From: a virus
Virus record (IMG/VR): IMGVR_UViG_3300008050_000036
Coordinates: 9,606-73,605 of that record
Strand: one strand, 5' to 3'
Length of the DNA: 64,000 bases
Part shown: in pieces, positions 1-64,000 of the stretch
Position numbering within the stretch: the stretch's first letter is position 1
How the letters are laid out: every line of letters begins with the position of its first letter
Notes under the pieces: generated by a model
Told to the model about the DNA's origin: nothing
Databases searched by the model: none
Seen by the model: only the letters and a program-made list of their open reading frames with translations
Translations under genes and position numbers: made by a program

Positions 1-3000
1 CTTCGATTTAAGAAACCTTTAGCAAGGCGCAAAGCAAGGTTATTTTCGCGCAATCCTACTACCCTTTCTTGTAATATACGGGTGACTCCCTCATCATTAC
101 CTTTGCCGCCCATCTGTTTTACCTTTTCCAAATCCTTTACTTTGCCTCTAATTATTTCATTTTCAGCCACTTTATCTCCTTCAACAATGACTTCATTAGC
201 CATTTCAAGCATAGCACTTACACTAATAGATTGTGCGCCACTATTTGACCCAATGCGGCGGTCCCGCCCAATAAAGACATTAGGGGAATAAAGTAATAGC
301 CCTGCATCAGTTAATAGCAACTGGTAGCCATCAATACGTGATAAATCACGCATCATATCCAATACACCCACACCTTGACTCTTTCGGGCTACAAATATAC
401 TACTATGTTGAACGGTTGAATCCAATGAAGGGTGGGCTGATATAAAGGCCGATAAAGCAGCCTGTTTGCTCATGTTTATGGCCGAATAATCATCATAAAC
501 CCCTAAATCTGTCATTTTTTGTTCTTGCGAAGCCGAAAACCCAACAATATCAATACCTGCTAAATTATCGCCTCCATCATTCATTATCATTAAAGCAGCA
601 TCAGTAGTTCTAACTCCAACTGCCATAATATGACCTAATCTTACTCCTTTTCCAAGCCCCATTCCTGATGCCGACAAAGAATCATTGTTCAAATTACGGA
701 ATTGTAATTCATAATCAATGTTTTTACCTTGCCCTGTATTTAGATTATTACCAGCAATACGCCATTGTTTTTTATCACTATCAAGCAAATAAGGGGGATA
801 AGCGGTAGTAGTCAATTCAGCACCATCAGCATAAATAGTAGACAGCCCCCCAGTTCCGGGTGTTTTCTTGTATTTGATAATCCCTGAATTAAAACCATCC
901 GATAACAAATACTGTTGAGGGGTAAGCATAAAAAAGTCCGAGGGGTCATAATGCCCAAGACCCCTATATGATATATTTGGGCTATATGTAGTAATATCAT
1001 CACTACTGGTAGCATCCCATTTATCAGTAAGAGATAAGGCAAAAGAAGCCGCATTATCCACAAATGAAGGTAGCACTACAAGTGAATGGGTTGGGGGATA
1101 TAAGTGTTGAATAGCAGCGTTTGTGCTTGCGCTATTCTTACCAAAACACACTTCCCCTCCAATTACATTAGCACTTGATATTAAATCACCTGTAAATGAT
1201 GATACCGTGAAGGTGTTTTCAGTGCGGGCAGTATAGGTAATTTGACCCGTTTTACCAAGTATTACCAAAGTGCCGCTTGGGGGGTAGGGGGTAGCGTTTT
1301 CAACCGTAATGGTGCTTCCTGTCATATATGTGACTTTGGTTTTAGGTCCAAGAGTAGTCATAGCGGTGGCTGGTTGTGCTTTTACTGCTATTCCTTCGCG
1401 CTCACGGCGATTATATGGATTAACTACGGTAGTGCCGTCAGTAGCATAAACGGTTTCAGTCTGCGATATTACTTCGCCGCCCCCCGGATGGGTTGTTTGT
1501 GAATAACGGGCATCCACCAATGGTGTTATGTGTCCTTCGGTATCTTTGCGGCTGGCATCTGCTTTGAAATGCTGCAACATATTAGCACTTGGTATTAAAT
1601 GCCAAACGGCATCTCGGTTGTTTGCATCAGGCCATTCAATAGTGGGTGCTTCATCATAGGCTGATGTAATGGGTAAAATGTTGCCCTTTGTTTTAGCGGT
1701 GTTTGTTTCAAACATACCATATCGCTTATCACGGGTAAATGCTTGGTCTAATGACCCCGCTTGACTAAGACTACAATATGGCCCCAATAACCAGCCGTCT
1801 TGGTTGAGTATTGACAAATCAACATCTAACAATGTGCTAAAACCATACACTTTCAATGGGCGGGTCATACGCATAATATAATCAGCAGTGCGCCGCACTG
1901 GTTGAGATATTTGGGGTTTTGATGTAGCACCATCACCAACTATACTACGGCGACCTTTGCTTTTTTCTTCGCGCTCAAGCCAAGTCTTACGCAGAATAAA
2001 TACACCACCCCACGGCGGCAAATCACCACACCCCCTTACAGCCCAATGGTCTTTTACCCCCGTTGCTAAGAAGTGTTGGCTACTATCCCCAAGAGCATTA
2101 CCATCAAGGTTCAATTCACTATTACGGTTCAAAGACCACTGAGGCTTCGCTACCTGTTGGTTAGGGTTGTTTTGCCCACCATATGTATTATCAGGATTGG
2201 TTGGAGATATGCTACCTGCACCAAATGACTCAGCATATTTAGTCCATTTAGTATCTTGGACCCAAGAAGGTAATATAGGGAATTGTTGCCCAATTGCGAG
2301 GTCGCTATGTAGCGATACTGCTTTGGTGCTGGTAATCATATAGTCTGTTTGTTTGGCATTATTGCGCTCAGAATTGGTTTCAACAACTAAACCCAAACGT
2401 GGTGTTAAATCTGATTGAATCTGTCGGTGGTCGGTTATTTCACTAAGAGGAATAGGCATTACTCCCCTCTCGGCTTCGGTTTTGTCTTTCATGTTCAAAG
2501 ACTGACCCCATCCGTGGGCGGGGAAGTGTTTTTGGTCGCCTGAATTAACTTTTATATCGACAGGATGGGCATTGATGTGGAGGTTATTTCCTTTGTGGTG
2601 GTAAAACTCGTTTCCTACACTTGCACCAAAAGCATCTGATTGATATATTGCCTCTACTGAATCGGCGGCTTTCACTTTATCACCACTATGATGATTTAAG
2701 CCAATAATAGGGTCCGAGCCTGTATTAGTGCTTTTGGCTTGTAAAAACTTCGCATTACTACCAGTAATTGTAGCAAACTCGGTGCGGTGTGAATCCATTA
2801 CTCCCGCAGTTAATGAAGTGGGTTTAATCATCCCCAAGTCAGCATGGTTAAGGGTGCGCCCCATACCCACTTTTAATTCACCTTTAACCCACGGTTCATT
2901 AGATAAACGGGTAAAGCCTTCATTATCATATCCTTCGTTGGTATGCCCAGTTATTACAACACCAATAGGAACGGTTCGCTCAACACCACTATAAGCAGTA

Positions 3001-6000
3001 GGCCAAGTCCAATCAGCCCCATCACTAACAGTAGGTAGGTTTTGCATCGAATCGTGTTTGCCTCCGTCAAAACGGGCTGACCTTTGTATTTTCTGCTGAG
3101 TAGTAAGTATTTCGGTGGGGTCGCCGGATAACATATTTAAGGCATCACACCCTGTTCTAAAGCCCCATGCTCTTACGGGCAAACGCCTCGACCAATCAAT
3201 AGCAACCATAGCGTTTTCAACGGTTGTGGTTTCATTCCAAATGTAGCCATTGGTAGCGTCTTTATCCATAATTAACCGCGATACAGTCTTTCGGGGATTT
3301 AACCCATCACCTATACCTTCACCACGACTATATCTATTACTTGCCCCATAAAGGGTAAAATGTTGTCGTAATTCTAATGAACCTCTTGGTTCACGCTGAC
3401 CGCTATGACCCATCAATACCGCGCTGGCTGCCCGTTCACCCCAATTAGCACCATGCCCGCCAGCATTTAGAGCATTATATCCGTAATTTTGCATCCATTG
3501 AAAGGCGTATAATCGCTCAATTGGTGTCGCTATACGGGCTACACCATCACTACTATTTCCTTCGGAGGCATTTCTTAGCAATAAGCCACGAACCGCTGGA
3601 TATTGCACCGATTTGGGCATTCCTGCTTCTCTATATCGCATAGTCATAAAATGTTCACGGCTTGTGCCGAATAACGCAGGGTGGCTATATTCAGCCAACC
3701 ATGTGCAAAGGAATGCGTCAGGGGTTGCACCGGAATTAGTATCTGTTGCTTTTATCAAACCGAGGTCATTATGAGCCGTGGTTTGAGTAAAGTCGCCGCT
3801 AATTGTAGGGCTTTCAACAGTAGCAACCGGAACGGCAGACATATTCAACATTTCGGGGTCATGCCCAAACAAAGGTGGCACTGTGCCTAATTCAGTCGCT
3901 ACTCTTGGCCTATGCCAACCAGCAGGAAGCCCTGTATTTGAGTAAAAGTGGGGCTTTGTTCCGCTGGCTACATGATGTGCGTTAATCCAAGAAGGAGAGG
4001 GTCGCCCACCCATCATTAGATATTGATTCAAAAAGAAGCCATTGATAGCGTATTCTTCACTGGCATTATGACGATTTACTACTATGCGGTTAGAAGCCGT
4101 ATTTATTGCGATAGGTCCTGAATGTGCCGTATTAGGATAGGGACCCAATCCTGTGCTTTTACCATGTGTCCCACTGATGAAATGGGCTTGCTCATATGCC
4201 CCCTCTACCAGTGTATGCTCTTGTCCGGGGGCAAATAATAGGTCAAAAGAGGTTTGAGGGTCAGCCCCATATTTTTTACGATGATTAGGCATACCATTAT
4301 TTCCTATTTCACCAAGAGGGAAACCATCTGCTGAATACGAACCAGCGTTGTATGTTTCCCCATTTACTTCTAATGTGTCTAAGTAATATAATGTAGCACT
4401 TGGAGGGTTAGCCACGCCACTATATGCAGATTGAAAGCCCCAATGCTTATTTTCACTTTCGGCCTCAAACATAAGCGAATATGCAGAACCATGAGAACGG
4501 TGCAATTGCCTCCGTAGGGCTATTGGTGTGCCTCTCATGGTGTATGGTGTAATGAAATGATGACCTTGCCTACCAAATCTAATACGATGGTGAGGGTGGG
4601 TTTGTGTGTGGTCGACCCCATTTTGAGTCGCTAATAATACTGAACCACGTTCTGTATGGTCGCTCAAGCGGTGAGCAGCAAATAAGCGGGTTGAACCGCT
4701 TGGCACTGCGCCAGCAGCCGCATTTGTGTTTAACCCAAACTGGCTAACCATAGTGTCGTGTAAGATTCTGACGGGGTGAAAGTGCAGAACCCTGTCGTTT
4801 GTGTCAAACTGTGTAGCCCCTCCTTCGGTGGTATCATAGGTATCGGCATTTGCTTCGATTATTCCGGGCGCATCGGGGCGAGGGTCGCTTAATCCCCCCA
4901 TACCCCATGATAAATTGCGCCATGCTTGCACACGGTCATGGCCGCTTCTTACAATTATATTTCCGGGTATTTCATCTTGAGAAGGTAAAGATATTTCCAT
5001 ATTAGGCTCAATGCCACTTCCGGGTGTTGAAGGCAGGGTTGTTGTAGTGCCAGTTAATGGGTCAATGCGTTCTTTATTTAATGTATAATCCTTAATTACC
5101 GTTCCAAAAGGTGAACCCCCTTCCAAAACTAATTCTTGGCCCTTATCGTCAATTACTGATATATTATCCCAAACCCGTTCTTCATTTGATATTGAAAGAC
5201 CCTTTACTCGCTCAGTATTGACTGTTCTTACGGTTCTATATGGGCGTGACACATAACCTTGAACCCCTTGATTGTAGTTAGAAGGTGAAGTAATGGTTGT
5301 GGCTTCACTTTTTAGACTATTCCACGATATTGCCTTATTATCGGAGGCTGAACCATTACTCACATTAGTAATTAGGTGATGATTACCCGCTATATCATCC
5401 TTCAATGCACTAAAACGAGTATCTAATTTATACCCATTTTCAAGAGCAATTTGCCATTTATTCATTGACCCCTTGAATAACATATCATTATGAAAAATAC
5501 TTGTTGGGTTGATGCTACCACTTATTGTAATTGTAGCGCACTGTCTAAAAGATTCTGTTTGAGTAGGTATTGTTTTTATCAAAGACCCAAGACGCATACT
5601 ACTAAATGTATTGGGGGCATATATCACTGACGAGCCAATTAAAGGGGTAGTAATTGTAGCATATTTATTGCCTTCATTATCAAGTAAAAGGGCCGGATTC
5701 CCTACGGTAGTATCGCTATAATCACTTAACCCCCCGTGACCTCCAAAGGCTTCTTTATCATCTGTTTCTTCAGTGCCACCAGTATATAGCATTAAAGGTA
5801 TATTATCTTTGAAATGGTCTGCTGTATAGTCAATTCCCGTTGGAGATACTGCCCATGTTATAGCATCAAGGAAAATAATTTCACCATCATAAACATTGTA
5901 GTTAAGATTAGCAAGAAATGTAATTGTAGTGGTGGTGACTCCCCCAATTCTTCCCAAAATTACCCCGTCAGTGTTCATTATATTTGTCCCAATAGGTAAA

Positions 6001-7679
6001 GCCGAAGGGTCTTGATTAGTGGTAATTGTGCTTACTGCGGTAGTAAAATTACCATTTATGGTTATTTCAGTATTGGTGCATATCGGCCCCAACATAATTA
6101 AACCCGTTGAATGTATATCACTTATTGAAGTTATTTGGGGATTAGTGGCGATATTTGACCCTTCTGAATTATAAATACTATCGCCCACTTTGTAATGAGA
6201 ATGAAGATTAGTATTTGGTGCTAAAACTTTTATATCACTTAAACCACTTAAAAGTGCTAAATCATTAAGTGTCACCACACAACCACTTTCATATGGTCCC
6301 ATTTCATCCATTTTAGTATTATACTCCGGCTTAGTTATCAACAAATCATCATCATTATTTGCTGAAAGTCCATCCCATTGAAAGGGGTCTGCTTCCACTT
6401 CACCCATAATTGCAGGTCCATTGAATGGCATATCAGGGGGCGGTAATTCCGGCATTACACATGAATTAAGCCCTTCAATAGAAAAACGGCTATAACCATG
6501 TCCTAAAGTATGAGCCACAGGTTGCGCCCCCTTAGAATCATAAGCCAAAGAAGGTAAGCCAAGATTGCCCCCATCCATCGGTTTAGCCGTTAAATACCAC
6601 ACCGGTAATGAAGTGCCTAATCCTTGAACAATTGGACCCCCATTGGCCGTTCCCCAATAGCCCCCTCCTGCGGGGGTGTCATATTCCCAAGAAACAATCA
6701 CAGTATGTTGGGGTTCATTAGTAATAGACCAAGCACTCACCCCTATAATATCACTACTTACACTACCACTGCTATGTTCAACCTTTGTTATATTAAAACG
6801 GATTTGATTAGACATAGAAGGGGTGTTTGAAAAAGAATAATGTTCCCAACCATCATATGTTAATGTAAAGTAAGCACCACCTGTCGATTGAGTAATTATT
6901 CCTTTTTGGGGTAAATCTGAAGGTAAAACATCAACATTCCAATCATTTGTATAAAACCAACCCCCAACAATAACTGAACCCAATGGCAAATCAGACGCAT
7001 TTTGTTCATACATTACAATATCTAAAGTATTATTTACTTCTAATAATTTTCCTATATAATCTCCACTAATGGTGTATATTTTTTCATTATTTTTAATTAA
7101 ACTACCTACACTACTACCCACACTAAATACTTTAGTGGTGGTTTTCAAAAAGGGTCCATTTGCTGTTGTAAAAAGGCCAGTAAAAGGATAATAATTACTA
7201 CTATTTGAAAAGGTATAACTTTTTTTGGGTCCCATATTTTGGTATTTGGCCCGTAAAAAGCGTTCCCTGCCCAAATGATGGCTCGCTTGCCTATTCCTAC
7301 TTGAATTGATAGTAGCAGCAATAAGCCGCGATGCTTCTTCTGTCCCTAAATCATATGTTTTAGTGCTGCCCGCTGCTACCGAAGCCTCATAAGCCCGTTT
7401 TAAGTCAATCACCGTATAGTTAATATCAGTAGCATCATCTTCACCATTTGAATATGTCCTTGCACCATTAGCCAAACGGGTTCTAATCAAATAATTCATC
7501 CCTAATTGATTTGACCCCGCACCCCCTCCCCATTGAGTATCAGTAGGGTCATTGTATTCTGTATCAGGATAGGTGAAATGAAGATTAAAAAAACCACTTT
7601 GGGGTCTTTCATCACTTAAACCAAATGTCTGTAATTTGGCTGGATATTCCTTCTTGTAAAAGGTTTTTATCTCCGTCAT
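1..7679 (-). CDS. Giant tail-tip/baseplate-hub-like protein, partial (>2550 aa, runs off the left edge)
   Basis: Absent from the ORF track because it has no stop in the window. ATG at 7679 (MTEIKTFYKKEYPAKLQ...), same frame still open at position 1 (...VGLRENNLALRLAKGFLNR), frame checked by hand at both ends and spot-checked between. The distal part (DLSRIDGYQLLLTDAG...MANEVIVEGD) looks hub-like. Follows the other tail genes. Confidence 0.8.
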   Translation of the reverse strand, partial: MTEIKTFYKKEYPAKLQTFGLSDERPQSGFFNLHFTYPDTEYNDPTDTQWGGGAGSNQLGMNYLIRTRLANGARTYSNGEDDATDINYTVIDLKRAYEASVAAGSTKTYDLGTEEASRLIAATINSSRNRQASHHLGRERFLRAKYQNMGPKKSYTFSNSSNYYPFTGLFTTANGPFLKTTTKVFSVGSSVGSLIKNNEKIYTISGDYIGKLLEVNNTLDIVMYEQNASDLPLGSVIVGGWFYTNDWNVDVLPSDLPQKGIITQSTGGAYFTLTYDGWEHYSFSNTPSMSNQIRFNITKVEHSSGSVSSDIIGVSAWSITNEPQHTVIVSWEYDTPAGGGYWGTANGGPIVQGLGTSLPVWYLTAKPMDGGNLGLPSLAYDSKGAQPVAHTLGHGYSRFSIEGLNSCVMPELPPPDMPFNGPAIMGEVEADPFQWDGLSANNDDDLLITKPEYNTKMDEMGPYESGCVVTLNDLALLSGLSDIKVLAPNTNLHSHYKVGDSIYNSEGSNIATNPQITSISDIHSTGLIMLGPICTNTEITINGNFTTAVSTITTNQDPSALPIGTNIMNTDGVILGRIGGVTTTTITFLANLNYNVYDGEIIFLDAITWAVSPTGIDYTADHFKDNIPLMLYTGGTEETDDKEAFGGHGGLSDYSDTTVGNPALLLDNEGNKYATITTPLIGSSVIYAPNTFSSMRLGSLIKTIPTQTESFRQCATITISGSINPTSIFHNDMLFKGSMNKWQIALENGYKLDTRFSALKDDIAGNHHLITNVSNGSASDNKAISWNSLKSEATTITSPSNYNQGVQGYVSRPYRTVRTVNTERVKGLSISNEERVWDNISVIDDKGQELVLEGGSPFGTVIKDYTLNKERIDPLTGTTTTLPSTPGSGIEPNMEISLPSQDEIPGNIIVRSGHDRVQAWRNLSWGMGGLSDPRPDAPGIIEANADTYDTTEGGATQFDTNDRVLHFHPVRILHDTMVSQFGLNTNAAAGAVPSGSTRLFAAHRLSDHTERGSVLLATQNGVDHTQTHPHHRIRFGRQGHHFITPYTMRGTPIALRRQLHRSHGSAYSLMFEAESENKHWGFQSAYSGVANPPSATLYYLDTLEVNGETYNAGSYSADGFPLGEIGNNGMPNHRKKYGADPQTSFDLLFAPGQEHTLVEGAYEQAHFISGTHGKSTGLGPYPNTAHSGPIAINTASNRIVVNRHNASEEYAINGFFLNQYLMMGGRPSPSWINAHHVASGTKPHFYSNTGLPAGWHRPRVATELGTVPPLFGHDPEMLNMSAVPVATVESPTISGDFTQTTAHNDLGLIKATDTNSGATPDAFLCTWLAEYSHPALFGTSREHFMTMRYREAGMPKSVQYPAVRGLLLRNASEGNSSDGVARIATPIERLYAFQWMQNYGYNALNAGGHGANWGERAASAVLMGHSGQREPRGSLELRQHFTLYGASNRYSRGEGIGDGLNPRKTVSRLIMDKDATNGYIWNETTTVENAMVAIDWSRRLPVRAWGFRTGCDALNMLSGDPTEILTTQQKIQRSARFDGGKHDSMQNLPTVSDGADWTWPTAYSGVERTVPIGVVITGHTNEGYDNEGFTRLSNEPWVKGELKVGMGRTLNHADLGMIKPTSLTAGVMDSHRTEFATITGSNAKFLQAKSTNTGSDPIIGLNHHSGDKVKAADSVEAIYQSDAFGASVGNEFYHHKGNNLHINAHPVDIKVNSGDQKHFPAHGWGQSLNMKDKTEAERGVMPIPLSEITDHRQIQSDLTPRLGLVVETNSERNNAKQTDYMITSTKAVSLHSDLAIGQQFPILPSWVQDTKWTKYAESFGAGSISPTNPDNTYGGQNNPNQQVAKPQWSLNRNSELNLDGNALGDSSQHFLATGVKDHWAVRGCGDLPPWGGVFILRKTWLEREEKSKGRRSIVGDGATSKPQISQPVRRTADYIMRMTRPLKVYGFSTLLDVDLSILNQDGWLLGPYCSLSQAGSLDQAFTRDKRYGMFETNTAKTKGNILPITSAYDEAPTIEWPDANNRDAVWHLIPSANMLQHFKADASRKDTEGHITPLVDARYSQTTHPGGGEVISQTETVYATDGTTVVNPYNRREREGIAVKAQPATAMTTLGPKTKVTYMTGSTITVENATPYPPSGTLVILGKTGQITYTARTENTFTVSSFTGDLISSANVIGGEVCFGKNSASTNAAIQHLYPPTHSLVVLPSFVDNAASFALSLTDKWDATSSDDITTYSPNISYRGLGHYDPSDFFMLTPQQYLLSDGFNSGIIKYKKTPGTGGLSTIYADGAELTTTAYPPYLLDSDKKQWRIAGNNLNTGQGKNIDYELQFRNLNNDSLSASGMGLGKGVRLGHIMAVGVRTTDAALMIMNDGGDNLAGIDIVGFSASQEQKMTDLGVYDDYSAINMSKQAALSAFISAHPSLDSTVQHSSIFVARKSQGVGVLDMMRDLSRIDGYQLLLTDAGLLLYSPNVFIGRDRRIGSNSGAQSISVSAMLEMANEVIVEGDKVAENEIIRGKVKDLEKVKQMGGKGNDEGVTRILQERVVGLRENNLALRLAKGFLNR

Positions 7680-7680
7680 G

Positions 7681-10600
7681 TTAATCCCACACACTCCTTG
7701 CATTGTAAAGGGTTGTTATGTCAGAAGGTGAAAGCACCTTATCCCACAATGCTACTTCACTAAGCCGCCCGTTAAAATAAATTGGGTCATAAACATTAAC
7801 ACCCCCACCGTGATGCTCTCCGTAAGTGTAGGTGGGGATAGGTGAATGGGTGATTAAACCAACACCGAGAGTAAGCATATTACTATCACGACCATAAAAC
7901 CCTGTCCCAAGAGCCGTTATTTTTTGTAAATTATCATTGTGAGGCACATTTACTAATATATTTTCAACAAAAAGGATTGTGGTTGAATCCATAGAATCAA
8001 TTATGCCTATAAATCCGCCCCCACTGGTTAATACTTCATCACCTACGTTGAATTGAATTGTTGGGTTTGAGGCTACTGCTATTCTGTCTGTTGAAAAAGC
8101 CGAATAAAGGCTTGCTAAGGGATGGTTCACCAATATACCACTATTTGCTTTTATCCCCACACCAATGTTTTGTGGTAAATGAGGGGTGTCCGGCACTGTG
8201 CCTCCGTTGTATATGCCTTGATTAACTAAATCCACATTTAGGATAGGGGTTTGGATGGTGCTTATTAACGCCCCATTAACATAAACCAATGCACCAGCAC
8301 CCCCATGACCTCCTTCGTGGGTGACTACAATATGATTCCAAAGCCCTTTTGCTCTTACAACACTATTGCTTTCATAATTGAAAGATAAACCCCCATTTTG
8401 GGTATCGTGCATAATTACCTTAAAATCAATATCTGTTCCAATTAACACATCTTCTTTACTAACAATTGATATGCCCCACGGTTTCCCGTTTTGGTCTATA
8501 CCATGTAATACGGGGCCGTTGCCGTATATAGTAGTCCACGGCCATGTTGTATCATGGGGGTGCATAAAGAATGAAATAGACCAATCATCGGCTTCCATGT
8601 CATTTTTAATTGGCACTCTTGGTGATACTTGTTGTAGCCCCTCTACTTCTATTTTATGTAAGGCTAAACAAGCATGGTTTGGTTGTCCTGAAAAATAAAC
8701 GGCTCTTGCATCTCCATCAACTATAATGGGGCTACTGGTTTGTGCAATTAGAGCATTATTCCAATTACCAACAGCCATCAATTTAGAGCCATATAATGAT
8801 TCAACGGGTGCTTCACTACCTGTTGTATAGTCTATTTGGTCTAATTCCCCATTATTTAATCGCACATAAAATAAAACATCTTGAGTCATTAAATGGTTCG
8901 ATTCGGGGGCAGTGCCAGTATTGGTTATTGTCTGTTTATGATGAATGCCACGGTATGTATTTTCTTTGACCGTATCTGCATTTTTAATGTTAGTGAAGTC
9001 TAATACTGCGGCAGCGGTCTGCACTTCATGGAGGTTTTGAAAGCCGCTATATCCCGAAGGGCCCTTAGAATAATGGTGGGTGTAAAAATCACCATAATCA
9101 TTGGCTGTTCCATCACTAATGTCAAAGGTCACACCTGTATGCCCTCCACCAAAGAATAGTATTCCGTGATTATCAATTAAAGGCAATATCAATTTTATTG
9201 TAATTTCTTTGTAATTTCCATTCCTATCAAAAAACATATCATTCCATTTTTTAACATCGTTTATGTCAATGGGCCTTGCATTCAATAAAAAGGCACACGC
9301 CCCATTACCTCTCACTTTACATATATTCCCCGCCACATTAGCCCCAATGCCTTCAAAAACCCCTATTATACCATTGACAAGTATTTTACCTTTGTTAGTA
9401 GATGAGATATTTTCACTAACCCTGCTAATTATATCTAATGTTTTTCTTTCAACCACCAAATTAGGGAATACTTCTAAATCGTAATCAGGCCATAATTCAC
9501 CATTCGTTTGCTTGGCCCCTGTAATGGTCTTAAAAGAATACTCTTGCCCTATTCCCTTATATGTGCGTAAATTGCCCATTGCATCTTCAACAGCACCATG
9601 TAATCCCCCTTGAAATGTGGTGATAGGCACAAATGTTTCACCATCCATACCAAGAGGTAGTGGTGCGGCGAATGATGAGGCTTGATATGACCGGCTATTT
9701 GTGGCTAATAGCCCACCATGCCCTATTGCTTGAATTGGGCGATAGGGATATGGGCTATAATTATGAAGCCAAGCCGCAAAATTACGACCAGTAGCACCCG
9801 GAATAGTGCTATGTATTACAATAGATAACCCGCTTTCACCATCACGGCTTTCAACATCACTTCCTATAAATGCCCTAACATAACCCATATGAGAGCCATT
9901 ATCAGTAGATGTTATAGTATATGTCCCTGCATTTTCATCAAACAATACTGGTGGGTCAAAAGCACTACCTCCATTTGTATTCTTAGCCAAAGGATGCCCC
10001 GCTTGATTTATTTGGCGTATTAACTCATTTACCCCTTCTTCTAAGTTAGTGACATTGCCTTTATTGCCAATATCGCCCAATTTTATGCGTTGTGGGCGCA
10101 CCCAATCGAGTGTATCATCGGCTTTCTTGCCTTTTAATGACAAATACCCAGTTCTGCATTCAATTGGAGGATTTAGGGGTATATCATCATCACTATAAAT
10201 ATAATTTCCGGGGTCAAAGGAAAAACCCTCCATGTTTGGGCCATTTAGTATAATAATGGTTGCCCCTGTGCTATCATCGGGGTCAAAACATATCCGAGTA
10301 TTACTACTTCTTCTAAATCCTAATGCAATTTCCATAGAACCAGCATAATTCTGCGCCAACGTGCTTGCTGATGTGCCAACAGGCACTTGAAGTCCAGTTA
10401 TAGAATGACCGACTGGATATAGACCACTACCTTCACCACCGGTATCTGCTAACCAACACCCCATTATTACAGGCAAACCTTCTATTATTTGGCTAATAAG
10501 ACCTGCTTCATTGAGTAAATCATCTTCCCAATCGTGATACCTATTGTAATATAAGCGGTGTGAAGCACCGTTAATCTCCATTTTCCATATATGAAGCCGT

Positions 10601-12876
10601 AGCCCTCTTGTTGATACTACCCCCTCACCAACAGTCACCACAAAACCATTACCGTCAGGTTCAGTAGCAAAGCCAGCAGTAAGAGTCCATATTTGATTAC
10701 CCCCTCCGTATGATGCAATAACCATCCCCCCTTCTTTCACAAAGGGCAATACACTATCCACTTCAATATACGCATTACTACCAGCCAATGTTCCAAAATT
10801 AACGGTGGTGGGCGCACCCACATAAATTGAGGCTCTTGTGAATGATGCGGCGTTTTCACGCGAAAAGCGCACCCATGCTTTACCATTTACCGCATCAAAA
10901 TCATTCACCTTTAAGGCACTTACTTGGTTTTTCATTCCCCAATCAATTGCCCACCGATTCTCATAATTTTGCATTTGGGGGCGATTTGCCGCTGTCATGG
11001 TAGTATCTAAGACTAATTCTAATGATTGATTACTTGGTAATGGGCTACGTTTATTTGTGCTACTTTCTAATCGTTGCTCAATATCAAAAAACATTGAAGG
11101 GAATATAGGTAATTCCACCAAAGCCCGCGTTGAAGCATAATAGGTAGAGGTCTGCCTGTCATTACGCACCGAAGCATTACCTGACCCCACTATTTTATCC
11201 TTCCAAACTGGCAAATTACTATGTTCAACCCTTGTGGGGTTAATATCTATACCACCTTGACCTAAACCACCCATTGTGATGCTAACAGAAGGGCTACCGA
11301 GGTCGCCTATTTCTTTAATGGGGTGTCCTTCGGCTAATGTAAAATCACGCTCAACCCGTTGGTCTGCAATATCTAATAATTGCGACCTACCCCGAATTAG
11401 TATTTCGCTGCCTCCCTCACTTACGCTATTTGGTATAATTTCCTCAACCCGCCCTCTCATAAGCATTAACTCAATAGAACAACGGTGATATTGGTCAGAT
11501 GCTTCCCTTCTTGTCAAAATAGTGGATAAAGTATTACTTCTTTGGCGGTTTTTTGGGTGTATTAGCAACAAATGTCGGTCACTTTCAATCAAATTATCTA
11601 TAATATCATATTGTTCAAGAGCAACTGGTTGCTGACTACCATATGTGCCTGTTGATAACGCCGTTCCTTTGCCTTGAATACCTATTGACATTGTATGATA
11701 AGCATTTTTACTATTGGTTGCTGGTGAACGAGTATTGGGTAAAGCGATTGGTATTCCATAACCATTTGTTTTGTTTTTTATCCCCGCAATTGCACCTTGA
11801 ATTACCGTATGTGGGCAATTTTCAATGTTGATAAACGGCGAATTGGTTATATCTCCCGTGGGGTTATTACGAAGGGTATGACTTTTCATTGGGCGTTGTA
11901 AATCTTTAGTAGGGATGGCTATTACTCCACCGGGGGCATGAATTACCAAAGGGGTATAGGCTGGTGGTGCGCCAAATGAAGCAGTATCGTAGGGTAATTT
12001 TAACCAATCAGCCAAAGTGCGATATGATGGTGTGCCTGTGCTATTATCTGTAAAAATGGTATTTGCGTCAGGAACGGTGCGCTTTACCACCAACCACGCA
12101 TTTTGTGTAGTGTTGTTTATGCCTTCAATGTCATTTTTGCTTTCATTATGACTATTTGAGCCAGCAGACGAAGCAAAAGTGCTACCTTTCCACCCTGCCA
12201 TTACCTCTCCGGTTAAATCTATTGCATTGTAATATACCAGTATTTTTGGTGGGCCTCCGGCAGTAATTAAGGCGGCTGGTGCATCTATTATAGCCAACCT
12301 GCATTCTTTTTCAGGAGTCAAATGACGGATATAATCACCATTTGTAGGTTTAGTAGGGTCAGTAAAGTCAAAAAGTGCGTTTTGGTCTGTGTCAAAACCT
12401 TTCAACAAAAAGGGTAGCACATCTTCAATACCAATCGCAATAATAGTATCTTTTCCTGACGAATCAATAATTGATGAACCATCGTGGTATGAAATACCCC
12501 CTTGTGTGATAATTGATTGGGTTTTGGCCCCCCCAGTAGTAGCACTATATGTGGCTAATTGGCTTTGTGTTTGAACAGTAAGTGCTTCGGCTTGATAAAC
12601 CACTTGGGTAATATCCACTTTGTCATTAAGCCCTACTAAAGAACCAATTGTTGTATCTTCATAACCCGATTCAAACTTATCGGTTAAACCCTGAACGGTC
12701 CGACTAATGTTTTCACTTTTGGGTTCAGGCATTTTTTTCAAGTAAAAATGCCCCTCAACGCGGTTATATGTGGTTAAACCACACAAACCCTGCAAGTCTT
12801 TTACGGGTGGATTTAACGAATTACTAATTGGGTCCGACCCTTCACCTGTTAATGGTTCTGCATCCGATTCACCCAT
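7681..12876 (-). CDS. Large tail-tip protein (1731 aa) with C-terminal LamG/concanavalin-A-like domain
   Basis: C-terminal WNHIVVTH...LVYVNGAL...YFNGRLSEVALWDKVLSPSDITTLYN is a LamG pattern. Located after the tape measure. Confidence 0.8.
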   Translation of the reverse strand: MGESDAEPLTGEGSDPISNSLNPPVKDLQGLCGLTTYNRVEGHFYLKKMPEPKSENISRTVQGLTDKFESGYEDTTIGSLVGLNDKVDITQVVYQAEALTVQTQSQLATYSATTGGAKTQSIITQGGISYHDGSSIIDSSGKDTIIAIGIEDVLPFLLKGFDTDQNALFDFTDPTKPTNGDYIRHLTPEKECRLAIIDAPAALITAGGPPKILVYYNAIDLTGEVMAGWKGSTFASSAGSNSHNESKNDIEGINNTTQNAWLVVKRTVPDANTIFTDNSTGTPSYRTLADWLKLPYDTASFGAPPAYTPLVIHAPGGVIAIPTKDLQRPMKSHTLRNNPTGDITNSPFINIENCPHTVIQGAIAGIKNKTNGYGIPIALPNTRSPATNSKNAYHTMSIGIQGKGTALSTGTYGSQQPVALEQYDIIDNLIESDRHLLLIHPKNRQRSNTLSTILTRREASDQYHRCSIELMLMRGRVEEIIPNSVSEGGSEILIRGRSQLLDIADQRVERDFTLAEGHPIKEIGDLGSPSVSITMGGLGQGGIDINPTRVEHSNLPVWKDKIVGSGNASVRNDRQTSTYYASTRALVELPIFPSMFFDIEQRLESSTNKRSPLPSNQSLELVLDTTMTAANRPQMQNYENRWAIDWGMKNQVSALKVNDFDAVNGKAWVRFSRENAASFTRASIYVGAPTTVNFGTLAGSNAYIEVDSVLPFVKEGGMVIASYGGGNQIWTLTAGFATEPDGNGFVVTVGEGVVSTRGLRLHIWKMEINGASHRLYYNRYHDWEDDLLNEAGLISQIIEGLPVIMGCWLADTGGEGSGLYPVGHSITGLQVPVGTSASTLAQNYAGSMEIALGFRRSSNTRICFDPDDSTGATIIILNGPNMEGFSFDPGNYIYSDDDIPLNPPIECRTGYLSLKGKKADDTLDWVRPQRIKLGDIGNKGNVTNLEEGVNELIRQINQAGHPLAKNTNGGSAFDPPVLFDENAGTYTITSTDNGSHMGYVRAFIGSDVESRDGESGLSIVIHSTIPGATGRNFAAWLHNYSPYPYRPIQAIGHGGLLATNSRSYQASSFAAPLPLGMDGETFVPITTFQGGLHGAVEDAMGNLRTYKGIGQEYSFKTITGAKQTNGELWPDYDLEVFPNLVVERKTLDIISRVSENISSTNKGKILVNGIIGVFEGIGANVAGNICKVRGNGACAFLLNARPIDINDVKKWNDMFFDRNGNYKEITIKLILPLIDNHGILFFGGGHTGVTFDISDGTANDYGDFYTHHYSKGPSGYSGFQNLHEVQTAAAVLDFTNIKNADTVKENTYRGIHHKQTITNTGTAPESNHLMTQDVLFYVRLNNGELDQIDYTTGSEAPVESLYGSKLMAVGNWNNALIAQTSSPIIVDGDARAVYFSGQPNHACLALHKIEVEGLQQVSPRVPIKNDMEADDWSISFFMHPHDTTWPWTTIYGNGPVLHGIDQNGKPWGISIVSKEDVLIGTDIDFKVIMHDTQNGGLSFNYESNSVVRAKGLWNHIVVTHEGGHGGAGALVYVNGALISTIQTPILNVDLVNQGIYNGGTVPDTPHLPQNIGVGIKANSGILVNHPLASLYSAFSTDRIAVASNPTIQFNVGDEVLTSGGGFIGIIDSMDSTTILFVENILVNVPHNDNLQKITALGTGFYGRDSNMLTLGVGLITHSPIPTYTYGEHHGGGVNVYDPIYFNGRLSEVALWDKVLSPSDITTLYNARSVWD

Positions 12877-12878
12877 TT

Positions 12879-15494
12879 TTAGACCCCATATTTATCTTCG
12901 AACCATTGTTTTATATCAGCATCTTGAGTATCACTCATATGAAGTGGATAGGCGAGTATTTCATGCACAATAAAACCCGGTGGTGCTAAGTTAGCAATAT
13001 CATTGGCCCCCCCACTATCTGTCATTTCACATAAAAAGTCAATGCCTCCCCTTTGGGGTGAAATATCATCAAAAATAAGTGAAGTGGTAGGCGACCAATT
13101 ACCTGTCCCACCAATACCATTTACTCCCTGTTCCCCACGCCAATCCCAAGCGAAACGAGAAGCCCCTGCATCTATTCTTAGGGATATAAGAGCAGGTGAA
13201 CCAGCAGTAGGTCTGTAAGTAGAAGGCAAACCTACACCAACCATCCCATCAGCATCAACGTAAGGGAATGTTCCCCCATTATCTATTTGAACATTAAAAT
13301 TATTGTTTATTTCACTTCGCATCAATGTAAGAGGCACACCAGCAGTATATTGAGGGGTGACTACGAAGTAATAAGACCAATCGCCGTCTGTCATATCTGG
13401 ACCACCGCCATACAAATTAGCGAGGTGTTGGATAGCAAAAGCAACAGGGCTTGACCCCGCAACGGCATTTGCTCTTACTGCGCTATCTCCATTAACCCAC
13501 CCTGAACCACCATAGAATTGTTGCCCAACTGGATATGTAGGCACGATTACCCCACCGCCAATAACAGGGCTACCACCCTGCCAAGCCATAGGTCCAGTAG
13601 GAGATACTAATGCTTCACTTGGGCTTACTGCTATAAGCCCACTACGATTGTTTGCTTTACCACAATTTTGAATCCAACGCCAGCCATCACCCCAACCATA
13701 AAAGTGATAATTCATAGTGCCGTCTGCCCTTGCTTTACTGTTCCACCAAAACACATAATCATCATTACTGACAACAGAAGTGCCGTCATAGCGCAATACT
13801 GTTGTTTTGTCGTTAGCATCTAACCATATAGCAAGGTCATTAGCAAGAGGTGGTTCTATTGCTGATGAAGTGCCTGATACTCCTTGCACTTGAGTAAGCA
13901 TTTCATTTGACATACGAGATTTGGTAGCGATAAAATAAGCATCATTACCTTCGCCACTTTTATCATTAAAACGCTGGTTTTGAGTGAATGTAGCCCTTGT
14001 CATTTGTCCTTTTGGTCTTACAACAGCGGTAGTAGCACCGGGGTCAATAACTAAATCAGCATTACCAAGTGTGAACCAAACAGGGGTGTTGTCAGGATGC
14101 TCAAACAAAAATCCCTGTGTATTGGGGTCGTTGTTCCCTGACAATATAGTGTTTTGAATTATAACACTTGGGGGTCGGCCTAATCCTACATCCCCTTTGA
14201 AGTCAATTGCTACAATCCTCACGCGCTCAATAGGGTTCACCATTGGGTCAAGGTCAATGCCCCCTTCAGGTGATGAATCATAATACCCAAAGGGAGAAAC
14301 ACTACCCCCTGTCATTGGGTCAGTGCCGCCCGCATTTACTATGGCGTTGAGATTTGAAACGGGGATGCCGTCAGAATGGTAGTTAGCACCAGTAATTTGT
14401 GATGAAATGTCAAGAACCCCTCCTTCCCACCAAGTCTGCAATTGTAATTCCTCAACTTCTATTGAAAGCATATGAGAAGCCAATAACTCTAACGCAGTAG
14501 GGCGTTCTGTAAGGCCCGCCACTACACTATCAGGAAAATCCCTTATACTAAAATAACCATAATCATAACCTGCTTTTAGAGTAATAGGGCTGGTAATATC
14601 ACCACTTACCTCAATGGTAGTAAAATCATACCCTACGCAAACCATAGGTAAAGGCATCAACCCCTCCCCTTCACTACCCACGCCATCTTTGCCCTGTTGA
14701 GGATGAGCAGGATTACGATTATTAAAAAAATATATTTGTGGTATATCATCTTCATCTTCAAAATCCCATAAACCAACTGCTTCAGGTATTGTAGTAAAAG
14801 GGCGCATCTTTGGTTCAATCACACCCCTACTAATACGCACACTTTCAATAATACCTCTATATTCGCCACCCTCACCACCTATGAAAAGGTCTGCTGATTG
14901 ACTACGTATGATGCGTTTTTCACCTCCAAAATCCATATCTGCTACTAAATCAGTGTTAATGTAAATACGCATCCGTGTTCCTGTAAATTGGGCATTTACA
15001 TATAATAATTCACGGGAGGGTAAATCAAGGTCATGGGGTTTTGATTCGCCCCCACTATAAGACCCCCAATCAGTATTTGTTTGAGGATATGTTATAACAC
15101 TTGACACTCGTTCACTTCCTATTTTGCCTTCGGAGGTTCGGGTATGGAGGTCAAACACCGCTGGCGCAGACGAAAACGGCTCACCTACTTTTAAGGTGAA
15201 AGCATTTGGTTTGTGAACAATTACTCCCCCCCTATCGGGTATTACAAAAGCCTCTATTGTGAACGGCCCAATTATGTTATTCAACCCGTTGCCTTCATTG
15301 GGTATGTGCATAGAACCTACCTTTGGGCTATCGCTCTCATAAACACCCACTTTGTTTGTCACCCCTTGCTTTTCATCATGGGCAGCATTGAATAAATCCA
15401 CCCCACTTTCACGGAATGACCCAGTAGGCACAACCATACCATCTGTATATCCATTTAGCCTAACGGCTTTAGAATGAATCATTCGAATAGGCAT
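12879..15494 (-). CDS. Tail-associated LamG-domain protein (871 aa)
   Basis: FTIEAFVIP...MRIYIN...LFIGGEGGEYRGIIESVRISR (LamG). A second lectin-like domain lies between LAIWLDAND and IKQWFEDKYGV. Confidence 0.75.
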   Translation of the reverse strand: MPIRMIHSKAVRLNGYTDGMVVPTGSFRESGVDLFNAAHDEKQGVTNKVGVYESDSPKVGSMHIPNEGNGLNNIIGPFTIEAFVIPDRGGVIVHKPNAFTLKVGEPFSSAPAVFDLHTRTSEGKIGSERVSSVITYPQTNTDWGSYSGGESKPHDLDLPSRELLYVNAQFTGTRMRIYINTDLVADMDFGGEKRIIRSQSADLFIGGEGGEYRGIIESVRISRGVIEPKMRPFTTIPEAVGLWDFEDEDDIPQIYFFNNRNPAHPQQGKDGVGSEGEGLMPLPMVCVGYDFTTIEVSGDITSPITLKAGYDYGYFSIRDFPDSVVAGLTERPTALELLASHMLSIEVEELQLQTWWEGGVLDISSQITGANYHSDGIPVSNLNAIVNAGGTDPMTGGSVSPFGYYDSSPEGGIDLDPMVNPIERVRIVAIDFKGDVGLGRPPSVIIQNTILSGNNDPNTQGFLFEHPDNTPVWFTLGNADLVIDPGATTAVVRPKGQMTRATFTQNQRFNDKSGEGNDAYFIATKSRMSNEMLTQVQGVSGTSSAIEPPLANDLAIWLDANDKTTVLRYDGTSVVSNDDYVFWWNSKARADGTMNYHFYGWGDGWRWIQNCGKANNRSGLIAVSPSEALVSPTGPMAWQGGSPVIGGGVIVPTYPVGQQFYGGSGWVNGDSAVRANAVAGSSPVAFAIQHLANLYGGGPDMTDGDWSYYFVVTPQYTAGVPLTLMRSEINNNFNVQIDNGGTFPYVDADGMVGVGLPSTYRPTAGSPALISLRIDAGASRFAWDWRGEQGVNGIGGTGNWSPTTSLIFDDISPQRGGIDFLCEMTDSGGANDIANLAPPGFIVHEILAYPLHMSDTQDADIKQWFEDKYGV

Positions 15495-15498
15495 ATCA

Positions 15499-16767
15499 TC
15501 AAATCCCTAATAATTGTTCACAAGCGACAAATCCTAATGTATAAGTCCATACCGAATCACCCGCTTCATAAGATGGTTGAAAGGTTTGAATTACCCCCGG
15601 AATTGCTATGCCTTGCCTAAAGAATGGATTTGGGCGCACTACTTCACCGCCCACTATGTCTATTGGGTCAAATGCAGTAGTATTTTCATCTGCTGGATAA
15701 CTTGTTCCGGGGCCAGATGGTGAAATAAATTGCCGTATTACAGTAGTATCAGCCCCCGTTGCAGTAATTATAGAATCATATGGTATGCGAATACCAACAA
15801 TATACTTCTCTACATTATCAGAACGGTCTATCCTCAAAAACTTGCTTATATCAAAATTAGAAATAGAATCGGGCATCTCAATCAAATCTCCTGTGAAGGA
15901 TTGTGCGCTCAACATACCACCTCCGGGGCTTGCATTCATAGTCATGTTAAGTAAATCTTGTATCTTATCCCCACGACTCATTTTACTACCAGTCACACCA
16001 TTATTCAATGACGATGAAACCCAAAAGGCATTAGCCCAATTTTGAGTAGTGCTAACCCCCAATGCCCCACTTTTAGTAATAGGTGTATTACCATCAGCAC
16101 CTTTAGTAATGTTAGTTATAGTTATTTTTTCAGTAGTTAATGCACCTACTCCTTGATGGTCGCCACTTAATTGTTTTTGTCCTGCACTTTGAGTAATTGT
16201 GAATATGGATGATATAGTGGCCGCTGCACCATTAACATTAACTGAATTAGTAGTAAGAGCAGTATGTATTGCATCTGCAAGGTGTCCTGTGTGATTAACT
16301 ACACCACTAAGGTCAATAGGCACAATAGTATTGGTCGCCGCACCAGTAGCCCATGCAGGGCCAGCACTTGTGCTAAAACGCAGGGTAATATCTTCATCAA
16401 GACCAGCCGCTACTTGACCTGCTGATTTGAAAGTCCACTGCTTACCTTCTAACATTGTCACAATATCTGCAATTGACCCAATATCATCTTGTGCTATCTG
16501 TTGATTAAACCACGAATCGGCATTAGTAGTAGGGCGTGATAAGTCTAATGACCCTATCGCACCAACCGAGCCACTTACTTCTGAATCATCAGTCATTATA
16601 CCATCAACTGTAATACTTAAATTATTGTCGTTGGTATCAAAACCAGCCCTTACGCCAACAATAGGTATAGCCCATATTTTGACTCCCCGTTGGATATTAA
16701 ATGCTATATTAGTAGCATTCAATTCAATTATTCCGCCATCACGCCTAATTAAGTGTATTTTAGGCAT
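15499..16767 (-). CDS. Putative distal tail (Dit-like) protein with insertion
   Basis: Immediately downstream of the tape measure. Beta-rich N- and C-termini flank a Thr/Gly-rich insert. Call is positional. Confidence 0.55.
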   Translation of the reverse strand: MPKIHLIRRDGGIIELNATNIAFNIQRGVKIWAIPIVGVRAGFDTNDNNLSITVDGIMTDDSEVSGSVGAIGSLDLSRPTTNADSWFNQQIAQDDIGSIADIVTMLEGKQWTFKSAGQVAAGLDEDITLRFSTSAGPAWATGAATNTIVPIDLSGVVNHTGHLADAIHTALTTNSVNVNGAAATISSIFTITQSAGQKQLSGDHQGVGALTTEKITITNITKGADGNTPITKSGALGVSTTQNWANAFWVSSSLNNGVTGSKMSRGDKIQDLLNMTMNASPGGGMLSAQSFTGDLIEMPDSISNFDISKFLRIDRSDNVEKYIVGIRIPYDSIITATGADTTVIRQFISPSGPGTSYPADENTTAFDPIDIVGGEVVRPNPFFRQGIAIPGVIQTFQPSYEAGDSVWTYTLGFVACEQLLGI

Positions 16768-16769
16768 GG

Positions 16770-18476
16770 TTAAACACCTCTACTATATCCACTACCTCTT
16801 GAACGGTTGCGGAATGTGCGGCCTACTTCTTCGGATATTAAACGGGCTAATTTGCGATTATCGCCATTACCCCCACTAACATTGATTGTAAGATTGATGT
16901 TATCTCCCCCTTGACCGCCCCCCATGCCTTGTATTGTGACAGGGATGGTGCGGCCATCAGGGAGAGGCACAACGGCTTCTGTCCCGTGTAATGTGGCCGG
17001 ATAGCCGTTCTTAGAACCACTGGCTATACCCCCTCCTGCAAAACTGAACATACTACCTCCAATACTCCCTATTCCATCCAATGTGAACCTACCAACGCCT
17101 TCTAAAATCGTTTCTATCACATCAATAATTGGGGCTAAGAACTTCATTATTTGTTCTTTTGCTTCACCAAAATAACCAACAATCTTCCCAATTGTTCCCT
17201 GCCACATAGTAGTAATACTTTCAAGTAAAGTCTTTACTTTGCCCCAATCTCCTTGTAAAGCAGCAACAACAACCCTAATCATAGTCACAACGGTCCGAAC
17301 TACTGTGATAAAGACTACTATTGCTGCTTTCATAAAGGCGAAAACTGCTTTGGCATAAGGCTTTACATATGGATAAACCCATCTAATGAACTTGATTATT
17401 GTGGATATATATTTAGCAACACACTTAATCCATAATGCCCTTAACTCGGCAGACATACTGATTATTTCGTTAATAAAGTCTAAAAGCCCCGAACTTTCTA
17501 AGAACCCCATGAACTTAGACCACGCAGTAGTCATTGTGTTCATTATGGTATCAAATGTGAGTCCTGTGCCTTCTAAAGCCCCCGTTATTTCATCATAAGC
17601 CCCCGATATTTCACTCCATAATAACTGAACATTTGTTATTATTGTTTGAAGGATTCCTGAACTAATCAACACATCAATTAACTCAAAAATCATATCATAG
17701 ACACTATTATAAACGACAAAAAACATACCAATTGCTTCTTCAAGCCCCGCACCCAATTGATTCAAAACTACCCGAAAATCAATATCAGTATCAGAAAAGG
17801 TGACTTGCGATTTAATGTTCTCCCATAATCCAATTACTCGTTCTTTTTGTTGTGACAAAGTATCAACTAAACCAGTAAAAAGGGTTTGAGCCGCAGGTCC
17901 AAAGGCTTCTTGTAATGTTGCGGCTGCCCCCAAAGCACCCGTTTTCACCGCTTCAAAATCAAAATTACCTATTTTATCCTTTAGAAAATCAACTTTTTCT
18001 TGAACAAAACCAAAAGCCGCCCCCAAAATAGGTAAATCTTCTAACCAAGCACGTAATGAACCCCCTCCCTTATCAAAAGCGGCCACAAGTAGCATAACTA
18101 CACCCATTATCATAAAAAATATACCAATTAAAGGTAAAATAGTAATCAAAATACCATTAAAAAGTGCTTTTGTTATTTTCAAAGTCTTAGTAAAAGGTAA
18201 AAAGACCAAATGTAATGTAGTAGCCGTCTTAGTCATTTTTTTCATATTTTCATTGGCTTTTTCATCTACTTTTTCCTTTTCTTTGAAAAGTTCCTTAACA
18301 CTTTGAGTAGCCATTTTGAACTTTATTTGGGCTTCATACAACGGACCCAAAAACTTCATCATCATTCGGTATCTGTCAGGTAATATAGCAAGCCCACTAT
18401 CCAATTGCGTAAGGGTCTTTACTTGATTGGCGAATTGATAATTCATTCCACCTATAAGTTCACTATCATTACCCAT
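16770..18476 (-). CDS. Tail tape measure protein (568 aa)
   Basis: Long amphipathic helices with W/F periodicity and a hydrophobic segment. C-terminal FAGGGIASG...LHGTEAVVPL motif is typical of tape measure proteins. Follows the chaperone pair. Confidence 0.85.
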   Translation of the reverse strand: MGNDSELIGGMNYQFANQVKTLTQLDSGLAILPDRYRMMMKFLGPLYEAQIKFKMATQSVKELFKEKEKVDEKANENMKKMTKTATTLHLVFLPFTKTLKITKALFNGILITILPLIGIFFMIMGVVMLLVAAFDKGGGSLRAWLEDLPILGAAFGFVQEKVDFLKDKIGNFDFEAVKTGALGAAATLQEAFGPAAQTLFTGLVDTLSQQKERVIGLWENIKSQVTFSDTDIDFRVVLNQLGAGLEEAIGMFFVVYNSVYDMIFELIDVLISSGILQTIITNVQLLWSEISGAYDEITGALEGTGLTFDTIMNTMTTAWSKFMGFLESSGLLDFINEIISMSAELRALWIKCVAKYISTIIKFIRWVYPYVKPYAKAVFAFMKAAIVVFITVVRTVVTMIRVVVAALQGDWGKVKTLLESITTMWQGTIGKIVGYFGEAKEQIMKFLAPIIDVIETILEGVGRFTLDGIGSIGGSMFSFAGGGIASGSKNGYPATLHGTEAVVPLPDGRTIPVTIQGMGGGQGGDNINLTINVSGGNGDNRKLARLISEEVGRTFRNRSRGSGYSRGV

Positions 18477-18813
18477 TATTCTTCAACCCTGTATTCATTC
18501 GCTCGAAAAAGTCAGCATCACTTGTGGTGCGAACCGGCCGGCCCTTCGTTTGGCCGACTGAATGCTCACGCTTTAATTTGTTCATCATTTCCGCCTCTTG
18601 CTCACGATAAGCCACCATTAACAGATAATCCAAAACTACCCTTTCAGGGGGTAAATCATCCCATGAATGAGGGGGGCATTTGAAAAATACCCCAAGAAAA
18701 AAAGTAGTCAAAGCCGACCCTAAAACGGGTATTTTTTGTGCATTTAAGGGAAGGTCGCCTTCGCCATTCCACTTGATGAATACCCGTATATCATCAGCAG
18801 TTATTCCAAAGGG
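18469..18813 (-). CDS. Tail assembly chaperone frameshift extension (gpGT-like, -1 frame)
   Basis: The -1 frame is open from the slippery site (PFGITADDIRVFIKWNGEGDLPLNAQKIPVLGSALTTFFLGVFFKCPPHSW...) through the 18469..18711 ORF. Confidence 0.8.
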   Translation of the reverse strand, partial: PFGITADDIRVFIKWNGEGDLPLNAQKIPVLGSALTTFFLGVFFKCPPHSWDDLPPERVVLDYLLMVAYREQEAEMMNKLKREHSVGQTKGRPVRTTSDADFFERMNTGLKNNG

Positions 18814-19169
18814 CCTGTCATGCCCCCTTCTCCCATCCCTTCTGTGAGGGAGTCAAAAGAGGGTAATAAAGCCTGTATAGCATTACCGACTTCACCTTTA
18901 AGATTAAGTAAATCATTATTACTTAGGGCAGGTTCGGTTTTTATTACACAGCGTTTTAACATGAAACGCCAATAACCACCAAAGTCAATTTGAGGGGTCA
19001 TTTCACCATCATCACCGGTGGTTAAAGATACAAACTTACCCAAAGCCTCTTGGCGGTCAATCCATGATAATTCACGAATCCATACGGTCAAAGACCCAAA
19101 TGGGGTTTCAATTTCATGTTCTTCTGCTGTTTTACCTATGAGTAAATCATTCACTGTTGCTCGTTGCAT
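18801..19169 (-). CDS. Tail assembly chaperone (gpG-like)
   Basis: Small acidic ORF between tail tube and tape measure. Start re-assigned to MQRATV at 19169 (GGTGA RBS upstream). Ends at a slippery site. Confidence 0.75.
   Translation of the reverse strand: MQRATVNDLLIGKTAEEHEIETPFGSLTVWIRELSWIDRQEALGKFVSLTTGDDGEMTPQIDFGGYWRFMLKRCVIKTEPALSNNDLLNLKGEVGNAIQALLPSFDSLTEGMGEGGMTGPLE
18807..18813 (-). other. Programmed -1 ribosomal frameshift slippery site C CCT TTG
   Basis: X XXY YYZ heptamer in register with the chaperone frame, ending one codon before its TAA (GGC CCT TTG GAA TAA). The -1 frame joins the downstream ORF. Confidence 0.8.
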
Positions 19170-19530
19170 TGTTTTCACCTTCATTGACTTCGGCTTCTTC
19201 ACCTGCACCATCGTTAGTGTTCAATCGCTCAATCAATTCAGCCTTTGTGCCTGAAGCGGAGAGTCCAGCCTGACTACATAATACTTGTAATTCGGTCTTA
19301 TTTAACTCACCATAACTTGTTGGCTCAACTACTTCATTAACAGGTGCTTCATCAATTACTGGTTGGGGTGCTGGTGCTGCTGGTGCAGGGGCTACAACTA
19401 CTAATGGGTCAATGACTTTAATTTCTGAAGCAGATAATCCTGCACCTTCAACTATTTCACTACCGTTAATAGTCCAATTCAAAAACTCACGCCTTCCTCC
19501 CACTGTTATATACCCTGTCAGCCTTACCAT
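19147..19530 (-). CDS. SAP-domain protein
   Basis: YGELNKTELQVLCSQAGLSASGTKAELIERL is a SAP motif, preceded by a Pro/Ala linker. GGAGTGA RBS upstream of the ATG at 19530. Confidence 0.8.
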   Translation of the reverse strand: MVRLTGYITVGGRREFLNWTINGSEIVEGAGLSASEIKVIDPLVVVAPAPAAPAPQPVIDEAPVNEVVEPTSYGELNKTELQVLCSQAGLSASGTKAELIERLNTNDGAGEEAEVNEGENNATSNSE

Positions 19531-19573
19531 CTGTATCACTCCTGTTAGTTCTTCTTATTAGTTATTTGCCTCA

Positions 19574-21799
19574 TTACAATACAAAATATGGGTTCGTTTC
19601 TGTTGCCTTTATGTGCCGAACCTCAAACTCAACATTTGCAGTAATTGGTCCTTTATCATCGGGCAACGGGTGGTCTGCTTTAGATACAGTATAATCTTCA
19701 ATGGTAATACTGCCATTTTGACGGGTTGAAGCAGAACCGGGTTTATTCAAAGTCAAGGTAATATCATTAGTATTGATGTGGTGTTTGCGCTGGCGTAATT
19801 CATCAAACCATCTACTATCTTCAACCAGTGCATTAAACTTGAAAGTGTATTCTCTTGCCGCTTCGGTAATTTCAGAAGCATAGTGTGTGGCTGCTTCGGC
19901 GGTTTGGTCAGAAGAAGCGTATGCGCCATCTGTCCCACGGATATACCACCGAGCAGTATTACCGTTTGCTATTGTTAATTCTGCATCAATGGCTCGCAAT
20001 ACTAATGCACCAAAGGCACTGAACGATACATGCTGAAATAGATACGGTTTTTCACCATTAACTGCAATACCCGATACTTTACGGTTAGCAAGACTATCTG
20101 CAGTATTTTCAAACATACGATGGGGTGTGATAAAATTACCTTTTGTGTCAGTGAACATTTTACCCGCCTCATAATCACCGCTTATTTTGACTTCACCTTC
20201 TGTATCTGCTTTTACTTGAAGGCTATTGACCTTACAACCTGAGAATATACGAAGTAATTGTTCGCCACCCGGAGTCACGTCTGTTTGTCTAAATGATTGT
20301 TCAATTGAAAAGGTAGGCAAAGTAGTATAACCAAAGAAGTTATGGATAACTCCATATTTCAATTCATTTGTAGTATCTAAAATATCGGGGCTTCCGCGCA
20401 ACCAACTTGAATTATATTGTAATCTTTCTACCCCACATGAAGCAGTAGTATGGTCGAACAAGAATGCTTCTTCAACATAAATATAATCTTCATCCCCACC
20501 GCTACTTGAACCAACGGCAATAACTCGGCGGATTTCATGTTTTTCCAAAGTGGGTGCGGTCACATCAGCACCCGGAATACTTACTGTATCTTTATCAAAG
20601 ATTTGCACATATTCACCAACAGTGAACTTATCCACCAAGTCTGACCCAATTTTCACCCTAATGTCACCTGCTGAAATGTTAGCCGTGGGTTGTGCAAGAA
20701 GGTAAATCGGAACATTGACGACTTGCGCCCTTGCTACTGCCCCGGTATCAATATCAGCACAAGAAGTAAGAGTAGTTGATGCACCACCACCTGCGCCGTA
20801 ATACCCAAGCAGAACATCATTTCCATCGGCTGAAAGCACCTTGAATAGACCTGCTGCGGGTGCTGATTCATGGCTTACATTAGCATTATTGGTGAGAGTG
20901 ATAGTAGCCGCCGGAACAGTAGCCACAGAAAGCGCACCAACGAATACATCTAAGTTGGTATAGGTGTTTGATAGACCTGTTAATTGGTTTGCACCAACGG
21001 TGGCCGTAATGGTTGTATCTATTCCGGCTGCACCTACTTCTTGTGCTGCATAAGCGGCAGTTGCCGAATCTTTGATATTGAGGGGTAAATCAGTCAATAC
21101 GGTGTCTGTGCCTGTCACATTAGAGAACTCGCCCATGCTTCGTGCCGTATGGCCTCCAAGAGCATATTTCATAAAGCGTAAAGAATGGGCGTTAAGGTCA
21201 TAACTCCCGCCTGAAAGTGTTTCTTTTCCACTGGTTAATACATTTACATCACGACCCATGCCGACAATATGTTGCTTTCGCACATCAATCTCCGGTTCAG
21301 GAAGGCTAAATGAATTGAGCAGACCCAAGAATTGGTCTGTTTTAACACGGTGGTCTGAAGAACCCATAGCCGCTTCAAAGGTAGGAACTCTCAAGTCATT
21401 TATGATAAAATAATCATCAGTATCAGCAGTAGCGGCAGATGTAGCCAAACGGGGTTGTATAGTAATACTGTCAGTATCATTCGCAGTAATATAATATGTT
21501 CGCTTGGTTGAAGTAAAATCATCGGCAGTAAAATTATTACTACCACCACTTGAATATATTTTCAAAGTAGCACCAACTAACATATTATCAGGCACTTCGG
21601 CAGCGGGACCAGCCGCTACCCAATACATACCCGCACCAATGTTCAATACTGAACTGTTGGCGGTAGGTCCATTTACACTATCCCAACCACCAGTAGTGGC
21701 GGTTGCGCCAGTATTACCTGTTCCTTGACCGAATAAGCCCGTTTCTTTTCCAAGCGATACTTCGCTTAAATCACCTTTATATATGTTATTTACAGCCAT
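19574..21799 (-). CDS. Major tail (tube) protein with large insertions (741 aa)
   Basis: Tube-like segments (LRFMKYALG; TLPTFSIEQ...FSGCKVNSLQV; ITEAAREYTFKF) separated by Ala/Thr/Gly-rich inserts. Position fits. Confidence 0.75.
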   Translation of the reverse strand: MAVNNIYKGDLSEVSLGKETGLFGQGTGNTGATATTGGWDSVNGPTANSSVLNIGAGMYWVAAGPAAEVPDNMLVGATLKIYSSGGSNNFTADDFTSTKRTYYITANDTDSITIQPRLATSAATADTDDYFIINDLRVPTFEAAMGSSDHRVKTDQFLGLLNSFSLPEPEIDVRKQHIVGMGRDVNVLTSGKETLSGGSYDLNAHSLRFMKYALGGHTARSMGEFSNVTGTDTVLTDLPLNIKDSATAAYAAQEVGAAGIDTTITATVGANQLTGLSNTYTNLDVFVGALSVATVPAATITLTNNANVSHESAPAAGLFKVLSADGNDVLLGYYGAGGGASTTLTSCADIDTGAVARAQVVNVPIYLLAQPTANISAGDIRVKIGSDLVDKFTVGEYVQIFDKDTVSIPGADVTAPTLEKHEIRRVIAVGSSSGGDEDYIYVEEAFLFDHTTASCGVERLQYNSSWLRGSPDILDTTNELKYGVIHNFFGYTTLPTFSIEQSFRQTDVTPGGEQLLRIFSGCKVNSLQVKADTEGEVKISGDYEAGKMFTDTKGNFITPHRMFENTADSLANRKVSGIAVNGEKPYLFQHVSFSAFGALVLRAIDAELTIANGNTARWYIRGTDGAYASSDQTAEAATHYASEITEAAREYTFKFNALVEDSRWFDELRQRKHHINTNDITLTLNKPGSASTRQNGSITIEDYTVSKADHPLPDDKGPITANVEFEVRHIKATETNPYFVL

Positions 21800-21806
21800 T
21801 TTTTAT

Positions 21807-22241
21807 TCAACTCACTACTGGTAGGGGTTTGGCAAATGTCATCAATTCAACTTGCATTGTGTAGCGGAATAGCCTCTTGCTACGGTCCGACAAGTCGGTT
21901 CGGGTTTTGAAGATTGCCCTGTCAAAGTTAATACTATCCCCTTTTCTAAACAAATGTATGATTCGCCGGACCTCATCGCGGAGGTCAGAAAGACGGCCCC
22001 TTCCTTTGATTGTTCGCACATCAATAGTCAAATTAACATGTTCATTTACAAAGTCCATCAACAACTCCGGTTGAACTTCATTGTGCGAGGTTTCAAACAG
22101 ACGGATAATATCGTGGTCTTGGAGGCGAGTTCTTTTTCCTTCCCCTGTTTCAAGGGTAGCAATATCAAAAATAGATGGTTTGGGTGATATATTCCAATTG
22201 CTATTCAACAAAGAAGTAAAAGCCTCTATTGCATCTGTCAT
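21807..22241 (-). CDS. Putative tail terminator/completion protein
   Basis: 144 aa alpha/beta ORF just upstream of the tail tube (LTIDVRT...LRDEVRRII...FRYTMQVEL). Confidence 0.6.
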   Translation of the reverse strand: MTDAIEAFTSLLNSNWNISPKPSIFDIATLETGEGKRTRLQDHDIIRLFETSHNEVQPELLMDFVNEHVNLTIDVRTIKGRGRLSDLRDEVRRIIHLFRKGDSINFDRAIFKTRTDLSDRSKRLFRYTMQVELMTFAKPLPVVS

Positions 22242-22522
22242 TGATTCATCACCTTAAATAATTTAGCGCGAGATACCTCAACATTTAATGCGAAGGGGCT
22301 ATTGGCTTTATGTGCTTTCATTATATTGGCTATTTCTTCTTCATCTAAAGGCTTTTCATCTTCTAAAGCCATTTGTTGCTCTAAGAGAAATAATCCCTTA
22401 AGGTAATCCGGTTCATGGGCCTGTTGCCGTTCTAATGTTTTTTTGTATTCTTTTGTAGCAACACCCACCTTTTTGAAAAACTTTATCATATCAGGTAGGT
22501 CGGCTTTACTCATAATACTCAC
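22238..22522 (-). CDS. Hypothetical protein
   Basis: ORF coupled to both neighbours by stop/start overlaps. Confidence 0.65.
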   Translation of the reverse strand: MSIMSKADLPDMIKFFKKVGVATKEYKKTLERQQAHEPDYLKGLFLLEQQMALEDEKPLDEEEIANIMKAHKANSPFALNVEVSRAKLFKVMNQ

Positions 22523-22689
22523 CCCTGACGCATGGCATCTAAACCAGCATCCGTGGCTTTATTGTTGGTAGCACAATCCTTACAAAGATATTGGCGATTT
22601 GCATTACTCCATATTGGTCTGCGCTTACCGCATTTATCGCAATTTTGAATCAATCTTCCGCTTTTTACTATTTTTAATTTATCTGTCAT
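22519..22689 (-). CDS. Small Zn-ribbon protein (56 aa; not in ORF track)
   Basis: Hand translation MTDKLKIVKSGRLIQNCDKCGKRRPIWSNANRQYLCKDCATNNKATDAGLDAMRQG, with two CxxC. Fills the gap between neighbours exactly. Confidence 0.7.
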   Translation of the reverse strand: MTDKLKIVKSGRLIQNCDKCGKRRPIWSNANRQYLCKDCATNNKATDAGLDAMRQG

Positions 22690-22690
22690 A

Positions 22691-24298
22691 TCATCCACCC
22701 ATTCCTGTCACAATTATTGATTCTTGAAACGGCACAAGTAATTTCTGCACTTCGGCTTCTAATTTTTGGTGTTTCATAGATAAGTCCACATTTTGTGTTC
22801 CTTCAGGGAATAATACTGAATAATCATCTGACATAATAATATCCATAACTACTAATTTTGTGCAAGCATCAACAATACTGCGTTCAACATATCGCTCTCC
22901 ATAAATATAAGCCATACGTAGTGAATGGTTTTCAAAGAAGGGGTATTCATTGTTAAAGAGAATCATACCGTTTTCTTCTATACTCCACCAAGACTTTTGG
23001 CGTTCTTCGTCATTTATATCACACTTAAAGCGCACTTGTTTAACTACATCACCCACCAATATATTACCATCAAAGTCATTTAACTCATCATTTATGATTG
23101 TGAATGTATTGCCACTACGGGTGCATAGGGCAATACGATTGGTTGTCCCACTTTCGATATATACCAGCGAATGACTCTTAACAAAGGTTGAACCATCTTC
23201 AACAGTAAAAGAAGTAGCGGGCGCACCAGTCACAGTCAATACCGTGGTTTGAACGGAAGTGGTTAGGTTTGTTTTGTATGTAATTGCAGTATTGTGGGTG
23301 GTGGCAATTGTTGAATTGGCCCCTCCTTCGGTGCTACGCATAGAACTAATCTCCACCACTCCATCACCAGCATCACTATTAGCCAAAGCCAAAAACTCAT
23401 GGTTTAGGTTTAGGGCGGCGGTTGAACTGGATGAGGTTTCAGCAGTTAATGAGCCAATTTGTATGGCGGCTTTATTAAAATCCCCATCTTCATTTATCAA
23501 AGCAGCGAGATTATCCGCTGTGGATTTAGCATCAAAATCAGCCCGCCAATTAGTAGAAGCAGCACCTACTGTCAAAGTGGCAACTCCATTAGCACCCGGA
23601 CAAAGTAATATGCTTTGACTTGATAGTAAAGTGTGGTCCATTATTGTTAATCCTACGCGGGCAGAAGCCATTTCACGGTAATAGTCACCTTGCCATGCGC
23701 CCATCTTTAGAATGCGCTGGATAGCACCATGCTTAACAAAAACCGCACCCACGTAATCAGTATAATATCTGCGCCTAAATGGTTTGAATGTTGTAAAGTT
23801 AAGGTATTCTTCGGCTACTAAGCGGGGTCGCCAAGCATGACGGGTCACTTTATCTATGTAGTCTTGGCGATTGCGAATTAGATTCTCAACATGGCTCTTT
23901 TTAATACCCCGTTCATTACTATTGGTAAAGGCCGAAAGATGTTGGATTTGTGCGTTTTTATCACTTTCGTAAGTTCCACTCCCTACGGCCACAACATATA
24001 CCTGCCCCCCACTACCTACTGAACTAATGCCAGTGATTGTATATTGTGTTCCCAAAGCGTTATCATCATCATATACTAAAACAGTATCACCTGCTTCATA
24101 CCCCCAACGGCGATAATTAGCACCTGTGATGGGGAACTTAATGTCTGCCCCATCAATAACACTATCTGCCGCTAAAGCCACAGGGTCAGGTAATGGTAAT
24201 TGTAAATAGTCACTCACTTTAGATACAGTAGTATATACTAAATCATCAGGATATAGTGGTGCTTCCGGCCTATGTCCGGGTGTAAAGGTGCGAGGCAA
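22691..24298 (-). CDS. Head-tail adaptor/connector protein with insertions
   Basis: YTTVSKVSDYL...IRNRQDYIDKVTRHAW...YIYGERYVERSIVDACTKLVVMDI is a gp6/gp15-like adaptor pattern, split by beta-rich inserts. Confidence 0.7.
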   Translation of the reverse strand: MPRTFTPGHRPEAPLYPDDLVYTTVSKVSDYLQLPLPDPVALAADSVIDGADIKFPITGANYRRWGYEAGDTVLVYDDDNALGTQYTITGISSVGSGGQVYVVAVGSGTYESDKNAQIQHLSAFTNSNERGIKKSHVENLIRNRQDYIDKVTRHAWRPRLVAEEYLNFTTFKPFRRRYYTDYVGAVFVKHGAIQRILKMGAWQGDYYREMASARVGLTIMDHTLLSSQSILLCPGANGVATLTVGAASTNWRADFDAKSTADNLAALINEDGDFNKAAIQIGSLTAETSSSSTAALNLNHEFLALANSDAGDGVVEISSMRSTEGGANSTIATTHNTAITYKTNLTTSVQTTVLTVTGAPATSFTVEDGSTFVKSHSLVYIESGTTNRIALCTRSGNTFTIINDELNDFDGNILVGDVVKQVRFKCDINDEERQKSWWSIEENGMILFNNEYPFFENHSLRMAYIYGERYVERSIVDACTKLVVMDIIMSDDYSVLFPEGTQNVDLSMKHQKLEAEVQKLLVPFQESIIVTGMGG

Positions 24299-24299
24299 T

Positions 24300-24641
24300 T
24301 CAATTCCTCCAATTACTATTATGACTACCCAAATTATAGTTCATGCTTTTACTACATACTCCGCATTTAGGAGTCCAACAAAAATGTAATGCACCACAAC
24401 TTAAGCACCGTGTTCCAGCACCTATGTTTTGTATGTTTTTTTTAGTATTTCCTTTTATTTGTATGCGTTTGGTTGTAGCATAACGCATATTTTCTTCAGA
24501 AAAGGGAGATTCATCTTCGTGAACCGATGATTGAGAAGCATTGGCTATTTCGGCCATACGCACCTTACGGCGTTTTTGAATATCGTATGATTCCTCAAAG
24601 TCTAAGGTTTCTATTTCCATTCTGCGAGCCATATTAGCCAC
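24300..24641 (-). CDS. Zn-ribbon protein
   Basis: CLSC...CGVC near the C-terminus. Confidence 0.7.
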   Translation of the reverse strand: MANMARRMEIETLDFEESYDIQKRRKVRMAEIANASQSSVHEDESPFSEENMRYATTKRIQIKGNTKKNIQNIGAGTRCLSCGALHFCWTPKCGVCSKSMNYNLGSHNSNWRN

Positions 24642-24658
24642 CCCCTATGGGCGACTAA

Positions 24659-24991
24659 TTAAGCCCTGCCACCAGTGACCGAGATATTAACAGTCAAAGT
24701 AGATAGGTCAGTAGTAGGGTCTACATCAACAAGAGGTATATTTGCCCCCCCACCGTCAGCGGGGTCTGTTTGCCAATAAACTTTCAAAGCCCCTACTGTT
24801 GAATCATAAGCAACGGTATAGCCGTCTTTTTGCTCAATGTTCACCATATCAATACGAGGGACATAATTAGTGAGGTCAAGAGCCTCACCTGCGGGACCCG
24901 CATATGAATTATCAAAGGTGGCGGTCAAAAATGTAGTTATTCTATTGCCGCTTACTGAATTACGGCGTGTTTGCGATACGGTTAGTGCCAT
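24659..24991 (-). CDS. Putative virion structural (decoration-like) protein
   Basis: Small beta-rich ORF downstream of the MCP, with an AGGAG RBS. Confidence 0.6.
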   Translation of the reverse strand: MALTVSQTRRNSVSGNRITTFLTATFDNSYAGPAGEALDLTNYVPRIDMVNIEQKDGYTVAYDSTVGALKVYWQTDPADGGGANIPLVDVDPTTDLSTLTVNISVTGGRA

Positions 24992-25036
24992 GTTGCTCAA
25001 TTCTCCTGTGTGGGTATGCCTTTATCAATTATTCCC

Positions 25037-25597
25037 CTAATCATAGATGATTATAACAATAATTGAACCTGTATCTACCGCCCAAGCGTTAGTGGTTTGG
25101 AGGTTTATTTGCACTTTACCACAAACAACACCAGTCCAAGCGGCGGGGGTTGTGATTACCCCTCCTGTATGTGAAGGGGCTACCCCTCCTGAACTAACCC
25201 CTGTTGAAACCACTAAATTATTACAAATAGTAGGGGTAGGGACCGATGAATCATTTTGCGCCCCACCTTCGGTTGTTTGAAAGTGGTATGGGGCTGGTGA
25301 TGTAGTGCCAAAATCTAAACCTGTTAATTGGTCGAAAAAAGGAATAGCCGTTCCTAACGAATCTAAAATATCGGCCATTTTTAAGTGAAACTTACCTGTG
25401 GTTGAGCCAGCCCCTACTTTACTATCAGTAGCATCAACTATTATTTTATGGACCTTGCCATTGATATTGAGGTCTGCGGTTGCAGTAGTATTACCGGCTA
25501 AATCACTGTTGGTGAACTCATAAACTATTCGATTAACTCTTGTCCGACTACCATAACGGCCTACGCCGTCATCTATGGAGTCAGCAGTTAGGCTCAT
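25037..25597 (-). CDS. Putative virion structural protein
   Basis: Thr/Gly-rich beta protein in the head module. Confidence 0.6.
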   Translation of the reverse strand: MSLTADSIDDGVGRYGSRTRVNRIVYEFTNSDLAGNTTATADLNINGKVHKIIVDATDSKVGAGSTTGKFHLKMADILDSLGTAIPFFDQLTGLDFGTTSPAPYHFQTTEGGAQNDSSVPTPTICNNLVVSTGVSSGGVAPSHTGGVITTPAAWTGVVCGKVQINLQTTNAWAVDTGSIIVIIIYD

Positions 25598-26040
25598 TCT
25601 TCATCACCAAGAGAAGCGGCTCTTGCGGTCAGAGAAGCCTTAGTATCGGTTCTTTCAACACCCAAGCCCTGTTCTCTAAACCAGCGCATCATTTGGCTAC
25701 GGGTCCAGTTAGGGTCAAAGGGGTTCACTTCTTCAATAGGTGATTCAAATAATTCTTCAACAATAGAAGGTGCGGGTTCTTCTACCTTTACCTCTTTGAC
25801 GGGTTCAGGCTTTACTTCTTCAACTACTGCAAGTAATTCTTTTGTTGAAGGTGTTTTCTTCAATTCAGTGACTTCCCATTGAGGATAGCCGGAGTGTTCA
25901 AAGCGAACTGCCAATTCTTCAGGTATATCATCACGGACCATACCACGACTAAAACCATAGGTTTGCCCATTATGCTTAAACTCAACATAGGGGCGATTAC
26001 CCACATATTTTACTACTGACAAGGGCTTCCACCCCATCAA
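25594..26040 (-). CDS. Protein with C-terminal HeH/SAP-like motif
   Basis: WTRSQMMRWFREQGLGVERTDTKASLTARA follows an acidic Pro/Glu linker. Confidence 0.6.
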   Translation of the reverse strand: MMGWKPLSVVKYVGNRPYVEFKHNGQTYGFSRGMVRDDIPEELAVRFEHSGYPQWEVTELKKTPSTKELLAVVEEVKPEPVKEVKVEEPAPSIVEELFESPIEEVNPFDPNWTRSQMMRWFREQGLGVERTDTKASLTARAASLGDEE

Positions 26041-26417
26041 CGGTATAATATGCTAAGGCGGTGAGTATCACCGGCTGTTCCGGCGGCACTTGTGAAAGTC
26101 ACTGTTGCGCCCGATTGCCCAACTGCGGTAGGAACATCAGCGGCGGTTGTAGTATTGGTGATTCCCAATATGCTAACTACTGCTGTGCCATCAACGCCCG
26201 TAATACCTGTAAGCCCTATATCTGTTAAGTCAAAGGTGGTTGCGGTGGATGCCGCAGTAATAATCAAATCAATAACCAGTAGGTTAAGACCGCCTTCGGC
26301 GGAATTACTACCAATCGGCGATTGTAGCCATGCGGTGCTACTTGGGTCGCTTCCTGCCCACATTCGGTTGTCAATAACAACACTGCTGCTTGCTTCTGTA
26401 ATGTTTATGTTTGCCAT
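26037..26417 (-). CDS. Putative capsid decoration/structural protein
   Basis: Thr/Ala/Ser-rich beta ORF directly after the MCP, with a GGAGATGA RBS. Confidence 0.6.
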   Translation of the reverse strand: MANINITEASSSVVIDNRMWAGSDPSSTAWLQSPIGSNSAEGGLNLLVIDLIITAASTATTFDLTDIGLTGITGVDGTAVVSILGITNTTTAADVPTAVGQSGATVTFTSAAGTAGDTHRLSILYR

Positions 26418-26439
26418 TATTCATCATCTCCATTTAATT

Positions 26440-27597
26440 TCAACTAAGGTCCCGTATCTTCCCGCTTGCTTTGAAAAAGGTGCAAGTCAATTCGCCCATT
26501 GTGTGAAACATTCCCATCTGACCAAGACGGTTAATACCGAAGGGGTCGCCGGTTTCAATACCTGATTCGTGGTAAAGTGTTGGTTTTGCGGTAGTGAACC
26601 ATTGGTAGTCAGTATCTAAGAAGTAAAGACGGCTTGAACCACCGCTTTCTTTGTGAACATCTTTGGAGGGAATGATAGGCACACCGTTGTAGGTTGCTAC
26701 CATGAATCCACCTTGAATGCCCGGAACTCCCTTTACGCCATTGACGCCGGGAACTACACGCTTCATCTCAACAAATCGTTGCTGAGGTTGTAATAATTGC
26801 TGGATTGTTTCTAATGTGTCATATCCAGTTAAGATAACCTTTGGTTGGCCTCCTGCTTCCCATACACTGCGGAACATTCCGTCAAGCATATTAAGAGTAA
26901 GGGGGCGTTCTGCACCGGCTGTTCCTGCATCTACTTGGGCATCATACCATGAGGCTGAACCTGCGCTTCCACAGGTTAAATTATATATATCGTGGTCTGT
27001 TAATGCGCTAACATCACCAAAGGCTGCGGTTTCAACAAAGGATGAAGAAGTCACTCGGTCAAGAGATTCAAAGCCATTACCAGCAGGGGTGTCAATATCT
27101 TCAAGAAGCATCTTGTTCACATGTTCTGTGTGGTGCTTTGCCATTTCCATCTTCATTACTGCTCTTGCATCACCAAGTCCATCATCTTTGTCAGCGAGGA
27201 ACATTGCGGTTTCAGAAAGGTCAAATGTGTGAGCGATTGTCTTTGGCTTGGTGCTTACATGCTCAAAGGTAGGCTTACTGGTTTCAGGTAGGGTTGCGTT
27301 TTCACCAACACCGCCGCCTTTGTTAAAGTCAGGCTTTGCGGTAGTGACTCTCCAACCACTCTTTTCCCACGGTTTCTTAGGTAGGATTGAGAAGGCATTG
27401 AACTCTTGGTTCAACTGCGACCAAACTTTACGACCAAAGATTGCTTGGTATGTGCCGCTGGTGCTGCTCATTAAAGGTGCGTCTGCTTTCAAAAGGTCTG
27501 TCCCACTATAAGACCAAGCACCTTGTCCTGTGCCAGCCCCATAGTAAAGGCGTTCCATATCTTCAATCGTGCGTAAATATCCTGTGCTTCCACTCAT
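26440..27597 (-). CDS. Major capsid protein (HK97 fold)
   Basis: GVGENATLPET...PKTIAHTFDLSE...MEMAKHHTEHVNKMLL...YNGVPIIPSKD...GKIRDL. Lies directly after the protease/scaffold. Start at MSGSTG. Confidence 0.92.
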   Translation of the reverse strand: MSGSTGYLRTIEDMERLYYGAGTGQGAWSYSGTDLLKADAPLMSSTSGTYQAIFGRKVWSQLNQEFNAFSILPKKPWEKSGWRVTTAKPDFNKGGGVGENATLPETSKPTFEHVSTKPKTIAHTFDLSETAMFLADKDDGLGDARAVMKMEMAKHHTEHVNKMLLEDIDTPAGNGFESLDRVTSSSFVETAAFGDVSALTDHDIYNLTCGSAGSASWYDAQVDAGTAGAERPLTLNMLDGMFRSVWEAGGQPKVILTGYDTLETIQQLLQPQQRFVEMKRVVPGVNGVKGVPGIQGGFMVATYNGVPIIPSKDVHKESGGSSRLYFLDTDYQWFTTAKPTLYHESGIETGDPFGINRLGQMGMFHTMGELTCTFFKASGKIRDLS

Positions 27598-27610
27598 TTT
27601 TTTCAACTCC

Positions 27611-28945
27611 TTATTGTGTTCCTCCGAACATGGCTCTTTGGCCTAATTCCTCAAGTGCTTTCCACCCATCAACTCCGTTGCCTAAAGCAGCGTATTCTTC
27701 GTGGGTAGGAACTCTAATGTCGGTTTGTGCGGGAACTGCAACTGCTGACTTTTGAATCTCGGTGTTTTGTGTTTGGAGATTTGCTATTTCTGCTTTCAAA
27801 AGGTCAATTTGTCCTGAATAGTCTTGTGATTTCTGAATATCGAGTGCTTGTTGTGTTTCTGCTTCATAGCGGTCATGCCATTCTTTCTCAACAAGTGCTT
27901 TTACTGCTTCTTCATCACGGATTGCTGAGTATGCACCATATCCACGCTCAAGAGATTGTGGGCTTAGGTCAAGACCTTGCTTGATAACTTGTCTATTACC
28001 ACGGGCAGGGTGTTGATTCATACCGGCAACTTGGGGTTGCTTGATAACATATTTATTGGATTTGGCATTTGGTAGGCTTGGTGCGCTTGCGAGGGTAGCA
28101 TCTTCGCCACTACCTACTAAGTCACCCTGTCCTCTATGCCCATAGCCATGTTCACCATCAACGCCAGCCATATATGCTTTACCAAGACCGAAGTGGTCCC
28201 GAAGTCCGTTTAGATTAACACCTTGTTGGTGTGCAAACTTCTCAAGGGTATCAATGTAGGCAACGGCGGCTTCTTCGCCCTTACTTATTTCTGTTTGTTG
28301 TATTTCTTGTGTTGGTTGCTCAACTGCGGGTTCGTTTGTTTCCATATGCTTGTTAATGCGAGATAGTGCATCTCGGATTTCAGTTAGGGTTTCTGCTTGT
28401 TCATTTGTCATATTATCCACTTCCATTTTTAATAGTGTATATCCTGATTCGGGGTTAATCCCCTTTTTACACAAAGTAATTTCATGCAACTCCATATCGG
28501 TTATTTCGCGGTGTGAGCCGTGTTCTTCCGTAGTCTTATTTACTCGGAACAAGGCTTGGCCTCCGATAGAAAATGCTCGCAATTCACCACTGCGAATCTG
28601 TTTTTGCACTTCACGTGCTTTTTCAATATCATCTCTAATGCGGCATATAACAAAGAGTCCATGTTCATCAACATTTGATTTCCATACCCTGCCGTCTGAA
28701 TCAGTAAAGGAGTCAAGAACCTCACCAACTTGAATACCGCTATGTGCTAATTGCACATTACGATAAGACTTGTTAGCCATAAAACCATTAAAGGCTTTCT
28801 TTAATGCAGATACAGGGATTCTATCTCCCTGCTTATCTACCATATCAACAGAAGCATACCCCGCTACTACAAGGTCTTTATCAGCGACAGACTTCAAAAT
28901 AAAGTCTTGACCGATAGCCGACCATTGAGAGGTTGCGCTCGCCAT
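27611..28945 (-). CDS. Prohead protease (HK97 gp4/XkdF-like) fused to a coiled-coil scaffold
   Basis: VVAGYASVDMVDKQGDRI, AHS (His), LRAFSIGG (Ser), LHEITLC (Glu). Helical Gln/Glu-rich C-terminal half. Start re-assigned to MASATS at 28945. Confidence 0.9.
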   Translation of the reverse strand: MASATSQWSAIGQDFILKSVADKDLVVAGYASVDMVDKQGDRIPVSALKKAFNGFMANKSYRNVQLAHSGIQVGEVLDSFTDSDGRVWKSNVDEHGLFVICRIRDDIEKAREVQKQIRSGELRAFSIGGQALFRVNKTTEEHGSHREITDMELHEITLCKKGINPESGYTLLKMEVDNMTNEQAETLTEIRDALSRINKHMETNEPAVEQPTQEIQQTEISKGEEAAVAYIDTLEKFAHQQGVNLNGLRDHFGLGKAYMAGVDGEHGYGHRGQGDLVGSGEDATLASAPSLPNAKSNKYVIKQPQVAGMNQHPARGNRQVIKQGLDLSPQSLERGYGAYSAIRDEEAVKALVEKEWHDRYEAETQQALDIQKSQDYSGQIDLLKAEIANLQTQNTEIQKSAVAVPAQTDIRVPTHEEYAALGNGVDGWKALEELGQRAMFGGTQ

Positions 28946-28970
28946 TAAACTGCTTGACTTAGTGTTATGG

Positions 28971-28978
28971 TATTTAAG
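28971..28978 (-). promoter_or_regulatory. Putative archaeal TATA box for the protease-capsid operon
   Basis: CTTAAATA lies 26-33 nt upstream of ATG 28945 with no RBS, consistent with a leaderless archaeal transcript. A similar CCTTAAAG lies about 23-30 nt upstream of ATG 47009. Confidence 0.45.
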
Positions 28979-31900
28979 CATTGGGCGGTTGAGGGGGCAA
29001 AGAAGCGGGGATAGGCACTTCTTCTTCTTCTTCAAGAGGAACATTTACATTTGCTTCTTTTTCAGCCTCATGTTTTGTTTTTTGAGGGTATCTAAGAATA
29101 GCGGCCGGTCCTTCTACTTCTAATTCCCCTTCAATTTCTTCCCCTGCATCATCAGTAGTCTGTAATGTAATGTGTAATGGTTGTTTAGGCATATCGCCTT
29201 CTTCTGATTGGTAAGGGTCATAAAATGGGGTGGCTTCTTCATCAACCAATTCAGTAGGACCTCTTGGTGCATTATGAGCATCCATCATACCTGACCAGCC
29301 CCCACCAGTCATAGCCCCTACTGCAATTGCAGAACTAATTGCCTTTTCTTCAATCATTTCATCGTCAAGTGCTTCATTAACAGACCATTTACCACCTTCG
29401 GTTTGTTCTAAACCATATTCGCCTCCAAAGTCATTAACCATACTACTTGTTAATCCCTTAACTTTTGTTTTCAATTCAGATAGGGTCAGGGCCTCATCAT
29501 TATCCATAAGGTGTTGCTTGGCCTCAGTCAATTTTTCTTGAGAAGCACTACCTTCACCACTTGGCTCTAATAATGAGGCTTTAGTGAATAATAGGGTATT
29601 CAACGTGGGTATCGTTGGAGGATAGGGGGTAATCTCCTTAATATCATATTTACAAAGGTGGGCTGCTACTGGACCCCACAATTCGAATTGATGTTCAGCG
29701 TGGCGACCTAATGGGTTATTTGGTTTGATTGATTTAAGAGTTAATGTTGAACCATCCCACTCACTATTTACCACAACTGGTGAAGGGTGTCCTGTGTATT
29801 CTAATATCACACTACCGTTCCTACGGCTTACATGGGGTATAAGCCCCTTTGTAATATCATCACCATTTACAGTATATAATATCCATTTGTGGTGAACTTC
29901 TTTACCTTTCATAAATGTAGAGGTAGCATCTCGCAACCACACATCACCTTTGATACTATCAATACTTTTCTTTAGCCCGTCTTGGTCCGTGAACTTACAA
30001 TTAGCGGGCATAGGGAATGATACCCCTTCATCTGTTTCATACATTGTTCGCAAAAGATTTAACCTATCTTCAAGCATTTCCATGTGTATATCTTCATCCT
30101 TATGCACTAATAGGTCAATAGCCCTAAACTTTTTGCCTTTTAATACCCCATCAAAAGTGCAATTACCTTCTTGTTCTCTAATGCCTTTCTTTACAATATC
30201 CGGTAATTTTATTTTGCGCCCTTCTTTGTTAATACCTTTTACTTCATTACCTTTCTTAGAAATAATAACTCTCTTGCCTTCAGGCTTTTCCTGAATAACC
30301 CAATTACCACTAAAGCCCTTTAAGTCGCCTATATCATGTAAATCATAGATTGTGTGCGCTGGATTGATTACCTTTCGAAAAATACCAGTAGGTTCATAAT
30401 CGTCTGATTTCCATATATCCCCACTAACTATTGGTGCATGGCCTTCATCATTTGTCACAAACAATGCTGGTATATTGTTTTGTTTGGGGGTGGTAGGATA
30501 AGGCAAAATTGTAGGATTTACCATATTTACATGTCCTTCATGGGCGGTTCTTTGTAGAGTATCAAACGATTTATCCTTTATGTCAAAACGCACATTACCA
30601 CCTTTACGGTCATAATTCCAAGCAAGGGTGGTGGGCATTTTATGGCCCCAAGCATCTTTATCGCCGGTTAGATAGACTGGTGGGGTTGTTGCTTTTGAAG
30701 TAGGGTGAACTGGACCAATAGGCACATGTTGTTGATTCAAGCCCCCCGCCAACACGCTTGGGGCTATTGACTTTAATTTCTCATGCCCATTACGCATCAA
30801 CTGGTAATTAGCGGCTTGGGCTAATTGTTGTATATTGCCTCTCGCTACTGTGACTCCCCTTACATCAGAAGGGTGAGCATTAAACAAATCCGGATTATCC
30901 TTAGTCAAAGCAATAGCCATTTCTTGCATTACTTTGCCGAGGTTTTCATCGGTCTTTTCATAATGGTCGTTGTGATAAGCGTGGTATTGTTCATCTCCGG
31001 GGTGGCGTTCTTGGCTCATACCATTACGAGGCATCCCCATATCACTATGGGCAGATACAATACGACCTAATGGTTGAGTAATAAGTGCCTCCGAGGGAAT
31101 AATCATCCGTTTGCCACTACCTTCAACTTCCGAAGGGTGTAAATGATGATGATTAGATACTGACCCCCAAAGACCCCTACGAGCATTAAATGATTTAACG
31201 CGTGGGTGTTCAGACCCTACCTCCCATCCAGTAGCAATTGCAGAACGATGAGGGTGTCCTTTCATTGATTCGTGGTTAGCGGTTTCGGGGAAGTATGATG
31301 AACCGCTACTGTGGTAAGCATCTTCACTATCATTTAATGGGTGGTTTTCATTTTTTAAGAAGTCCAGCATATCGTTGCCTACCCACCCATCAAAAGCATC
31401 GGGGTATGATTGCTTCATTACAGAAATGAGAGAATCGTGCCCACGCCCTACACCTCCCCAATACTGAAAGGGATTCCACCAATGGTGGGTATGAGAAGGC
31501 GCAATACCTCCATTTTCTTCAACAAAGGGCGATTTGAAATGTTTTAGGTCGCTATTCATATCATCTGCCGATACCGGACCATGACGGTCTGATGCCCTTT
31601 GCCACCAACGGGCAATAGGTAAGAATCGCTCAAAGTAATTGCGTTTTGCTCGCCCCCAAGACATACCAGTAGCGGCGGGCATATCGTTAATTATTTTCTT
31701 TGCGGCGGGGCTATTAGGTGATTCGGTTTGACCTAATTTACGCAACATTCCCATAAATGCTTCATTTTGGTCAGGGGATTGCCATTCTGTCCCAAAAAGA
31801 TATGAAAGCATACCTAAGTTATTCCATTCCTTCTTTTTTACATCAATATATTCATCATCCGAAATAAATGAGTGACGGGTTTCTTTGTCATTTTTATACA

Positions 31901-32450
31901 ATTGGTGTTGTGATTCGTGGGGTCGCCCCATTATATCTTCATAGGTTTGTGGTAAAACACCCATCTTTTCTGCTTCTTGCATGGTTTGTAGTATTGTTTT
32001 TCCTTCTTCATCTTCTTCAATTAGATGTAATAAATGGTTAATAAATGCAGGTTCGCCCCATTGTGCGCCATGAAGTAGGGGGCAAGTAGGCAATTCCCAT
32101 GAAAAGGGGTGTCTTTTACCAAAGGGGTTTTCTTTATGTGGCTGCGGCCAATCTTGAGTATAAGAAGTAGAGAACTTGCGCTGATTACTCATATAATCGT
32201 CATATGCTTCAGGTAATTTGATATTTGTTATGAATGAGGGTTTATTGAGGTCATTCATACGATATTGGGGTTTTTGTTGGATGATTGAAGGTAATGCGCT
32301 CATTAGTGCGGCATCTTCTTTGAGTAATGGCTCATCAGGTCCATAAAACTCTTTGACCGCTTTTAAGAACTTATCTGCATCAACTGGTAAATTACCAACT
32401 AATGCTACTGCGGTATCTGTCCTAATGCGAATGAACTCTTGGTTATCCAT
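28974..32450 (-). CDS. Large head-associated protein with ATP-dependent DNA ligase-like nucleotidyltransferase domain
   Basis: WVIQEKPEGKRVII (motif I, KxDG variant), TFDGVL (motif III), FRAIDLL (motif IIIa), LEDRLNLL. Lies between portal and protease. Confidence 0.75.
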   Translation of the reverse strand: MDNQEFIRIRTDTAVALVGNLPVDADKFLKAVKEFYGPDEPLLKEDAALMSALPSIIQQKPQYRMNDLNKPSFITNIKLPEAYDDYMSNQRKFSTSYTQDWPQPHKENPFGKRHPFSWELPTCPLLHGAQWGEPAFINHLLHLIEEDEEGKTILQTMQEAEKMGVLPQTYEDIMGRPHESQHQLYKNDKETRHSFISDDEYIDVKKKEWNNLGMLSYLFGTEWQSPDQNEAFMGMLRKLGQTESPNSPAAKKIINDMPAATGMSWGRAKRNYFERFLPIARWWQRASDRHGPVSADDMNSDLKHFKSPFVEENGGIAPSHTHHWWNPFQYWGGVGRGHDSLISVMKQSYPDAFDGWVGNDMLDFLKNENHPLNDSEDAYHSSGSSYFPETANHESMKGHPHRSAIATGWEVGSEHPRVKSFNARRGLWGSVSNHHHLHPSEVEGSGKRMIIPSEALITQPLGRIVSAHSDMGMPRNGMSQERHPGDEQYHAYHNDHYEKTDENLGKVMQEMAIALTKDNPDLFNAHPSDVRGVTVARGNIQQLAQAANYQLMRNGHEKLKSIAPSVLAGGLNQQHVPIGPVHPTSKATTPPVYLTGDKDAWGHKMPTTLAWNYDRKGGNVRFDIKDKSFDTLQRTAHEGHVNMVNPTILPYPTTPKQNNIPALFVTNDEGHAPIVSGDIWKSDDYEPTGIFRKVINPAHTIYDLHDIGDLKGFSGNWVIQEKPEGKRVIISKKGNEVKGINKEGRKIKLPDIVKKGIREQEGNCTFDGVLKGKKFRAIDLLVHKDEDIHMEMLEDRLNLLRTMYETDEGVSFPMPANCKFTDQDGLKKSIDSIKGDVWLRDATSTFMKGKEVHHKWILYTVNGDDITKGLIPHVSRRNGSVILEYTGHPSPVVVNSEWDGSTLTLKSIKPNNPLGRHAEHQFELWGPVAAHLCKYDIKEITPYPPTIPTLNTLLFTKASLLEPSGEGSASQEKLTEAKQHLMDNDEALTLSELKTKVKGLTSSMVNDFGGEYGLEQTEGGKWSVNEALDDEMIEEKAISSAIAVGAMTGGGWSGMMDAHNAPRGPTELVDEEATPFYDPYQSEEGDMPKQPLHITLQTTDDAGEEIEGELEVEGPAAILRYPQKTKHEAEKEANVNVPLEEEEEVPIPASLPPQPPNA

Positions 32451-32463
32451 TTTTTTAGCCCCC

Positions 32464-33228
32464 TTATTGGAGGCGTTTCGCAACCTTTTCTATTAGGTCG
32501 GCTATTTCATCCACAATGCCCGGATTACCATAACCGCCCGCCTTCTTCAATTGTGTTAATGATTCTTCGATTGGTGCTTTATTCCAATTGCCAAGTGAAC
32601 GGTTGCCCCCATCAATGAGGTGCATATGTAGGCTGCTGCCTTTTTCATCATATCCTGTTTGCGATACAGAAGGGATTTGGGCTTTTTCACTAATGAATGA
32701 CCTTTTGGGTGCTTCGGTTTTATAATCAGGCACTACTTGATTTGTGCTATAATTAACTGCTTGTATCGGAGTGCCGCCGCTATGGTCTTGAAATGTAGGA
32801 ACGGAATTATCAATTGAACCTTCTTGTTCATATTTAGCAAAAATACCTTTGGTTTCAAGGAACTCGGTTGTCTTATCTATACATGCACATTTCCCTTTTT
32901 TTGTTTTAGTGCTATTACAATCAGCACAATCATTAAGCAGACCATCACCAAACATGCCGCCTGAGTAGCAATAAGAACAATTGGGTTGGCCGCATGGTTT
33001 TGCTATTGTGCAATTTTTTCCCTGTGCCTTTTCCATATCCTTCTTGGGCTTGTTATGCTTCTGCTTCTTGGATTTAGGCAACTTAGGTAATTTTTCATCA
33101 CCACGATTTGGTTTGAAGTCAGATGTTTCGGCACAACCGAGGTTCTTTTCAATTGATTTAACAAGTATGAGCAATTCTCCTTCAGGGGTCGCCAGTGGGT
33201 CTTTCCATGTTGGTTGCATATTATTCAC
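32464..33228 (-). CDS. Hypothetical head-module protein with Cys-rich insert
   Basis: CTIAKPCGQPNCSYC...CADC...CAC. Several hydrophobic-x-K motifs. Confidence 0.75.
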   Translation of the reverse strand: MNNMQPTWKDPLATPEGELLILVKSIEKNLGCAETSDFKPNRGDEKLPKLPKSKKQKHNKPKKDMEKAQGKNCTIAKPCGQPNCSYCYSGGMFGDGLLNDCADCNSTKTKKGKCACIDKTTEFLETKGIFAKYEQEGSIDNSVPTFQDHSGGTPIQAVNYSTNQVVPDYKTEAPKRSFISEKAQIPSVSQTGYDEKGSSLHMHLIDGGNRSLGNWNKAPIEESLTQLKKAGGYGNPGIVDEIADLIEKVAKRLQ

Positions 33229-33575
33229 CTATATCGTTGTGCTGATGGTGAAGAAGGGGCAGGTAATTCTGCTTCCATCTTTCGCCATTCTTCTAATTCT
33301 TGTTGGTGGTCGCTTTTAGCAAGCATATCACTATTGAAACCAAATACCTGTTCATCGTTTTGGTCGCGGTGTAGTGGGTCAAATGTTTCATCAGCCAATG
33401 GTGTGACCGCCCTTAACCACCCTGCCTTTTTCATCATTGTTTCAGGGTCATCAACTGCTTTGAGTAATGATGTATTATGTGATTCTAATGTTTCAATGCG
33501 CTTCCGAAGGGTGCGAATCTCCCCTACCATTTCTTTGAGAAGGTCTGCCGTTGCTTGCCCAATATCACCAGTCAT
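33225..33575 (-). CDS. Coiled-coil head-module protein
   Basis: LLKEMVGEIRTLRKRIETLE heptads. Coupled to neighbours. Confidence 0.75.
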   Translation of the reverse strand: MTGDIGQATADLLKEMVGEIRTLRKRIETLESHNTSLLKAVDDPETMMKKAGWLRAVTPLADETFDPLHRDQNDEQVFGFNSDMLAKSDHQQELEEWRKMEAELPAPSSPSAQRYR

Positions 33576-33576
33576 A

Positions 33577-34164
33577 TTACATTCCCCCCATTCCCATTGG
33601 ACCGGGCATAGGCATTCCGCCCGGAGGCATACCCGCTGGTCCGGCTTGCGGCATATTCATCAATGCGCCTAAATCTATTCCGGGAGGCAAACCCCCGCCC
33701 ATTCCGGGTTGGTGATTTACCATCGAAGCGTCTTTATGTGCGATAACTGTTAGTATGTTTCTTGCATCTTCAAGCACACTTCTAAAAGCCATAAGAGATT
33801 CACTGTGAGCCATTACTGCATCACTATCAAGTCCTTCGGTGTATTTGCTTTGCCCAATAGTGCCGATGTGTGCGGTTATGTCTGTCGCAAGGTCAGTCAT
33901 TCTTTGTTCCCAATCGGCCAAAGCCTCTTTATTATTAGGATATACTTTACCACTGGTAAGTGCATCCAAATCTTCAGGCATTGGTTCGCTTGGCATCATG
34001 GGCGGTGGTGGTGCTGGTGAAGAAGTAGGTGGTGATACTGCGGAAGGATTAGGCACTGTTTGACTAACGCCCCCTGCCCCTGCATCTTGTTTTTGTAATA
34101 GAGAAGCCCCAAAGTCTAATACTTTCATGCGGTCAGCAATAGAAGGATTAGCACGATAAGCCAT
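33577..34164 (-). CDS. Pro/Gly/Met-rich hypothetical protein
   Basis: Start MAYRANP at 34164 after a GGAGTGA RBS. Ends PGGMPMPGPMGMGGM. Confidence 0.75.
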   Translation of the reverse strand: MAYRANPSIADRMKVLDFGASLLQKQDAGAGGVSQTVPNPSAVSPPTSSPAPPPPMMPSEPMPEDLDALTSGKVYPNNKEALADWEQRMTDLATDITAHIGTIGQSKYTEGLDSDAVMAHSESLMAFRSVLEDARNILTVIAHKDASMVNHQPGMGGGLPPGIDLGALMNMPQAGPAGMPPGGMPMPGPMGMGGM

Positions 34165-34169
34165 TAAAA

Positions 34170-34553
34170 TCACTCCGTTTGTGGTCGCCAAATGTTAGAT
34201 GAGCGACCCATACGCGATACACCAAGAACTACTGCCCCTTCTGACCCGTCATAATCGCTGGTTGTTTCTTTGTGAATACCTATATTGCCAAGAGGTTGTC
34301 CCTCTCCTTGAATTACATTTTCATCACTTTTTGCGATAGCAGCAGAAGCCTCCATTGATTTAACGAGGTTTAAGTCGCGCTCAAGGATTTCTAATGCGTT
34401 TTTGGCTTCTGTAATATGTTTCGCTACATCATCACTATTGTTATGTGCAATAGCAATTTGCATGGCCTCCATACTCGCCAAAGCCCTACGAGCCATTGGG
34501 TCCATTTTCTTTATCAATCCAAAATCAAGGAAGCCTTCTACCATCTCAACCAT
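34170..34553 (-). CDS. Helical hypothetical head-module protein
   Basis: GGGAG RBS before MVEMVEG. ATTAAATAG TATA-like box further upstream. Confidence 0.7.
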   Translation of the reverse strand: MVEMVEGFLDFGLIKKMDPMARRALASMEAMQIAIAHNNSDDVAKHITEAKNALEILERDLNLVKSMEASAAIAKSDENVIQGEGQPLGNIGIHKETTSDYDGSEGAVVLGVSRMGRSSNIWRPQTE

Positions 34554-34590
34554 ATACTCCCAAAGCGCACTATTTAATGAAGGTTGCCTC

Positions 34591-36405
34591 TTAATCAATG
34601 CCTAAACGATTATCTATGTCCTTAATTTTTCTATCCACATTAGATATTCCCGGTGGGTCTAAATCCCTTGCATCACCTTTACTTTGCCCAAACTTAGTAG
34701 AACCACCCCATGCTTTCTTTTTATGGTCCGGCGACCTACCACTACCCTTTCTATGTAATGCGTTTTGGTTCAACCCTATACTACGTAGTGGTGGTAATTC
34801 CGTTCCCATTGTGGTTCGCAATGAACCCGAAATAGGAACAGAACCATGAATAGGGTCAGTGACATTCCTTTTCATAATATCCATCATTGAAGGTGGCAAT
34901 ACCCATTCGCTTGTTTGAACTGGGGTTGGGCCTCCGCCATGCTGACCTGAAGGCATAGGTGGCCCCTGTCCTCCCTGTTCGGGTGGTGCGGCTGGTGGGG
35001 GTGGTGCTTCTTTGTAATCAAATCTTAAACCAGCCACTTGTTCATCACGGAGGTTAGCCTCATAGCCCGCTTGTTTCATTTGCATCATGTTTCTAATTTG
35101 CATTTCATCCTTACGCATAAGCAAAATCTCATCTTCTTCTTCATGTGGTGTCAAATCAATAGTCCATTCCGTGATTTGTAATGCTTCAAGTAATAGAGGG
35201 AATAATCTAAAATTATACATATTTTGACTGGCGGCTAAAGTGCGGTTTGTCACTACAATTTGCATACCTTCGTTATTCAAACCACCGCCCGATACATCAT
35301 TCATAAACACATTAGAAATACCGTAAAACGATGAAATGCGTTGGCGTATGTCGTCTTTGATGGGGATATACTGCAATTCTTCCAGTGTGTCCATCATACG
35401 GACATATTCAATGCCCCCACGCCCACTTTCTGTTTCAACCCCAATTGTAGGTATGTGTTGAGGGTCACGCTCAAGATGTTCCTGTATGTTTCGTGCCGTT
35501 CTCTCCACCGTTTCAAGATTGGATGATTTGATAACCATTACACCTCTTGGCATTCTGCGCTTTTGATATGCTGCATATACATAATTATCCATAGCAATTA
35601 GAGTATTGACTTGTCGCCATAATGTAGCAACGGGTGAACGGCCATATAATTTAGATGGCGACCATTTACTCAAATGTATTACTTCGCCTTCGGTATAGAC
35701 CTGCCCTTTACCTACACCTGCAAGATTCATATAATGAATAGGCACAACAGGCAAACCTGTTTTTGGGCATTTTTCATCTTTATCACTTGTGCGGAATGAC
35801 CTATCTAATAGACTGGTATATTGTTTTCCTCCCCTTATGCCCCGCTTATCACTAACAATACGCATAAAAATTGGGTCTGCTCTTGTAATTTCTTTTATTC
35901 TGTAAAATTGCGGTTTGCCTGAAGTAGGGTCCACAAAGTATTCTTTGGTGAGAATAATGTAGGCATCATCAACGATATTCAAGTCCATTTCAATTTCACG
36001 CAATACTTCAAGAAAAGATTGACCCATTCGGTTGTCATGCTCAAGCAATACCTTTGCATATTCTAATTGTCCTTTGTCTGCGGGGCGCACTTCACCTTCA
36101 CATTCAATACAATTATCCACTTCTTTTTGGTATTCTGTTTCGCATTCCCTACACTTTACCACAAAATTAGATTTCCAATCCCACCCTTTACGGAATGTTT
36201 CGGTAGCCAAATGGTTAAGAATAGAGCGTAATACTAAGCATTCATAAGCCGCAGCGTATAGTGCAGGTATTGTAATTCCCTGTAATAATGCCGGTTCTTG
36301 CACACCACTGGTGAACAAAGGCATTTCAGGGGTTGGTGTGCTATGGCGTTCCATATCCACCCCAAGAGCAGAAAAGAGCCGTTCAATTCGCTTTTTATCA
36401 ACCAT
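34591..36405 (-). CDS. Portal protein
   Basis: VIHLSKWSPSKLYGRSPVATL, RMPRGVM, RQRISSFYGISNVFMND..GGLNNEGMQ are portal motifs. Follows the terminase. Confidence 0.9.
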   Translation of the reverse strand: MVDKKRIERLFSALGVDMERHSTPTPEMPLFTSGVQEPALLQGITIPALYAAAYECLVLRSILNHLATETFRKGWDWKSNFVVKCRECETEYQKEVDNCIECEGEVRPADKGQLEYAKVLLEHDNRMGQSFLEVLREIEMDLNIVDDAYIILTKEYFVDPTSGKPQFYRIKEITRADPIFMRIVSDKRGIRGGKQYTSLLDRSFRTSDKDEKCPKTGLPVVPIHYMNLAGVGKGQVYTEGEVIHLSKWSPSKLYGRSPVATLWRQVNTLIAMDNYVYAAYQKRRMPRGVMVIKSSNLETVERTARNIQEHLERDPQHIPTIGVETESGRGGIEYVRMMDTLEELQYIPIKDDIRQRISSFYGISNVFMNDVSGGGLNNEGMQIVVTNRTLAASQNMYNFRLFPLLLEALQITEWTIDLTPHEEEDEILLMRKDEMQIRNMMQMKQAGYEANLRDEQVAGLRFDYKEAPPPPAAPPEQGGQGPPMPSGQHGGGPTPVQTSEWVLPPSMMDIMKRNVTDPIHGSVPISGSLRTTMGTELPPLRSIGLNQNALHRKGSGRSPDHKKKAWGGSTKFGQSKGDARDLDPPGISNVDRKIKDIDNRLGID

Positions 36406-37672
36406 TGATTATATCCTCCAACCAAGAATCTAAAGTATCAATAGGCACATTCCATGCTTTGAGTAATGTGGTTTGGTGTTGTAAGTCGGCATGTTGAAAT
36501 GCTAATATGCGACCCGCATTTTCATTTCCTTCAAGAGAAGCAAGAATTAAATGGGCTTCGGTTTTCTTTTTATTCAAAAATGGCAAAGCGAGATTTGCTG
36601 CCTTTATCACGGCTTGGTCGCCCTCAATCACAAATTGCTTGCCCTCCCACATAATACCCTCTACACCCAATTCCCTTTTTAGCACAACGGTATAATCTTC
36701 TGCTCGCTTTGAATTAAAAGGTAAAAATAAACGAGGTGAACCAGTGGGTGACATTTCCACCCTACCTTCAACCTCCCATAAATTACCAATAAAGGAGTCA
36801 TATTCTTTTAAGAAAAGTGGGGGTTTATTTGTGCCATAATATAATGTCCTGTCGTCATTTTTAGTGCCTTTACCTACTACTTTAAGGTCATATAAATAGC
36901 CATAGGCTTTTATCAATGAAGCAACTTCTTGTGTAGTGCCTTTTACCCCATATGAACTAATGGTTTGGGCATTCATGTGACCGTTTTTTGTTAAAACCTC
37001 ATTACATGCCTTAAGGATGGTTCGCTCTCGCCTACTTATCCTATTTTCAGCATTAAGGCGCATATCCCATGTTTTCCAAATCTCATCCACTTCTTCATCA
37101 GTATTGGCTTTCTTTAGAGCCACTATGGTTTGGCGTAATGGTAATTCTAAACGGTCAGGGTATTTAGCCAATAAATTATAATCGTTATCTTGAAGGCGTA
37201 AAGTAATTTCATCATTATCATACCACCATTCATATTGCTTCAAAATAGCCCGTTGTTCAGCACGTAATAATGCTAATACACTTGGTATAATCTCATGTTC
37301 ACCACCTTTTTCTAATAATTCTACTAATTTTTCACCCCTTATACCGAAAGTGTCTTTGAAGTATGTTTTTGATAATTGGGGCGGAATAGGGGGTGCATCG
37401 GCAATAACACCGGGTTGAGTGGGTGTGCTTTGTTGTGCATTACCTTGTAATCCAGTTATGTCAGAACCTTTAGTGGCTTGAGATGGTAAAGGAGTATTGT
37501 CTTGACCCTGCGACTCTTGTTGGTTGTTCATATCTTCCATAGCCTGTGTCAATTCTTTTTCTTTTTGTTGAACCTTCAATGAAGCGGGGTCAGTTCCTCC
37601 GCCCGTTGGTAATAACTTCACCAAAGAATCATTTATTGTTTTTATGTCCGGATTCCATTTTATTTGTTTCAT
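36398..37672 (-). CDS. Protein with winged-HTH-like segment and degenerate LAGLIDADG-like domain
   Basis: FIGNLWEVEGRV..PRLFL...LKRELGVEGI...LALPFLNKKKTEA resembles a single LAGLIDADG domain. ATGA overlap with the terminase gives start 37672. Confidence 0.55.
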   Translation of the reverse strand: MKQIKWNPDIKTINDSLVKLLPTGGGTDPASLKVQQKEKELTQAMEDMNNQQESQGQDNTPLPSQATKGSDITGLQGNAQQSTPTQPGVIADAPPIPPQLSKTYFKDTFGIRGEKLVELLEKGGEHEIIPSVLALLRAEQRAILKQYEWWYDNDEITLRLQDNDYNLLAKYPDRLELPLRQTIVALKKANTDEEVDEIWKTWDMRLNAENRISRRERTILKACNEVLTKNGHMNAQTISSYGVKGTTQEVASLIKAYGYLYDLKVVGKGTKNDDRTLYYGTNKPPLFLKEYDSFIGNLWEVEGRVEMSPTGSPRLFLPFNSKRAEDYTVVLKRELGVEGIMWEGKQFVIEGDQAVIKAANLALPFLNKKKTEAHLILASLEGNENAGRILAFQHADLQHQTTLLKAWNVPIDTLDSWLEDIING

Positions 37673-39099
37673 TCCGAACCACCCCACCCTAATCTTTTAG
37701 TCCATGCTTCGGCATCCAACATAACTATATTATCTCTATACTCTTTTGTTGCTTGAACTGCTAATGCTAATGCAATTACTGTGTCATCGTGCTTGCCGAG
37801 CGACTCCATCTTACCGTTTGGCAACAATGTGAACATTGACAACTCATTTAAGAGGTTATCCATGTGTCGGCGTGTTGCGCCTTCATCTTTGTATGGTAAT
37901 GCCAAATGCCGTTGTTCGAAATGTAATTGTAAAGTGTGCATTACTGCTTCTTTACGCATACGGCTCATAGTGAATGGTTTTATGGGTAAATCACTTATTT
38001 CTTTTAATACTTGATGAAATGCTTGAGCGAAGTTATTTGTTTCTAATTCAATAATAACTGGGTTATAGCGGGCATTCAATTCAATAACTTTGTCAATTTG
38101 AGAACTAAAGTCCATCCCCTTTTCGTGGTGCATCCATACCACCCGTTTATGGCGGTTAGCATCCATAGCAATAACAACCATACAAGTGTAATCGGCTTTT
38201 CTATCAGGGCTAATCGCAGGGTCCCACCCAATATAATAATTAACTTGTTCATCATCATCACCATCCATAAGAGCGTTGAACTCCAAAGCCCTGCTGGTAT
38301 CTTTACAAGACTCTAACATATCTTCAGGGAATAAACTCGATTCACTGGCTATCGGCTTACATAAGTATTCTCTTGTGAAAGCAATAGAAGTCATTTCGCC
38401 CCTACGAGTCTGCAAGGCTTCTAAAGACCAGCGTTCAGGCCAAAGTGGATTGCCACTTTTTTCATCAATGGCGGGATATTCCCCCACCCAATAACCTTTC
38501 AAACTCCTTAATTCTTGGTAAAGGTCAGTATATGAAAAAGGTGTTCCTACAATACATAATTGTGCGGTGTGGTGAAGCACTGGTAAAAGGGCAGTATAGA
38601 ACCAAGTAGCAATATGGGCTAATTGTGTAGCGGCTTCGCTTGAAAGTATATCGTCAAGCACTACAATGTCGGGGTGCGCCCCACGAACCGCTTTACCCAC
38701 AGACATAGCATGAATACTGGATTTATTAGTGAACTTGAACTTCTGTTTATTCCAACCTCTTTTTGGTTTAAGGTGCGCTAAAGCAGGAATAGACATTATC
38801 ATTTCATCCATTTTAGCCATGTGTTCAATAGACTGGTGCTGACTGTGTGAAAAGAAAAGCACTTCTGTTCCGGGGTTATAGGCTAATTTCCATAACAAAT
38901 AACATCTAAAAAAAACGGATTTGCCGTGGTCGCGGCTCGCTATAACGCATACTTTGGTATTGTTTTCTGCCGCATCAAACCATTCTTTATGAAAAGAAGC
39001 CAACTGAAAGGCACAAATATCTTCAAAAAAGTATTGAAAATCACGCCGCCCCATATCCCAATCTACTTTATTGGTGAGGTCTAAAACAGCATCCGACAT
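37669..39099 (-). CDS. terL: Terminase large subunit
   Basis: Walker A ASRDHGKS, Walker B IVVLDDIL, coupling motif VGTP, nuclease IGWDPA and HDDTVIALALA. Confidence 0.95.
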   Translation of the reverse strand: MSDAVLDLTNKVDWDMGRRDFQYFFEDICAFQLASFHKEWFDAAENNTKVCVIASRDHGKSVFFRCYLLWKLAYNPGTEVLFFSHSQHQSIEHMAKMDEMIMSIPALAHLKPKRGWNKQKFKFTNKSSIHAMSVGKAVRGAHPDIVVLDDILSSEAATQLAHIATWFYTALLPVLHHTAQLCIVGTPFSYTDLYQELRSLKGYWVGEYPAIDEKSGNPLWPERWSLEALQTRRGEMTSIAFTREYLCKPIASESSLFPEDMLESCKDTSRALEFNALMDGDDDEQVNYYIGWDPAISPDRKADYTCMVVIAMDANRHKRVVWMHHEKGMDFSSQIDKVIELNARYNPVIIELETNNFAQAFHQVLKEISDLPIKPFTMSRMRKEAVMHTLQLHFEQRHLALPYKDEGATRRHMDNLLNELSMFTLLPNGKMESLGKHDDTVIALALAVQATKEYRDNIVMLDAEAWTKRLGWGGSE

Positions 39100-39105
39100 A
39101 AAACA

Positions 39106-40407
39106 TCAACTCTCTTGCCATCCTTGAGGCAAGAGGCTATAATTAACATTGGGTTCTTCTTCTTGTGTCTTACCCATAAATTGTTTTAGCATACCTTGAG
39201 GTAATAATGATGTGTCGGCTGAGGCTAATTTATCTTGAAACTCAGGGCTAAAATTGCCTCTTGATTCTTCGTCAAACATATGAGAAGGTCGGGCATTCAT
39301 AAACTCCTTTGGTAAATCATCATCATTTTTACTAATTTTGAAGTTATCGTGTATAGCGAATGCGTTTGGATTATCAAATGGATTTGCGAATGGGTTTTGT
39401 GCTACGGACCAACTTTGAGCAAAGGCACTTTTATCCACTTCTGTTTCTTTAACACCCTCCACCCTACCATTCGGCTTTAGATGCGCTACTCGCTTTGCTT
39501 CTTTCCTTTTTCCTCGCCTTTCTTCAGCAGCATTTTTTTCTTCATCAGGAGTTATTGTTTGTTGAATGGGGCATTCTTCCTCTTTTTTTGTTTCTGATGG
39601 TGTTGCTGCTGGTGGTGGTGTTGCTGCCGGTGGTGTTTCTGTTGGTGTTGCCGGTGGTGCTGCTGCTGGTGGTGTTTCTGTTGGTGTTGCCGGTGGTGCT
39701 GGTTCTTGAGGGGGTTTCAGCCTATTCATAACTTTTCTCGCGTCACTTGCATGAAGTGTGGTTTCTATGTTATTATCTTTAGGAGGGTTCAGCCTATTCA
39801 TAACTTTTCTCGCCTCATTTGTGGTTTCTATGTTATTATTTTTTATTTTTGTTTTACGGTCAGGTGGTCGTTGAACGGGTCGTTGGAGAGCGGGGCTACC
39901 GGTGGATGCCTCAACTGTTGGTGTTTCTGCTGCTCCGCGCCGCAGGGCTAATAAACGCTGTAAAGCCGCATGTCGTGTGTCGTCTGATACATTTCGCCCT
40001 CTACCACCCCCAAAACGCCCAGTAATGGCGTTTTTCACTTTTCCGGCTATTCTCCTTAAGGTGTGTGGTGAGCCTTGACCTTCAGTAGTATTCCCAACCG
40101 CCGCCCCAAATCTTCCTAATAATGATGGGCCACGTGGGGTTTGTGGTATTGGTTTATTTTGGTGTAGTGCATTGAAGCGGGGCCACCGGCCACCTTCCTC
40201 TTTGTTTTCAAGATATTGTTGTAAATGAGGGTAGCGAGGGGTGGGTGGGGCTTTAGACAAAGGAACATTTGCTTGTTCTTTTTGTAAATTATCCCACACA
40301 TAATTGAAAATAATATCAGAAGATGGTTCTTTACGCAATTGTGTTTTGCCCACCATTTCACTACGGGCTTTCAATAGCAAGTCGTCATATTTATCCATAA
40401 TTAACAC
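39106..40407 (-). CDS. Low-complexity Pro/Thr/Ala-rich protein with internal duplications
   Basis: Repeated NNIETT..ARKVMNRL and PPATPTETPPA. Many hydrophobic-x-K motifs. Confidence 0.8.
   Translation of the reverse strand: MLIMDKYDDLLLKARSEMVGKTQLRKEPSSDIIFNYVWDNLQKEQANVPLSKAPPTPRYPHLQQYLENKEEGGRWPRFNALHQNKPIPQTPRGPSLLGRFGAAVGNTTEGQGSPHTLRRIAGKVKNAITGRFGGGRGRNVSDDTRHAALQRLLALRRGAAETPTVEASTGSPALQRPVQRPPDRKTKIKNNNIETTNEARKVMNRLNPPKDNNIETTLHASDARKVMNRLKPPQEPAPPATPTETPPAAAPPATPTETPPAATPPPAATPSETKKEEECPIQQTITPDEEKNAAEERRGKRKEAKRVAHLKPNGRVEGVKETEVDKSAFAQSWSVAQNPFANPFDNPNAFAIHDNFKISKNDDDLPKEFMNARPSHMFDEESRGNFSPEFQDKLASADTSLLPQGMLKQFMGKTQEEEPNVNYSLLPQGWQES
39629..39839. repeat. Intragenic duplications (34-bp repeat at 39-bp period; ~60-bp duplication with a 9-bp indel)
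   Basis: ggtggtgtttctgttggtgttgccggtggtgctg at 39629 and 39668. ttcagcctattcataacttttctcgc at 39716 and 39788. gtggtttctatgttattat at 39758 and 39821. Confidence 0.85.
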
Positions 40408-40409
40408 CT

Positions 40410-41354
40410 TTAATTGGTTTCCTCATTAAGTGTCTTTCTAATTAAAATGTGTTCCATACCTTTGTGAATACGGTCATGTGAGTCCATCATATCATCTTCA
40501 CTTCTTGTAATCCTACCAGTAGTAGCCATTTCATTTATTTGATTTCTCCCCTTTCTTCGTTGATTCCATGCCCATGCGTTGCTCAATCCAATTGTGCCAA
40601 GCAGCCCAAGAAGCCCTCCGCCACCTTGTTGTGATTGTTTATGCGCTTGCGCTAATTGAAGTTGTTGTGCTTGTTGTTGTGCTGCCCCTTGTGGTGTTGC
40701 CCCTGCTTGTTGTGGTGTTGCCCCTGCTTGTTGTGGTGCTGCCCCTGCTTGTTGTTGTGCTGCTGGTGGTAAAGGTTGCCCTCCACCGGGGGCAGGGTTC
40801 ATGGTATTCAATAGGTTTTGGTTGCCCTCCTGAATGCGGTTTTTTTGAGCAAGACCCTGAACTGCTGTATTGCCTTGTCGCCCACCCCATAATTCTGCGC
40901 CAATTTGGTTTGCACCCTTGCCCTGTGTGTTGATTCCCTGTTGTTGAGCATATGCTATTTGTGCATCGGGGGTTAATTGTCTAAAACTCTCAGCATCTAT
41001 TGAATCTTTAGTGGTTCGGCCATAATTATTTGGCCCTGCTGGCCCTGCTGGTGGTGCTGGTGGTGCTGGTGGCGGTGGTGGCGGTGGTGATGGTGGTGGA
41101 CCCGCCAACGGCGGTGATGGTGGTGGACCCGCCAACGGCGGTGATGGTGGTGGACCCGCCAACGGCGGTGATGGTGGTGGTGGACCCGCCGAATTAGGAT
41201 TTAAGGTGTCTGGTGAGCCAGTCGCAGCAGCAGAACCCTTTATTGGTTTTAGCCCTAAAGCACCGTGTATGATATTATTTTTTTGAATCCGCATTTGTCT
41301 TGCTCTCGCAAGTGCTATTCTATCAATTCCGAACTCACGGCGTTTATCAATCAT
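40410..41354 (-). CDS. Pro/Gln-rich low-complexity protein
   Basis: (PPPSPPLAG)x3, (QQAGATP)x3, and a short hydrophobic stretch near the C-terminus. Confidence 0.8.
   Translation of the reverse strand: MIDKRREFGIDRIALARARQMRIQKNNIIHGALGLKPIKGSAAATGSPDTLNPNSAGPPPPSPPLAGPPPSPPLAGPPPSPPLAGPPPSPPPPPPPAPPAPPAGPAGPNNYGRTTKDSIDAESFRQLTPDAQIAYAQQQGINTQGKGANQIGAELWGGRQGNTAVQGLAQKNRIQEGNQNLLNTMNPAPGGGQPLPPAAQQQAGAAPQQAGATPQQAGATPQGAAQQQAQQLQLAQAHKQSQQGGGGLLGLLGTIGLSNAWAWNQRRKGRNQINEMATTGRITRSEDDMMDSHDRIHKGMEHILIRKTLNEETN
40693..40755. repeat. 21-bp tandem repeat x3
   Basis: ggtgttgcccctgcttgttgt units encoding QQAGATP. Confidence 0.85.
41086..41190. repeat. 27-bp tandem repeat x3 plus partial
   Basis: ggtgatggtggtggacccgccaacggc units encoding PPPSPPLAG. 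Confidence 0.9.
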
Positions 41355-43171
41355 CTAAAACTCACCTTTACCAATTCCACATATTCTACTGGTATATCCA
41401 TTGACTTAGCCATTTCTCGCCAATCGCCTTTACTATTTAATATGGCTACAACATCAGAAGAAGGGCGGTGTATTTTACCTGCCATGAAAGTAATATCGCT
41501 TGCGTTGTCATATTGCATATTGGTATTGGGCAACATTTTAACTATCTTTTCATTTTGCATAGCCATATCATATTGAACATTCTCTAAAGCCATTTCAATT
41601 TCTTCTTTTGTAAAGAAGTTATACAGGTGTCCTACCCCTGTTCCTACCTTTTCTGCGAGTCTTTCAGCCATGCCTCTCCATCCTTCAGAATAATGTGGCG
41701 CACTACCTGTGCTACCTGACGCAATAGGTTGCACTTGATTAGTATTTAGGTTAAAAGAAGGTTGTTGGGGTATGTTTGGGGGTAAAGGGATATTCACCGG
41801 TGGTGCTGGTCTTTGTCGTGCTACGGGTGGTGCTGGCCCTTGTCGTGCTACGGGTGGTGCTGATGAAGAAGGGGGTGGTGGTCTATTCGGCACTTCCCCT
41901 TGAGGGGGGTTTGCCATTGAGGGGGGTTGATGTTGCACCTGAGTAGTTTTCGGCGGTGCTACACCACCCTCCCAACCAGCCAAAGAAGCCAAACCAACTC
42001 TTAGTGCTTCAATTTGGTGTAGGTTGTTGCCCCCTGCACCAAATCGCTCTCGCCCTATTCTCATAATTTCTTGGGGCGGGGGCATATCTCTTAATCCGTG
42101 ATGTGCGCCAAATTGACCTGCTAATACACTTTTATAATGAGCAGGATTAGACCACGCTCTCCCTCCCCTCTCATCGGGAACTAACGATACACCATAACGG
42201 TCATTATCGGTATGTTCATTGAAATATGCTTTCCAACCATCATCTGCTTGGGTGCGTTGTTGTAAGGCGGCTTCTGCGGCATCAGGTTGAGCAGGTGCAA
42301 CATTAGCCATTTCATTATTGCGAATGTTATAATGAGAATCAATTGGTGTGTGTTGGTGGGGTAAATGGTTGCGGAGAATATCGTGATTAACCCATTTGTC
42401 GCGAATTAGGTCAGGGGTAATTTGTTGCCCCGTTAATGATAATTCCCTCATCATAGAAATAATATGTTTGTAGGCTTCGTGGTTAATATATACGCTATGT
42501 GGTTGCGCCCTATGGCTTTCTATGAAATGTTTTGTTCCACCGCTATGCCCTTGTGCTTTTCTTACTTCACTGAGTCCTTCGCTATATGGTCTTGCCCATG
42601 ATTCCGCCATCATGTTTTCTTTATCACGATTACCTATGCGGATTTGGGGAACTCCGTAAGCATCCATTTGCCAAGCCTTTTTTTTATCCATTGGCCCCCA
42701 AACACCTTCGGCCCATTTTTTATTTAGGATATAATGGCCCAAATCGCTATCAAAAGCATGAGGTAGGGGCATTGGTATATTTTCATCGGTCTTACCTTCA
42801 CTATGGCGTTTGGCTCTATCTTGTTCCCACTTGGCGTTTTGTAAATCAATTGCTTGGTTGATAGTAGGCGCACCTGCGCTAATGCCCCGTTGTAATGCTT
42901 GCATGTAGGCTTCTTCTTGCCCTTGTTGTGGCCCTGCGTGAATTATCATAGCATCTTCTCTCGATATTAAACCTTGATAAATAGCCTCCCAAACGGCATC
43001 TGCTTCAACCCCTCTTAGATTACCTCCACCAATATCTCCACTTGGTATAGGGAATTGTTCTAAGCCATTAGGACCAGCATTGGCCGCTAATTGTTGTAGT
43101 AATGTTTCAAAATCAAAATGCCCCATCCCTTTAATGAGGGTGCATCTATCAATGATAGCCCAAGCATTCAT
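41351..43171 (-). CDS. Hypothetical protein (606 aa), Pro-rich linker, helical C-terminal domain
   Basis: Long ORF with ATGA overlaps. PPVARQxPA duplication. N-terminus MNAWAII...LIKG. Confidence 0.8.
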   Translation of the reverse strand: MNAWAIIDRCTLIKGMGHFDFETLLQQLAANAGPNGLEQFPIPSGDIGGGNLRGVEADAVWEAIYQGLISREDAMIIHAGPQQGQEEAYMQALQRGISAGAPTINQAIDLQNAKWEQDRAKRHSEGKTDENIPMPLPHAFDSDLGHYILNKKWAEGVWGPMDKKKAWQMDAYGVPQIRIGNRDKENMMAESWARPYSEGLSEVRKAQGHSGGTKHFIESHRAQPHSVYINHEAYKHIISMMRELSLTGQQITPDLIRDKWVNHDILRNHLPHQHTPIDSHYNIRNNEMANVAPAQPDAAEAALQQRTQADDGWKAYFNEHTDNDRYGVSLVPDERGGRAWSNPAHYKSVLAGQFGAHHGLRDMPPPQEIMRIGRERFGAGGNNLHQIEALRVGLASLAGWEGGVAPPKTTQVQHQPPSMANPPQGEVPNRPPPPSSSAPPVARQGPAPPVARQRPAPPVNIPLPPNIPQQPSFNLNTNQVQPIASGSTGSAPHYSEGWRGMAERLAEKVGTGVGHLYNFFTKEEIEMALENVQYDMAMQNEKIVKMLPNTNMQYDNASDITFMAGKIHRPSSDVVAILNSKGDWREMAKSMDIPVEYVELVKVSFR

Positions 43172-44913
43172 TTTTTACCCACCAAACCTATTTCTTGGGC
43201 GGCTGCTACATCACCGAAGCGATAAGCAGAAGTTTCTTCTTCACGAATTAAAGATTGGTCGCCGGGCGCAGTAGCAACTTCTTTGTTTGCTTGACCTCCC
43301 CGTTTAGCCGCTGAACCTAATTCGGGAGTGGCTTTCTTCAATCCCTCTACAATTTTGAGCAATTTTTTCAAATCCCGCTTCAAAGCCAATATATCAGACC
43401 TGCTAAAGTTTTTCCAATCTTTAGCAGATATTTGCATATCTGCTCTTTTTTCAAGCATTTTGAGGGGGTCGCCCCCTAATGGGTCGCCTATAAGTGAACC
43501 ACTTTCTTTGTTTTTTCCTTTGAAATGTGACAGTGAAGTGCCTTTACTGGATGATGGTTGAGAAGGCATTTTAGTGCCTTTGCCCCCCAAACCTATTGTT
43601 TGAACTTTCATTGCATCAGTTAATCCCCCTGCTGCCCCACGGTGTCCCGTCATATGGCGTGGTAATGCCCCCGTTTGACGAGCCATTTTCTCATTAGCCA
43701 ATTTGCGTTGATATGCTATTGGGTCACGGAGTCTAAGGGGGATTGCCTTTGACCGCGGGTTGCCCCCCATCATGCGCCGTGGGTGAACTTGCCGTTTTGT
43801 TTCACGCGATACATTTTGTTCAGCCGCACCAGCCCTTCTTGCAGTAATGCCTTTTATGTCACGGCTTCCTCTTTTTTTCTTATCTTTCATCTTACGCTTA
43901 CGCTTGCGCTTGCGCTTGGCTTTAGACTTTTTTTCTTCTTCATCAGATTCTTCATCGGAGTCATACCTCCGACCACGTGTTTTGCGTTTTCCTTTTACAA
44001 TGTCACCAATGAATGGTGGGTCTGCCGAAGCGTTTTTCTGTTGCCAATTATTACTTGATTCCTTACTATTTCCAAAATCATAAATCCCTGCATCTAACTC
44101 ATTGATTCGCCCAGTATCATCATAATTAGGGTCATCTACAAAATCATCAGGTAATTTGCTGGCGGCGGGAACAGCCGCATGTGCTGGTGTAAATGCAAGC
44201 CATTTAAGTTTGTCAAGAGGGGGTGCATCTTTCAATTTTTTATATGGTGCTAAATAATCATTAGCCAAATTAGTAAATTGTTCGGGGGAAGGCGCGCTAC
44301 CCTGTTCTTCTAAAAAACGAGCAATCGTTTCACCATCAACTGCGCCTCCTACTACTGCGTTTTTATTACCATCACCTGCAATAAACCCCTGACCAAACCT
44401 CCGTGGGTTTTTATCATATTCTTCACGTAATCGCTCTATTATATGTTCTTCTAAAGGATTATCCTTAACAATAGACCAAGCATCTTCAAAGGCATCATTA
44501 CTACGCCCAAAAATCATCCCCGGTCCTTCTCTTGAAATAGGTCCTACATTAGCCCCTGTTGAAACACCAATACCCCTTAAATGCCCCATATCTACCCCAA
44601 GACCACTTTCTAATAATTCGCTTTCGCCATTAGTCATTGGTGTATTATCAATAGTCGCCTCAATTTCTTCGGGGTCAAGACTAATGTGTGGTATGCCGCC
44701 TTCTAATTCTTTGAAGGCTCTTTCTTTACGTGCTTTAGGGTCCCGTTGCTCAATACTTTCATTTGAAGCGGCTTCACGGTTATGATGTGATAAACCATCA
44801 GCATCTTCATTGGGGTTCACATCATAGTCACCGACCATTTCACGGGGATGAAAGCCCCCAGTGAACTCTTGGACCCTAAGTGTATCATCAACACCTCTTG
44901 GTGATTTAGGCAT
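43168..44913 (-). CDS. Multi-module protein with internal AFEDAWSIVK tag and Lys/Arg-rich tract
   Basis: RSNDAFEDAWSIVKD (tag at 44464..44493). KKSKAKRKRKRKRKMKDKKKRG basic tract. Confidence 0.8.
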   Translation of the reverse strand: MPKSPRGVDDTLRVQEFTGGFHPREMVGDYDVNPNEDADGLSHHNREAASNESIEQRDPKARKERAFKELEGGIPHISLDPEEIEATIDNTPMTNGESELLESGLGVDMGHLRGIGVSTGANVGPISREGPGMIFGRSNDAFEDAWSIVKDNPLEEHIIERLREEYDKNPRRFGQGFIAGDGNKNAVVGGAVDGETIARFLEEQGSAPSPEQFTNLANDYLAPYKKLKDAPPLDKLKWLAFTPAHAAVPAASKLPDDFVDDPNYDDTGRINELDAGIYDFGNSKESSNNWQQKNASADPPFIGDIVKGKRKTRGRRYDSDEESDEEEKKSKAKRKRKRKRKMKDKKKRGSRDIKGITARRAGAAEQNVSRETKRQVHPRRMMGGNPRSKAIPLRLRDPIAYQRKLANEKMARQTGALPRHMTGHRGAAGGLTDAMKVQTIGLGGKGTKMPSQPSSSKGTSLSHFKGKNKESGSLIGDPLGGDPLKMLEKRADMQISAKDWKNFSRSDILALKRDLKKLLKIVEGLKKATPELGSAAKRGGQANKEVATAPGDQSLIREEETSAYRFGDVAAAQEIGLVGKK

Positions 44914-45331
44914 GACGATAACTCCTTAAATCTTCATAAGCCAGTATTACCTTTTGTGGTAATGTCAAATACCATTCTGCTAATGACGGCATTTTACCAT
45001 ATACTAAACCCAACGGTAAGAATGAAAGCACCAAATTAGAAAGTATTTTTTCAGATTCAAGAACTCCTACTTGTGGAGTCTTTTGTGCTAAATCGTGAAA
45101 AAGCATCCTAACAAGAGCAATACTACCAAAGGCAGATGAGGTCACTTCTTTTTCACACATTATACCAAAAGCCCCTGTTCCTATGGACCATTTACTTACT
45201 ACTGCTTCTAAAGCATCACAAAGATGGTAGGCTTCTTTTATTGAGCCGATTATCTCTTTACCGTGTAAAGCCACTTCATAATCGCTACCTTTGAGCATAA
45301 GCGAAAGAATAGATTGATATTTTTTTGACAT
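44906..45331 (-). CDS. Hypothetical helical protein
   Basis: 141 aa ORF overlapping the next gene start. Confidence 0.65.
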   Translation of the reverse strand: MSKKYQSILSLMLKGSDYEVALHGKEIIGSIKEAYHLCDALEAVVSKWSIGTGAFGIMCEKEVTSSAFGSIALVRMLFHDLAQKTPQVGVLESEKILSNLVLSFLPLGLVYGKMPSLAEWYLTLPQKVILAYEDLRSYRHA

Positions 45332-45361
45332 TTCAATCCCTGCTTTGTAGTAGTCTACGAT

Positions 45362-45739
45362 TCAAAATATAACCCTTACACTATTCCCACAAAGGGGGCA
45401 TTCATAATACGGTTCAACGCCTCCCGTTGCCTTTCTTGCCACTTTTTTCATTGGGTAATTGTGACAATTAGCGCAATCAACCTTGTTTGAATGTGGTCGT
45501 GGCATTTGAGCCATCAAGTGTTCTTGTTCATCTTCACCTTTCAGCACAGACCAGCCTATGCGGGATGCTCGGTCATTTGACTTCTTTTTATCAGAATCAA
45601 ACGCCAATTTATCTTTATGGTGTTCACCTTGCTCAAAATCTCGGTCACGGTTTGCTGTATCGGTTTCATCTTTACAAGTAGGGCAAAGGCCGCTTTCACA
45701 CTCCCTACATTCTTCATTACAATCTTCACATTTAGCCAT
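45362..45739 (-). CDS. Two-module Zn-finger protein with internal tag (SRIGWSVLK)
   Basis: MAKCEDCNEECRECESGLCPTC...SNDRASRIGWSVLKG...CANC...CPLC. Start re-assigned to 45739. Confidence 0.75.
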   Translation of the reverse strand: MAKCEDCNEECRECESGLCPTCKDETDTANRDRDFEQGEHHKDKLAFDSDKKKSNDRASRIGWSVLKGEDEQEHLMAQMPRPHSNKVDCANCHNYPMKKVARKATGGVEPYYECPLCGNSVRVIF

Positions 45740-45741
45740 CT

Positions 45742-45882
45742 TCAATCCCTCTCCGTTGTTCCGCAAGTTCGGCATCTGCGTGTGCCATCTTTTCTTTCAA
45801 CCATGCGTTTATTATCACAGCATTGGTCTTTCACCACAGACCAACCTGTGCGGAATGCTCGGTCATTGGACTTTTCGGTCAT
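45742..45882 (-). CDS. Tagged Cys-rich micro-protein (46 aa; not in ORF track)
   Basis: Hand translation MTEKSNDRAFRTGWSVVKDQCCDNKRMVERKDGTRRCRTCGTTERD. ATGA overlap upstream. Confidence 0.7.
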   Translation of the reverse strand: MTEKSNDRAFRTGWSVVKDQCCDNKRMVERKDGTRRCRTCGTTERD

Positions 45883-46022
45883 AGAATACCCCCCCAACAA
45901 TCGTCACCGCAACATTCAGAACACATCCCACATTCTAAACAAGAAGCATCTTCATCACAATCAGGACATTTTCTCGCTTTTGCTTTCACCACAGCCCAAC
46001 CTATGCGGAATGCTTCACCCAT
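45879..46022 (-). CDS. Tagged Cys-rich micro-protein (47 aa; not in ORF track)
   Basis: Hand translation MGEAFRIGWAVVKAKARKCPDCDEDASCLECGMCSECCGDDCWGGIL. GGGGGTG RBS upstream. Confidence 0.7.
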   Translation of the reverse strand: MGEAFRIGWAVVKAKARKCPDCDEDASCLECGMCSECCGDDCWGGIL

Positions 46023-46024
46023 CT

Positions 46025-46306
46025 TCAAGCACCCCCTTTTGGTATGCAATCAGGATTAGCACAAGCACGATTTCTGCTCGGCCCTTGTGGTAATCCACAT
46101 CTATTACAATTCCATGTCCCTACCTTTCCTTTTCCTGTTTTGGGGTCTGTTCCGTGAGGATGACCTTTCACCACAGCCCAACCTGTGCGGAATGCTTTGC
46201 TAACATCACACTTCGGGCAATAAGATTCAGAAATACCACCGACACCACCCCCTCTATGGGTTTGGGTCATTGGCCCTTTACATTTTCTGCACACCTTTTC
46301 ACCCAT
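46025..46306 (-). CDS. Two-module Zn-ribbon protein with internal tag (AFRTGWAVVK)
   Basis: MGEKVCRKC...CPKCDVSKAFRTGWAVVKG...CNRC...CANPDC. Start re-assigned to 46306. Confidence 0.7.
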   Translation of the reverse strand: MGEKVCRKCKGPMTQTHRGGGVGGISESYCPKCDVSKAFRTGWAVVKGHPHGTDPKTGKGKVGTWNCNRCGLPQGPSRNRACANPDCIPKGGA

Positions 46307-47009
46307 CTTCAAGCACCCCCGCATCAGCCAAAGCCTTACGCATAACTCGCCATTCATCAGGCGATTTCTCGGAGAAATGGGCTTGAATAACCGTAAGAAC
46401 TGATACTTGTTCATTAGAACCTATACTTTCAGCCTTTTCGATGTATTCGGCAATATCTGTTAATGTATCGCGTATTTCGCGGTGCATTTTTACGGCGGTG
46501 TCTAATCCTCTATAATCCAGTATGCCTTCGTCATTTCTTTCTTCTTCAAGCATACTTACATGAGAATTGAATAAAGAATTGAGGCGTTGGAGGTTATTTT
46601 CGGTTTGTATCATAGCCCCTCGCACACTACTCAAAGCGGCTGGCAATACCTCCATTTCCACTTGCCGTTGGATAATGGGTGCTGTGTGCATTTCAATGTG
46701 GTGTTCTACATTACTTGAGGTCATTTCCAAATCAAGTGCCATATCAGCAGCACTAACCAAACCATTCATTACGGCTTCCTCAATGTTAGCCCTTTCAGGG
46801 TGTGTGCATAAAGGGCATTGTGAATTACTATTATTATGATATTCACCGGAATGTCGCCTCATATGACGGTGAGCAGTGCCTTCTGCCCATATTTTATTAG
46901 CATCTAAATCAACTACATCTAAAACACCAGTGCGTATGCGTTCTTCGTAGCCATCCCGTTCAGGGTGCATACAAAAGGGACAATTGCGCCTTGTCTTACG
47001 ACCTACCAT
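46299..47009 (-). CDS. Duplicated CxxC-HP Zn/HTH protein with coiled coil; possible terminase small subunit
   Basis: CPFCMHPER...HMRRH and CPLCTHPER...HIEMH repeats, then a helical oligomerisation-like region. TerS role is inference. Confidence 0.5.
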   Translation of the reverse strand: MVGRKTRRNCPFCMHPERDGYEERIRTGVLDVVDLDANKIWAEGTAHRHMRRHSGEYHNNSNSQCPLCTHPERANIEEAVMNGLVSAADMALDLEMTSSNVEHHIEMHTAPIIQRQVEMEVLPAALSSVRGAMIQTENNLQRLNSLFNSHVSMLEEERNDEGILDYRGLDTAVKMHREIRDTLTDIAEYIEKAESIGSNEQVSVLTVIQAHFSEKSPDEWRVMRKALADAGVLEDG

Positions 47010-47047
47010 TATTTAAGCGCATACCGTTGCACTTTAAGGCTCTTATG

Positions 47048-47245
47048 CTATTTTTTGGTATGAACATTACAAAATTGACCGTTCCCCATCTTACCATTCC
47101 TACACCTTTTACCACTTTTAGTAATCGCTACGCAAACCGTTGGTGTTTCGTCATCAACTACTGGTGGTTGTATTTTAGGGGGTTCAATATACTGAACTGG
47201 TTGATAGGCAGGGTATTGGTAATTGTTAATACCGAAAGGCGGCAA
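47048..47245 (-). CDS. Small protein with C-terminal C3H Zn knuckle
   Basis: CVAITKSGKRCRNGKMGNGQFCNVH. Confidence 0.65.
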   Translation of the reverse strand: MPPFGINNYQYPAYQPVQYIEPPKIQPPVVDDETPTVCVAITKSGKRCRNGKMGNGQFCNVHTKK

Positions 47246-47486
47246 ACTGCCGGACCGCCAGCGTAATAGTGAGTATTAAACCAAAAAACAAAGCCATCAT
47301 TTCACTTGTTCCTAAAGAGGGTCCTTTCCAAAGTAAAACGGTGAAGGTAAAGAGCATAAATGCAAGAATATAAATCATAGTAGCCCCTTCAACAAGCATT
47401 TTATTTGGGCTTAATAAATCAACAGTCGCACTCGACCAACTAATTTCCCCTTGAACGGCAGAATCATTTTTGTTATCATTTTTCAT
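47226..47486 (-). CDS. Small two-TM membrane protein
   Basis: IYILAFMLFTFTVLLW and MMALFFGLILTITLAV. GAGGTGA RBS. Confidence 0.75.
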   Translation of the reverse strand: MKNDNKNDSAVQGEISWSSATVDLLSPNKMLVEGATMIYILAFMLFTFTVLLWKGPSLGTSEMMALFFGLILTITLAVRQFAAFRY

Positions 47487-47495
47487 ATTTTCACC

Positions 47496-48170
47496 TCAAA
47501 GTATGGCTGCCCCTTTAGCGGCCATTCCTACACCTTGCCCTACCGTAGCACCAAAACCACCTTGTTGTTGCACTGCATTACCCATCATGCCCCCTATTAA
47601 ATTACCAAAGAAACCCGGTTGTTGTTGTGGATTCATTAACTGTTGTTGTAAAGCCCCTTGTTGGTGCGCTTGTAAAAACATTTGTTGTTGCTGTTGGTTG
47701 TTGTTTAATGTCTGTTGTGCAGAACTTTGCACTTTTTGTAATGTCAAAGCGAGGTTCTCAGGAGATAGTGTCGCTAAATTAGAAGGTAGGGAATTACCAT
47801 CTAATGTTATTTTACCGTCTGAATCAGTAATAAAACTCACACTCTTAAAGAACTCTTTAATTGAAAGCATCATTACTTCCCCTACTAAATCCATAACCAT
47901 AGCCATATTTTGACTCATCATAAATTGAGCCATTGGGTCATAGAGAGCAAGTAATTGAGCCGTAGCCACGATTGGGTCATTAGCGGCTTGTTGCATCATG
48001 GGGTTTTGTGCTTGTTGCATCATACCAAGACCCCCCATACCACCTTGTTGCATTCCATAGCCGCCACCATAGCCTTGTTGCATTCCATAGCCATTCTGCT
48101 GCGCCGCTAAATTGGGCGCACCAAATTGTTGCGTTTCTTGTGTTTTATTTCCTCCAAAAAGCCAGCCCAT
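47496..48170 (-). CDS. Gln/Gly/Met-rich protein with N-terminal MGWLFGG
   Basis: GYGMQQ repeats, poly-Q stretches, glycine-zipper-like C-terminus. AGGTGA RBS. Confidence 0.8.
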   Translation of the reverse strand: MGWLFGGNKTQETQQFGAPNLAAQQNGYGMQQGYGGGYGMQQGGMGGLGMMQQAQNPMMQQAANDPIVATAQLLALYDPMAQFMMSQNMAMVMDLVGEVMMLSIKEFFKSVSFITDSDGKITLDGNSLPSNLATLSPENLALTLQKVQSSAQQTLNNNQQQQQMFLQAHQQGALQQQLMNPQQQPGFFGNLIGGMMGNAVQQQGGFGATVGQGVGMAAKGAAIL

Positions 48171-48181
48171 ATTATTTTCAC

Positions 48182-49081
48182 CTACTGTTGTGTTGCTGCT
48201 AACATTTGTTGTGTTGCATCAACCGGAACCACGCCTGACATTTTTTGTTGTTGTTGCATCTGTTCCATTTGTAAAGCCCTCAAATCAAAAGTGATTGTCA
48301 CTAAATCAGCCACCCCTGATACGGGGTTCGGGTGTTGCGTGAGGGTCACACCCTTTGAGTATTGTGCGTCTTGTTGCACCATTTTGAAAAATTGTTCATA
48401 TTTCGCTAAAGACTCAGGGGTTGAACGATTGCGTTTTTGACTTTTTATCATTCCGGGTATTTTCAAAAAGCGTGTTCCTTTAGATACGGGGCGGCTAAAT
48501 CCTTCAGAAGCCAATTCCTGTTCTTCTATAACTACGCGTAAAGTGTGGTAAATGTGTAAATGTGCCGGACAAAGTGTGCTATTCATTTCATCCCCAAAAT
48601 CCCCATGTGTGCGGGCGTGTGGTTTTTTGGCGTTCCCTGTTTCTGCATCAAACCAGTATATATCGCTTAAAGATAAGCCAGTGCGTTCATCACTAATATG
48701 AGAGTAAGCATTGTCGCCTTCTAAAAATCGGCGCACATCAACGCCACAACACGCACATTCATGGGCGGCATTGTAGCGATATACTTTGAAAAAGCCCAAA
48801 TTGAGGTTAGGTGGCCGTAAAACCTTTCTTAGAATCTTTATATTCTTTCTTCGGGCTTTAGCAGGGTTTTTGATGTTGGTTTTTAACTTAACTTCAACAG
48901 TGGGTATCATTTCTTCTTCCCCACTTACAATTCCCGTTGAGCCAGCCGAAGCCATTTCTGCCCTTTGTTGAGCCTTTAGCAATTCGTAGGCCACTCCTGT
49001 TTGTGTGGCTAAGACACGTAATTCATCATCGGTAGCACCCCGTAAGGATATGGCCCCGCCGCCCAAAAAATTAGGTATCAT
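48182..49081 (-). CDS. Zn-binding protein (CACC...CPAH) in the GTPase operon
   Basis: HECACCG...TLCPAHLH and a Gln-rich tail. GGGGAGAGG RBS. Confidence 0.75.
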   Translation of the reverse strand: MIPNFLGGGAISLRGATDDELRVLATQTGVAYELLKAQQRAEMASAGSTGIVSGEEEMIPTVEVKLKTNIKNPAKARRKNIKILRKVLRPPNLNLGFFKVYRYNAAHECACCGVDVRRFLEGDNAYSHISDERTGLSLSDIYWFDAETGNAKKPHARTHGDFGDEMNSTLCPAHLHIYHTLRVVIEEQELASEGFSRPVSKGTRFLKIPGMIKSQKRNRSTPESLAKYEQFFKMVQQDAQYSKGVTLTQHPNPVSGVADLVTITFDLRALQMEQMQQQQKMSGVVPVDATQQMLAATQQ

Positions 49082-49132
49082 GTCCTCTCCCCTATAATCC
49101 TGTCAAGGCTAACACTATGAAAAGACTTGCGG

Positions 49133-49858
49133 TTAAATCTTATCTATTGTATCTATTATTGCCCGTTCCACATTCAAACCATATTGGGCTGCAATAGCCT
49201 CAACATTGGTTGGTATGGCTGCCCTTCGTAGTCGCCGTAATTCATTTTGAAAGGGCAAAACCATTTTGTGTTGGCGTTTTAGCCCTAAATCCCACATATG
49301 TTGGGCTTCATTATCCCACCACAAATCCATTTTATTGATTAACAGACATACTACCTTTGGTTTGTATTTTTTGGCCTTACGGCGCATTTTACGACTAAAC
49401 GTGCTTGGGTATTTTTTACCCACTATAATATCCACCAAATACTGAAAACCGGCTACCATTTCAGCCGCCACATAGGGAGATTGTAATATGCGTTCATCAA
49501 TCACATAAAATATAACTTGGCGGTCTTGGTCTATTATATCTTCGGCCCACATGTTCCAGTATTGGGTTTGACCCCCAATATCTGTTGAAGTAATAGGGAT
49601 TCGCTCACCCTTCCACCGTATTTGTTTTTTAGAACCATGAGGCATTTTGAAAGCCCCATGCTTTACTGGGTGGCTGGTTCGCAATTGAAGGGGTATTGGG
49701 TCAATATCACCCGGAACAGTCATATATTGGTCTAAAGTAGTCTTACCTGCAAGACTTGAACCATAAATACCAACTCTATACGGGCGCAATATCCTATAAA
49801 TCAAATTGGCTACTTGGGCCGTTCCCATTAGTATATGACCCGCGAATAACCATGACAT
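49133..49858 (-). CDS. Small Ras-superfamily GTPase, Arf/Sar1-like
   Basis: G1 GSSLAGKTT, G2 RT, G3 DIGGQ followed by YWNMW, VIFYVID strand, G4 NKMD, G5-like IAAQYGLNV. Hydrophobic N-terminal helix. Confidence 0.85.
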   Translation of the reverse strand: MSWLFAGHILMGTAQVANLIYRILRPYRVGIYGSSLAGKTTLDQYMTVPGDIDPIPLQLRTSHPVKHGAFKMPHGSKKQIRWKGERIPITSTDIGGQTQYWNMWAEDIIDQDRQVIFYVIDERILQSPYVAAEMVAGFQYLVDIIVGKKYPSTFSRKMRRKAKKYKPKVVCLLINKMDLWWDNEAQHMWDLGLKRQHKMVLPFQNELRRLRRAAIPTNVEAIAAQYGLNVERAIIDTIDKI

Positions 49859-49864
49859 TCAATT

Positions 49865-50086
49865 TCACTTCCCCCTTAGCCAAGTCCATATACTTGTAGG
49901 GCTTATATCTAACCATAAATCCAATCCTAACTGAATAAAAAATGAAAGGCTAACACCACCCACAAACGCCAATACCACTTTAAGCGACCAAGCCGCCCTC
50001 TCCATGCGTCTATCATACGCATTTTCAGCAAGTATAGCCGACATTGCTTCTGCTTGCCTTTCCTGAGCAGTATTAAACGGCCACAC
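49865..50086 (-). CDS. Small single-TM membrane protein
   Basis: VVLAFVGGVSLSFFIQLGL. AGGTGG RBS. Confidence 0.7.
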   Translation of the reverse strand: MWPFNTAQERQAEAMSAILAENAYDRRMERAAWSLKVVLAFVGGVSLSFFIQLGLDLWLDISPTSIWTWLRGK

Positions 50087-50098
50087 GATAAAGCCACC

Positions 50099-50578
50099 TT
50101 AAACCTGTATAAGAGGGATTTCTTCATTAGGGGCTTCGGGTGAATCATCTTGAAAGGATGGTTGGGTTATAGGTAGGCCGAAAGTCTGCCCGTTGCCTGT
50201 CATTGGTTGTTGTTGATAATACTTCATTTGGCCCATTTGACTTTTGCGGGCGCGGCGTTCTTGGAGGCGTTCTTGGCCTCTTTGCCACTTATCGAAGCGG
50301 GCTTCTTGAGAGAACTCGGCTCGCATAGCCAAAGAATCACGAATACCTCCTACATGAAATAGCACCATAGCCACGCATAAGAAACCAAAAGTCACTAATC
50401 CGTATTGTAATCCCATTTCGGCGGCACTTGCAGAAGGCAAATACCAATTCATATGTGATACCGATACCGCCACACCAGTTAAAAGTGATTGCCAAAGCAG
50501 CATAGCAATTAAGTTAATATCAATTCTGTTTTCATCCATTTTGGGGTAGGTCATTTGTCTTTGTGGTGCTTGCATCAT
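50099..50578 (-). CDS. Two-TM membrane protein with cytoplasmic coiled coil
   Basis: LIAMLLWQSLLTGVAVSV and YGLVTFGFLCVAMVLF, then QEARFDKWQRGQERLQERRAR. GGAGG RBS. Confidence 0.8.
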   Translation of the reverse strand: MMQAPQRQMTYPKMDENRIDINLIAMLLWQSLLTGVAVSVSHMNWYLPSASAAEMGLQYGLVTFGFLCVAMVLFHVGGIRDSLAMRAEFSQEARFDKWQRGQERLQERRARKSQMGQMKYYQQQPMTGNGQTFGLPITQPSFQDDSPEAPNEEIPLIQV

Positions 50579-50580
50579 GT

Positions 50581-50715
50581 TTAATCCTCCGGTTGGTTAT
50601 TAAAATACTCTTTTAGGACATGAGATACAAAAGAAGATTTGCTCTCACGACCCCTTGCGGCTTCTAATTTGGCGAAAATATCATCGGACACAATCACCGA
50701 TACATGGCGGCTCAT
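50581..50715 (-). CDS. Ribbon-helix-helix (CopG/Arc-like) DNA-binding protein (44 aa; not in ORF track)
   Basis: Hand translation MSRHVSVIVSDDIFAKLEAARGRESKSSFVSHVLKEYFNNQPED: alternating beta strand, helix, G-x-x-S turn, helix. Confidence 0.75.
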   Translation of the reverse strand: MSRHVSVIVSDDIFAKLEAARGRESKSSFVSHVLKEYFNNQPED

Positions 50716-50726
50716 GGTAAATTGGG

Positions 50727-50739
50727 AGGGTTGTCAGCC
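50727..50739 (+). promoter_or_regulatory. 13-bp motif AGGGTTGTCAGCC upstream of a plus-strand gene (copy 1)
   Basis: Identical to 54256..54268. Ends 45 nt before ATG 50784, upstream of a TTTATG TATA-like box. Confidence 0.55.
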
Positions 50740-50783
50740 TTATGAGGGTTATGATTATTTATGGTGTTATAGTGCGACTTTAC

Positions 50784-51308
50784 ATGGCGGGTCCTAATCT
50801 CACCGAAGCGGTAATGGCTATGCGCTCGTTTCATGCAGCAAAAAACGCTTCACCCGCTAACCCTAATTTGGTGTCGTCATGGGTTCAGCGTCAAACAAAT
50901 GCTGACATTGCACCTAATTTCTCACACAATGCCGCTATTGCACTACTACACTACTACCAGCACCCACTATATGGTAATTCCAGTAATTTACCATCAACGG
51001 CTCAAGGGTGGCTACCTTTAATGCAACCCGCCGAAAACATACTATCTAATGAAGAATCGTGGATAGATACCCAAATTACGGCTAATATCAATACAATGCT
51101 AACCCGTATTTTCACTACTGATGATATGTGGCTTCACCAATGGGGTGCAATAAACAACTTCCCGCCTGATACTCCTTTGGCTTTCATAATCAATTTTTTA
51201 ATTAACCGCTTGATGAATTGTGAGGGTGCTAATGGGCCAAGTGGTGCAGGGGGAATATCTTTCACCGAACATATATTACCATCAGGTGATGATAACTCCC
51301 TACCTTAA
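50784..51308 (+). CDS. Hypothetical protein (one of two plus-strand genes)
   Basis: Start re-assigned to MAGPNL at 50784. Converges on 51305..52513 with overlapping TTAA stops. Confidence 0.75.
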   Translation: MAGPNLTEAVMAMRSFHAAKNASPANPNLVSSWVQRQTNADIAPNFSHNAAIALLHYYQHPLYGNSSNLPSTAQGWLPLMQPAENILSNEESWIDTQITANINTMLTRIFTTDDMWLHQWGAINNFPPDTPLAFIINFLINRLMNCEGANGPSGAGGISFTEHILPSGDDNSLP

Positions 51309-52513
51309 AATCCTTCATCAACCTTTCGTGGTTGTAATGATTTGGCTCTATTTACGATAGAAACAGATGGATTTATTTGAGGTCCAGTGTAAAAGGCATT
51401 ACCTTGAGGGTCATATCTCAATTGCCCACCCCCCCTTAACTCCATTGTAGCACCTTTCTTTGAACCAATATGAGGGAAAAAGGAACTCATATTACTTTTG
51501 CGTTGCTTTTTCCCTTCAAAACAAGAGGGACAGTTATTTTCTTCACAACTATCATCTTTCACCGAAGGGTCTGATGCAGGACAAGCAAATATGTTAGGCC
51601 CCGCTGCCCCAACACCAGTAGCAGATATTTGGGGGTGTTCTTCAACCATCTCACGGAGATAGCGGGGTATAGTAGGCAAACCTAATGTTCGGTTCATATC
51701 ATCATCCATACTTTGCCCAATCCACGGCAAACTTGCACTAACTTCCATATTTTCGGGTATTGCATCATCCCATCCTCTTGCATCAACCACATTTCTTAAT
51801 GCCCTATGTTCAGCAGTAGGCATCCATGATTGTGTTTTTAGTGGGTGTTCGTTAAGAATGTTGCGGGCTATATCAAAATCCATAGCAATATGTTCTTCCC
51901 CTTGTTTTTCTCCCGCATCACTATGTCTAAAATAAGGCGTTCCGTAATCCCATGTTTTGTGAGGTAATGTAGAGGCCATAGCAGAAGCATACTTTAATTG
52001 TTCTTCATGTCCTTCATTCATCAATAACGCTACGGCGTTGCGCCATAAGGCTTTATTTTTTGAATTATACTTAAAATTAGGAGTGTTGTCATTATAACAT
52101 ATATTACAAGTAGCACCTTTTTTGTCCCTATAACAACCACCCATATTACATAAAGCGTTAGGTAGGCCGTGTGTTGCACCATACATTTTATCCGTAAATC
52201 CATATCCTCCCGTTTTGGCGTTTAATCCTGTCATTATGTTAGCCGACATTCTGTTCTTAGGGCCTGAAGGCCATTTCGGGATTTGGGTTATTTCTTCGAC
52301 AGGCCAATGAACTTGTAAGTCTTTTAGCCAATCATCAATTTCCTCCTTACCTTCATTTGTTTTAGTCCAATTTTTAATTTGGCCCCCTGCCCCTACTTTT
52401 GTTGTGCCTCCTAAAGCCACGGGGTCCCACCAACCCACTTTCCCCGGTTGCCCTAATGGATAATCAAGCCCTTTAACAAGAGCCTTAGCAAGAATCTCTA
52501 CACCCAAAAACAT
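51305..52513 (-). CDS. Gp88-like Cys-rich protein (divergent)
   Basis: HGLPNALC...CNICY...YFRHSDAGE...SWMPTAE...IPENMEVSAS...FACPAS...CEENNCPSCF follows the phage gene-product-88 motif order, recalled from family knowledge. Confidence 0.6.
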   Translation of the reverse strand: MFLGVEILAKALVKGLDYPLGQPGKVGWWDPVALGGTTKVGAGGQIKNWTKTNEGKEEIDDWLKDLQVHWPVEEITQIPKWPSGPKNRMSANIMTGLNAKTGGYGFTDKMYGATHGLPNALCNMGGCYRDKKGATCNICYNDNTPNFKYNSKNKALWRNAVALLMNEGHEEQLKYASAMASTLPHKTWDYGTPYFRHSDAGEKQGEEHIAMDFDIARNILNEHPLKTQSWMPTAEHRALRNVVDARGWDDAIPENMEVSASLPWIGQSMDDDMNRTLGLPTIPRYLREMVEEHPQISATGVGAAGPNIFACPASDPSVKDDSCEENNCPSCFEGKKQRKSNMSSFFPHIGSKKGATMELRGGGQLRYDPQGNAFYTGPQINPSVSIVNRAKSLQPRKVDEGF

Positions 52514-52520
52514 AATTATT

Positions 52521-54155
52521 TCACCTGTTCCTGTTAAAATGCCCTAAAACGGCATCAGCCATTGCCCTTGCTACTAAGGGATTAACGGCATTTCCTATTC
52601 CTCGTTGTGATTGCGCTGCGGTTGTATCGCCTAACTTATAATTCATCGGGAAGTTCCCCAAAGCCAAAACATCTTTTTGACTCAATGGCCCTACTCCTAA
52701 ATGTCCGGGTATATTACTACTGGTTAATGACGACATATGGGTATCTATTGGTTTAGTGCCATGCCATGAATACCCCTTCTTTTCAGAAGTCCACGGCGAG
52801 GGTGTATGCCCGCCACCCCTACCGGGAAATGGTGTGCCATGATGTGTTATATGAGGTTCTGTTAATAATTTTGTGGCAATTTTTGGGTCAATTACTCCAT
52901 TAGCGAGCAAACCTAAAATATAATCAGATTTACTTTCAAAATTATCGTGTTCTTCTTCCTCCATATGGGGCAAAAAGTCTTTTACTGTGTTCCAATTTGA
53001 CCTAAACTTTTGTCCGGGTGCTTCATCAAATGGTCTTTCAATGTCAATAAGTTGGTCTAATCCATAAAATCTATTACGTTGTTGTGCGCTGCCAAAATCA
53101 GCAGCATAAGTAGGCTTGCTTCTTTCTACCATCCGTTTAACCCATGCGGGAGGTTGCTTCCATTTTTGCCGACCTGATGCTAAAATGGGTTCTTTGATAT
53201 TGGGGGTTTGTTCAAAGGCTGATACAAATTGGTTTTTACCTAATTTACGGCGGAGTTCATTCGCAAGGTCAAAGGTATAATTCTGTAATAACATGGTTTG
53301 AGCATGGTCTTTTTCTCCCGGCCTTGCATTACTACTATTGATACATGGTGCTGATTGAGATAAAAATACTGGCCTACCGTCTGCATGGTCTATCATGCGC
53401 CCTGCCAATTCTTTATGTCCTAATTCGCCCTCTCCCTCGCCCAATGTCGCTTCAATTAACTCATGGTCGGGAAAATTGGCTCTAAATCGTTCTGCGGCGA
53501 TTGGGTCATTTTCAACACCAATGCCCGGTTCTAAGCCACTCATCTCTAATCCAACATCAGTGCCACCCCACCCTGAAAATGTAGTATTGCCTACTACATT
53601 ATGGGGGTTTTTTTGTTTTTTGGGGCGGTTCATAAGGTTATGATAAGCAGAATATATTTCAGGGTCTAAATAATCTCGCCCCTTGAGTAAAGTGTCCCAT
53701 GCTATTTCAAACGCATCTTCTGAGGCATAAAAGCCCATTTCACGTGCTTCTTTACCCTCCAATCCGGCAAACTTGCATTTATCCCATTGGTCCAATACTT
53801 GGCGAGCATAAAAATGAAACTCCGTTGGTGGTAATTCAGGCTTACGGCTTGTGACATTATTTTGATAGAACGGGCCGGGTATATCACCTGCAAAATCACG
53901 CAAAGCCGCTTCCAATTCTTCACAACTCATTGCATCATAGCCTTCTATAATTTTTGATTCATAGCCACGGGGTTGAATATCTGATTGCGCCAAGAGATTA
54001 TACCACATTTCCCTTGCTTTACCACAACATGGGTCATTCCCCATGTCTATCTGCTCAAAATCAGGGATAGTATCTTCATCGGGTAATAGAATATCATTAA
54101 CCCGTTCCCGCAAATTACGTGGTTCAATGGCGGAAGCCTCTAAATCACCTACCAT
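52521..54155 (-). CDS. Two-module protein: Cys-containing helical domain, tag linker, C5-cytosine DNA methyltransferase
   Basis: Motif I FSGWGG, II VENDP, IV SAPC, VI FEQTP (ENV variant), VIII AADFGSAQQRNRFY, X IGNAVNP. Preceded by ASEDAFEIAWDTLLKG. Confidence 0.8.
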   Translation of the reverse strand: MVGDLEASAIEPRNLRERVNDILLPDEDTIPDFEQIDMGNDPCCGKAREMWYNLLAQSDIQPRGYESKIIEGYDAMSCEELEAALRDFAGDIPGPFYQNNVTSRKPELPPTEFHFYARQVLDQWDKCKFAGLEGKEAREMGFYASEDAFEIAWDTLLKGRDYLDPEIYSAYHNLMNRPKKQKNPHNVVGNTTFSGWGGTDVGLEMSGLEPGIGVENDPIAAERFRANFPDHELIEATLGEGEGELGHKELAGRMIDHADGRPVFLSQSAPCINSSNARPGEKDHAQTMLLQNYTFDLANELRRKLGKNQFVSAFEQTPNIKEPILASGRQKWKQPPAWVKRMVERSKPTYAADFGSAQQRNRFYGLDQLIDIERPFDEAPGQKFRSNWNTVKDFLPHMEEEEHDNFESKSDYILGLLANGVIDPKIATKLLTEPHITHHGTPFPGRGGGHTPSPWTSEKKGYSWHGTKPIDTHMSSLTSSNIPGHLGVGPLSQKDVLALGNFPMNYKLGDTTAAQSQRGIGNAVNPLVARAMADAVLGHFNRNR

Positions 54156-54255
54156 ATAATCAATCCCTAAAGGTTTGCTTTCAAAAACATTTAGGTTATT
54201 TTAACCAAAAACAATAGTATTGGACCCATAATGTTCAATCCTCAAAGGGTATGTT

Positions 54256-54268
54256 AGGGTTGTCAGCC
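54256..54268 (+). promoter_or_regulatory. 13-bp motif AGGGTTGTCAGCC upstream of the thermosome (copy 2)
   Basis: Identical to 50727..50739. Ends 40-43 nt before ATGs 54308/54311, upstream of TTGATAGG. Confidence 0.55.
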
Positions 54269-54307
54269 ATGCAAGCATTGATAGGCTATGCCGTTTTGCC
54301 CCCATCC

Positions 54308-55879
54308 ATGATGAACGGACCCAATGGACCCATTTTTATTTTGAAGGAAGGAACAGAAAGGAGTCAAGGCAGGAATGCTCAATTGAATAACATAGCAGCG
54401 GCAAGGGCTGTCGCAGATGCAGTAAGAAGCACTTTGGGTCCAAAAGGAATGGATAAAATGCTGGTTGATGAAGGCGGTGATGTGACTATTACTAATGATG
54501 GTGCTACTATCCTTCGTGAAATAGCCATCGACCACCCTGCGGCCAAGATGATTATTGAAGTAGCGCAAACCCAAGAGCAAGAATGCTATGACGGGACAAC
54601 CAGTGCGGTAATCCTTGCGGGTGAATTACTCAAGCGTTCTGAGGAATTGATAGACCAAAATGTTCATCCAACTACAATATGCAAGGGGTATCGTATGGCG
54701 GGCAAATACATACAAAAGTTATTACCCAATTATGAATTACAAGATGTGCCACTAATCAATATCGCCACTACTGCCCTTACTGGTAAATCGGCTGATTCGT
54801 TTAAGGACAATCTCGCAACCATTTGTGTTGAAGTAGTGGAGTTAATTGCAGATAACGGGAATGTTAATCTTGATAATATCAATATAGTGAAAGCGGTAGG
54901 TGGTTCAGGTGAAGATAGTCGCATAATTCATGGTTTGGTTATTGATAAAGACCCCGTTCATTCAGCCATGCCTCTTTTACTACAAGAAACAGAATATCAT
55001 ACAGTAGCCATTATCAATAGTGCGCTCGAAGTTAAACAAACAGAAATGGATGCCAATATCCAAATTACCGACCCAAACCAAATAGAAGCGTTCCTTGCTA
55101 AAGAAGAAGCCTATTTGAAGGGCATTGTGGCTAAAATCATTGAAAGTAAGGCACAAATACTCATCTGTCAGCGTGAAATAGACGATATGGTGAAACATTA
55201 CCTTGCTAAAGCGGGCATCATGGCTCTTGAAAAAGTAAAAACCTCAGACATAGAAAACCTTTCGATTGCTACTGGTGCAGACATTATTAGCAACCTTGAC
55301 GACTTATCCTATGATTCTTTGGGCTTTTGTGCTGAAATGGAGGTTAAGAGGGTTGGTGAACATAATATGACCTTTTTTACTAATCTTCACAAAGATGCCG
55401 TCACATTATTACTTCGGGGTGGCACTGTTCATTATGTTGAAGAAGTAGAACGGGCTTTTGACGATGCGGTAGGTGTTGTATCATTGGCATACAAAGACGG
55501 TGCAGTATTAACTGGTGGGGGTTCAATTCATACTGCTCTTTCACTTAAATTAGATAAATACGCAAAAAATATCACAGGGCGTGAACAAATGGCTATTGAG
55601 GCATTTGCTAAGGCACTTGAAGTAATCCCTCGCACTTTAGCAGAAAACGCTGGTCTTGACCCTGTGGATGAAATGATGCACCTCCGTCAAGCACACAGTC
55701 TTAAAGCGGGCAAACACATGGGTATTGAGATAGAAAATGGCGGCACATGGGATATGCGAATGGCAAATGTGTATGAGCCAAAGCGTGTTATTAGTCAAGC
55801 ATTAAAATCAGCAGTAGAAACGGCCATTATGGTTCTGCGTATTGATGATGTAATATCATCTAAGAAAAAGGGTCAATGA
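54308..55879 (+). CDS. ths: Group II chaperonin (thermosome subunit)
   Basis: [27 protein letters not shown] (GDGTT variant), [36 protein letters not shown]. Confidence 0.95.
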
Positions 55880-56716
55880 TTATTGTTGCCAATATGAACA
55901 TATTGCATGGTGGTCTGAAGCGGCCTTATGAACCCCTTGCTTACCCGGAGGCCCCCTTCTCTTTAATTGAGATGGAGTCATAGAACCCATAACCTCTTTG
56001 TGTGATATTTTCCACCCACAGGGGCAAGTGGCTACATATCCTCGGCTTAAATCATCACGGTCATGCCCAAAAACCCAAGCACCATCTTCTTTACGTAATA
56101 CATCAAACGCTTTATCAATAAGCCGCTTAATTTCACCATCAGGGGTTTGCCTAACATAAGGTTTATCAGACGCACTTTCAATAAGCCCCTCATTCACTAA
56201 TTTATTCCAGTAGTCAATTTTATCCCGTTCAACATTAGTGACATGGGCTGTTCCCCACTCAGAAACATCATCAATAAACTCTTGGAGGCGTTCTCTTGAT
56301 AGCCCTTGACCTCGCTTATCCGCAGCCATCGTAAAATTAGTAATGGCATTGTCATAATTTTCTTCGCCTTCTTGCTCTAATAAAATCGAGCGCATAACAC
56401 CACGGGCATCTCCTTCTTTTGATTCCCAAGCGGTATCATTTTCTGTCGTTGCACCTATCAAATCAGCAAGAATATCAGGATAACGGCCCCAATCAATTGA
56501 GGGTGGTTTATCCATAGACTCATCATCATATAAAGTCCACGTAGGGGCTTTACGCAATAAATTAAACGCTTTTTCAATCGGTTCACATTTACACTTCTTT
56601 TTTTTACAGGTCTTACACGGCCAATCTACTTCAATTGGCTTGGGTTTAGATGGTTTCCCCCAATCATCATCCGTAGGGAAAACCTTAAATATAGAGAGAT
56701 TTGGTTGCCGCATCAA
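55880..56716 (-). CDS. Three-module protein: Cys knuckle, GNAT-like acetyltransferase, Zn finger, separated by AFxxLRK tags
   Basis: IEKAFNLLRK (56549..56569) and IDKAFDVLRK (56090..56110) bracket ITNFTMAADKRGQGLS...IDYWNKL (GNAT motifs A/B). Confidence 0.65.
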   Translation of the reverse strand: MMRQPNLSIFKVFPTDDDWGKPSKPKPIEVDWPCKTCKKKKCKCEPIEKAFNLLRKAPTWTLYDDESMDKPPSIDWGRYPDILADLIGATTENDTAWESKEGDARGVMRSILLEQEGEENYDNAITNFTMAADKRGQGLSRERLQEFIDDVSEWGTAHVTNVERDKIDYWNKLVNEGLIESASDKPYVRQTPDGEIKRLIDKAFDVLRKEDGAWVFGHDRDDLSRGYVATCPCGWKISHKEVMGSMTPSQLKRRGPPGKQGVHKAASDHHAICSYWQQ

Positions 56717-58692
56717 AACCCCTCCACCTCAAAGCGACTATTAGGGAAGTCAATACTTGACCCCAACAAACGCTTCTTCTTCCGTGAATCATCCAATTCG
56801 CTAATTATTTGCCTTACATCACGGCTAATATCAGGGGTATATTGGGGATAGCGTTTTGGTATGGGTGTTCTCTTGGCTGAGGCTAATAAGCGAGCAATTT
56901 CTTCTTGCCCATATAACCCCCGTTCATCATCAATAAAGGGGCTTTCTGAAACATAATCAATAATTCGCCCATCAGCCCCTACATTGCCCCCTTCTTCATA
57001 GAATGGTTGGGGATTACCATATTCGTTAGCGGCCATTTGACGGGCTTCATCCATATCTCCCCCTGCTGCATCTATTATTTCCCAATCAATATCTTCATCC
57101 CTTAACCCATCAAGATATTCTACCATGTCATCTTCATCAACATTTATATCTTTTAAGCCGAAAAGATGCGCCGCAATGCCACCCAACCTTGCTTCATCAG
57201 CAATGCCCCACTCTAATGCTTCTTGAAAAGTAGGGCTTTTCTCCTGCACTAAATCCAAAGAAGAAGTATCACCATATTTAGTATTAAATACTGAATAAGG
57301 GCTTATATCTCCGTCTGTAAAATCACCTAATACTTTCGACCACCAAGCCTCTAAGGGGCTTCTCATTACATTGTCCGGCGCAGACATTAAATGACTATTC
57401 ATAAAATTATTATTACCACCAATTAAATTAAAAGGATGCCTCGTAATGGTATTTTGCAGGGCCGAGCGTTGCCCCCTATCTGAATCTTTTGGCACTTTAG
57501 CCACCATATCATGGGTCGGTATATTGAATACTCTTGCTTCAAGACCTTGACCCAATGGAGTAGGGATAGGGCCAAGAGGTAATTGATATTCCCCCTCATC
57601 TTCATCAAAACCATATTGCTGACCTTCTTTATCAAAAAAATTATTAGTATTTTCGTCTAAATAAAACCCTCCTTCACCAAACTGCTCTAAAGCAGCATTA
57701 AAATCAAATCGGTTAAAGGGCGACATAGTTAATCGCTCTCTAAACTCTTTGTAGGCTGCCTCATCTGCGGTGGCTTTTATTAGACTGGCTTCAACTCCAC
57801 AACCACAAGAACATTCATCCAAAGTATCATCACTACGATGTAGTAATTGCCAATTCTCAGGGAAGGCTTCATTTACAATTACTGCGCTGTTTTCATCATC
57901 AGGGTCAAAAGTATGGATGGGGGTATTGTTTCGTATGTATGCGTCAGGTTTTGGGCTTATCCATTTATCACCTTGCCTAAACCCCGCTAAACCCCTCCAA
58001 TCTCTAACATTGGGTATAAATTGATTAACATAATTATGCAAAACATCAGCGTTATCTTCCTGTCGTTGCGATACCCGTTGGTTTAATTCGTTAGCCGCTT
58101 CCAGTGAAGTCATGCGCCTAAATCCTTCACGATGGCCGGTTTCATCTTTAGGGGGTAGTGCAAGAGAAGGAGGGAGGTGTTTTAAGGGGGGTTTTTTAAC
58201 AGGTAAATATCTTTGGGGGGTGTCCCAACCACCCGACATTTGGCCTGAAGGATTAACATTCCACCAATAATCTGTTAATAATTCTTTGTGGGGCAATGTG
58301 CCTTCGCGTGTTAATTTTAATAATTCACTAATTGGCGTATTTTTTATTGTTTCTAATATATTTGCTCTATCTTTATCATAAGGATTAGGTTGAAAAAAGG
58401 GTTGGGGTTTATTTTCTATTCTATTTTTTTTCGCTTCGTTTAACCGGCCCACCAAATACTCTAATTTGTTTTTTTCAGGTATGTCTTGGTTTTTATCAGC
58501 AGGGTTTCCAAACATTAAGGATTCAACATAAGAGGGTGATACCCACCCCTTTTGAGAAAACTTGGCGCGGGCTTTAGGGTCGGGGATAAAACGGTATATG
58601 CTATCTGTATCTAAATACCAACGTAGCATATCATTTGGCGAAGGTTGAATATCTCTCCTACTTCCTTCGTATTTCTTATCCCTCATATTCAT
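56713..58692 (-). CDS. Two-module protein with C-terminal atypical protein-kinase-like domain
   Basis: After ASLIKA: LGQGLEARVF (Gly loop), VAKVP (Lys), LVQEK, LKDIN...GNVG, RIIDY. Confidence 0.55.
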   Translation of the reverse strand: MNMRDKKYEGSRRDIQPSPNDMLRWYLDTDSIYRFIPDPKARAKFSQKGWVSPSYVESLMFGNPADKNQDIPEKNKLEYLVGRLNEAKKNRIENKPQPFFQPNPYDKDRANILETIKNTPISELLKLTREGTLPHKELLTDYWWNVNPSGQMSGGWDTPQRYLPVKKPPLKHLPPSLALPPKDETGHREGFRRMTSLEAANELNQRVSQRQEDNADVLHNYVNQFIPNVRDWRGLAGFRQGDKWISPKPDAYIRNNTPIHTFDPDDENSAVIVNEAFPENWQLLHRSDDTLDECSCGCGVEASLIKATADEAAYKEFRERLTMSPFNRFDFNAALEQFGEGGFYLDENTNNFFDKEGQQYGFDEDEGEYQLPLGPIPTPLGQGLEARVFNIPTHDMVAKVPKDSDRGQRSALQNTITRHPFNLIGGNNNFMNSHLMSAPDNVMRSPLEAWWSKVLGDFTDGDISPYSVFNTKYGDTSSLDLVQEKSPTFQEALEWGIADEARLGGIAAHLFGLKDINVDEDDMVEYLDGLRDEDIDWEIIDAAGGDMDEARQMAANEYGNPQPFYEEGGNVGADGRIIDYVSESPFIDDERGLYGQEEIARLLASAKRTPIPKRYPQYTPDISRDVRQIISELDDSRKKKRLLGSSIDFPNSRFEVEGF

Positions 58693-59126
58693 TTACCCCC
58701 CTTTGGGTAAATGCCGTATAATGCTAACATTTTCCGTCTTTCATCTTCGTCAATACCCGGAGTCGCAGACCAAGCACCATATTCTTGAAACCTCTCCCAA
58801 TCATTATCCACTTTGGATTGAGCAACCCTCTTTTCCTCATCAGACGCATCATCAGGTAATTTGGTGCGAACAGCATTCCAAATATCATCAGTATGGGGTG
58901 GGTTAAGGGCTTGGTGGGTGGATTCATGTGCTAAGATTTGCATTACCCTGTTCATTCGCTCTTTGTCTGAGGTCATGTTTCTAAATGCAGGTTCAATACG
59001 ATTTGAAAGATTGACGAATGCTTCATCGGTGTTCATATCATATCCACCGGCCATTAGGATATTAGGAAAACCGCCCATAAAACGAAAGTCTTTGACTATG
59101 AGCCACGCTTGTTCAAATGCACTCAT
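58689..59126 (-). CDS. Leader-tagged HExxH zinc-metallopeptidase-like protein
   Basis: MSAFEQAWLIVK leader (ATGA overlap, start 59126). ILAHESTHQA and downstream QEYGA. Confidence 0.75.
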   Translation of the reverse strand: MSAFEQAWLIVKDFRFMGGFPNILMAGGYDMNTDEAFVNLSNRIEPAFRNMTSDKERMNRVMQILAHESTHQALNPPHTDDIWNAVRTKLPDDASDEEKRVAQSKVDNDWERFQEYGAWSATPGIDEDERRKMLALYGIYPKGGK

Positions 59127-59422
59127 TCGGGCCACCCCGTTCCGTTGCACATATCGCATTCACGGCCTCTATAATCTCCATCCCCCCGACATTGAGCGCA
59201 AACTACGATTGTTTGCTTTGTTTCAGCATATTCCTTATCGTGAGGGAATAATTGTTCACACTTACCACACCACCAAGCGGCTACTCTCGGATAGCCAAAA
59301 CCAAACGAAGTCCATTCTTGGGTTCTTTTTGAACCACAATTCGGGCAAATGTCATTATTATTGAACTCGGCTACTGGTTCACCCTCTTTGAGTAATTTGA
59401 AGGCTCTATTAAATGCACTCAT
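59123..59422 (-). CDS. Leader-tagged double Zn-ribbon protein (DnaJ-type CxxCxGxG)
   Basis: MSAFNRAFKLLK leader. CPNC, CGKC, CAQCRGDG, CDMCNGTG. Confidence 0.8.
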   Translation of the reverse strand: MSAFNRAFKLLKEGEPVAEFNNNDICPNCGSKRTQEWTSFGFGYPRVAAWWCGKCEQLFPHDKEYAETKQTIVVCAQCRGDGDYRGRECDMCNGTGWPE

Positions 59423-59568
59423 TTACCAGTCACCCAACCAATGGCCCATACAAAGGGCAAACATACCAACAATATAGGTATTACGACTAATACAATGCCC
59501 AAAAGAGCAAAATCACCCATCATTCCCCACAAACCATTGGTTTTTGTTTGGTGGGTTTTATGGGTCAA
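59419..59568 (-). CDS. Small membrane peptide (untagged)
   Basis: TTGA overlap start. FALLGIVLVVIPILLVCLPFVWAIGW hydrophobic stretch. Confidence 0.55.
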   Translation of the reverse strand: MTHKTHQTKTNGLWGMMGDFALLGIVLVVIPILLVCLPFVWAIGWVTGK

Positions 59569-60023
59569 ACATCTCCCCCCTCTCTTGGGGCATCGTGAAA
59601 CCACGTTAATGCCGTTTCATCCCACGGCCCCCAAGTGTTATGCTCAAGCATTTTTTTATTCATTTCATCAACATTGTAGCGTATTATATCGTCTGAATTA
59701 AACCTCCCAAAGAAAGAATACAAAGCCAATGGTAATCTTGTGTCAGTAGAAGGGTCATAAGCCCATTCCATGTGTTCCCCCTCCACTGGTTCACCTTCAT
59801 GCACTTTACCTTCCAAATCACCCATGTAAGTAGTGAAAGCGTGTCCGTATTGCCTACCTTCAATTGGCCCCTGACCAGTCACTTGAGCATGAGCAAGTGA
59901 ATACCCCGGATTTGAACAAACCCATCTCCCTGCTTCCATATAACAATCCCCGTTTCTATTTTCTTCAGGAATATCCCCTTCTGCTTCCTTGAGCAAATCC
60001 CACGCTCTCTCAAATGCGGTCAT
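59565..60023 (-). CDS. Leader-tagged transglutaminase/papain-like (Cys-His-Asp) protein
   Basis: MTAFERAWDLLK leader. GDCY...YGHAF...AYDPS putative triad. Ends WGPWD. Confidence 0.65.
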   Translation of the reverse strand: MTAFERAWDLLKEAEGDIPEENRNGDCYMEAGRWVCSNPGYSLAHAQVTGQGPIEGRQYGHAFTTYMGDLEGKVHEGEPVEGEHMEWAYDPSTDTRLPLALYSFFGRFNSDDIIRYNVDEMNKKMLEHNTWGPWDETALTWFHDAPREGGDV

Positions 60024-60343
60024 CAAACCATCCCTCCCAAATCAGTATTTAATAATCCTAATCTCTCTAACATAGCATTGATATTTCCAATAATCAACTC
60101 AGGGGTAAAAAAGCCTATATTACCATCCGGGTTTCTAAGGCGTTTTTCTTCCTGTTCTAAATAATAAAGCCAACCCATCAAAGTATTCTCATCTTCCCTA
60201 TCAAGTAGCCTTCCAAAATTATCCATACAATAACGCCTATATCTTCTCAAATCGTCTGCGTCAAAAGTATTTGGCTTAAACCACTTAGCACCATCTTCAA
60301 GCCCTTCCTTGAGCAAATCCCATGCTCGTTCAAATGAGGTCAT
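60023..60343 (-). CDS. Leader-tagged helical hypothetical protein
   Basis: MTSFERAWDLLK leader at an ATGA overlap (start 60343). Confidence 0.75.
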   Translation of the reverse strand: MTSFERAWDLLKEGLEDGAKWFKPNTFDADDLRRYRRYCMDNFGRLLDREDENTLMGWLYYLEQEEKRLRNPDGNIGFFTPELIIGNINAMLERLGLLNTDLGGMV

Positions 60344-61053
60344 GGTCCCGTCACCTGCCTTTTCTGTGGCCCCCAATACTTCTTGCGTTGCCCTCGCTTC
60401 CATTCATTACGCCTATCTCTCATATCCACATAAGCATAAAAATCTTCATCGGCGGCATCTTCACGCATGGCTCGGCTTCGGTATAATTCATCCATGAGTC
60501 GGCTTCGCTGGCTTTCTGAATCATTAAACATTTGGTGTGTTGCTTGCGCTTCTTCTATTTCCTCTTGTGTCAATTGTCTAATCAAATGAGCCGGAATTGG
60601 TTTGTTGGTTCTGCGTTGGTCGAACTCATCATCCCATGCGAAAGAACGACCCAATCTCTTATCAGGAATGGGTATTTCGGGCATGAAATAAGGAGAATCA
60701 GGGTGTTTATCATCAATTTCCAACACTACTGCATCATCCTCACCTTGCATCCAGTCAGCACCCATCGTTATTGCCCCTGCTTTACCACCAACCGTATTCA
60801 TGGTCGGTGTGGCTTGGTCGCCCCAAAAAAACGACCAATCGCCACCATAATATGTTTCAAACTCTTTGTCAGACAAACCCAACAGTTCTTGAAGTTCTTT
60901 TTCTTTGCCATCCCAATTTCCACAAGTTAAGTCAGGTGGGGCATCATACGGCTTCAAGAATCCTTCCTCTTGTATCTGTTTCCACGCATCTTCGGTTGTG
61001 CCGTGATACATAGACATCTTCACTATGTCCCACGCTTTGTCAAATGCGTTCAT
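60340..61053 (-). CDS. Leader-tagged ADP-ribosyltransferase-fold (YHGT, Tpt1/KptA-like) protein
   Basis: MNAFDKAWDIVK then MSMYHGTT..WKQIQEEGFLKP...AVVLEID...KPIPAHLI. Confidence 0.65.
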   Translation of the reverse strand: MNAFDKAWDIVKMSMYHGTTEDAWKQIQEEGFLKPYDAPPDLTCGNWDGKEKELQELLGLSDKEFETYYGGDWSFFWGDQATPTMNTVGGKAGAITMGADWMQGEDDAVVLEIDDKHPDSPYFMPEIPIPDKRLGRSFAWDDEFDQRRTNKPIPAHLIRQLTQEEIEEAQATHQMFNDSESQRSRLMDELYRSRAMREDAADEDFYAYVDMRDRRNEWKRGQRKKYWGPQKRQVTGP

Positions 61054-62402
61054 GGGCGAAACTCTCCTGTCCCGTCACACCAGTCGCATTCATACGAATC
61101 AAGTTCCTTATTGTATTCCTTTTGCCCACCATTTCCCTTACATTTACCACAAACACGGATTGGTCGTGGTGTAATAGCATATTTGTTGTCGTGAGGGGTA
61201 AATGATTCACATTTCGGGCAATCCCAACCATGCACAACTGGATAGTCAAAACCCAATTGAGTTCGCCTTTGAACCATCTTACCGCCACATTTAGGGCAAA
61301 TATCGTTGCCACCGAACTCAATAGTGGGTTCGCCCCCCTTGAGCAACCGCATAGCGACTTCCATTGGTTCGCCTTTGTTCCCCTCTTGCCAATCAGTATC
61401 AACAACGGGATTATACATTATATCATTACGGCGATTAGATTTCATAGGCCCAAAAGGTGTAGGTATTGTATCGGATTCACCAACTTGTCCCATCTCGACT
61501 GGGTGTTGCATATATTGAGTAAATACGGGGTTATCGCTACGAAAATCACGAATAATTGCCTCGACATGCTCATTGTGTTCTTCAATAGGAATATCGTCAT
61601 TCAAGTTAAAATAGTTCATAATAATAACATTTAGTTTTGTCCTATCTTCGGGGGACATATTCGCTGACGCAGTATCATAAGGAGTCATTATTCCATCCTT
61701 GAGCAACCGCATGGTGACTTCCATTGGTTCGCCCGCTATTATCTTATCGTCAGTAATATCATATTGATAATCGGGGTTATCGTAAGGGGTTTGAATGGTT
61801 GTAGGATATGACCCAGTATAATCCTCCCCAGTATAGATTCTATCAAGAACCCGACTACGGGCTTTTGGTATGATAGGTTCCGGTGTATGGCGACCACCTC
61901 TATCTTGCATAGCCGCCCTTGTAGCCATTTCTAAAACATGCGCGGGCATTTCTCTTTGGGCAAAGGACCCCTCTCGGAACTGGCTATCTAAAGCATGGCC
62001 TACTTCATGCGCCATTTCCGGTGCTATATCAGCCGTGAACTTATCTATTGTTCTCTTTGTATCGAAATGTGTATCTCTTGGTTTGCCAAATCCGCCCCAA
62101 TTAGCCATTTCAGCATATCGTTTGAGGCCAACCTTTGTAGGGGCCAAGAAAGCCTTGCTGTCTATATGACTCGGCCATAACTTCTCAGCCTCAGCCTCAG
62201 TCATTAACTTATTGTCAATACCTTGAAAAAGGTCACTATAATAGACAAACCCCGGTAGCGGTCCGGGCTTTACCATATCCTCCCTGTTCGTCATACCGGC
62301 TACCTGCATTGCCTTTTTATCCGGCAGATAGTCATAATCGGCATCATATTCAAACCTCCGAGTTCCTTTAAGTAATCCCCAAGCAGTATCAAATGCGGTC
62401 AA
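61050..62402 (-). CDS. Leader-tagged three-module polyprotein (HExxH peptidase-like, helical domain, double Zn ribbon)
   Basis: TTG start MTAFDTAWGLLK. MAHEVGHALD...REMPA. Two internal GEPMEVxMRLLK linkers. Last module is paralogous to 59123..59422. Confidence 0.85.
   Translation of the reverse strand: MTAFDTAWGLLKGTRRFEYDADYDYLPDKKAMQVAGMTNREDMVKPGPLPGFVYYSDLFQGIDNKLMTEAEAEKLWPSHIDSKAFLAPTKVGLKRYAEMANWGGFGKPRDTHFDTKRTIDKFTADIAPEMAHEVGHALDSQFREGSFAQREMPAHVLEMATRAAMQDRGGRHTPEPIIPKARSRVLDRIYTGEDYTGSYPTTIQTPYDNPDYQYDITDDKIIAGEPMEVTMRLLKDGIMTPYDTASANMSPEDRTKLNVIIMNYFNLNDDIPIEEHNEHVEAIIRDFRSDNPVFTQYMQHPVEMGQVGESDTIPTPFGPMKSNRRNDIMYNPVVDTDWQEGNKGEPMEVAMRLLKGGEPTIEFGGNDICPKCGGKMVQRRTQLGFDYPVVHGWDCPKCESFTPHDNKYAITPRPIRVCGKCKGNGGQKEYNKELDSYECDWCDGTGEFRP
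61337..61733. repeat. 37-bp direct repeat (35/37 identical), 360-bp period, encoding GEPMEVxMRLLK
   Basis: ccttgagcaaccgcat(a/g)g(c/t)gacttccattggttcgcc at 61337..61373 and 61697..61733. Confidence 0.9.
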
Positions 62403-63094
62403 ATTACATCACCCGCCAATTCATAAAACATTTCTAAATCCTTTGGCGTAATGCCCCTCGTATATCCCTTATCAGTTCTCGCAGTAAGCGCAATGCGCCC
62501 CAATAAAGACTCTAAACCTAATTCGTTTGCCATGACCCCTCTATGGTGACCGTCTGTGATATTTATTCTCCATTCAGTATTAGGATAATTAACAACACCT
62601 TTCAACGGCGGTGGTCTATATCCCTGCCTGTAAAAATCTGCATACTTTTGAGCCTGTGCCAATTTACCTGCCCAATTACCCCAACCACCAACCGTTTCTT
62701 CAGTAATGCCTTCTGACCAAGAAGTATCATCACCCTTAATCGGCACATCTTCAAAGCGAGCCAATTCCCACATATCAGGATTTGAGTATGAATCGTTCCA
62801 TACTAAATCATTCTTCGGCGGGCTAATTGCATAATTTTCAACGGGGCGGTCTTGTTCGGCTAACCAATTGCGTGAACGGATATTTTTTCGGTTGCGACCT
62901 TCTTCGGAATAATCACCATCTTCAAACGAAGGATAATCTAATACCTTTTGGGGCTTAGGTAATCGGGATAGCCGAGAGATTGAATTAGGTCGTTCTTGCG
63001 CTTGGATAACGGCTTCTGCATCAATTCTGCGAGGAAAATGGGGTGAAAATGCTTCTCCCTTCAACAAACCCCAAGCAGTATCAAAAGCGGTCAT
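62399..63094 (-). CDS. Leader-tagged ParB/Sulfiredoxin-like protein
   Basis: MTAFDTAWGLLK (start 63094). RPPPL...ITDGHHRGVMANELGL. Confidence 0.75.
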   Translation of the reverse strand: MTAFDTAWGLLKGEAFSPHFPRRIDAEAVIQAQERPNSISRLSRLPKPQKVLDYPSFEDGDYSEEGRNRKNIRSRNWLAEQDRPVENYAISPPKNDLVWNDSYSNPDMWELARFEDVPIKGDDTSWSEGITEETVGGWGNWAGKLAQAQKYADFYRQGYRPPPLKGVVNYPNTEWRINITDGHHRGVMANELGLESLLGRIALTARTDKGYTRGITPKDLEMFYELAGDVI

Positions 63095-63561
63095 GTGTGT
63101 CCTCTCCATCCGTATTCGTGAATTGAATTACCTTCGCTAAACAAATCCTTTGCCTTTACTGCCCTTCTAAGGAGTTTATACCCACCTTCGCCATGTCTGC
63201 CATGTCCGAATCTCATTCCATGTTCTTTCGCATAACCTTTTGATGTTGAAACCCAATCTCCGGGGTTAATTTTATTTCCTTCAATTTCATAAGGAACGGT
63301 TCTATAAACAAGCACCTTTGCATCAGGTTTGTTTCTAACTGACATAATGATTGAATGAGAGTGTCTATCTCGTTCCTGTGATTCTTGGCTACCATCCCCA
63401 TAGTATCGCACCCCTAAATGCGAATACAAATCTTCAGGATATATCCCGGTCATGTCATGCAAGGGCGAATGGTAATCGGGTTCAATCGGGGCTACATGGT
63501 GTCCTCGATAATCGTCAATGTCCTCTTTGACTAAACCCCATGCTCGTTCAAATGCGGTCAT
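63091..63561 (-). CDS. Leader-tagged ADP-ribosyltransferase-like (R-S-E type) domain protein
   Basis: MTAFERAWGLVK leader. VYRTVP...INPGDWVSTSKGYAKEHG...VKAKDLFSEGNSIHEYGW. Confidence 0.6.
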   Translation of the reverse strand: MTAFERAWGLVKEDIDDYRGHHVAPIEPDYHSPLHDMTGIYPEDLYSHLGVRYYGDGSQESQERDRHSHSIIMSVRNKPDAKVLVYRTVPYEIEGNKINPGDWVSTSKGYAKEHGMRFGHGRHGEGGYKLLRRAVKAKDLFSEGNSIHEYGWRGHT

Positions 63562-63896
63562 TCCATCCCTCCTAATAGGTCGCCGAAACCAGTAAAAGAT
63601 TCTTGAGAGTCGGGTGCATTCTTACTTACAAACATTTCAATTTTGTGTGAAACACCTGTATTTTTTAATGCTCGCAACACTTGATTTGGGGTCGCCCCTC
63701 TCAATGAATAATCAAGATGCCAATTATAGCCACCTAAACCTCCACCTGAATCAAATACAATACCCCTTTCTTCTAACTGGGCTTTTAATTGCCAAATAGC
63801 AAAATCTTCATCTTGGTTTATTGGTGTAATATGAACATCATAATACACCCATTCATCAGCCTTAAAAAGCCCCCAAGCAGTATCAAAGGCGGTCAT
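63558..63896 (-). CDS. Leader-tagged hypothetical alpha/beta protein
   Basis: MTAFDTAWGLFK leader. ATGA overlaps on both sides. Confidence 0.8.
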   Translation of the reverse strand: MTAFDTAWGLFKADEWVYYDVHITPINQDEDFAIWQLKAQLEERGIVFDSGGGLGGYNWHLDYSLRGATPNQVLRALKNTGVSHKIEMFVSKNAPDSQESFTGFGDLLGGME

Positions 63897-64000
63897 TCAT
63901 ACATTCTCCTTTCTGCTATTTCCTGAACCGCCTCATTTTCTCTAAATTGAGGATGCGACCTCAGTTGATTCCATGCCCGCATAGGGTCGGTATGTTGAAG
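63893..64000 (-). CDS. 3' end of an upstream gene (partial)
   Basis: Open frame LQHTDPMRAWNQLRSHPQFRENEAVQEIAERRMYE-stop, ending in an ATGA overlap with 63896. Confidence 0.6.
   Translation of the reverse strand, partial: LQHTDPMRAWNQLRSHPQFRENEAVQEIAERRMYE

Follow-up and report, generated by a model that had tools for sequence, protein, structure and literature searches.

The segment of viral DNA analyzed here is a hypervariable cassette island located between two conserved genes, directly upstream of the terminase/head module, and the sequence supports a role, new here, of its tag-coding repeats as in-frame recombination joints. The island is predicted to encode four translationally coupled micro-proteins laid out as an optional N-module, a ten-residue tag and a C-module, and the tag is a portable peptide shared by dozens of unrelated proteins of this virus lineage, usually N-terminal and in other cases internal or C-terminal. 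The explanation that best accounts for the data overall, to which a probability of about 60% is given, combines a cassette island recombining at these joints with a tag that would load small proteins into the procapsid.

The window (the whole 64,000-nt stretch analyzed, positions 9,606 to 73,605 of IMG/VR record IMGVR_UViG_3300008050_000036; all positions below are those of the window) belongs to a magrovirus-like marine archaeal tailed virus. Genes for an HK97-type major capsid protein (MCP), an S78 protease, portal, TerL, tail tube and tape measure all lie on one strand, and the closest annotated MCPs are those of haloarchaeal tailed viruses (33%). In addition, the window contains a thermosome gene (Cpn60_TCP1, E 1e-166), and thermosome-bearing magroviruses have been described (PMC5434244). 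The tagged genes share the orientation of the packaging and head genes, and at four different sites they were found beside or inside that module; in the related locus L033 cassettes also adjoin the gene upstream of TerL, and in L055, from a more distant virus, they are located within the head module. This siting and co-orientation suggest late co-expression with the procapsid proteins. The features of the island and its borders are as follows.

46299..47009, minus strand: gpZ, conserved 236-aa gene with two CxxC-HP-ER knuckles and a weak DUF7367 match; upstream border of the island, with its stop and last codons inside junction copy 1
46298..46320, minus strand: junction copy 1 (23 nt), including a Shine-Dalgarno-like run rich in G, the gpZ stop and the ATG-GGT-GAA start of gene A
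46025..46306, minus strand: gene A (93 aa), CxxC...CxxC N-module, internal tag and second Cys module
46166..46195, minus strand: tag of gene A, AFRTGWAVVK; breakpoint in both natural deletion variants
46014..46036, minus strand: junction copy 2, exact repeat of copy 1, with the gene A stop (other frame) and the gene B start
45879..46022, minus strand: gene B (47 aa), tag at the N-terminus (residues 4–13), then an 8-Cys module
45984..46013, minus strand: AFRIGWAVVK, the gene B tag, where the X7 variant breaks
45742..45882, minus strand: gene C (46 aa), 8-residue leader, tag and 4-Cys module; ATGA overlap with the gene B stop
45829..45858, minus strand: AFRTGWSVVK, the gene C tag, where the X2 variant breaks
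45731..45753, minus strand: third junction copy, degenerate (74%), with the gene C stop and the gene D start
45362..45739, minus strand: gene D (125 aa), an N-module rich in Cys, a variant tag inside the gene and a zinc-ribbon-like C-terminal module
45539..45568, minus strand: tag of gene D, ASRIGWSVLK (F replaced by S); only 4.3 bits against the tag profile
44906..45331, minus strand: gpY, conserved 141-aa helical gene; downstream border of the island, after which relatives have cassettes too
43168..44913, minus strand: conserved protein of 581 aa, rich in Lys/Arg, whose internal tag lies at 44464–44493

The tag of the 581-aa protein marks the start of a segment absent from distant relatives.

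A repeat search recovered the four direct repeat copies noticed by the sequence-only reading at 45538, 45828, 45983 and 46165 as one family (63–100% identity over 46 nt), and minus-strand translation gave the peptides that it had listed, AFRTGWAVVK, AFRIGWAVVK, AFRTGWSVVK and ASRIGWSVLK. The exact 23-nt pair at 46014 and 46298 was also confirmed, besides the 74% copy at 45731; with up to 3 mismatches allowed the 23-mer matched those two sites only, and two or more matches were obtained in 0 of 100 shuffles. As had been stated, the two upstream genes read this sequence in different frames, gpZ ending in ...GVLEDG-stop and gene A, one frame over, in ...GGA-stop. A G-rich stretch lies 8–10 nt upstream of each start of genes A–D, and neighbouring genes touch or overlap (ATGA, or TGA-AG-ATG). 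Of the four tags, three are off the very start of their gene, two of them being internal and that of gene C standing behind its 8-residue leader. A unit of junction plus N-terminal tag resembling the start of gene B recurs at another genomic site in another virus, L033 (54 nt, 89%). No inverted repeats were found in the array, and a bacterial-type scan placed promoters at chance level and showed no coding-strand enrichment of promoter or terminator signals; its terminator-like matches belonged to the non-coding strand, with the exception of one within gpY. The Rfam search gave nothing close to any gathering score.

Each tag had been said to precede a different Zn-finger-like peptide. The Cys-rich stretches are indeed distinct, and the flanks of the tags in genes A–D showed no similarity to one another; the zinc label is tentative, being based on CxxC spacing and, for the C-terminus of gene D only, on a moderately confident three-stranded model. 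By sequence, CxxC-type knuckle pairs spaced for one zinc are present in A (two pairs), C and D, and gene B has 8 Cys in 25 residues at irregular spacing. All Pfam matches of the array proteins were below the cut-off. The AlphaFold model of gene D had a mean pLDDT of 64, with values of about 60 in the partly helical tag region and 77–89 in the C-terminal part. Foldseek returned no match for this model at E ≤ 0.001, the best matches, above that value, being RPB9/TFIIS-type ribbons (about 40 residues, rmsd about 3 Å).

Natural deletion variants of the array were observed in two public runs. In run X2 one 10.6-kb contig (depth 11.4) skipped 45828–46164, with 0 mismatches over 928 + 886 nt, and in run X7, from another study, one 223-nt contig (depth 2.6) skipped 45983–46164; this evidence consists of assembled contigs, one per run, and not of reads. 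Both deletions run exactly from tag copy to tag copy and both are in frame, resulting in gene fusions, and both contigs match the window fully in the covered parts beside the joint. In runs X4 and X8 the contigs stop or depart from the window at 45540, 45576, 45734, 45866, 46303, 46164 and 46198; uncovered parts of the array in X4, X7 and X8 were not scored as absence. The longest exact runs common to the recombining tag copies are of 19–20 nt, and the crossovers fall within 12–20 nt of plain identity. The contigs of the public runs were presumably assembled with 31-mers, so that repeats as short as these should not merge two loci. That the array or its variants are assembler chimeras formed at short repeats is scarcely credible, even with all the sequences being metagenome assemblies and the region rich in repeats: the shared exact runs do not exceed 20 nt, genes B and D are found in independent ENA and JGI contigs (gene B in a 50 kb ENA contig, with one substitution), over 1.8 kb the X2 flanks do not differ from the window, and related arrays with the same logic occur in 14 other contigs.

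Among 14 mapped relatives the number of cassettes was 0–4 between gpZ and gpY and 0–2 after gpY; together with the tag-to-tag skips in two runs, this agrees with the expectation of the sequence-only reading that content would vary with breakpoints at the repeats. Modules were also found in other combinations. Locus L020 has the N-module of gene A with another C-module and the C-module of gene B with another N-module, and a 100-aa gene of L012 consists of the N-module of a 63-aa gene and the C-module of a 97-aa gene of L035. A search of gene D against 1.84 billion representatives gave 7 matches, with relatives that include a 68-aa protein composed of the N-module of D plus the tag, followed by a stop, and a 79-aa protein with a short leader, the tag and the C-module of D; in IMG/VR just one relative locus of gene D, a distant one, was found. 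Only the C-terminal module of gene C was without a relative among the loci compared. At the DNA level gpZ showed 68–72% identity to relatives (its 17 relatives in IMG/VR are 48–72% identical), and the tag stretches showed 90–100%, the N-module of A 91% and the C-module of B 95%. These values, cassette DNA at 91–100% versus backbones at about 70%, indicate by sequence comparison that cassettes move between diverged virus backbones.

The array had been proposed to grow by duplication or insertion of RBS-ATG-tag units. Repeat-mediated turnover, which may be growth or loss, is in agreement with the data; the visible events are in-frame fusions, fissions and half-gene swaps at the tag and not additions of RBS-ATG-tag units. 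The picture of a gene nursery, with new genes born in place, is not supported: homologs of the A, B and D modules occur elsewhere, differently combined, which points to modules drawn from a shared mobile pool. In the mechanism that the variants support, the tag DNA (30–46 nt) and the 23-nt stop/RBS/start junction of the island provide short homologies for recombination. A tag–tag crossover joins the N-half of one gene to a C-half from a second and removes the DNA between, the reverse event splits a gene at its tag, and the same joints let cassettes pass from one diverged backbone to another. Because all the tag copies stand in codon register, exchange between any two of them is always in frame and yields a complete new protein. 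The possibility that the tag is a dedicated DNA site was considered and rejected: same-codon use for identical residues was 0.486 in island-type and 0.455 in other tags, in a sample not chosen by tag DNA (loci that had been fetched with the tag itself were left out). As there is no excess of same-codon use in island tags, the recombination looks opportunistic.

Of the known modular systems, the hyperplastic regions of T4-type phages, in which modules are shuffled at PeSL cassettes between small non-essential genes (PMC2839356), are close in that short conserved repeats mark the ends of the insertions, deletions and replacements by which close relatives differ, as they do here. PeSLs are non-coding units of a promoter plus a stem-loop terminator (PMC2839356), whereas the repeats found here consist of a coding tag and a stop/RBS/start overlap. 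Unlike PeSL shuffling, the exchanges here are in frame and give chimeric proteins. In polymorphic toxins C-terminal modules are swapped at a conserved pre-toxin motif, such as VENN in CdiA or the end of the Rhs core. The island resembles them in that a short conserved peptide borders exchangeable modules and its DNA supplies the homology for swapping; it differs in having no toxin/immunity pair, no secretion system, far smaller proteins and exchangeable modules on both sides of the motif. Integron cassettes differ in another respect, no site-specific integrase or attC-type sites being present here, with crossovers at 12–20 nt of plain identity; no integrase or recombinase family was detected among 50 window proteins. 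We know of no description of tag-coding DNA as a recombination joint for T4.

The tag extends well beyond the island. In the 73.6-kb record a loose DNA pattern of the tag gave 13 matches on the coding strand versus 0 on the other, with 0 and 0 for the reversed-pattern control. Nine related records had 3–15 matches each (reversed-pattern controls 0–1), and the listed counts on coding versus other strand, beginning with this record, were 13/0, 14/0, 3/2, 10/1, 6/0, 11/0, 15/0, 15/0 and 4/1; the pattern was absent from both of two haloviruses. A peptide regular expression identified 75 tags across 10 loci (74 on the coding strand); about 60 of the 75 lie 2–5 residues past a start codon, and internal and C-terminal cases also occur, the latter with 0–6 residues beyond. 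Across 47 N-terminal tag segments M, F, W and K are invariant and 7 of the 10 tag positions are constrained, the general form being A-F-D/E-x-A/G-W-x-L/V-L/V-K and the island form A-F/S-x-x-G-W-x-V-V/L-K. One exact 27-nt tag sequence occurs at 28 sites with 21 distinct flanks, and the 73 carrier proteins fall into 56 BLAST clusters, 46 of which are singletons. An ordinary tandem family of zinc-ribbon paralogs, with the tag as a family motif and the repeats as duplication leftovers, would fit the adjacency of the four genes and the 28–29 identical positions of 30 nt in three of the four tag copies; it is very improbable, since one peptide is shared by 56 unrelated sequence clusters, can be N-terminal, internal or C-terminal, and has mutually dissimilar flanks in genes A–D. 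Among the carriers are GP88-like and DUF6321 proteins and a DNA methyltransferase in which a tag-like motif is internal. A PARP-like reading of the 'YHGT' carriers is no more than a lead, with one Pfam match at E 0.0075, below the cut-off, and an AlphaFold model of mean pLDDT 44, which is unusable. Term searches within the available text of three magrovirus papers (PMC5434244, PMC11706807, PMC10160649) found no mention of such a tag.

Our best guess for the function of the tag is a portable docking helix that would load varied small proteins into the capsid in the manner of the T4 capsid targeting sequence (CTS). The tag is predicted to form a short N-capped amphipathic helix with F, W and two aliphatic residues on one face and the invariant Lys at its end, by which each carrier might dock on one common partner. 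Small soluble tagged proteins would be loaded into the procapsid and delivered with the DNA, the Cys-rich mini-domains would serve as compact, exchangeable cargo modules, and the S78 prohead protease might possibly clip after the invariant Lys. The CTS of T4 loads a diverse set of defence-countering internal proteins (PMC3012670) and, like the tag, is a short peptide common to unrelated, fast-changing small proteins (IPI-III, Alt) encoded near the head genes of a virus with a prohead protease (PMC3012670). The T4-type trait of one peptide on otherwise unrelated proteins of one virus was found here (73 carriers, 56 clusters). The CTS of the T4 internal proteins is cleaved by gp21. In contrast to the T4 signal, which is strictly N-terminal, the tag has an unrelated sequence and is also internal and C-terminal; its carriers are largely Cys-rich mini-domains in a virus with an archaeal host, and its loading and clipping are putative. 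In phage P1 the N-terminal 30 residues of DarB suffice for capsid loading (PMC9024508). The terminal position of that signal, the action of P1 cargo against host defence and the presence of a methyltransferase among the candidate carriers here are points of likeness, whereas the Dar proteins, as that paper states (PMC9024508), are without a consensus signal and one consensus is common to all carriers here.

The constraint on 7 of 10 tag positions and the invariant Lys fit any specific protein–protein contact, and thus also a tag that docks to a partner outside the virion, either a host hub or a component of the viral factory such as the virus-encoded thermosome, the replication machinery or a protease/unfoldase, with carriers that would be unpackaged intracellular takeover or adaptor proteins and with shuffling unchanged. 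We regard this as unlikely, while giving it more weight than any other rival. In its favour, the carriers (the methyltransferase with a tag-like motif, the GP88-like, DUF6321 and weakly PARP-like proteins, the last at E 0.0075 and below the cut-off) are enzyme kinds able to act in the cytoplasm, and the lineage is chaperonin-bearing and unlike the tag-free haloviruses. The head proteins add to this, with no tag-like motif in MCP, portal, protease-scaffold or TerL and a conserved scaffold tail (...D-G/A-W-x-A-L-E-E-L, 5 of 5 sequences) that was outside the 40 best tag-profile matches among 971 window frames; the genome consequently gives no hint of a receptor. The co-orientation of the tagged genes with the packaging-head module and their position beside or inside it at four sites speak against this reading. 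The thermosome in particular looks like a recent host acquisition in magroviruses (PMC5434244), and very small Zn-type domains would hardly need a chaperonin.

The residue that would end the docking helix could also be read as a cleavage site, so that a prohead or host protease would cut after Lys and two-module proteins such as A and D would be mini-polyproteins from which separate peptides are released. Consistent with this, all 47 N-terminal tags examined have Lys and never Arg, the virus has a gene for an S78 prohead protease, and the internal tags lie exactly between independent modules. The usual substrates, MCP and scaffold, are nevertheless without such a site, the arrangement F-x3-W-x-hydrophobic-hydrophobic, N-capped by S/T-N-D, is more like a helix face than an extended substrate, and C-terminal tags with 0–6 residues after them would gain nothing from cutting, which makes processing as the main function of the tag improbable. 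A literature search for HK97 protease cleavage sites gave no match.

One portable tag on at least a tenth of the genes is a handle on many orphan proteins at once, and its partner, once found, would assign a shared fate to dozens of them. Magroviruses rank with the most abundant uncultured viruses in the surface ocean, and the bulk of their genes are without a known role. The island shows how small proteins can become diverse fast, with fusions seen among co-circulating variants. If capsid loading is true, the tag could be used as a packaging signal that directs cargo into archaeal virus capsids, and the cassette set would be a record of the arms race with the Poseidoniales hosts. In its fullest form, which we put forward tentatively as a possible but less than probable scenario, these abundant ocean archaeal viruses would use tag DNA as an in-frame joint for an intron-free exon shuffling, in which the tagged genes of a population continually fuse, split and exchange halves, giving a changing repertoire of two-module zinc mini-proteins that are packaged and injected as an anti-defence arsenal.

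Several minor observations concern the proteins of the island and its borders. No family or structure match and no Atlas lead were obtained for gpY, and neither gpY nor gpZ had a notable sequence match in the PDB. The 90% cluster of gene B has as its representative an unrelated membrane protein of 397 aa, which was taken as a clustering artefact. In an exact protein look-up A, B and D, and not C, were found annotated as genes in the public collection. Synonymous versus non-synonymous differing codons numbered 5 versus 4 and 3 versus 5, both pairs being small counts.

The island at window 45362-46320 (minus strand) contains four genes arranged head to tail, with stops and starts that overlap or nearly overlap and a G-rich run 8-10 nt 5' of every ATG:

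46025-46306, minus strand, gene A, 93 aa
45879-46022, minus strand, gene B, 47 aa
45742-45882, minus strand, gene C, 46 aa
45362-45739, minus strand, gene D, 125 aa

The four direct repeats that a sequence-only reading had placed at 45538, 45828, 45983 and 46165 were recovered by a repeat search, and the minus strand encodes there the proposed variants of a ten-residue tag (AFRTGWAVVK, AFRIGWAVVK, AFRTGWSVVK and ASRIGWSVLK); the protein parts before and after the tag are called here the N- and C-module. The exact 23-nt repeat reported at 46014 and 46298 (the junction), which contains a G-rich run, a stop and ATG-GGT-GAA, was also present, with two or more matches in none of 100 shuffles, and is indeed read in one frame by the 236-aa gene upstream of the island and in another by gene A. 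In an exact look-up of public data, A, B and D were already called as genes and C was uncalled, and an independent 50-kb ENA contig carries gene B with a single substitution. Two plus-strand ORFs (108 and 158 aa) overlap the array; it is in the frames of the minus strand that tag conservation, Cys patterns, homologs at the protein level and gene coupling are seen. An unrelated 397-aa membrane protein (Logan assemblies) stands as representative for the 90%-identity cluster of the 47-aa gene B, which looks like a clustering artefact of the collection.

The coupled gene architecture argues indirectly for A-D being real micro-proteins, and indirect support also comes from protein-level conservation, synonymous changes in B and the model of D. 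The C-terminal module of D showed 49-68% protein identity among homologs, with the Cys ligands mostly retained, and the 30-residue Cys core of B is identical in the related virus locus L020 despite three synonymously differing codons in the compared stretch. The moderately confident AlphaFold model of the D module (pLDDT 77-89) is three-stranded, and its best structural neighbours, non-significant, were RPB9/TFIIS zinc ribbons. A Pfam search of the micro-proteins gave no family at its cut-off.

The main new result, with three levels of evidence (the population, close relatives and the wider pool), is that the tag-coding repeats are recombination joints. Contigs of four public sequencing runs, from four studies, were aligned to 44900-47050. 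A 10.6-kb contig of run X2 omits 45828-46164, which reaches from C's tag to A's (12 ambiguous letters), and its flanks contain no mismatches over 928 and 886 nt; in run X7, where the variant evidence, again from assembly, is one short, shallow contig of 223 nt, 45983-46164 is omitted, reaching from B's tag to A's (20 ambiguous letters). The reading frame is preserved across both deletions, and the N-module of A is followed by the C-module of C in X2 and by that of B in X7. Partner repeats share exact runs of at most 19-20 nt, and the contigs were presumably built from 31-mers; repeats this short should therefore not merge two loci. Contigs of runs X4 and X8 end or become unlike the window at 45540, 45576, 45734, 45866, 46303, 46164 and 46198, all of which fall at tags or junctions.

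Locus L020, a close relative, shares the 23-mer junctions with the window, there 821 nt apart, and contains a 109-aa gene with the N-module of A up to the tag followed by another C-module, and a 74-aa gene with the C-module of B behind another N-module. In the wider pool, the 100-aa gene of locus L012 corresponds to the N-module of a 63-aa gene and the C-module of a 97-aa gene of locus L035, joined at the tag. Gene D gave seven matches among 1.84 billion representatives, including a 68-aa protein consisting of the N-module of D and the tag, then a stop; a 79-aa protein with a short leader, the tag and the C-module of D; two proteins with other N-parts before this C-module; and two 48-aa versions of the ribbon alone. 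Forms with a C-terminal tag, with an N-terminal tag and fused at the tag therefore all exist. Of the earlier interpretation, turnover at the repeats is upheld by the X2 and X7 contigs and by the relatives, and the nursery of new genes is not.

For the 236-aa gene, 17 relatives were obtained from IMG/VR (48-72% identity), and ORFs were mapped in 11 of them, the remaining six having the same tag lists as a mapped relative; three additional loci found via DNA patterns were also mapped.

Cassettes flanking the conserved 141-aa gene downstream of the island, in the window and mapped loci
Between the 236-aa and 141-aa genes, 4: window, L035
Between the 236-aa and 141-aa genes, 3 and a remnant: L020
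Between the 236-aa and 141-aa genes, 2: L012
Between the 236-aa and 141-aa genes, 1: L017, L001, L002, L007, L016, L032
Between the 236-aa and 141-aa genes, 0: L004, L006, L010, L014, L011
After the 141-aa gene, 2: L017, L001, L002, L004, L006, L007
After the 141-aa gene, 0: window, other mapped loci

Cassette content thus varies between zero and four in relatives and contig ends lie at tags or junctions, as expected from repeat-mediated turnover. The majority of cassettes are tagged, and the majority Cys-rich. Tagged Cys-rich cassettes also occur at L033:520-1289, upstream of a homolog of window 39106-40407, which precedes TerL, and in a more distant virus among head-module genes (L055:2396-2779), adjoining a homolog of window 33225-33575. 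A conserved 581-aa protein downstream of the island (43168-44913, minus strand), with a long Lys/Arg/Glu-rich middle, carries an internal tag exactly at the start of a 100-150-residue segment absent in five distant homologs; in three homologs the tag is degenerate, with one residue added.

The DNA of the 236-aa gene is 68-72% identical to that of relatives, and in the same comparisons identity reached 90-100% in the tag stretches (30-47 nt), 91% over 146 nt in the N-module of A and 95% over 127 nt in the C-module of B; as judged from these identities, cassettes move horizontally between virus backbones. One exact 27-nt tag sequence is present in 4 viral and 15 metagenome stretches and, including the window, at 28 sites in 21 distinct flanking contexts. 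In a sample drawn without reference to tag DNA, the same codon was used for identical residues at a frequency of 0.486 in island-type tags versus 0.455 in other tags; same-codon use being no higher in the former, it is the peptide that is generally conserved. High DNA identity is local and recent, and is exploited opportunistically by recombination.

A loose nucleotide pattern encoding F-x3-W-x-(hydrophobic)2-K gave 13 matches on the coding and 0 on the other strand of the window's record, 14/0, 3/2 and 10/1 in three relatives, 6/0, 11/0, 15/0, 15/0 and 4/1 in five further relatives, and 0 and 0 matches in two haloarchaeal viruses; reversed-pattern controls gave 0-1 matches. A peptide search of 10 loci identified 75 tags, all but one on the coding strand and about 60 located 2-5 residues past the start codon (61 by the start rule, at least one miscalled). 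Across 47 aligned N-terminal segments, M, F, W and K do not vary and two Ala positions are at least 90% conserved; the residues before the tag are usually S/A-N-D-R if it is internal and M-T/S if N-terminal. These preceding residues are consistent with a helix that is N-capped and presents F, W and the aliphatic pair on the same face, a fold that the tag may adopt, the AlphaFold model of D being weak at this point. BLAST clustering divided the 73 carriers of at least 30 aa into 56 groups (46 singletons, seven pairs and three groups of 4-5 members), and few were recognised by Pfam.

A tag profile found 12 sites scoring 10.7-32.7 bits in the window, followed by weaker variants, among them gene D, with F replaced by S. 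A 99-aa Cys-rich protein (59123-59422, minus strand) starts with a variant that has F in place of W (6.5 bits), and a C-5 cytosine DNA methyltransferase (52521-54155, minus strand) has an internal tag-like motif about 150 residues in, with one extra residue after W (5.3 bits). At 58692-63896 (minus strand), eight otherwise unrelated genes of 106-450 aa, consecutive or nearly so, are tagged at the start (M-T/S/N-A/S-F-D/E-x-A-W-x-L/I-L/V/F-K), and one matches the PHROG 'ParB C-terminal domain' (E 2e-35). The motif M-P-x-Y-H-G-T...L..IL..GL follows the tag in window 60343-61053 (minus strand), L027:5075-5617, L029:32-634 and L028:13999-15231, and is reminiscent of the His motif of PARP-like ADP-ribosyltransferases; these carriers gave one Pfam PARP match below the cut-off (E 0.0075) and an unusable AlphaFold model (pLDDT 44).

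Almost every long ORF of the window lies on the minus strand, and the following genes were assigned by family match:

37669-39099, minus strand, TerL
34591-36405, minus strand, portal
27611-29044, minus strand, S78 prohead protease with a fused long C-terminal scaffold-like region
26440-27606, minus strand, HK97-type major capsid protein
minus-strand genes of the window, tail tube protein and tape measure
54251-55879, plus strand, group II chaperonin, thermosome type (Cpn60_TCP1, E 1e-166)

The two long plus-strand genes are the thermosome and an unannotated 188-aa ORF (50742-51308). Among annotated capsid proteins, the closest come from haloarchaeal tailed viruses (33% identity), and in marine metagenome collections the capsid and protease families both exceed 1400 members, on contigs as long as ~110 kb. 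Thermosome genes and halovirus-like head genes characterize the group A magroviruses of Marine Group II archaea (PMC5434244). The IMG/VR record of 73.6 kb, of which the window covers 64 kb, is estimated to be 69% complete.

The tag is portable and occurs throughout the virus lineage, the island is variable, exchange at the tag in frame and module movement horizontal; the tag would dock its carrier on one common partner. We favour, with a probability of about 0.45-0.5, that it loads carriers into the procapsid, because the carriers are numerous, small and diverse and change fast, are encoded on the same strand as the packaging and head module, next to it or within it, and include the long Lys/Arg-rich protein and the methyltransferase with tag-like motifs. 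The logic also matches that of the capsid targeting sequence (CTS) on diverse internal proteins of T4 (PMC3012670) and the capsid-loading signal of P1 DarB (PMC9024508). As T4 IPI* is compact (PMC3012670), tiny zinc-stabilised domains may be suitable cargo for tail passage. Two observations count against procapsid loading, namely that no receptor hint for the tag was found in the head proteins of the window, where the scaffold tail likewise showed no likeness to it, and that some tags are not N-terminal; docking on a cytoplasmic partner is a less probable explanation, and it is very improbable that the tag is purely a processing site.

The island system resembles T4 CTS cargo combined with the repeat-mediated modular shuffling of T4-type hyperplastic regions (PMC2839356). 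It differs in that its repeat is itself coding and in frame. This property recalls polymorphic toxins, in which modules are swapped at conserved motifs. An integron-type system was rejected because no integrase was found among 50 window proteins and no inverted repeats in the array. The portions of the magrovirus literature that were searched held no description of the tag or island.

At the left end of the window (3-12876, minus strand) there are two giant ORFs of >2566 and 1731 aa, the latter with a Laminin_G_3/concanavalin-like domain; viruses of Poseidoniales are described as having a large LamG-like protein (PMC11706807). A further coding-strand pattern match, F-N-Q-G-W-S-V-V-K, is located 2.4 kb before the window start (G000:C1:7198-7224 on the full record) and, judged from its position, probably lies within the giant ORF that runs off this end.

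What the first reader, a model, noticed from the sequence alone, without database searches (positions are those of the whole stretch)
47048..50715. Viral Arf/Sar1-like small GTPase inside a membrane-protein operon
Seen in sequence: 49133..49858 has G1 GSSLAGKTT, G3 DIGGQxxxWxxW, G4 NKMD and a hydrophobic N-terminal helix. It is flanked by a two-TM coiled-coil protein, a single-TM protein, a Zn-binding protein, a Gln/Gly-rich protein with a glycine-zipper-like tail, another two-TM protein and a Zn knuckle, all behind an RHH gene. Established: DxGGQ followed by Trp plus an N-terminal membrane helix is the Arf/Sar1 signature; those GTPases recruit coats and bend membranes in eukaryotes. No holin or endolysin is recognisable in the window. 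Inference: a GTPase-timed membrane-remodelling module for lysis/egress, vesicle formation or superinfection exclusion in an archaeal virus.
Basis: partly seen in the sequence, partly recalled or inferred. Interest (0 to 1): 0.88.

Follow-up and report, generated by a model that had tools for sequence, protein, structure and literature searches.

The report
Magrovirus Arf-like GTPase membrane cassette
A tailed virus of the abundant ocean archaea Poseidoniales carries its own very divergent Arf-like GTP switch, always beside small membrane proteins and two orphan partners, making it an untested candidate for how these viruses act on or leave through the host membrane.

Summary
ORF 49133-49858(-) is a 241-aa small GTPase. 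Across 176 unique sequences from three sequence sets, G1 and NKxD are kept in 176 of 176 and Trp at D+11 in 173 of 176. The window is an IMG/VR record of a magrovirus-like tailed archaeal virus, and a Poseidoniales single-cell genome carries a related contig.

The gene order RHH, 2TM, 1TM, GTPase, Zn protein, Q/G protein, 2TM, p236 is colinear in all 54 closest loci. A core block of 2TM, 1TM, GTPase, Zn and Q/G recurs in a lineage where it sits between the capsid and tail-tube genes.

No full-length homologue was found in 150 other Poseidoniales genomes. The function is untested; membrane remodelling for egress is my preferred inference. Earlier reports of this scan described the same cassette on other genomes. 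No paper I searched describes it.

The parts
50581..50715 (-). 44-aa RHH-like protein at the head of the block
   Evidence: ORF. Homologue found in 52 of 54 closest loci. Pfam VapB-type antitoxin E 0.1, below cut-off. The family profile finds nothing significant in the PDB. Not detected in the P0085-type or P0096-type lineages.
50099..50578 (-). 159-aa protein with two TM segments (23-41, 61-79) and an Arg/Gln-rich C-terminal tail
   Evidence: Found in 52 of 54 closest loci and 58 of 80 P0085-type loci. A 165-aa two-TM protein holds the same position in the P0096-type lineage, but hhalign shows no detectable homology (0.6%).
49865..50086 (-). 73-aa single-TM protein (37-55)
   Evidence: Found in 54 of 54 closest loci. 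A 73-aa hydrophobic protein holds the same position in the P0096-type lineage.
49133..49858 (-). 241-aa divergent Arf-like small GTPase. It has an N-terminal hydrophobic helix (about 2-24), G1 at 33-41, an invariant TVPGDxxPIPxxxRTxH switch-I insert, G3 DIGGQ at 93-97, W104, a basic insert at about 150-168 and NKMD at 175-178.
48182..49081 (-). 299-aa orphan Zn-binding protein. Invariant ECACCG...NSxLCPAHLHIxHTL, preceded by a basic stretch.
   Evidence: Found in 54 of 54 closest loci, 80 of 80 P0085-type loci and 4 of 4 P0090-type loci. Mean column identity 63%. A P0096-type counterpart has CxxCG...CxxHxxxH, with weak hhalign support (9.4%). No Pfam, PHROG or PDB match. All 120 listed of 155 database homologues are unnamed or 'hypothetical'.
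47496..48170 (-). 224-aa Q/G/M/N-rich protein with a conserved central domain and a glycine-zipper-like C-terminal tail
   Evidence: Found in 54 of 54 closest loci and 54 of 80 P0085-type loci. Homologous to the P0096-type 237-aa protein by hhalign (89.9%, E 1.7e-6, 102 columns). No PDB match.
47226..47486 (-). 86-aa protein with two TM segments
   Evidence: Found in 53 of 54 closest loci and 66 of 80 P0085-type loci. Not detected in the P0096-type block.
47048..47245 (-). 65-aa CCCH Zn-knuckle protein
   Evidence: Pfam DUF5763 E 0.002, below cut-off. Detected in only 23 of 54 closest loci.
46299..47009 (-). 236-aa protein with two Cys/His pairs and a DUF7367-like C-terminus.
   Evidence: Found in 53 of 54 closest loci and 80 of 80 P0085-type loci. 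Pfam DUF7367 E 1.4e-4, below cut-off. Not detected in the P0096-type lineage.

Best explanation
The block is a virus-specific, late-gene membrane cassette built around a very divergent Arf-like small GTPase.

Shown:
- The GTPase keeps all nucleotide-binding motifs under strong constraint.
- It carries an N-terminal hydrophobic helix directly before strand 1.
- It is restricted to magrovirus-like contigs.
- It is always flanked by small membrane proteins, an orphan Zn protein and a Q/G-rich protein.
- The five-gene core moves as a unit between genome positions.

Inferred mechanism: in the GTP state the N-terminal helix is released and inserts into the host cytoplasmic membrane, as in Arf, Sar1, ArfR and ArvA. 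The upstream 2-TM and 1-TM proteins act as the membrane receptor or activator. The Zn protein and the Q/G-rich protein with its glycine-zipper tail act as regulator or effector. Together they bend, vesiculate or rupture the membrane late in infection.

The most likely purpose is virion release from a host that needs only its membrane and surface layer breached. My odds: real GTPase 0.95; specifically on the Arf-like side of the superfamily 0.6; membrane-associated 0.6; egress function 0.35. The confidence given for this entry (0.4) is for the whole statement, function included.
For: Identity:
- G1, DxxG and NKxD are present in 176 of 176 unique sequences from three sequence sets (window type; P0096 plus P0090 types pooled; P0085 type). 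Trp at D+11 is present in 173 of 176.
- The AF2 model (pLDDT 71.9) has a Ras-superfamily fold.

Arf-like leaning:
- The pure viral profile A1 hits GerdArfR1 (8oun) best in the PDB at 27.9 bits, E 1.5e-5. It aligns the N-terminal helix plus G1, and a switch II that reads D-L-G-G-Q-L-H-F-R-N-L-W against the viral consensus D-I-A-G-Q-x-Q-F-R-N-L-W. Next come Arl8A/B at E about 0.02. Eleven of the 22 listed sequences are Arf family and 3 are Rab33B.
- Arf is the Pfam family matched by most members: 20 of 29 at E<=1.
- Four of the weakest hits of the representative search, P0145, P0156, P0157 and P0160, each have Arf as their best Pfam family, at 27-61 bits.
- The named clusters listed in the ESM Atlas (ranks 15-22) carry PF00025 on 17-67% of members.

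Membrane link:
- The helix spans residues 2-24 in the model, with hydrophobicity about 0.65 and muH 0.3-0.5, below the TM threshold.
- Three small TM proteins lie in the block. Among the small ORFs I take as real genes in the window they are three of four with a TM-like segment (my filtering, see Tried and rejected).

Functional unit:
- Identical order from RHH to p236 in all 54 closest loci.
- Same order in 80 P0085-type loci: GTPase 80, Zn 80, p236 80, TM86 66, 2TM 58 and Q/G 54 of 80.
- In 80 P0096-type loci the block 2TM-1TM-GTPase-Zn-Q/G lies between protease-MCP and the tail tube, colinear in all 80.

Not host-derived recently: no full-length match in 150 of 150 other Poseidoniales genomes.

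Context:
- A review states that the egress players of tailed archaeal viruses are 'completely uncharacterized' (PMC10791045, passages).
- An Arf-like GTPase with an N-terminal amphipathic helix drives vesicle formation in Haloferax (PMC10927574, passages).
- Recalled, not from a call: phage lambda keeps its lysis genes just upstream of terminase, and P2 keeps them between head and tail genes. These are the two positions seen here.
Against: - The window protein is below the Pfam Arf cut-off (11.1 against 22.3 bits, E 0.27).
- Core viral lineages give no discriminating Pfam hit. P0085 and P0087 match none at E<=0.01. P0096 scores Roc 21.3, then MMR_HSR1 19.1, then Arf 16.8.
- The Pfam Arf model is unspecific in six-frame searches: over cut-off in 13 of 14 control prokaryote genomes.
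- Foldseek ranks Rab6, Rab5 and KRas first (E 2-8e-4).
- In the VIA list LokiRagO (12.2), Gtr1 (11.4) and EngA (11.1) lie within or just over 1 Z unit of the Arf rows.
- The Trp that precedes the G3 Asp in Arf is absent.
- The residue after DxxG is Q in only 105 of 176 sequences; it is E in 44, D in 18, H in 8 and R in 1.
- The switch I and interswitch region carries a 16-25 residue insert and is modelled at pLDDT below 50, so the Arf toggle cannot be judged.
- Amphipathicity is modest: 10 of 33 beat 95% of shuffles.
- No homology of any neighbour to a holin, endolysin, coat, GAP or GEF.
- There is no expression, localisation or activity data of any kind.
- In both genome positions the block sits among morphogenesis genes, which fits an assembly role equally well.
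Confidence: 0.4

Rival explanations
1. Morphogenesis role. The cassette anchors or times head assembly or DNA packaging at the membrane, for instance as a membrane-bound initiation site for proheads. The GTPase would be an assembly checkpoint rather than a lysis factor.
For: The block lies directly upstream of p236, p141, p581 and onward to the large terminase and portal in the window. It lies between protease-MCP and the tail tube in all 80 P0096-type loci examined. p236 follows it in 53 of 54 and 80 of 80 loci. The block appears universal in this virus group, as core morphogenesis genes are: 54, 127, 4 and 140 IMG/VR loci in four lineages. Recalled, not from a call: T4 prohead assembly starts on the inner membrane.
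Against: No neighbour resembles a scaffold, portal accessory or terminase subunit. The only hints are a weak PHROG small-terminase hit for the 65-aa protein (E 0.007) and an HNH hit for p236 (E 0.014), both. I know of no small GTPase in tailed-virus assembly (recalled). Three small TM proteins and a glycine-zipper tail are more typical of membrane-active cassettes.
Confidence: 0.2
2. Host-membrane takeover other than lysis. Options are superinfection exclusion, blocking or hijacking vesicle formation, or building a membrane-bound replication or assembly compartment, with the viral GTPase acting like the cellular vesiculating GTPase ArvA.
For: ArvA is an Arf-like GTPase with an N-terminal amphipathic helix, followed in its operon by a Zn-ribbon protein (PMC10927574, passages). 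Here too a Zn protein directly follows the GTPase. ArvA candidates taken upstream of OapB genes share GIYGP..GKTTL and an IP-x-E-x-R switch-I motif with the viral family; hhalign gives 95% probability over 62 columns for A1 and 119 columns for the P0096 type. The sampled host order lacks OapB (0 of 61), against 110 of 251 in the wider phylum, so the virus could supply a missing function.
Against: The viral A1 profile scores the 9 ArvA candidates at only 14.8-18.8 bits, below GerdArfR1 at 27.9. ArvA has DTPG at G3, not DxGGQ. No neighbour matches OapB or the ArvC family in Pfam. A high hhalign probability between any two P-loop GTPases is expected, and I ran no negative control. Accessory takeover genes are usually variable, whereas this block was found in every locus that reaches it.
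Confidence: 0.15
3. The GTPase is not Arf-derived. It would be an offshoot of another small-GTPase group with insertions in the G domain, such as the Heimdallarchaeia-specific Rup3 group, or a fast-evolving TRAFAC GTPase whose Arf-like switch II is convergent. This rival concerns ancestry, not function.
For: [quoted passage not shown] The viral protein has two such inserts. An earlier report of this scan (e1-6124885) says the nearest cellular kin are a Heimdallarchaeia-only family. Foldseek and Pfam do not single out Arf for the core lineages.
Against: The pure viral profile's best PDB match is ArfR, with a near-identical switch II and an aligned N-terminal helix. Four of the weakest representative-search hits that I scanned have Arf as their best Pfam family. 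I could not obtain Rup3 or any Heimdallarchaeial sequences, so this rival is untested here.
Confidence: 0.3

Closest known systems
Arf family small GTPases (eukaryotic Arf, Arl3, Arl6, Arl8, Sar1; Asgard ArfR such as GerdArfR1, PDB 8OUN/8OUM)
   Different: Below the Pfam cut-off. A 16-25 residue insert with an invariant TVPGDxxPIPxxxRTxH motif in switch I and the interswitch, and a basic insert of about 20 residues before strand 5. No Trp before the G3 Asp. Gln after DxxG in only 105 of 176 sequences. Encoded by a virus of Poseidoniales, whereas ArfR is reported as almost exclusive to Asgard archaea. The toggle and the phylogeny are untested.
ArvA-ArvB-ArvC vesiculation operon of Euryarchaeota (Haloferax volcanii HVO_3014-3012)
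   Same: An archaeal-world Arf-like GTPase with an N-terminal amphipathic helix, followed by a Zn-binding protein and acting on the cytoplasmic membrane. G1 and switch-I motifs are shared.
   Different: No OapB or ArvC homologue among the neighbours. G3 is DTPG in ArvA against DxGGQ here. The profile score is lower than to ArfR. Here there are also three TM proteins and a Q/G-rich protein. The sampled host order lacks OapB (0 of 61).
Phage lysis cassettes (holin, antiholin and partners)
   Same: Small proteins with one or two TM segments and charged tails. They are clustered at a border of, or inside, the late morphogenesis genes, and the cassette sits at different positions in related viruses.
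   Different: No homology to any holin or endolysin family. No known lysis cassette contains a small GTPase, a Zn protein or a Q/G-rich protein; that statement is recalled, not searched.
Rab GTPases of giant eukaryotic viruses
   Same: A virus-encoded Ras-superfamily GTPase. I saw one title on Mimivirus genes in the listing; the Rab itself is recalled.
   Different: Those are close copies of host Rabs in viruses of eukaryotes. This family has no close cellular counterpart in the sampled hosts and belongs to a prokaryotic tailed virus.

Membership tests
Arf family (Arf/Arl/Sar1/SRbeta/ArfR) | Ras-superfamily G domain with G1, G3 (DxxG) and G4 (NKxD) | tested here: met
   Motifs present in 176 of 176 unique sequences and invariant in A1 and A2. 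Fold matches small GTPases.
Arf family (Arf/Arl/Sar1/SRbeta/ArfR) | Score over the curated cut-off of Pfam PF00025 | tested here: not met
   The window protein scores 11.1 bits against a cut-off of 22.3. Of the 10 distant sequences scanned one by one, only P0145, P0156, P0157 and P0160 pass; P0085, P0087, P0090, P0096, P0098 and P0130 do not. The model itself is unspecific: over cut-off in 13 of 14 control genomes.
Arf family (Arf/Arl/Sar1/SRbeta/ArfR) | Switch II signature wDxGGQxxxRxxW (the signature is recalled) | tested here: inconclusive
   Asp, Gly and Trp at D+11 are kept (173 of 176). Gln is kept in 105 of 176. The consensus QFRNLW is shared with GerdArfR1. The leading Trp is absent.
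Arf family (Arf/Arl/Sar1/SRbeta/ArfR) | N-terminal amphipathic helix that mediates membrane binding | tested here: inconclusive
   A helix at 2-24 appears in the model at pLDDT 45-68. muH is 0.3-0.5 and KD is below the TM threshold. Only 10 of 33 beat 95% of shuffles. Binding itself was not tested.
Arf family (Arf/Arl/Sar1/SRbeta/ArfR) | Interswitch toggle coupling nucleotide state to helix release | not testable with these tools
   Residues 48-56 and 60-90 are modelled at pLDDT below 50. GDP and GTP structures are needed.
Arf family (Arf/Arl/Sar1/SRbeta/ArfR) | Phylogenetic placement inside the Arf/ArfR clade | not tested
   No reference Arf, ArfR, Rab, Rup or MglA sequences could be obtained.
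ArvABC vesiculation system | GTPase of the ArvA family | tested here: inconclusive
   All 9 ArvA candidates score 14.8-18.8 bits with profile A1 and 24.4-32.8 bits with A2. hhalign gives 95% over 62 columns. G3 differs (DTPG). All, with no negative control.
ArvABC vesiculation system | Adjacent arvB (Pfam OapB, PF09846) and arvC (Zn ribbon family) | tested here: not met
   None of the nine cassette proteins matches either family at E<=1. A Zn protein does follow the GTPase, which is an analogy only.
Holin-type lysis cassette | Small proteins with 1-3 TM segments next to late genes | tested here: met
   TM segments. Position.
Holin-type lysis cassette | Homology to a described holin or endolysin family | tested here: not met
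   No Pfam or PHROG match for the nine proteins.
Rup3 (Heimdallarchaeia-specific small GTPases with insertions) | Sequence relationship and shared insertions | not tested
No sequences were available.

The most novel reading that the evidence does not exclude
Magroviruses carry a self-contained, GTP-switched membrane-deforming machine. It would comprise an Arf-like GTPase, its membrane receptors, a Zn-protein regulator and a low-complexity, glycine-zipper effector that vesiculates or ruptures the archaeal membrane to release virions. That would be the first egress system known for tailed archaeal viruses. It would also be an Arf-type membrane switch operating outside Asgard archaea and eukaryotes, possibly linked by ancient gene exchange to the Asgard GTPase radiation.
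Probability: 0.3. Interest if true: 0.9.

Novelty: new variant of a known kind. Interest (0 to 1): 0.7.

Why it matters
How tailed archaeal viruses leave their hosts is an open question. A 2024 review calls the players 'completely uncharacterized' (PMC10791045, passages). [quoted passage not shown]

Every related locus that reaches this block has it. It contains the only recognisable enzyme among orphan membrane proteins, so it gives a concrete handle that can be expressed and tested.

Arf-type GTPases with N-terminal anchors are also central to ideas on the origin of eukaryotic membrane traffic, and ArfR was reported as nearly exclusive to Asgard archaea. A large viral family with the same switch-II signature in viruses of a different archaeal phylum widens that picture, whichever way the ancestry resolves.

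Tried and rejected
- Structure of the Zn protein: the AF2 model had pLDDT 44.9 and pTM 0.24, so it was unusable and I ran no fold search on it.
- Complex prediction of GTPase plus Zn protein with GTP and Mg gave 'no answer' (score 0.00, controls not run). This is neither for nor against binding.
- The look-up of sequencing runs listed no RNA holder, so I did not use read laying. Near-identical DNA was listed in marine metagenome runs: 7 rows hold half or more of the words, one of them the possible source.
- INPHARED phage records: no tblastn match to the GTPase.
- PHROGs: nothing for the GTPase.
- NCBIfam: only the generic small_GTP domain, in 18 of 29 members.
- PDB profile searches of the RHH family, the Q/G family and the Zn family gave nothing significant.
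- ESM Atlas gave no usable named hit for the Zn protein.
- The search for homologous proteins with P0160, meant to pull in named Arf references for a tree, returned only P0160 itself. No tree was built.
- Viral-contig scans with P0087, P0130 and P0098 found no relative.
- I first read the Zn protein as an HNH-like nuclease by eye. I dropped this because the would-be catalytic His positions vary (H/Y/F and H/Q) and no profile supports it.
- The hhalign run of A2 against ArvA failed with a format error. The block printed under A2 is the stale A1 result and is not used.
- In one search my greedy ORF filter kept small ORFs inside the open-ended 2567-aa gene (3-7703). I therefore count only minus-strand genes outside it, and the 'three of four' figure rests on that judgement.
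- In one search the three sequences without Trp at D+11 and some 'DxxGH/R' calls may be regex mis-hits. I did not check them.
- The representative search lists many fragments. I used 13 full-length ones (P0084 and 12 of the 14 fetched) and dropped the rest.
- For the alignments I used 37 of the 83 homologues (A1). For A3-A5 I used 15 of 54 loci, chosen to span identity levels.
- For the P0096 and P0085 lineages the tool kept 80 of 140 and 80 of 127 loci.
- Papers: the search 'magrovirus' plus 'GTPase' found 0 papers. 'GTPase' and 'GTP' have 0 occurrences in the main texts of PMC5434244, PMC11706807 and PMC10160649 (passages only). The search 'archaeal virus' plus 'small GTPase' found 16 papers, of which I saw only the listing and read one.
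- Automated sources already call some homologues 'GTPase SAR1 family protein' (P0042) or 'Ras family domain-containing protein'.
This call is the same report with that field added.

Full report
What the window is. The window is 64 kb of a 73.6-kb linear IMG/VR virus record that CheckV rates 69% complete. Nearly all long ORFs lie on the minus strand. Pfam recognises:
- a large terminase (37669-39099);
- a portal (34591-36405);
- a prohead protease (27611-29044);
- an SU10-type major capsid protein (26440-27606);
- a tail tube protein (19574-21799);
- a C5 DNA methylase (52521-54155);
- a GP88-like protein (51305-52513);
- on the plus strand, a group II chaperonin at 555 bits (54251-55879).

A thermosome subunit in a tailed-virus genome is the hallmark of magrovirus groups A and D (PMC5434244, passages). 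A related 106-kb contig sits in a single-cell genome titled uncultured Candidatus Poseidoniales archaeon (L055, 51% identity of the GTPase). That fits the proposed host.

The observation. They are tightly packed: gaps of 2 to 51 bases, one 20-base overlap, and 38 bases to the next gene, p236.

The GTPase carries G1 at residues 33-41, DIGGQ at 93-97, W104 and NKMD at 175-178. A database search found 83 homologues at E<=0.001, down to 43% identity, almost all unnamed. In an alignment of 38 of them the nucleotide-binding residues are invariant. So is a family-specific motif, T47-V-P-G-D51..P54-I-P56...R60-T61.H63, between G1 and G3.

Across 176 unique sequences from three sequence sets (window type; P0096 plus P0090 types pooled; P0085 type), G1 and NKxD are present in all and Trp at D+11 in 173. 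The residue after DxxG is Q in 105, E in 44, D in 18, H in 8 and R in 1.

Hydropathy gives two TM segments in the 159-aa protein, one in the 73-aa protein, two in the 86-aa protein and none in the GTPase.

What kind of GTPase. The protein is too divergent for curated models. Pfam gives Arf E 0.27 at 11.1 bits against a cut-off of 22.3. PHROGs gives nothing. NCBIfam gives only the generic small_GTP domain.

Against 1.84 billion representative proteins, the family profile finds only 82 at E<=0.001, so the family is isolated.

Evidence leaning to the Arf side:
- The purely viral profile A1 finds the Asgard ArfR protein GerdArfR1 (8oun) as best PDB match (27.9 bits, E 1.5e-5). The match comes in two pieces. 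One covers the N-terminal helix plus G1. The other covers a switch II that reads FRNLW in both. Arl8A/B follow at E about 0.02. Eleven of the 22 listed sequences are Arf family, three are Rab33B and the rest are unrelated P-loop proteins. The identity of 8OUN comes from passages of 10.1101/2024.02.28.582541.
- Arf is the Pfam family matched by most members: 20 of 29 at E<=1.
- Four of the weakest hits of the representative search (P0145, P0156, P0157, P0160) each have Arf as their best Pfam family, at 27-61 bits.
- ESM Atlas neighbours with a name carry PF00025 on 17-67% of members.

Evidence against a specific Arf assignment:
- Foldseek's own ranking starts with Rab6, Rab5 and KRas.
- LokiRagO, Gtr1 and EngA lie within or just over 1 Z unit of the Arf rows.
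- The core viral lineages P0085, P0087, P0090, P0096 and P0098 have no discriminating Pfam hit.
- The Pfam Arf model passes its cut-off in 13 of 14 control prokaryote genomes in six-frame search.
- The Trp before the G3 Asp is missing, and the Gln is not conserved.
- The switch I and interswitch region has an insert and is modelled at pLDDT below 50.

With profile A2, which includes the Arf-like outliers and is therefore partly circular, GerdArfR1 scores 48.9 bits, Rab33B 35 and Arl3 34.

I could not build a tree because no reference sequences could be obtained. I therefore call the protein Arf-like, not an Arf family member.

N-terminal helix. The model has a helix at 2-24, directly before strand 1. 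Its hydrophobicity is about 0.65 and its hydrophobic moment 0.3-0.5 on the HeliQuest scale. The best 19-residue Kyte-Doolittle window is below the usual TM threshold of 1.6 in the window-type sequences. Amphipathicity is modest: 10 of 33 sequences exceed 95% of shuffles. The helix could be an in-plane anchor or a weak TM anchor. Membrane binding is inferred.

Synteny.
- Closest loci. In 54 IMG/VR loci found with the family profile, homologues of the neighbours are present as follows, out of 54: RHH 52, 2-TM 52, 1-TM 54, Zn protein 54, Q/G protein 54, 86-aa 2-TM 53, Zn knuckle 23, p236 53 and p141 52. The order from RHH to p236 is the same in every locus as far as the contig reaches.
- P0085-type lineage (37% identity; 127 loci, 80 kept). 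It has the same order, with GTPase 80, Zn 80, p236 80, TM86 66, 2-TM 58 and Q/G 54 of 80.
- P0090-type lineage (4 loci). It keeps the Zn protein in 4 of 4 and has a Q/G-rich ORF downstream.
- P0096-type lineage (29% identity; 140 loci, 80 kept). It has a 165-aa 2-TM protein, a 73-aa hydrophobic protein, the GTPase, a 226-aa protein with CxxCG...CxxHxxxH preceded by a basic stretch, and a 237-aa Q/G-rich protein. By hhalign the GTPases match at 100%, the Q/G proteins at 89.9% and the Zn proteins only weakly at 9.4%; the TM proteins do not match.

In the P0096-type lineage the block lies between protease-MCP-SAP protein and the tail tube, colinear in all 80 loci. In the window it lies upstream of the terminase. 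A five-gene core has therefore been kept together while changing place, which is good evidence that the five proteins work together.

Relation to the host and to ArvA. In 151 Poseidoniales genomes, the only full-length match to the family is the single-cell genome that holds the viral contig. The other 30 genomes with a hit match only short stretches of at most 56 profile positions, nearly all over the P-loop, most in unrelated proteins of about 520-620 aa.

The euryarchaeal vesiculating GTPase ArvA is Arf-like, has an N-terminal amphipathic helix and sits in an operon with ArvB (OapB) and the Zn-ribbon protein ArvC (PMC10927574, passages). OapB was found in 0 of 61 Poseidoniales genomes but in 110 of 251 genomes of the phylum.

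I took nine ArvA candidates from the ORF upstream of OapB. They share GIYGP..GKTTL and an IP-x-E-x-R motif with the viral family. However, they score only 14.8-18.8 bits with profile A1 and have DTPG at G3. The resemblance to ArvABC is mainly one of design: an anchored GTPase followed by a Zn protein.

The ArfR preprint describes a Heimdallarchaeia-specific group with insertions, Rup3. I could not test this.

How it most likely works. Shown: a constrained GTPase with an N-terminal hydrophobic helix, in a conserved and mobile block with small membrane proteins. The block lies among late genes and has no recent host counterpart.

Inferred: the helix inserts into the membrane when GTP is bound, the TM proteins recruit or activate the GTPase, and the Zn and Q/G proteins regulate or execute membrane deformation.

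I favour virion release for four reasons:
- The egress machinery of tailed archaeal viruses is unknown.
- No other lysis candidate was recognised among the 29 proteins I scanned.
- The small 1-2 TM proteins with charged tails have holin-like general features.
- Both genome positions mirror those of lysis cassettes in lambda and P2 (recalled, not from a call).

An assembly role at the membrane, or another form of membrane takeover, fits the data nearly as well.

Novelty. No paper I could search mentions a GTPase in magroviruses. Supplements were closed. Automated annotation has already labelled some homologues as SAR1 or Ras family. Earlier follow-up reports of this scan described the same cassette on other genomes with similar conclusions.

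New points in this report:
- the ArvA comparison;
- the absence of OapB in the sampled hosts;
- the second genome position of the block;
- the variability of the catalytic Gln;
- the single-cell host link.

Noticed in passing
window 45362-46414: The short ORFs p137 and p129 each hold 10 Cys, and they overlap the end of p236. p129-like genes change position among related loci. First-reader notes call this an array of Cys-rich mini-genes sharing a tag.
   Followed up: no
window 50742-51308 (+): A 188-aa gene lies on the opposite strand between the GP88-like gene and the RHH gene, only 26 bases from the RHH start. A homologue in the same place and orientation was found in 27 of 54 related loci. 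No Pfam scan was done on it.
   Followed up: partly
window 47048-50086: Several cassette proteins start alike: the GTPase with M-S-W-L-F-A-G, the Q/G protein with M-G-W-L-F-G-G, the Zn protein with M-I-P-N-F-L-G-G and the 73-aa protein with M-W-P-F. M1, G2 and F5 are conserved in the Q/G family. First-reader notes suggest an address label. I ran no statistics.
   Followed up: no
L055 and L056: A 106-kb magrovirus-like contig sits in a Poseidoniales single-cell genome, which points to an infected cell or a host link. An 8-kb contig with the same GTPase is binned in a Parvibaculum MAG, most likely a binning error.
   Followed up: partly
window 59419-59604 (-): A 61-aa ORF has a very hydrophobic segment (KD19 3.11). 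It is the only other small TM-like protein I accept on the coding strand of the window.
   Followed up: no
window 16770-18476 (-): A 568-aa protein downstream of the tail tube has three hydrophobic segments and a weak TraG_N hit (E 0.002). It may be a tape-measure or membrane-penetrating tail protein.
   Followed up: no
L082:5487-5978: In the P0096-type lineage a 164-aa protein with a C-terminal SAP DNA-binding domain (E 4.4e-10) lies between the capsid gene and the cassette. It is present in most of the 80 loci.
   Followed up: no
GTPase family, G3 position: The Gln after DxxG is replaced by Glu, Asp or His in about 40% of the unique sequences, and the replacements occur in all three sequence sets. 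This hints at a non-canonical or partner-supplied catalytic residue.
   Followed up: partly

Follow-up and report, generated by a model that had tools for sequence, protein, structure and literature searches.

A repeated 12-residue tag marks module boundaries and probably labels head cargo in a magrovirus-like archaeal virus

Introduction

Why does one viral protein carry the same short peptide at its start and at two internal joints, and why do its neighbours open with that peptide as well? This question is raised by a three-module open reading frame (ORF) of 450 aa (61050..62402, minus strand, stop codon 61050-61052) in the window, the whole stretch of 64,000 nucleotides analysed here (positions 9,606 to 73,605 of the IMG/VR record IMGVR_UViG_3300008050_000036). 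The window comes from a magrovirus-like, marine archaeal tailed virus. Magroviruses have been described as having capsid proteins about 33% identical to those of haloarchaeal siphoviruses, a thermosome or GroEL gene and genomes near 100 kb in size, and as being linked to Marine Group II archaea (PMC5434244). We find the same features: the capsid protein is 33% identical to the HVTV-1/HCTV capsid proteins, a thermosome alpha match reaches 2.6e-194, the genomes of relatives measure 90-115 kb, and a cluster of the tag lies on a contig labelled Poseidoniales. Homologues of the capsid protein number 1446 at E<=1e-10. A replication module is absent from this 73.6-kb contig.

Results

The 450-aa ORF has a TTG start that overlaps the upstream stop (TTGA). 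It opens with an N-terminal tag, LTAFDTAWGLLK (residues 1-12, 62367..62402, minus strand like all features of this ORF), which is followed by module 1 (residues 13-223, 61734..62366) with the HExxH motif MAHEVGHALDS and a conserved Glu downstream. Linker 1, GEPMEVTMRLLK (residues 224-235, 61698..61733), leads to module 2 (residues 236-343, 61374..61697), and linker 2, GEPMEVAMRLLK (residues 344-355, 61338..61373), to module 3 (residues 356-450, 61053..61337), in which four CxxC pairs give a zinc-ribbon or DnaJ-CXXCXGXG-like appearance below the Pfam cut-offs. Each linker is encoded by one copy of a direct repeat of 37 nt (61337-61373 / 61697-61733), the copies being 35/37 (95%) identical at a spacing of 360 nt. 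The first-pass annotation had proposed that two near-identical linkers split the ORF in three, and the repeat bears this out. Identity ends at the linker edges, hence the repeat is not a product of chance. AlphaFold2, run with 14 sequences, places helices at residues 3-13, 226-235 and 346-355 with folded stretches between them, the helix segments having pLDDT <50 and the whole model a mean pLDDT of 48.1 and a pTM of 0.25. The earlier picture of three domains on helical linkers thus finds weak support in this model. No family above the cut-off was returned for the ORF from Pfam, PHROGs or NCBIfam, and a profile search of PDB sequences with its alignment gave no meaningful match. Module 1 is without a Pfam, NCBIfam, PHROG or PDB match despite its HExxH motif, and all its scores in the ESM Atlas were <0.9. 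A search of viral contigs for loci related to the ORF found none; the sole match among metagenome contigs, L059, was rejected as an unrelated protein with only a short word in common.

Module 3 also exists on its own. The gene 59123..59422 (minus strand, 99 aa) starts with MSAFNRAFKLLK and matches residues 350-446 of the ORF over its residues 7-96 (BLASTP, 48/97 identical, 49%, E 1e-29), which agrees with the earlier proposal of a stand-alone tagged form. That the similarity should begin exactly at LLK was, however, not quite right: it begins near LLK, at A-x-x-L-L-K, three residues earlier, because the linker itself copies the tag (AMRLLK versus AFKLLK). Besides the gene in the window, P0012 and P0014 are further free tagged genes of module 3.

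Relatives of the ORF differ from it by whole modules. P0001 (330 aa, 97% identical) consists of module 1, one linker and module 3; what it lacks is exactly module 2 plus one linker, that is, 120 aa or the 360-nt spacing of the repeat. Over 72 aa, module 2 shares 42% identity with the N-terminal portion of P0019. The module-1 homologues P0004, P0005 and P0011 terminate at ..DITDDTII(S), directly before the 'GEP' of the linker, and in P0007, P0008, P0009 and the homologue on L002 four different modules follow after the linker. Since some module-1 homologues have MLPMDLAMRLLK as their N-terminus, with P0008 and P0009 beginning MLPMD[LI]AM[RQ]L[LV]K, the linker and the N-terminal tag represent a single signal of 12 residues. 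The signal also occurs elsewhere in the window. The 581-aa ORF 43168-44913 carries the internal tag NDAFEDAWSIVK (44464..44499, minus strand), at which an in-frame insertion of about 150 aa opens that is missing from the homologues in G001 and G002, and the 544-aa ORF 52521-54155 carries the tag-like EDAFEIAWDTLLK (53682..53720, minus strand) upstream of a C5 DNA methyltransferase domain. The idea that LLK and the linker mark a module boundary is strongly supported by the one-module indel, the swapped modules, the occurrence of modules 1 and 3 on their own and the use of the linker as N-terminal tag. We show here, by comparison of sequences, that the 12-residue signal is a family-wide module boundary and that gain, loss and exchange of cassettes take place exactly there.

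One short N-terminal peptide is common to several unrelated proteins of this virus, namely to the products of nine consecutive genes (58689..63896, minus strand; starts at 63896, 63561, 63094, 62402, 61053, 60343, 60023, 59422 and 59126), and most gene starts in this run abut or overlap the preceding stop. The consensus of the nine N-terminal tags is M-[TSN]-[AS]-F-[DEN]-x-A-[WF]-x-[LI]-[LVF]-K. More generally, the signal reads M-x-[AP]-[FM]-[DE]-x-A-[WMF]-x-L-L-K at gene starts and [GS]-E-P-M-[DE]-[IL]-A-[MWF]-[RQ]-L-L-K inside proteins. Clusters of tags are also present in G001, G002 and L063, the tag was found in every relative looked at, and a DNA pattern for EPMDIAMRLLK recovered 39 stretches of viral contigs. 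A loose form of the motif gave 257 matches in about 710 kb, versus 21 in reversed and 36 in shuffled sequence, and 115 long relatives, all of them annotated as unnamed or 'hypothetical protein', hold 350 tags (1 in the reversed sequences) at a median spacing of 163 aa, with up to 7 tags per protein. The Lys is present in 338/338 tags with context and the residue after it varies freely. Among the nine tags of the window, Ala7 is written with 4 codons, Leu10 with 3 and Lys12 with 2; codons and residues compared in this way show that the tag evolves under selection at the protein level. In a scan of 185,579 species' genomes a tag cluster was seen only on one 106-kb, viral-looking contig labelled Poseidoniales. 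A C-terminus 2-6 residues past a tag was seen in 5/114 long relatives and in P0003, P0006 and P0010. Two other readings of the peptide were rejected. An internal translation start at the linker Met does not fit a residue that is Met in 325/338 tags and otherwise Phe, Ile or Leu, with Phe in N-terminal tags; a Tat- or Sec-type signal does not fit either, as judged by eye from the absence of a hydrophobic stretch after the tag. The main texts of two magrovirus studies (PMC5434244, PMC11706807), in their available parts, give no description of the tag.

Of the tagged ORFs of relatives, 70/82 match no Pfam family at E 1e-4. The label 'effector' rests for this reason on few matches, which are DNA methyltransferases, SAM-lyase-like and GNAT proteins and a 'ParB C-terminal' PHROG; in the window, the gene 63091-63561 matches phrog_2579 'ParB C-terminal domain' at 2.4e-35. 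ART-like and ParB-like motifs were noticed, by eye only, in genes next to the 450-aa ORF. Tagged genes lie upstream of the head and tail genes and co-oriented with them in G000, G001 and G006. Tagged pieces are moreover fused to head-module proteins, and the C-terminus of the G000 portal is a separate tagged ORF in G001.

The virus encodes a prohead protease (27611..29044, minus strand) with a Peptidase_S78 domain at about residues 55-213 and a C-terminal scaffold-like part (PF04586, 9.9e-10; phrog_23555, 1.6e-19; also the HK97 proheadase family). In 10/10 viruses looked at its gene adjoins that of the HK97-fold major capsid protein (26440..27606, minus strand; phrog_24667, 2.8e-51). On either side of the catalytic domain of the protease stands a conserved site, ..FILK|S with K51 and ..TLLK|M with K206, and K51 and L205-K206 are invariant in 10/10 viruses. 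The capsid protein has a candidate maturation site TDLLK|ADAP (LLK at nt 27487-27495): [DE]-L-L-K-[AS]-D is present in 10/10 viruses, with its L-L-K at residue ~38-40, an alignment of 37 homologues shows no variation at L36 and K37, and the context of the aligned Lys in the HVTV-1 capsid protein is GGMSK|ADNLL. AlphaFold2 of the capsid protein (37 sequences) had a mean pLDDT of 41.7, and a PDB profile search with its alignment gave a single marginal match, 6j3q (E 0.057, mid-protein). The occurrence of these sites in capsid protein and protease is weak evidence if taken alone, because tripeptides of two hydrophobic residues and Lys are common, and conservation of LLK in the capsid protein is not specific, because the capsid N-terminus is conserved throughout. 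Capsid site and tag have LLK in common and not the rest of the helix. HK97 is cut at K103/S104 (PMC10275583; we also checked the position in the sequence), and the phage phi12 cut sites have only K/R at P1 in common (PMC8569155). A Lys in 338/338 tags provides the basic P1 residue of HK97-family (S78) substrates, a match that speaks for compatibility and nothing further. On the circumstantial evidence of the conserved Lys sites in capsid protein and protease, and by analogy with such substrates, we infer that the prohead protease would cut the linker after Lys and thereby release equivalent mature proteins, as the first-pass annotation had suggested.

Discussion

Probably the virus uses the tag to mark cargo that is to be loaded into its head and cut there. 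Somewhat more than an even chance attaches, in our estimate, to the reading that the 450-aa ORF is a fusion of three cargo cassettes, each preceded by the signal, and that the signal docks the cargo in the head, where the S78 protease cuts. By analogy with the capsid targeting sequence (CTS) of phage T4, an amphipathic 12-residue helix would bring cargo to a common partner, encoded by the virus, while the head assembles, and the S78 prohead protease would then cut after the invariant Lys. The 450-aa protein would be split into its three modules, the third of them equivalent to what the free gene 59123-59422 encodes, and the cargo, probably host-takeover or anti-defence proteins, would be delivered with the DNA.

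Alternatively, the tag might be an uncut docking helix for a common partner, be it the capsid interior, the scaffold, the portal or a host factor, so that whole multivalent proteins persist and the Lys serves in binding. We regard this as unlikely, although several observations sit well with it. The tags match the 'dialect' of a genome and not the cargo family, module-1 homologues carrying TAFDTAWGLLK, LPMDLAMRLLK, RPIEQSLSLLK or LAFHHAWDVLK, which points to one partner for all; the conserved F/M, A and W/M positions exceed the needs of a cut site; and a tag that lies 2-6 residues before the end of a protein would be pointless as a pure cut site and fits docking better. However, an invariant Lys (338/338) before a free residue is the usual picture of P1 and P1', and the same Lys-ended tripeptide occupies conserved positions at which cleavage of head proteins is usual. 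Docking is also not exclusive with cutting, since the T4 sequence does both. If the linkers are cut, another enzyme could be responsible, either a protease of the host or a viral peptidase that itself carries the tag, for example by autoprocessing through the HExxH module 1. Here, module 1 with its HExxH and downstream conserved Glu is regularly followed by the linker, autoproteolysis by metallopeptidase domains has been proposed for polyvalent proteins (PMC5512222), and capsid and scaffold proteins of phage 80alpha are processed by a host protease (PMC8569155). We nevertheless hold this to be improbable: homologues of module 1 were found in 1/10 tag-bearing records, being missing in 9/10 and in 5/5 of those at least 94% complete (the positive control, G002, was recovered), and the protein with the Cys/His motif (59565-60026), another candidate viral protease, has a homologue in 0/5 tag-bearing records searched. 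With so few tag-bearing genomes encoding it, the HExxH module 1 is not the general cutter; a host protease might still act on the linkers.

The tagged proteins might instead stay in the infected cell, the tag recruiting them to a machine such as a chaperonin, a degradation machine or the replication site, and the virus indeed encodes a thermosome subunit. Against this, in G000, G001 and G006 the tagged genes run in the same direction as the head and tail genes and lie upstream of them, tagged pieces are fused to head-module proteins as at the G000 portal C-terminus, and a chaperonin is encoded by only 12/26 magroviruses (PMC5434244) versus tags in every relative looked at; we give an intracellular role a small chance, about that of another cutting enzyme. 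A repeat that is a DNA-level recombination joint and nothing else would account for linkers 35/37 identical between unrelated flanks and for a relative that differs by exactly one repeat unit, yet residues are conserved while codons vary across genes and viruses, and hundreds of proteins have retained the motif despite their divergence, so that a joint without protein function is highly improbable. The favoured reading, cargo cassettes docked by the signal and cut by the S78 protease, may extend well beyond this ORF. Just short of an even chance, as we see it, is a magrovirus-wide address-and-cut code, in which any tagged cassette, whether a separate gene, one unit in a chain of as many as 8 modules or an insertion in a head protein, would be loaded and then freed by the protease. 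If true, viruses could trade cassettes freely at the tag, and one of the most abundant viral groups in the surface ocean would possess a plug-in arsenal of proteins for delivery. The reading would also account for a large block of genes that lack annotation in abundant viruses of marine archaea, and a simple sequence rule would split such genes into modules. The tag would also offer a handle for putting foreign proteins into the capsid of an archaeal virus, and polyproteins of a tailed dsDNA virus cut at a repeated tag would be unusual for this virus class. The question bears on how cargo is chosen and on what archaeal head-tailed viruses bring into the cell.

The closest comparison is with the CTS of phage T4, a short N-terminal peptide on IPI-III and Alt that is removed by the prohead protease gp21. 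As here, this peptide is common to unrelated proteins; it ends in the cut motif of the head protease and its cargo is delivered with the DNA. However, the T4 protease cuts after Glu, while the protease here is of the HK97/S78 type and the tag ends in Lys, and the tag in addition recurs as a joint inside proteins, with as many as 7 copies in one protein, occurs on many more genes and belongs to a virus with an archaeal host. The tag may work like a CTS, but without membership in the T4 gp21-type family. In the giant phages phiKZ, 201phi2-1 and SPN3US the prohead protease processes numerous proteins inside the head, all at one short motif; according to the portions of the literature available, such a motif does not take the form of a 12-residue helix at the start of every gene, and no strings of unrelated cassettes are reported for these phages. 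Encapsulin cargo-loading peptides and the N-terminal loading signals of contractile injection systems are likewise short, and they direct cargo of diverse kinds into an HK97-fold shell or into a particle that resembles a phage. Encapsulin peptides are, in contrast to the tag, usually C-terminal and uncut, and sequence likeness to the tag is absent. The pp220 and pp62 proteins of African swine fever virus are chains of structural or core proteins that the viral protease cuts at a repeated short motif, but realm, protease and motif differ, and the modules are fixed there and swappable cassettes here. Phage P1 loads its Dar anti-restriction proteins into the head, where the head protease removes an N-terminal piece of DarA (PMC12810830); in the parts of that account available, P1 differs in having neither a tag common to its cargo nor cassette strings. 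Polyvalent proteins combine 2 to 15 unrelated effector domains in one polypeptide, among them metallopeptidase, ADP-ribosyltransferase, ParB-like and methyltransferase domains; their genes lie close to those for virion proteins, and packaging, perhaps with processing, has been predicted for them (Iyer et al. 2017, PMC5512222). They resemble the present proteins in uniting multiple unrelated modules (three here, with up to 7 tags in relatives). The available portions of that paper (PMC5512222) mention no conserved tag between the domains. In the present virus group the majority of modules are without a match to a known family, and modules found in the fusions recur as tagged genes of their own.

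A three-module protein joined by tag copies

The ORF at 61050..62402 on the minus strand codes for a 450-aa protein of three modules. Three codons further upstream there is an in-frame stop, and the start is therefore a TTG that shares bases with the preceding gene's stop (TTGA); the product begins with LTAFDTAWGLLK. The modules are joined by two linkers, GEPMEVTMRLLK (residues 224-235) and GEPMEVAMRLLK (residues 344-355), internal copies of a 12-residue helix-like peptide, the tag, that ends in two hydrophobic residues and a lysine and also stands at gene starts. The first-pass annotation had described near-identical linkers arising from a 37-nt repeat with a spacing of 360 nt, and this direct repeat is found at 61337-61373 and 61697-61733, 95% identical, with the identity stopping where the linkers stop. 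The third module is, as had been proposed, alignable with the product of the stand-alone gene 59123..59422 (residues 350-446 against 7-96; 48/97 identities, E 1e-29). However, the similarity does not start exactly at LLK, as had been claimed, since the alignment runs from residue 350 and thus opens within the tag at A-x-x-L-L-K; apart from this small point, what had been described is borne out. In a low-confidence AlphaFold2 model of the ORF (mean pLDDT 48), all three tags are helical and the folded stretches are separate; the model of the capsid protein was worse still.

Searched exhaustively with HMMER, a set of 1.84 billion representative proteins gave 20 matches to the ORF, and the sequences of these matches were examined and aligned. 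One relative, P0001 (330 aa, 97% identical), consists of module 1, GEPMDIAMRLLK and module 3, and its pairwise alignment to the 450-aa protein holds exactly 120 gap positions, equal to one module plus one linker and to the 360-nt repeat spacing. The module-1 homologues P0004, P0005 and P0011 end in ..DITDDTII(S), immediately ahead of the expected GEP, and four different modules follow the linker in P0007, P0008, P0009 and a homologue on the viral contig L002, where the joint reads GEP-MAFDQAWDLAK, a nearly canonical N-terminal tag. The N-termini of P0008 and P0009 read MLPMDLAMRLLK and MLPMDIAMQLVK; hence internal linker and N-terminal tag are one 12-residue unit that aligns residue for residue. 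Module 3 is also encoded by itself, in the tagged genes of P0012 and P0014 and in 59123..59422 of the window, and for module 2 a single distant relative is known, P0019 (42% identity over 72 aa). A 581-aa ORF (43168-44913) carries an insertion of ~150 aa, opening at NDAFEDAWSIVK, compared to its homologues in the related virus genomes G001 and G002, and a C5 methyltransferase ORF of the same genome has EDAFEIAWDTLLK ahead of the enzyme domain. The portal ORF (34591-36405, minus strand, 604 aa) has a C-terminal piece, ..MMDIMK/RNVTDPIHGSVP.. (a slash marks a candidate cut position), that in G001 is a separate ORF headed by a tag (..MIFEKAWEVAK/RSVRDPIHGSVP). The exact 120-aa indel, the modules swapped after the linker and the free forms of modules 1 and 3 bear out the view of the linker as a module boundary, and we consider it very probable that the boundary is a true one, marked by the same signal as the N-terminal tag.

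The tag in the window and in related viruses

Nine consecutive minus-strand genes, from 58689 to 63896, open with an exact match to M-[TSN]-[AS]-F-[DEN]-x-A-[WF]-x-[LI]-[LVF]-K, and most of their starts abut or overlap the preceding stop. Conserved tag residues are coded by varying codons (four at Ala7, three at Leu10, two at Lys12), which shows that selection acts on the peptide. The tagged neighbours 60340-61053, 62399-63094, 59565-60023 and 58689-59126 (minus strand) matched no family above threshold; by eye, their motifs include (M)YHGT, as in ADP-ribosyltransferase-type folds, DGHHRG, as in ParB/sulfiredoxin-type nucleases, a Cys...His pair and a second HExxH. In a 278-aa ORF (55880-56716, minus strand) a Cys-rich stretch of ~45 aa is followed by an internal tag-like EPIEKAFNLLRK, with Arg replacing the tag Lys, and an extra tagged ORF (..DAFNQGWSVVK) lies at ~7224 of the full contig (minus strand), in the 9.6 kb preceding the window.

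A viral contig scan found 39 stretches of DNA coding EPMDIAMRLLK, on contigs of up to 115 kb, and 37 of these loci hold 202 tags in 132 open frames, at most six per frame. In ~710 kb of viral DNA a loose motif gave 257 matches; reversed translations gave 21 and shuffled ones 36. Copies close to frame starts (n=113) read M-[TSN]-[PA]-F-[DE]-x-A-W-x-[LVI]-[LV]-K and internal copies (n=144) [TARSK]-[GS]-E-P-M-D-I-A-[MWF]-[RQ]-L-L-K, the latter logo being partly ascertainment-biased because loci were picked by the exact EPMDIAMRLLK pattern. With the 1040-aa relative P0002 as query, 115 proteins of 572-1820 aa were recovered (E<=1e-5), all unnamed or 'hypothetical protein'. All but one of them (114/115) have at least one tag, with a maximum of seven; together they hold 350 tags, compared to 1 in the reversed sequences, spaced at a median of 163 aa (range 61-480), and no tag with context lacks the Lys (338/338). 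Among the 114 long tagged relatives (P0142-P0254), at least 30 share a terminal basic module of 76 residues after the last tag (..HTNRARHFKDKGTLL). This module, assigned to Pfam DUF5872 in some relatives, may serve as a common anchor. At 1e-4, Pfam gave no family for 70 of 82 tagged ORFs taken from relatives; the matches were GP88 (2), D12 methyltransferase, DUF6321, DUF5872 (5), DUF3293/SAM-lyase and GNAT. Two complete genomes, G004 and G006, have ~16 and ~8 logo-fitting tags. Among one genome for each of 185,579 prokaryote species, M-x-A-F-[DE]-x-A-W-x-L-L-K matched six times, and only one match is clustered, in a group of nine tagged ORFs within 6 kb. The contig that carries them (106 kb) bears the label uncultured Candidatus Poseidoniales; it is probably viral and belongs to a single-cell assembly, which offers a lead to the host.

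Virus identity and head genes

The window, the final stretch of a virus contig of 73,605 nt, covers 64 kb and codes for an HK97-fold major capsid protein (phrog_24667, 2.8e-51), a prohead protease (Peptidase_S78), a portal protein, a large terminase and a tape-measure-like protein. The capsid protein has ~33% identity to its counterparts in the haloarchaeal siphoviruses HVTV-1 and HCTV-1/5. A thermosome (group II chaperonin) subunit is encoded at 54251-55879 (plus strand; NCBIfam thermosome alpha, 2.6e-194), the sole long plus-strand gene of its part of the window. According to PMC5434244, an HVTV/HCTV-like capsid and a thermosome are features of magroviruses of Marine Group II archaea. The window virus, G001 (capsid protein 77% identical) and G002 (common protease motif GYASVDMVDKQGDRIP) form one group with mainly single tagged genes of the F-D-x-A-W form, and strings with the P-M-D-I-A-M-R form prevail in the remaining eight genomes (capsid protein 64-68% identical). 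The 450-aa ORF mixes both, with F-D-x-A-W at its start and P-M-D-I-A-M-R at both joints.

Between the protease and portal-side genes lies a 1169-aa ORF (28974-32483, minus strand) that matched no family; its N-terminus, ..GPDEPLLK/EDAALMS, resembles ..TDLLK/ADAPLMS of the capsid protein, and its C-terminal half has, by eye, a KxxG-type nucleotidyltransferase-like motif, EKPEGKR. A coiled-coil-like ORF of 116 aa (33225-33575, minus strand), which may be a scaffold protein, has two Lys-ended sites, ATADLLK/E and TSLLK/A, and its homologues in G001 and G002 retain both in place (EVLK/Q, ELRK/A; TLAK/E, DLRK/S). Downstream of the tail genes, two very large minus-strand ORFs, one at 3-7703 (>2567 aa, running off the window) and one at 7681-12876 (1731 aa, with a Laminin_G_3 domain), probably code for tail fibre or host-recognition proteins.

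Proposed docking and cutting

If the tag were only a cut site, its place at the N-terminus of a lone gene would be pointless, and the helix should therefore bind something first. The tag helix would dock to a partner before any cut, and the invariant Lys with its variable next residue resembles a P1/P1' pair. The S78 prohead protease is the only protease present in every virus examined. The window's two other peptidase-like tagged proteins are, judged by their distribution, not general: the HExxH module 1 is found in 1/10 tag-bearing records, the positive control G002, and in 0/5 of those at least 94% complete, and the Cys/His-motif gene 59565-60026 in 0/5 records. In ten aligned proteases, K51 is invariant in ..[IL][LI]K/[GS], ~10 residues ahead of the catalytic domain, as is L205-K206 in GINPE..[IL]LK/ at the domain end. 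The capsid protein has S-G-[TS]-[DE]-L-L-K-[AS]-D in 10/10 viruses, with L36 and K37 invariant among 37 homologues, and HVTV-1 reads GGMSK/ADNLL at the aligned site. The HK97 capsid protein is cut at K103/S104 according to PMC10275583, the site reading ..KTFNK/SLGSDA, and for phage phi12 sites PMC8569155 gives K/R at P1 as the sole common feature. Counting against the capsid and protease sites as evidence, hydrophobic tripeptides with a final Lys often arise by chance, conservation of the capsid N-terminus extends along its whole length, and the capsid site has only LLK in common with the tag. Moreover, 5/114 long relatives, as well as P0003, P0006 and P0010, end 2-6 residues past a tag, which is more in keeping with docking than with cutting.

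The T4 capsid targeting sequence docks and is then cut by the head protease. It is the closest working model because of the tag helix, the P1/P1'-like Lys, the presence of the S78 protease in every virus examined and the conserved Lys sites. Tagged cargo would likewise dock, and the prohead protease would then cut after the tag Lys. As a whole, this mechanism of prohead-protease cutting and capsid loading is plausible but unproven, and we lean only slightly towards it.

Relation to known systems

Such a tag motif finds no mention in the main text of the magrovirus papers searched, PMC5434244 and PMC11706807. In function the tag would be comparable to the T4 capsid targeting sequence and to propeptide-processed head proteins of giant phages, but the system is not a member of these families, since its protease belongs to another family and its candidate cut residue is a different one. 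With the polyvalent proteins, as presented in PMC5512222, it shares the stringing together of unrelated conflict-type domains near virion genes; what is added here is that one fixed tag stands between the modules and at the head of separate genes too.
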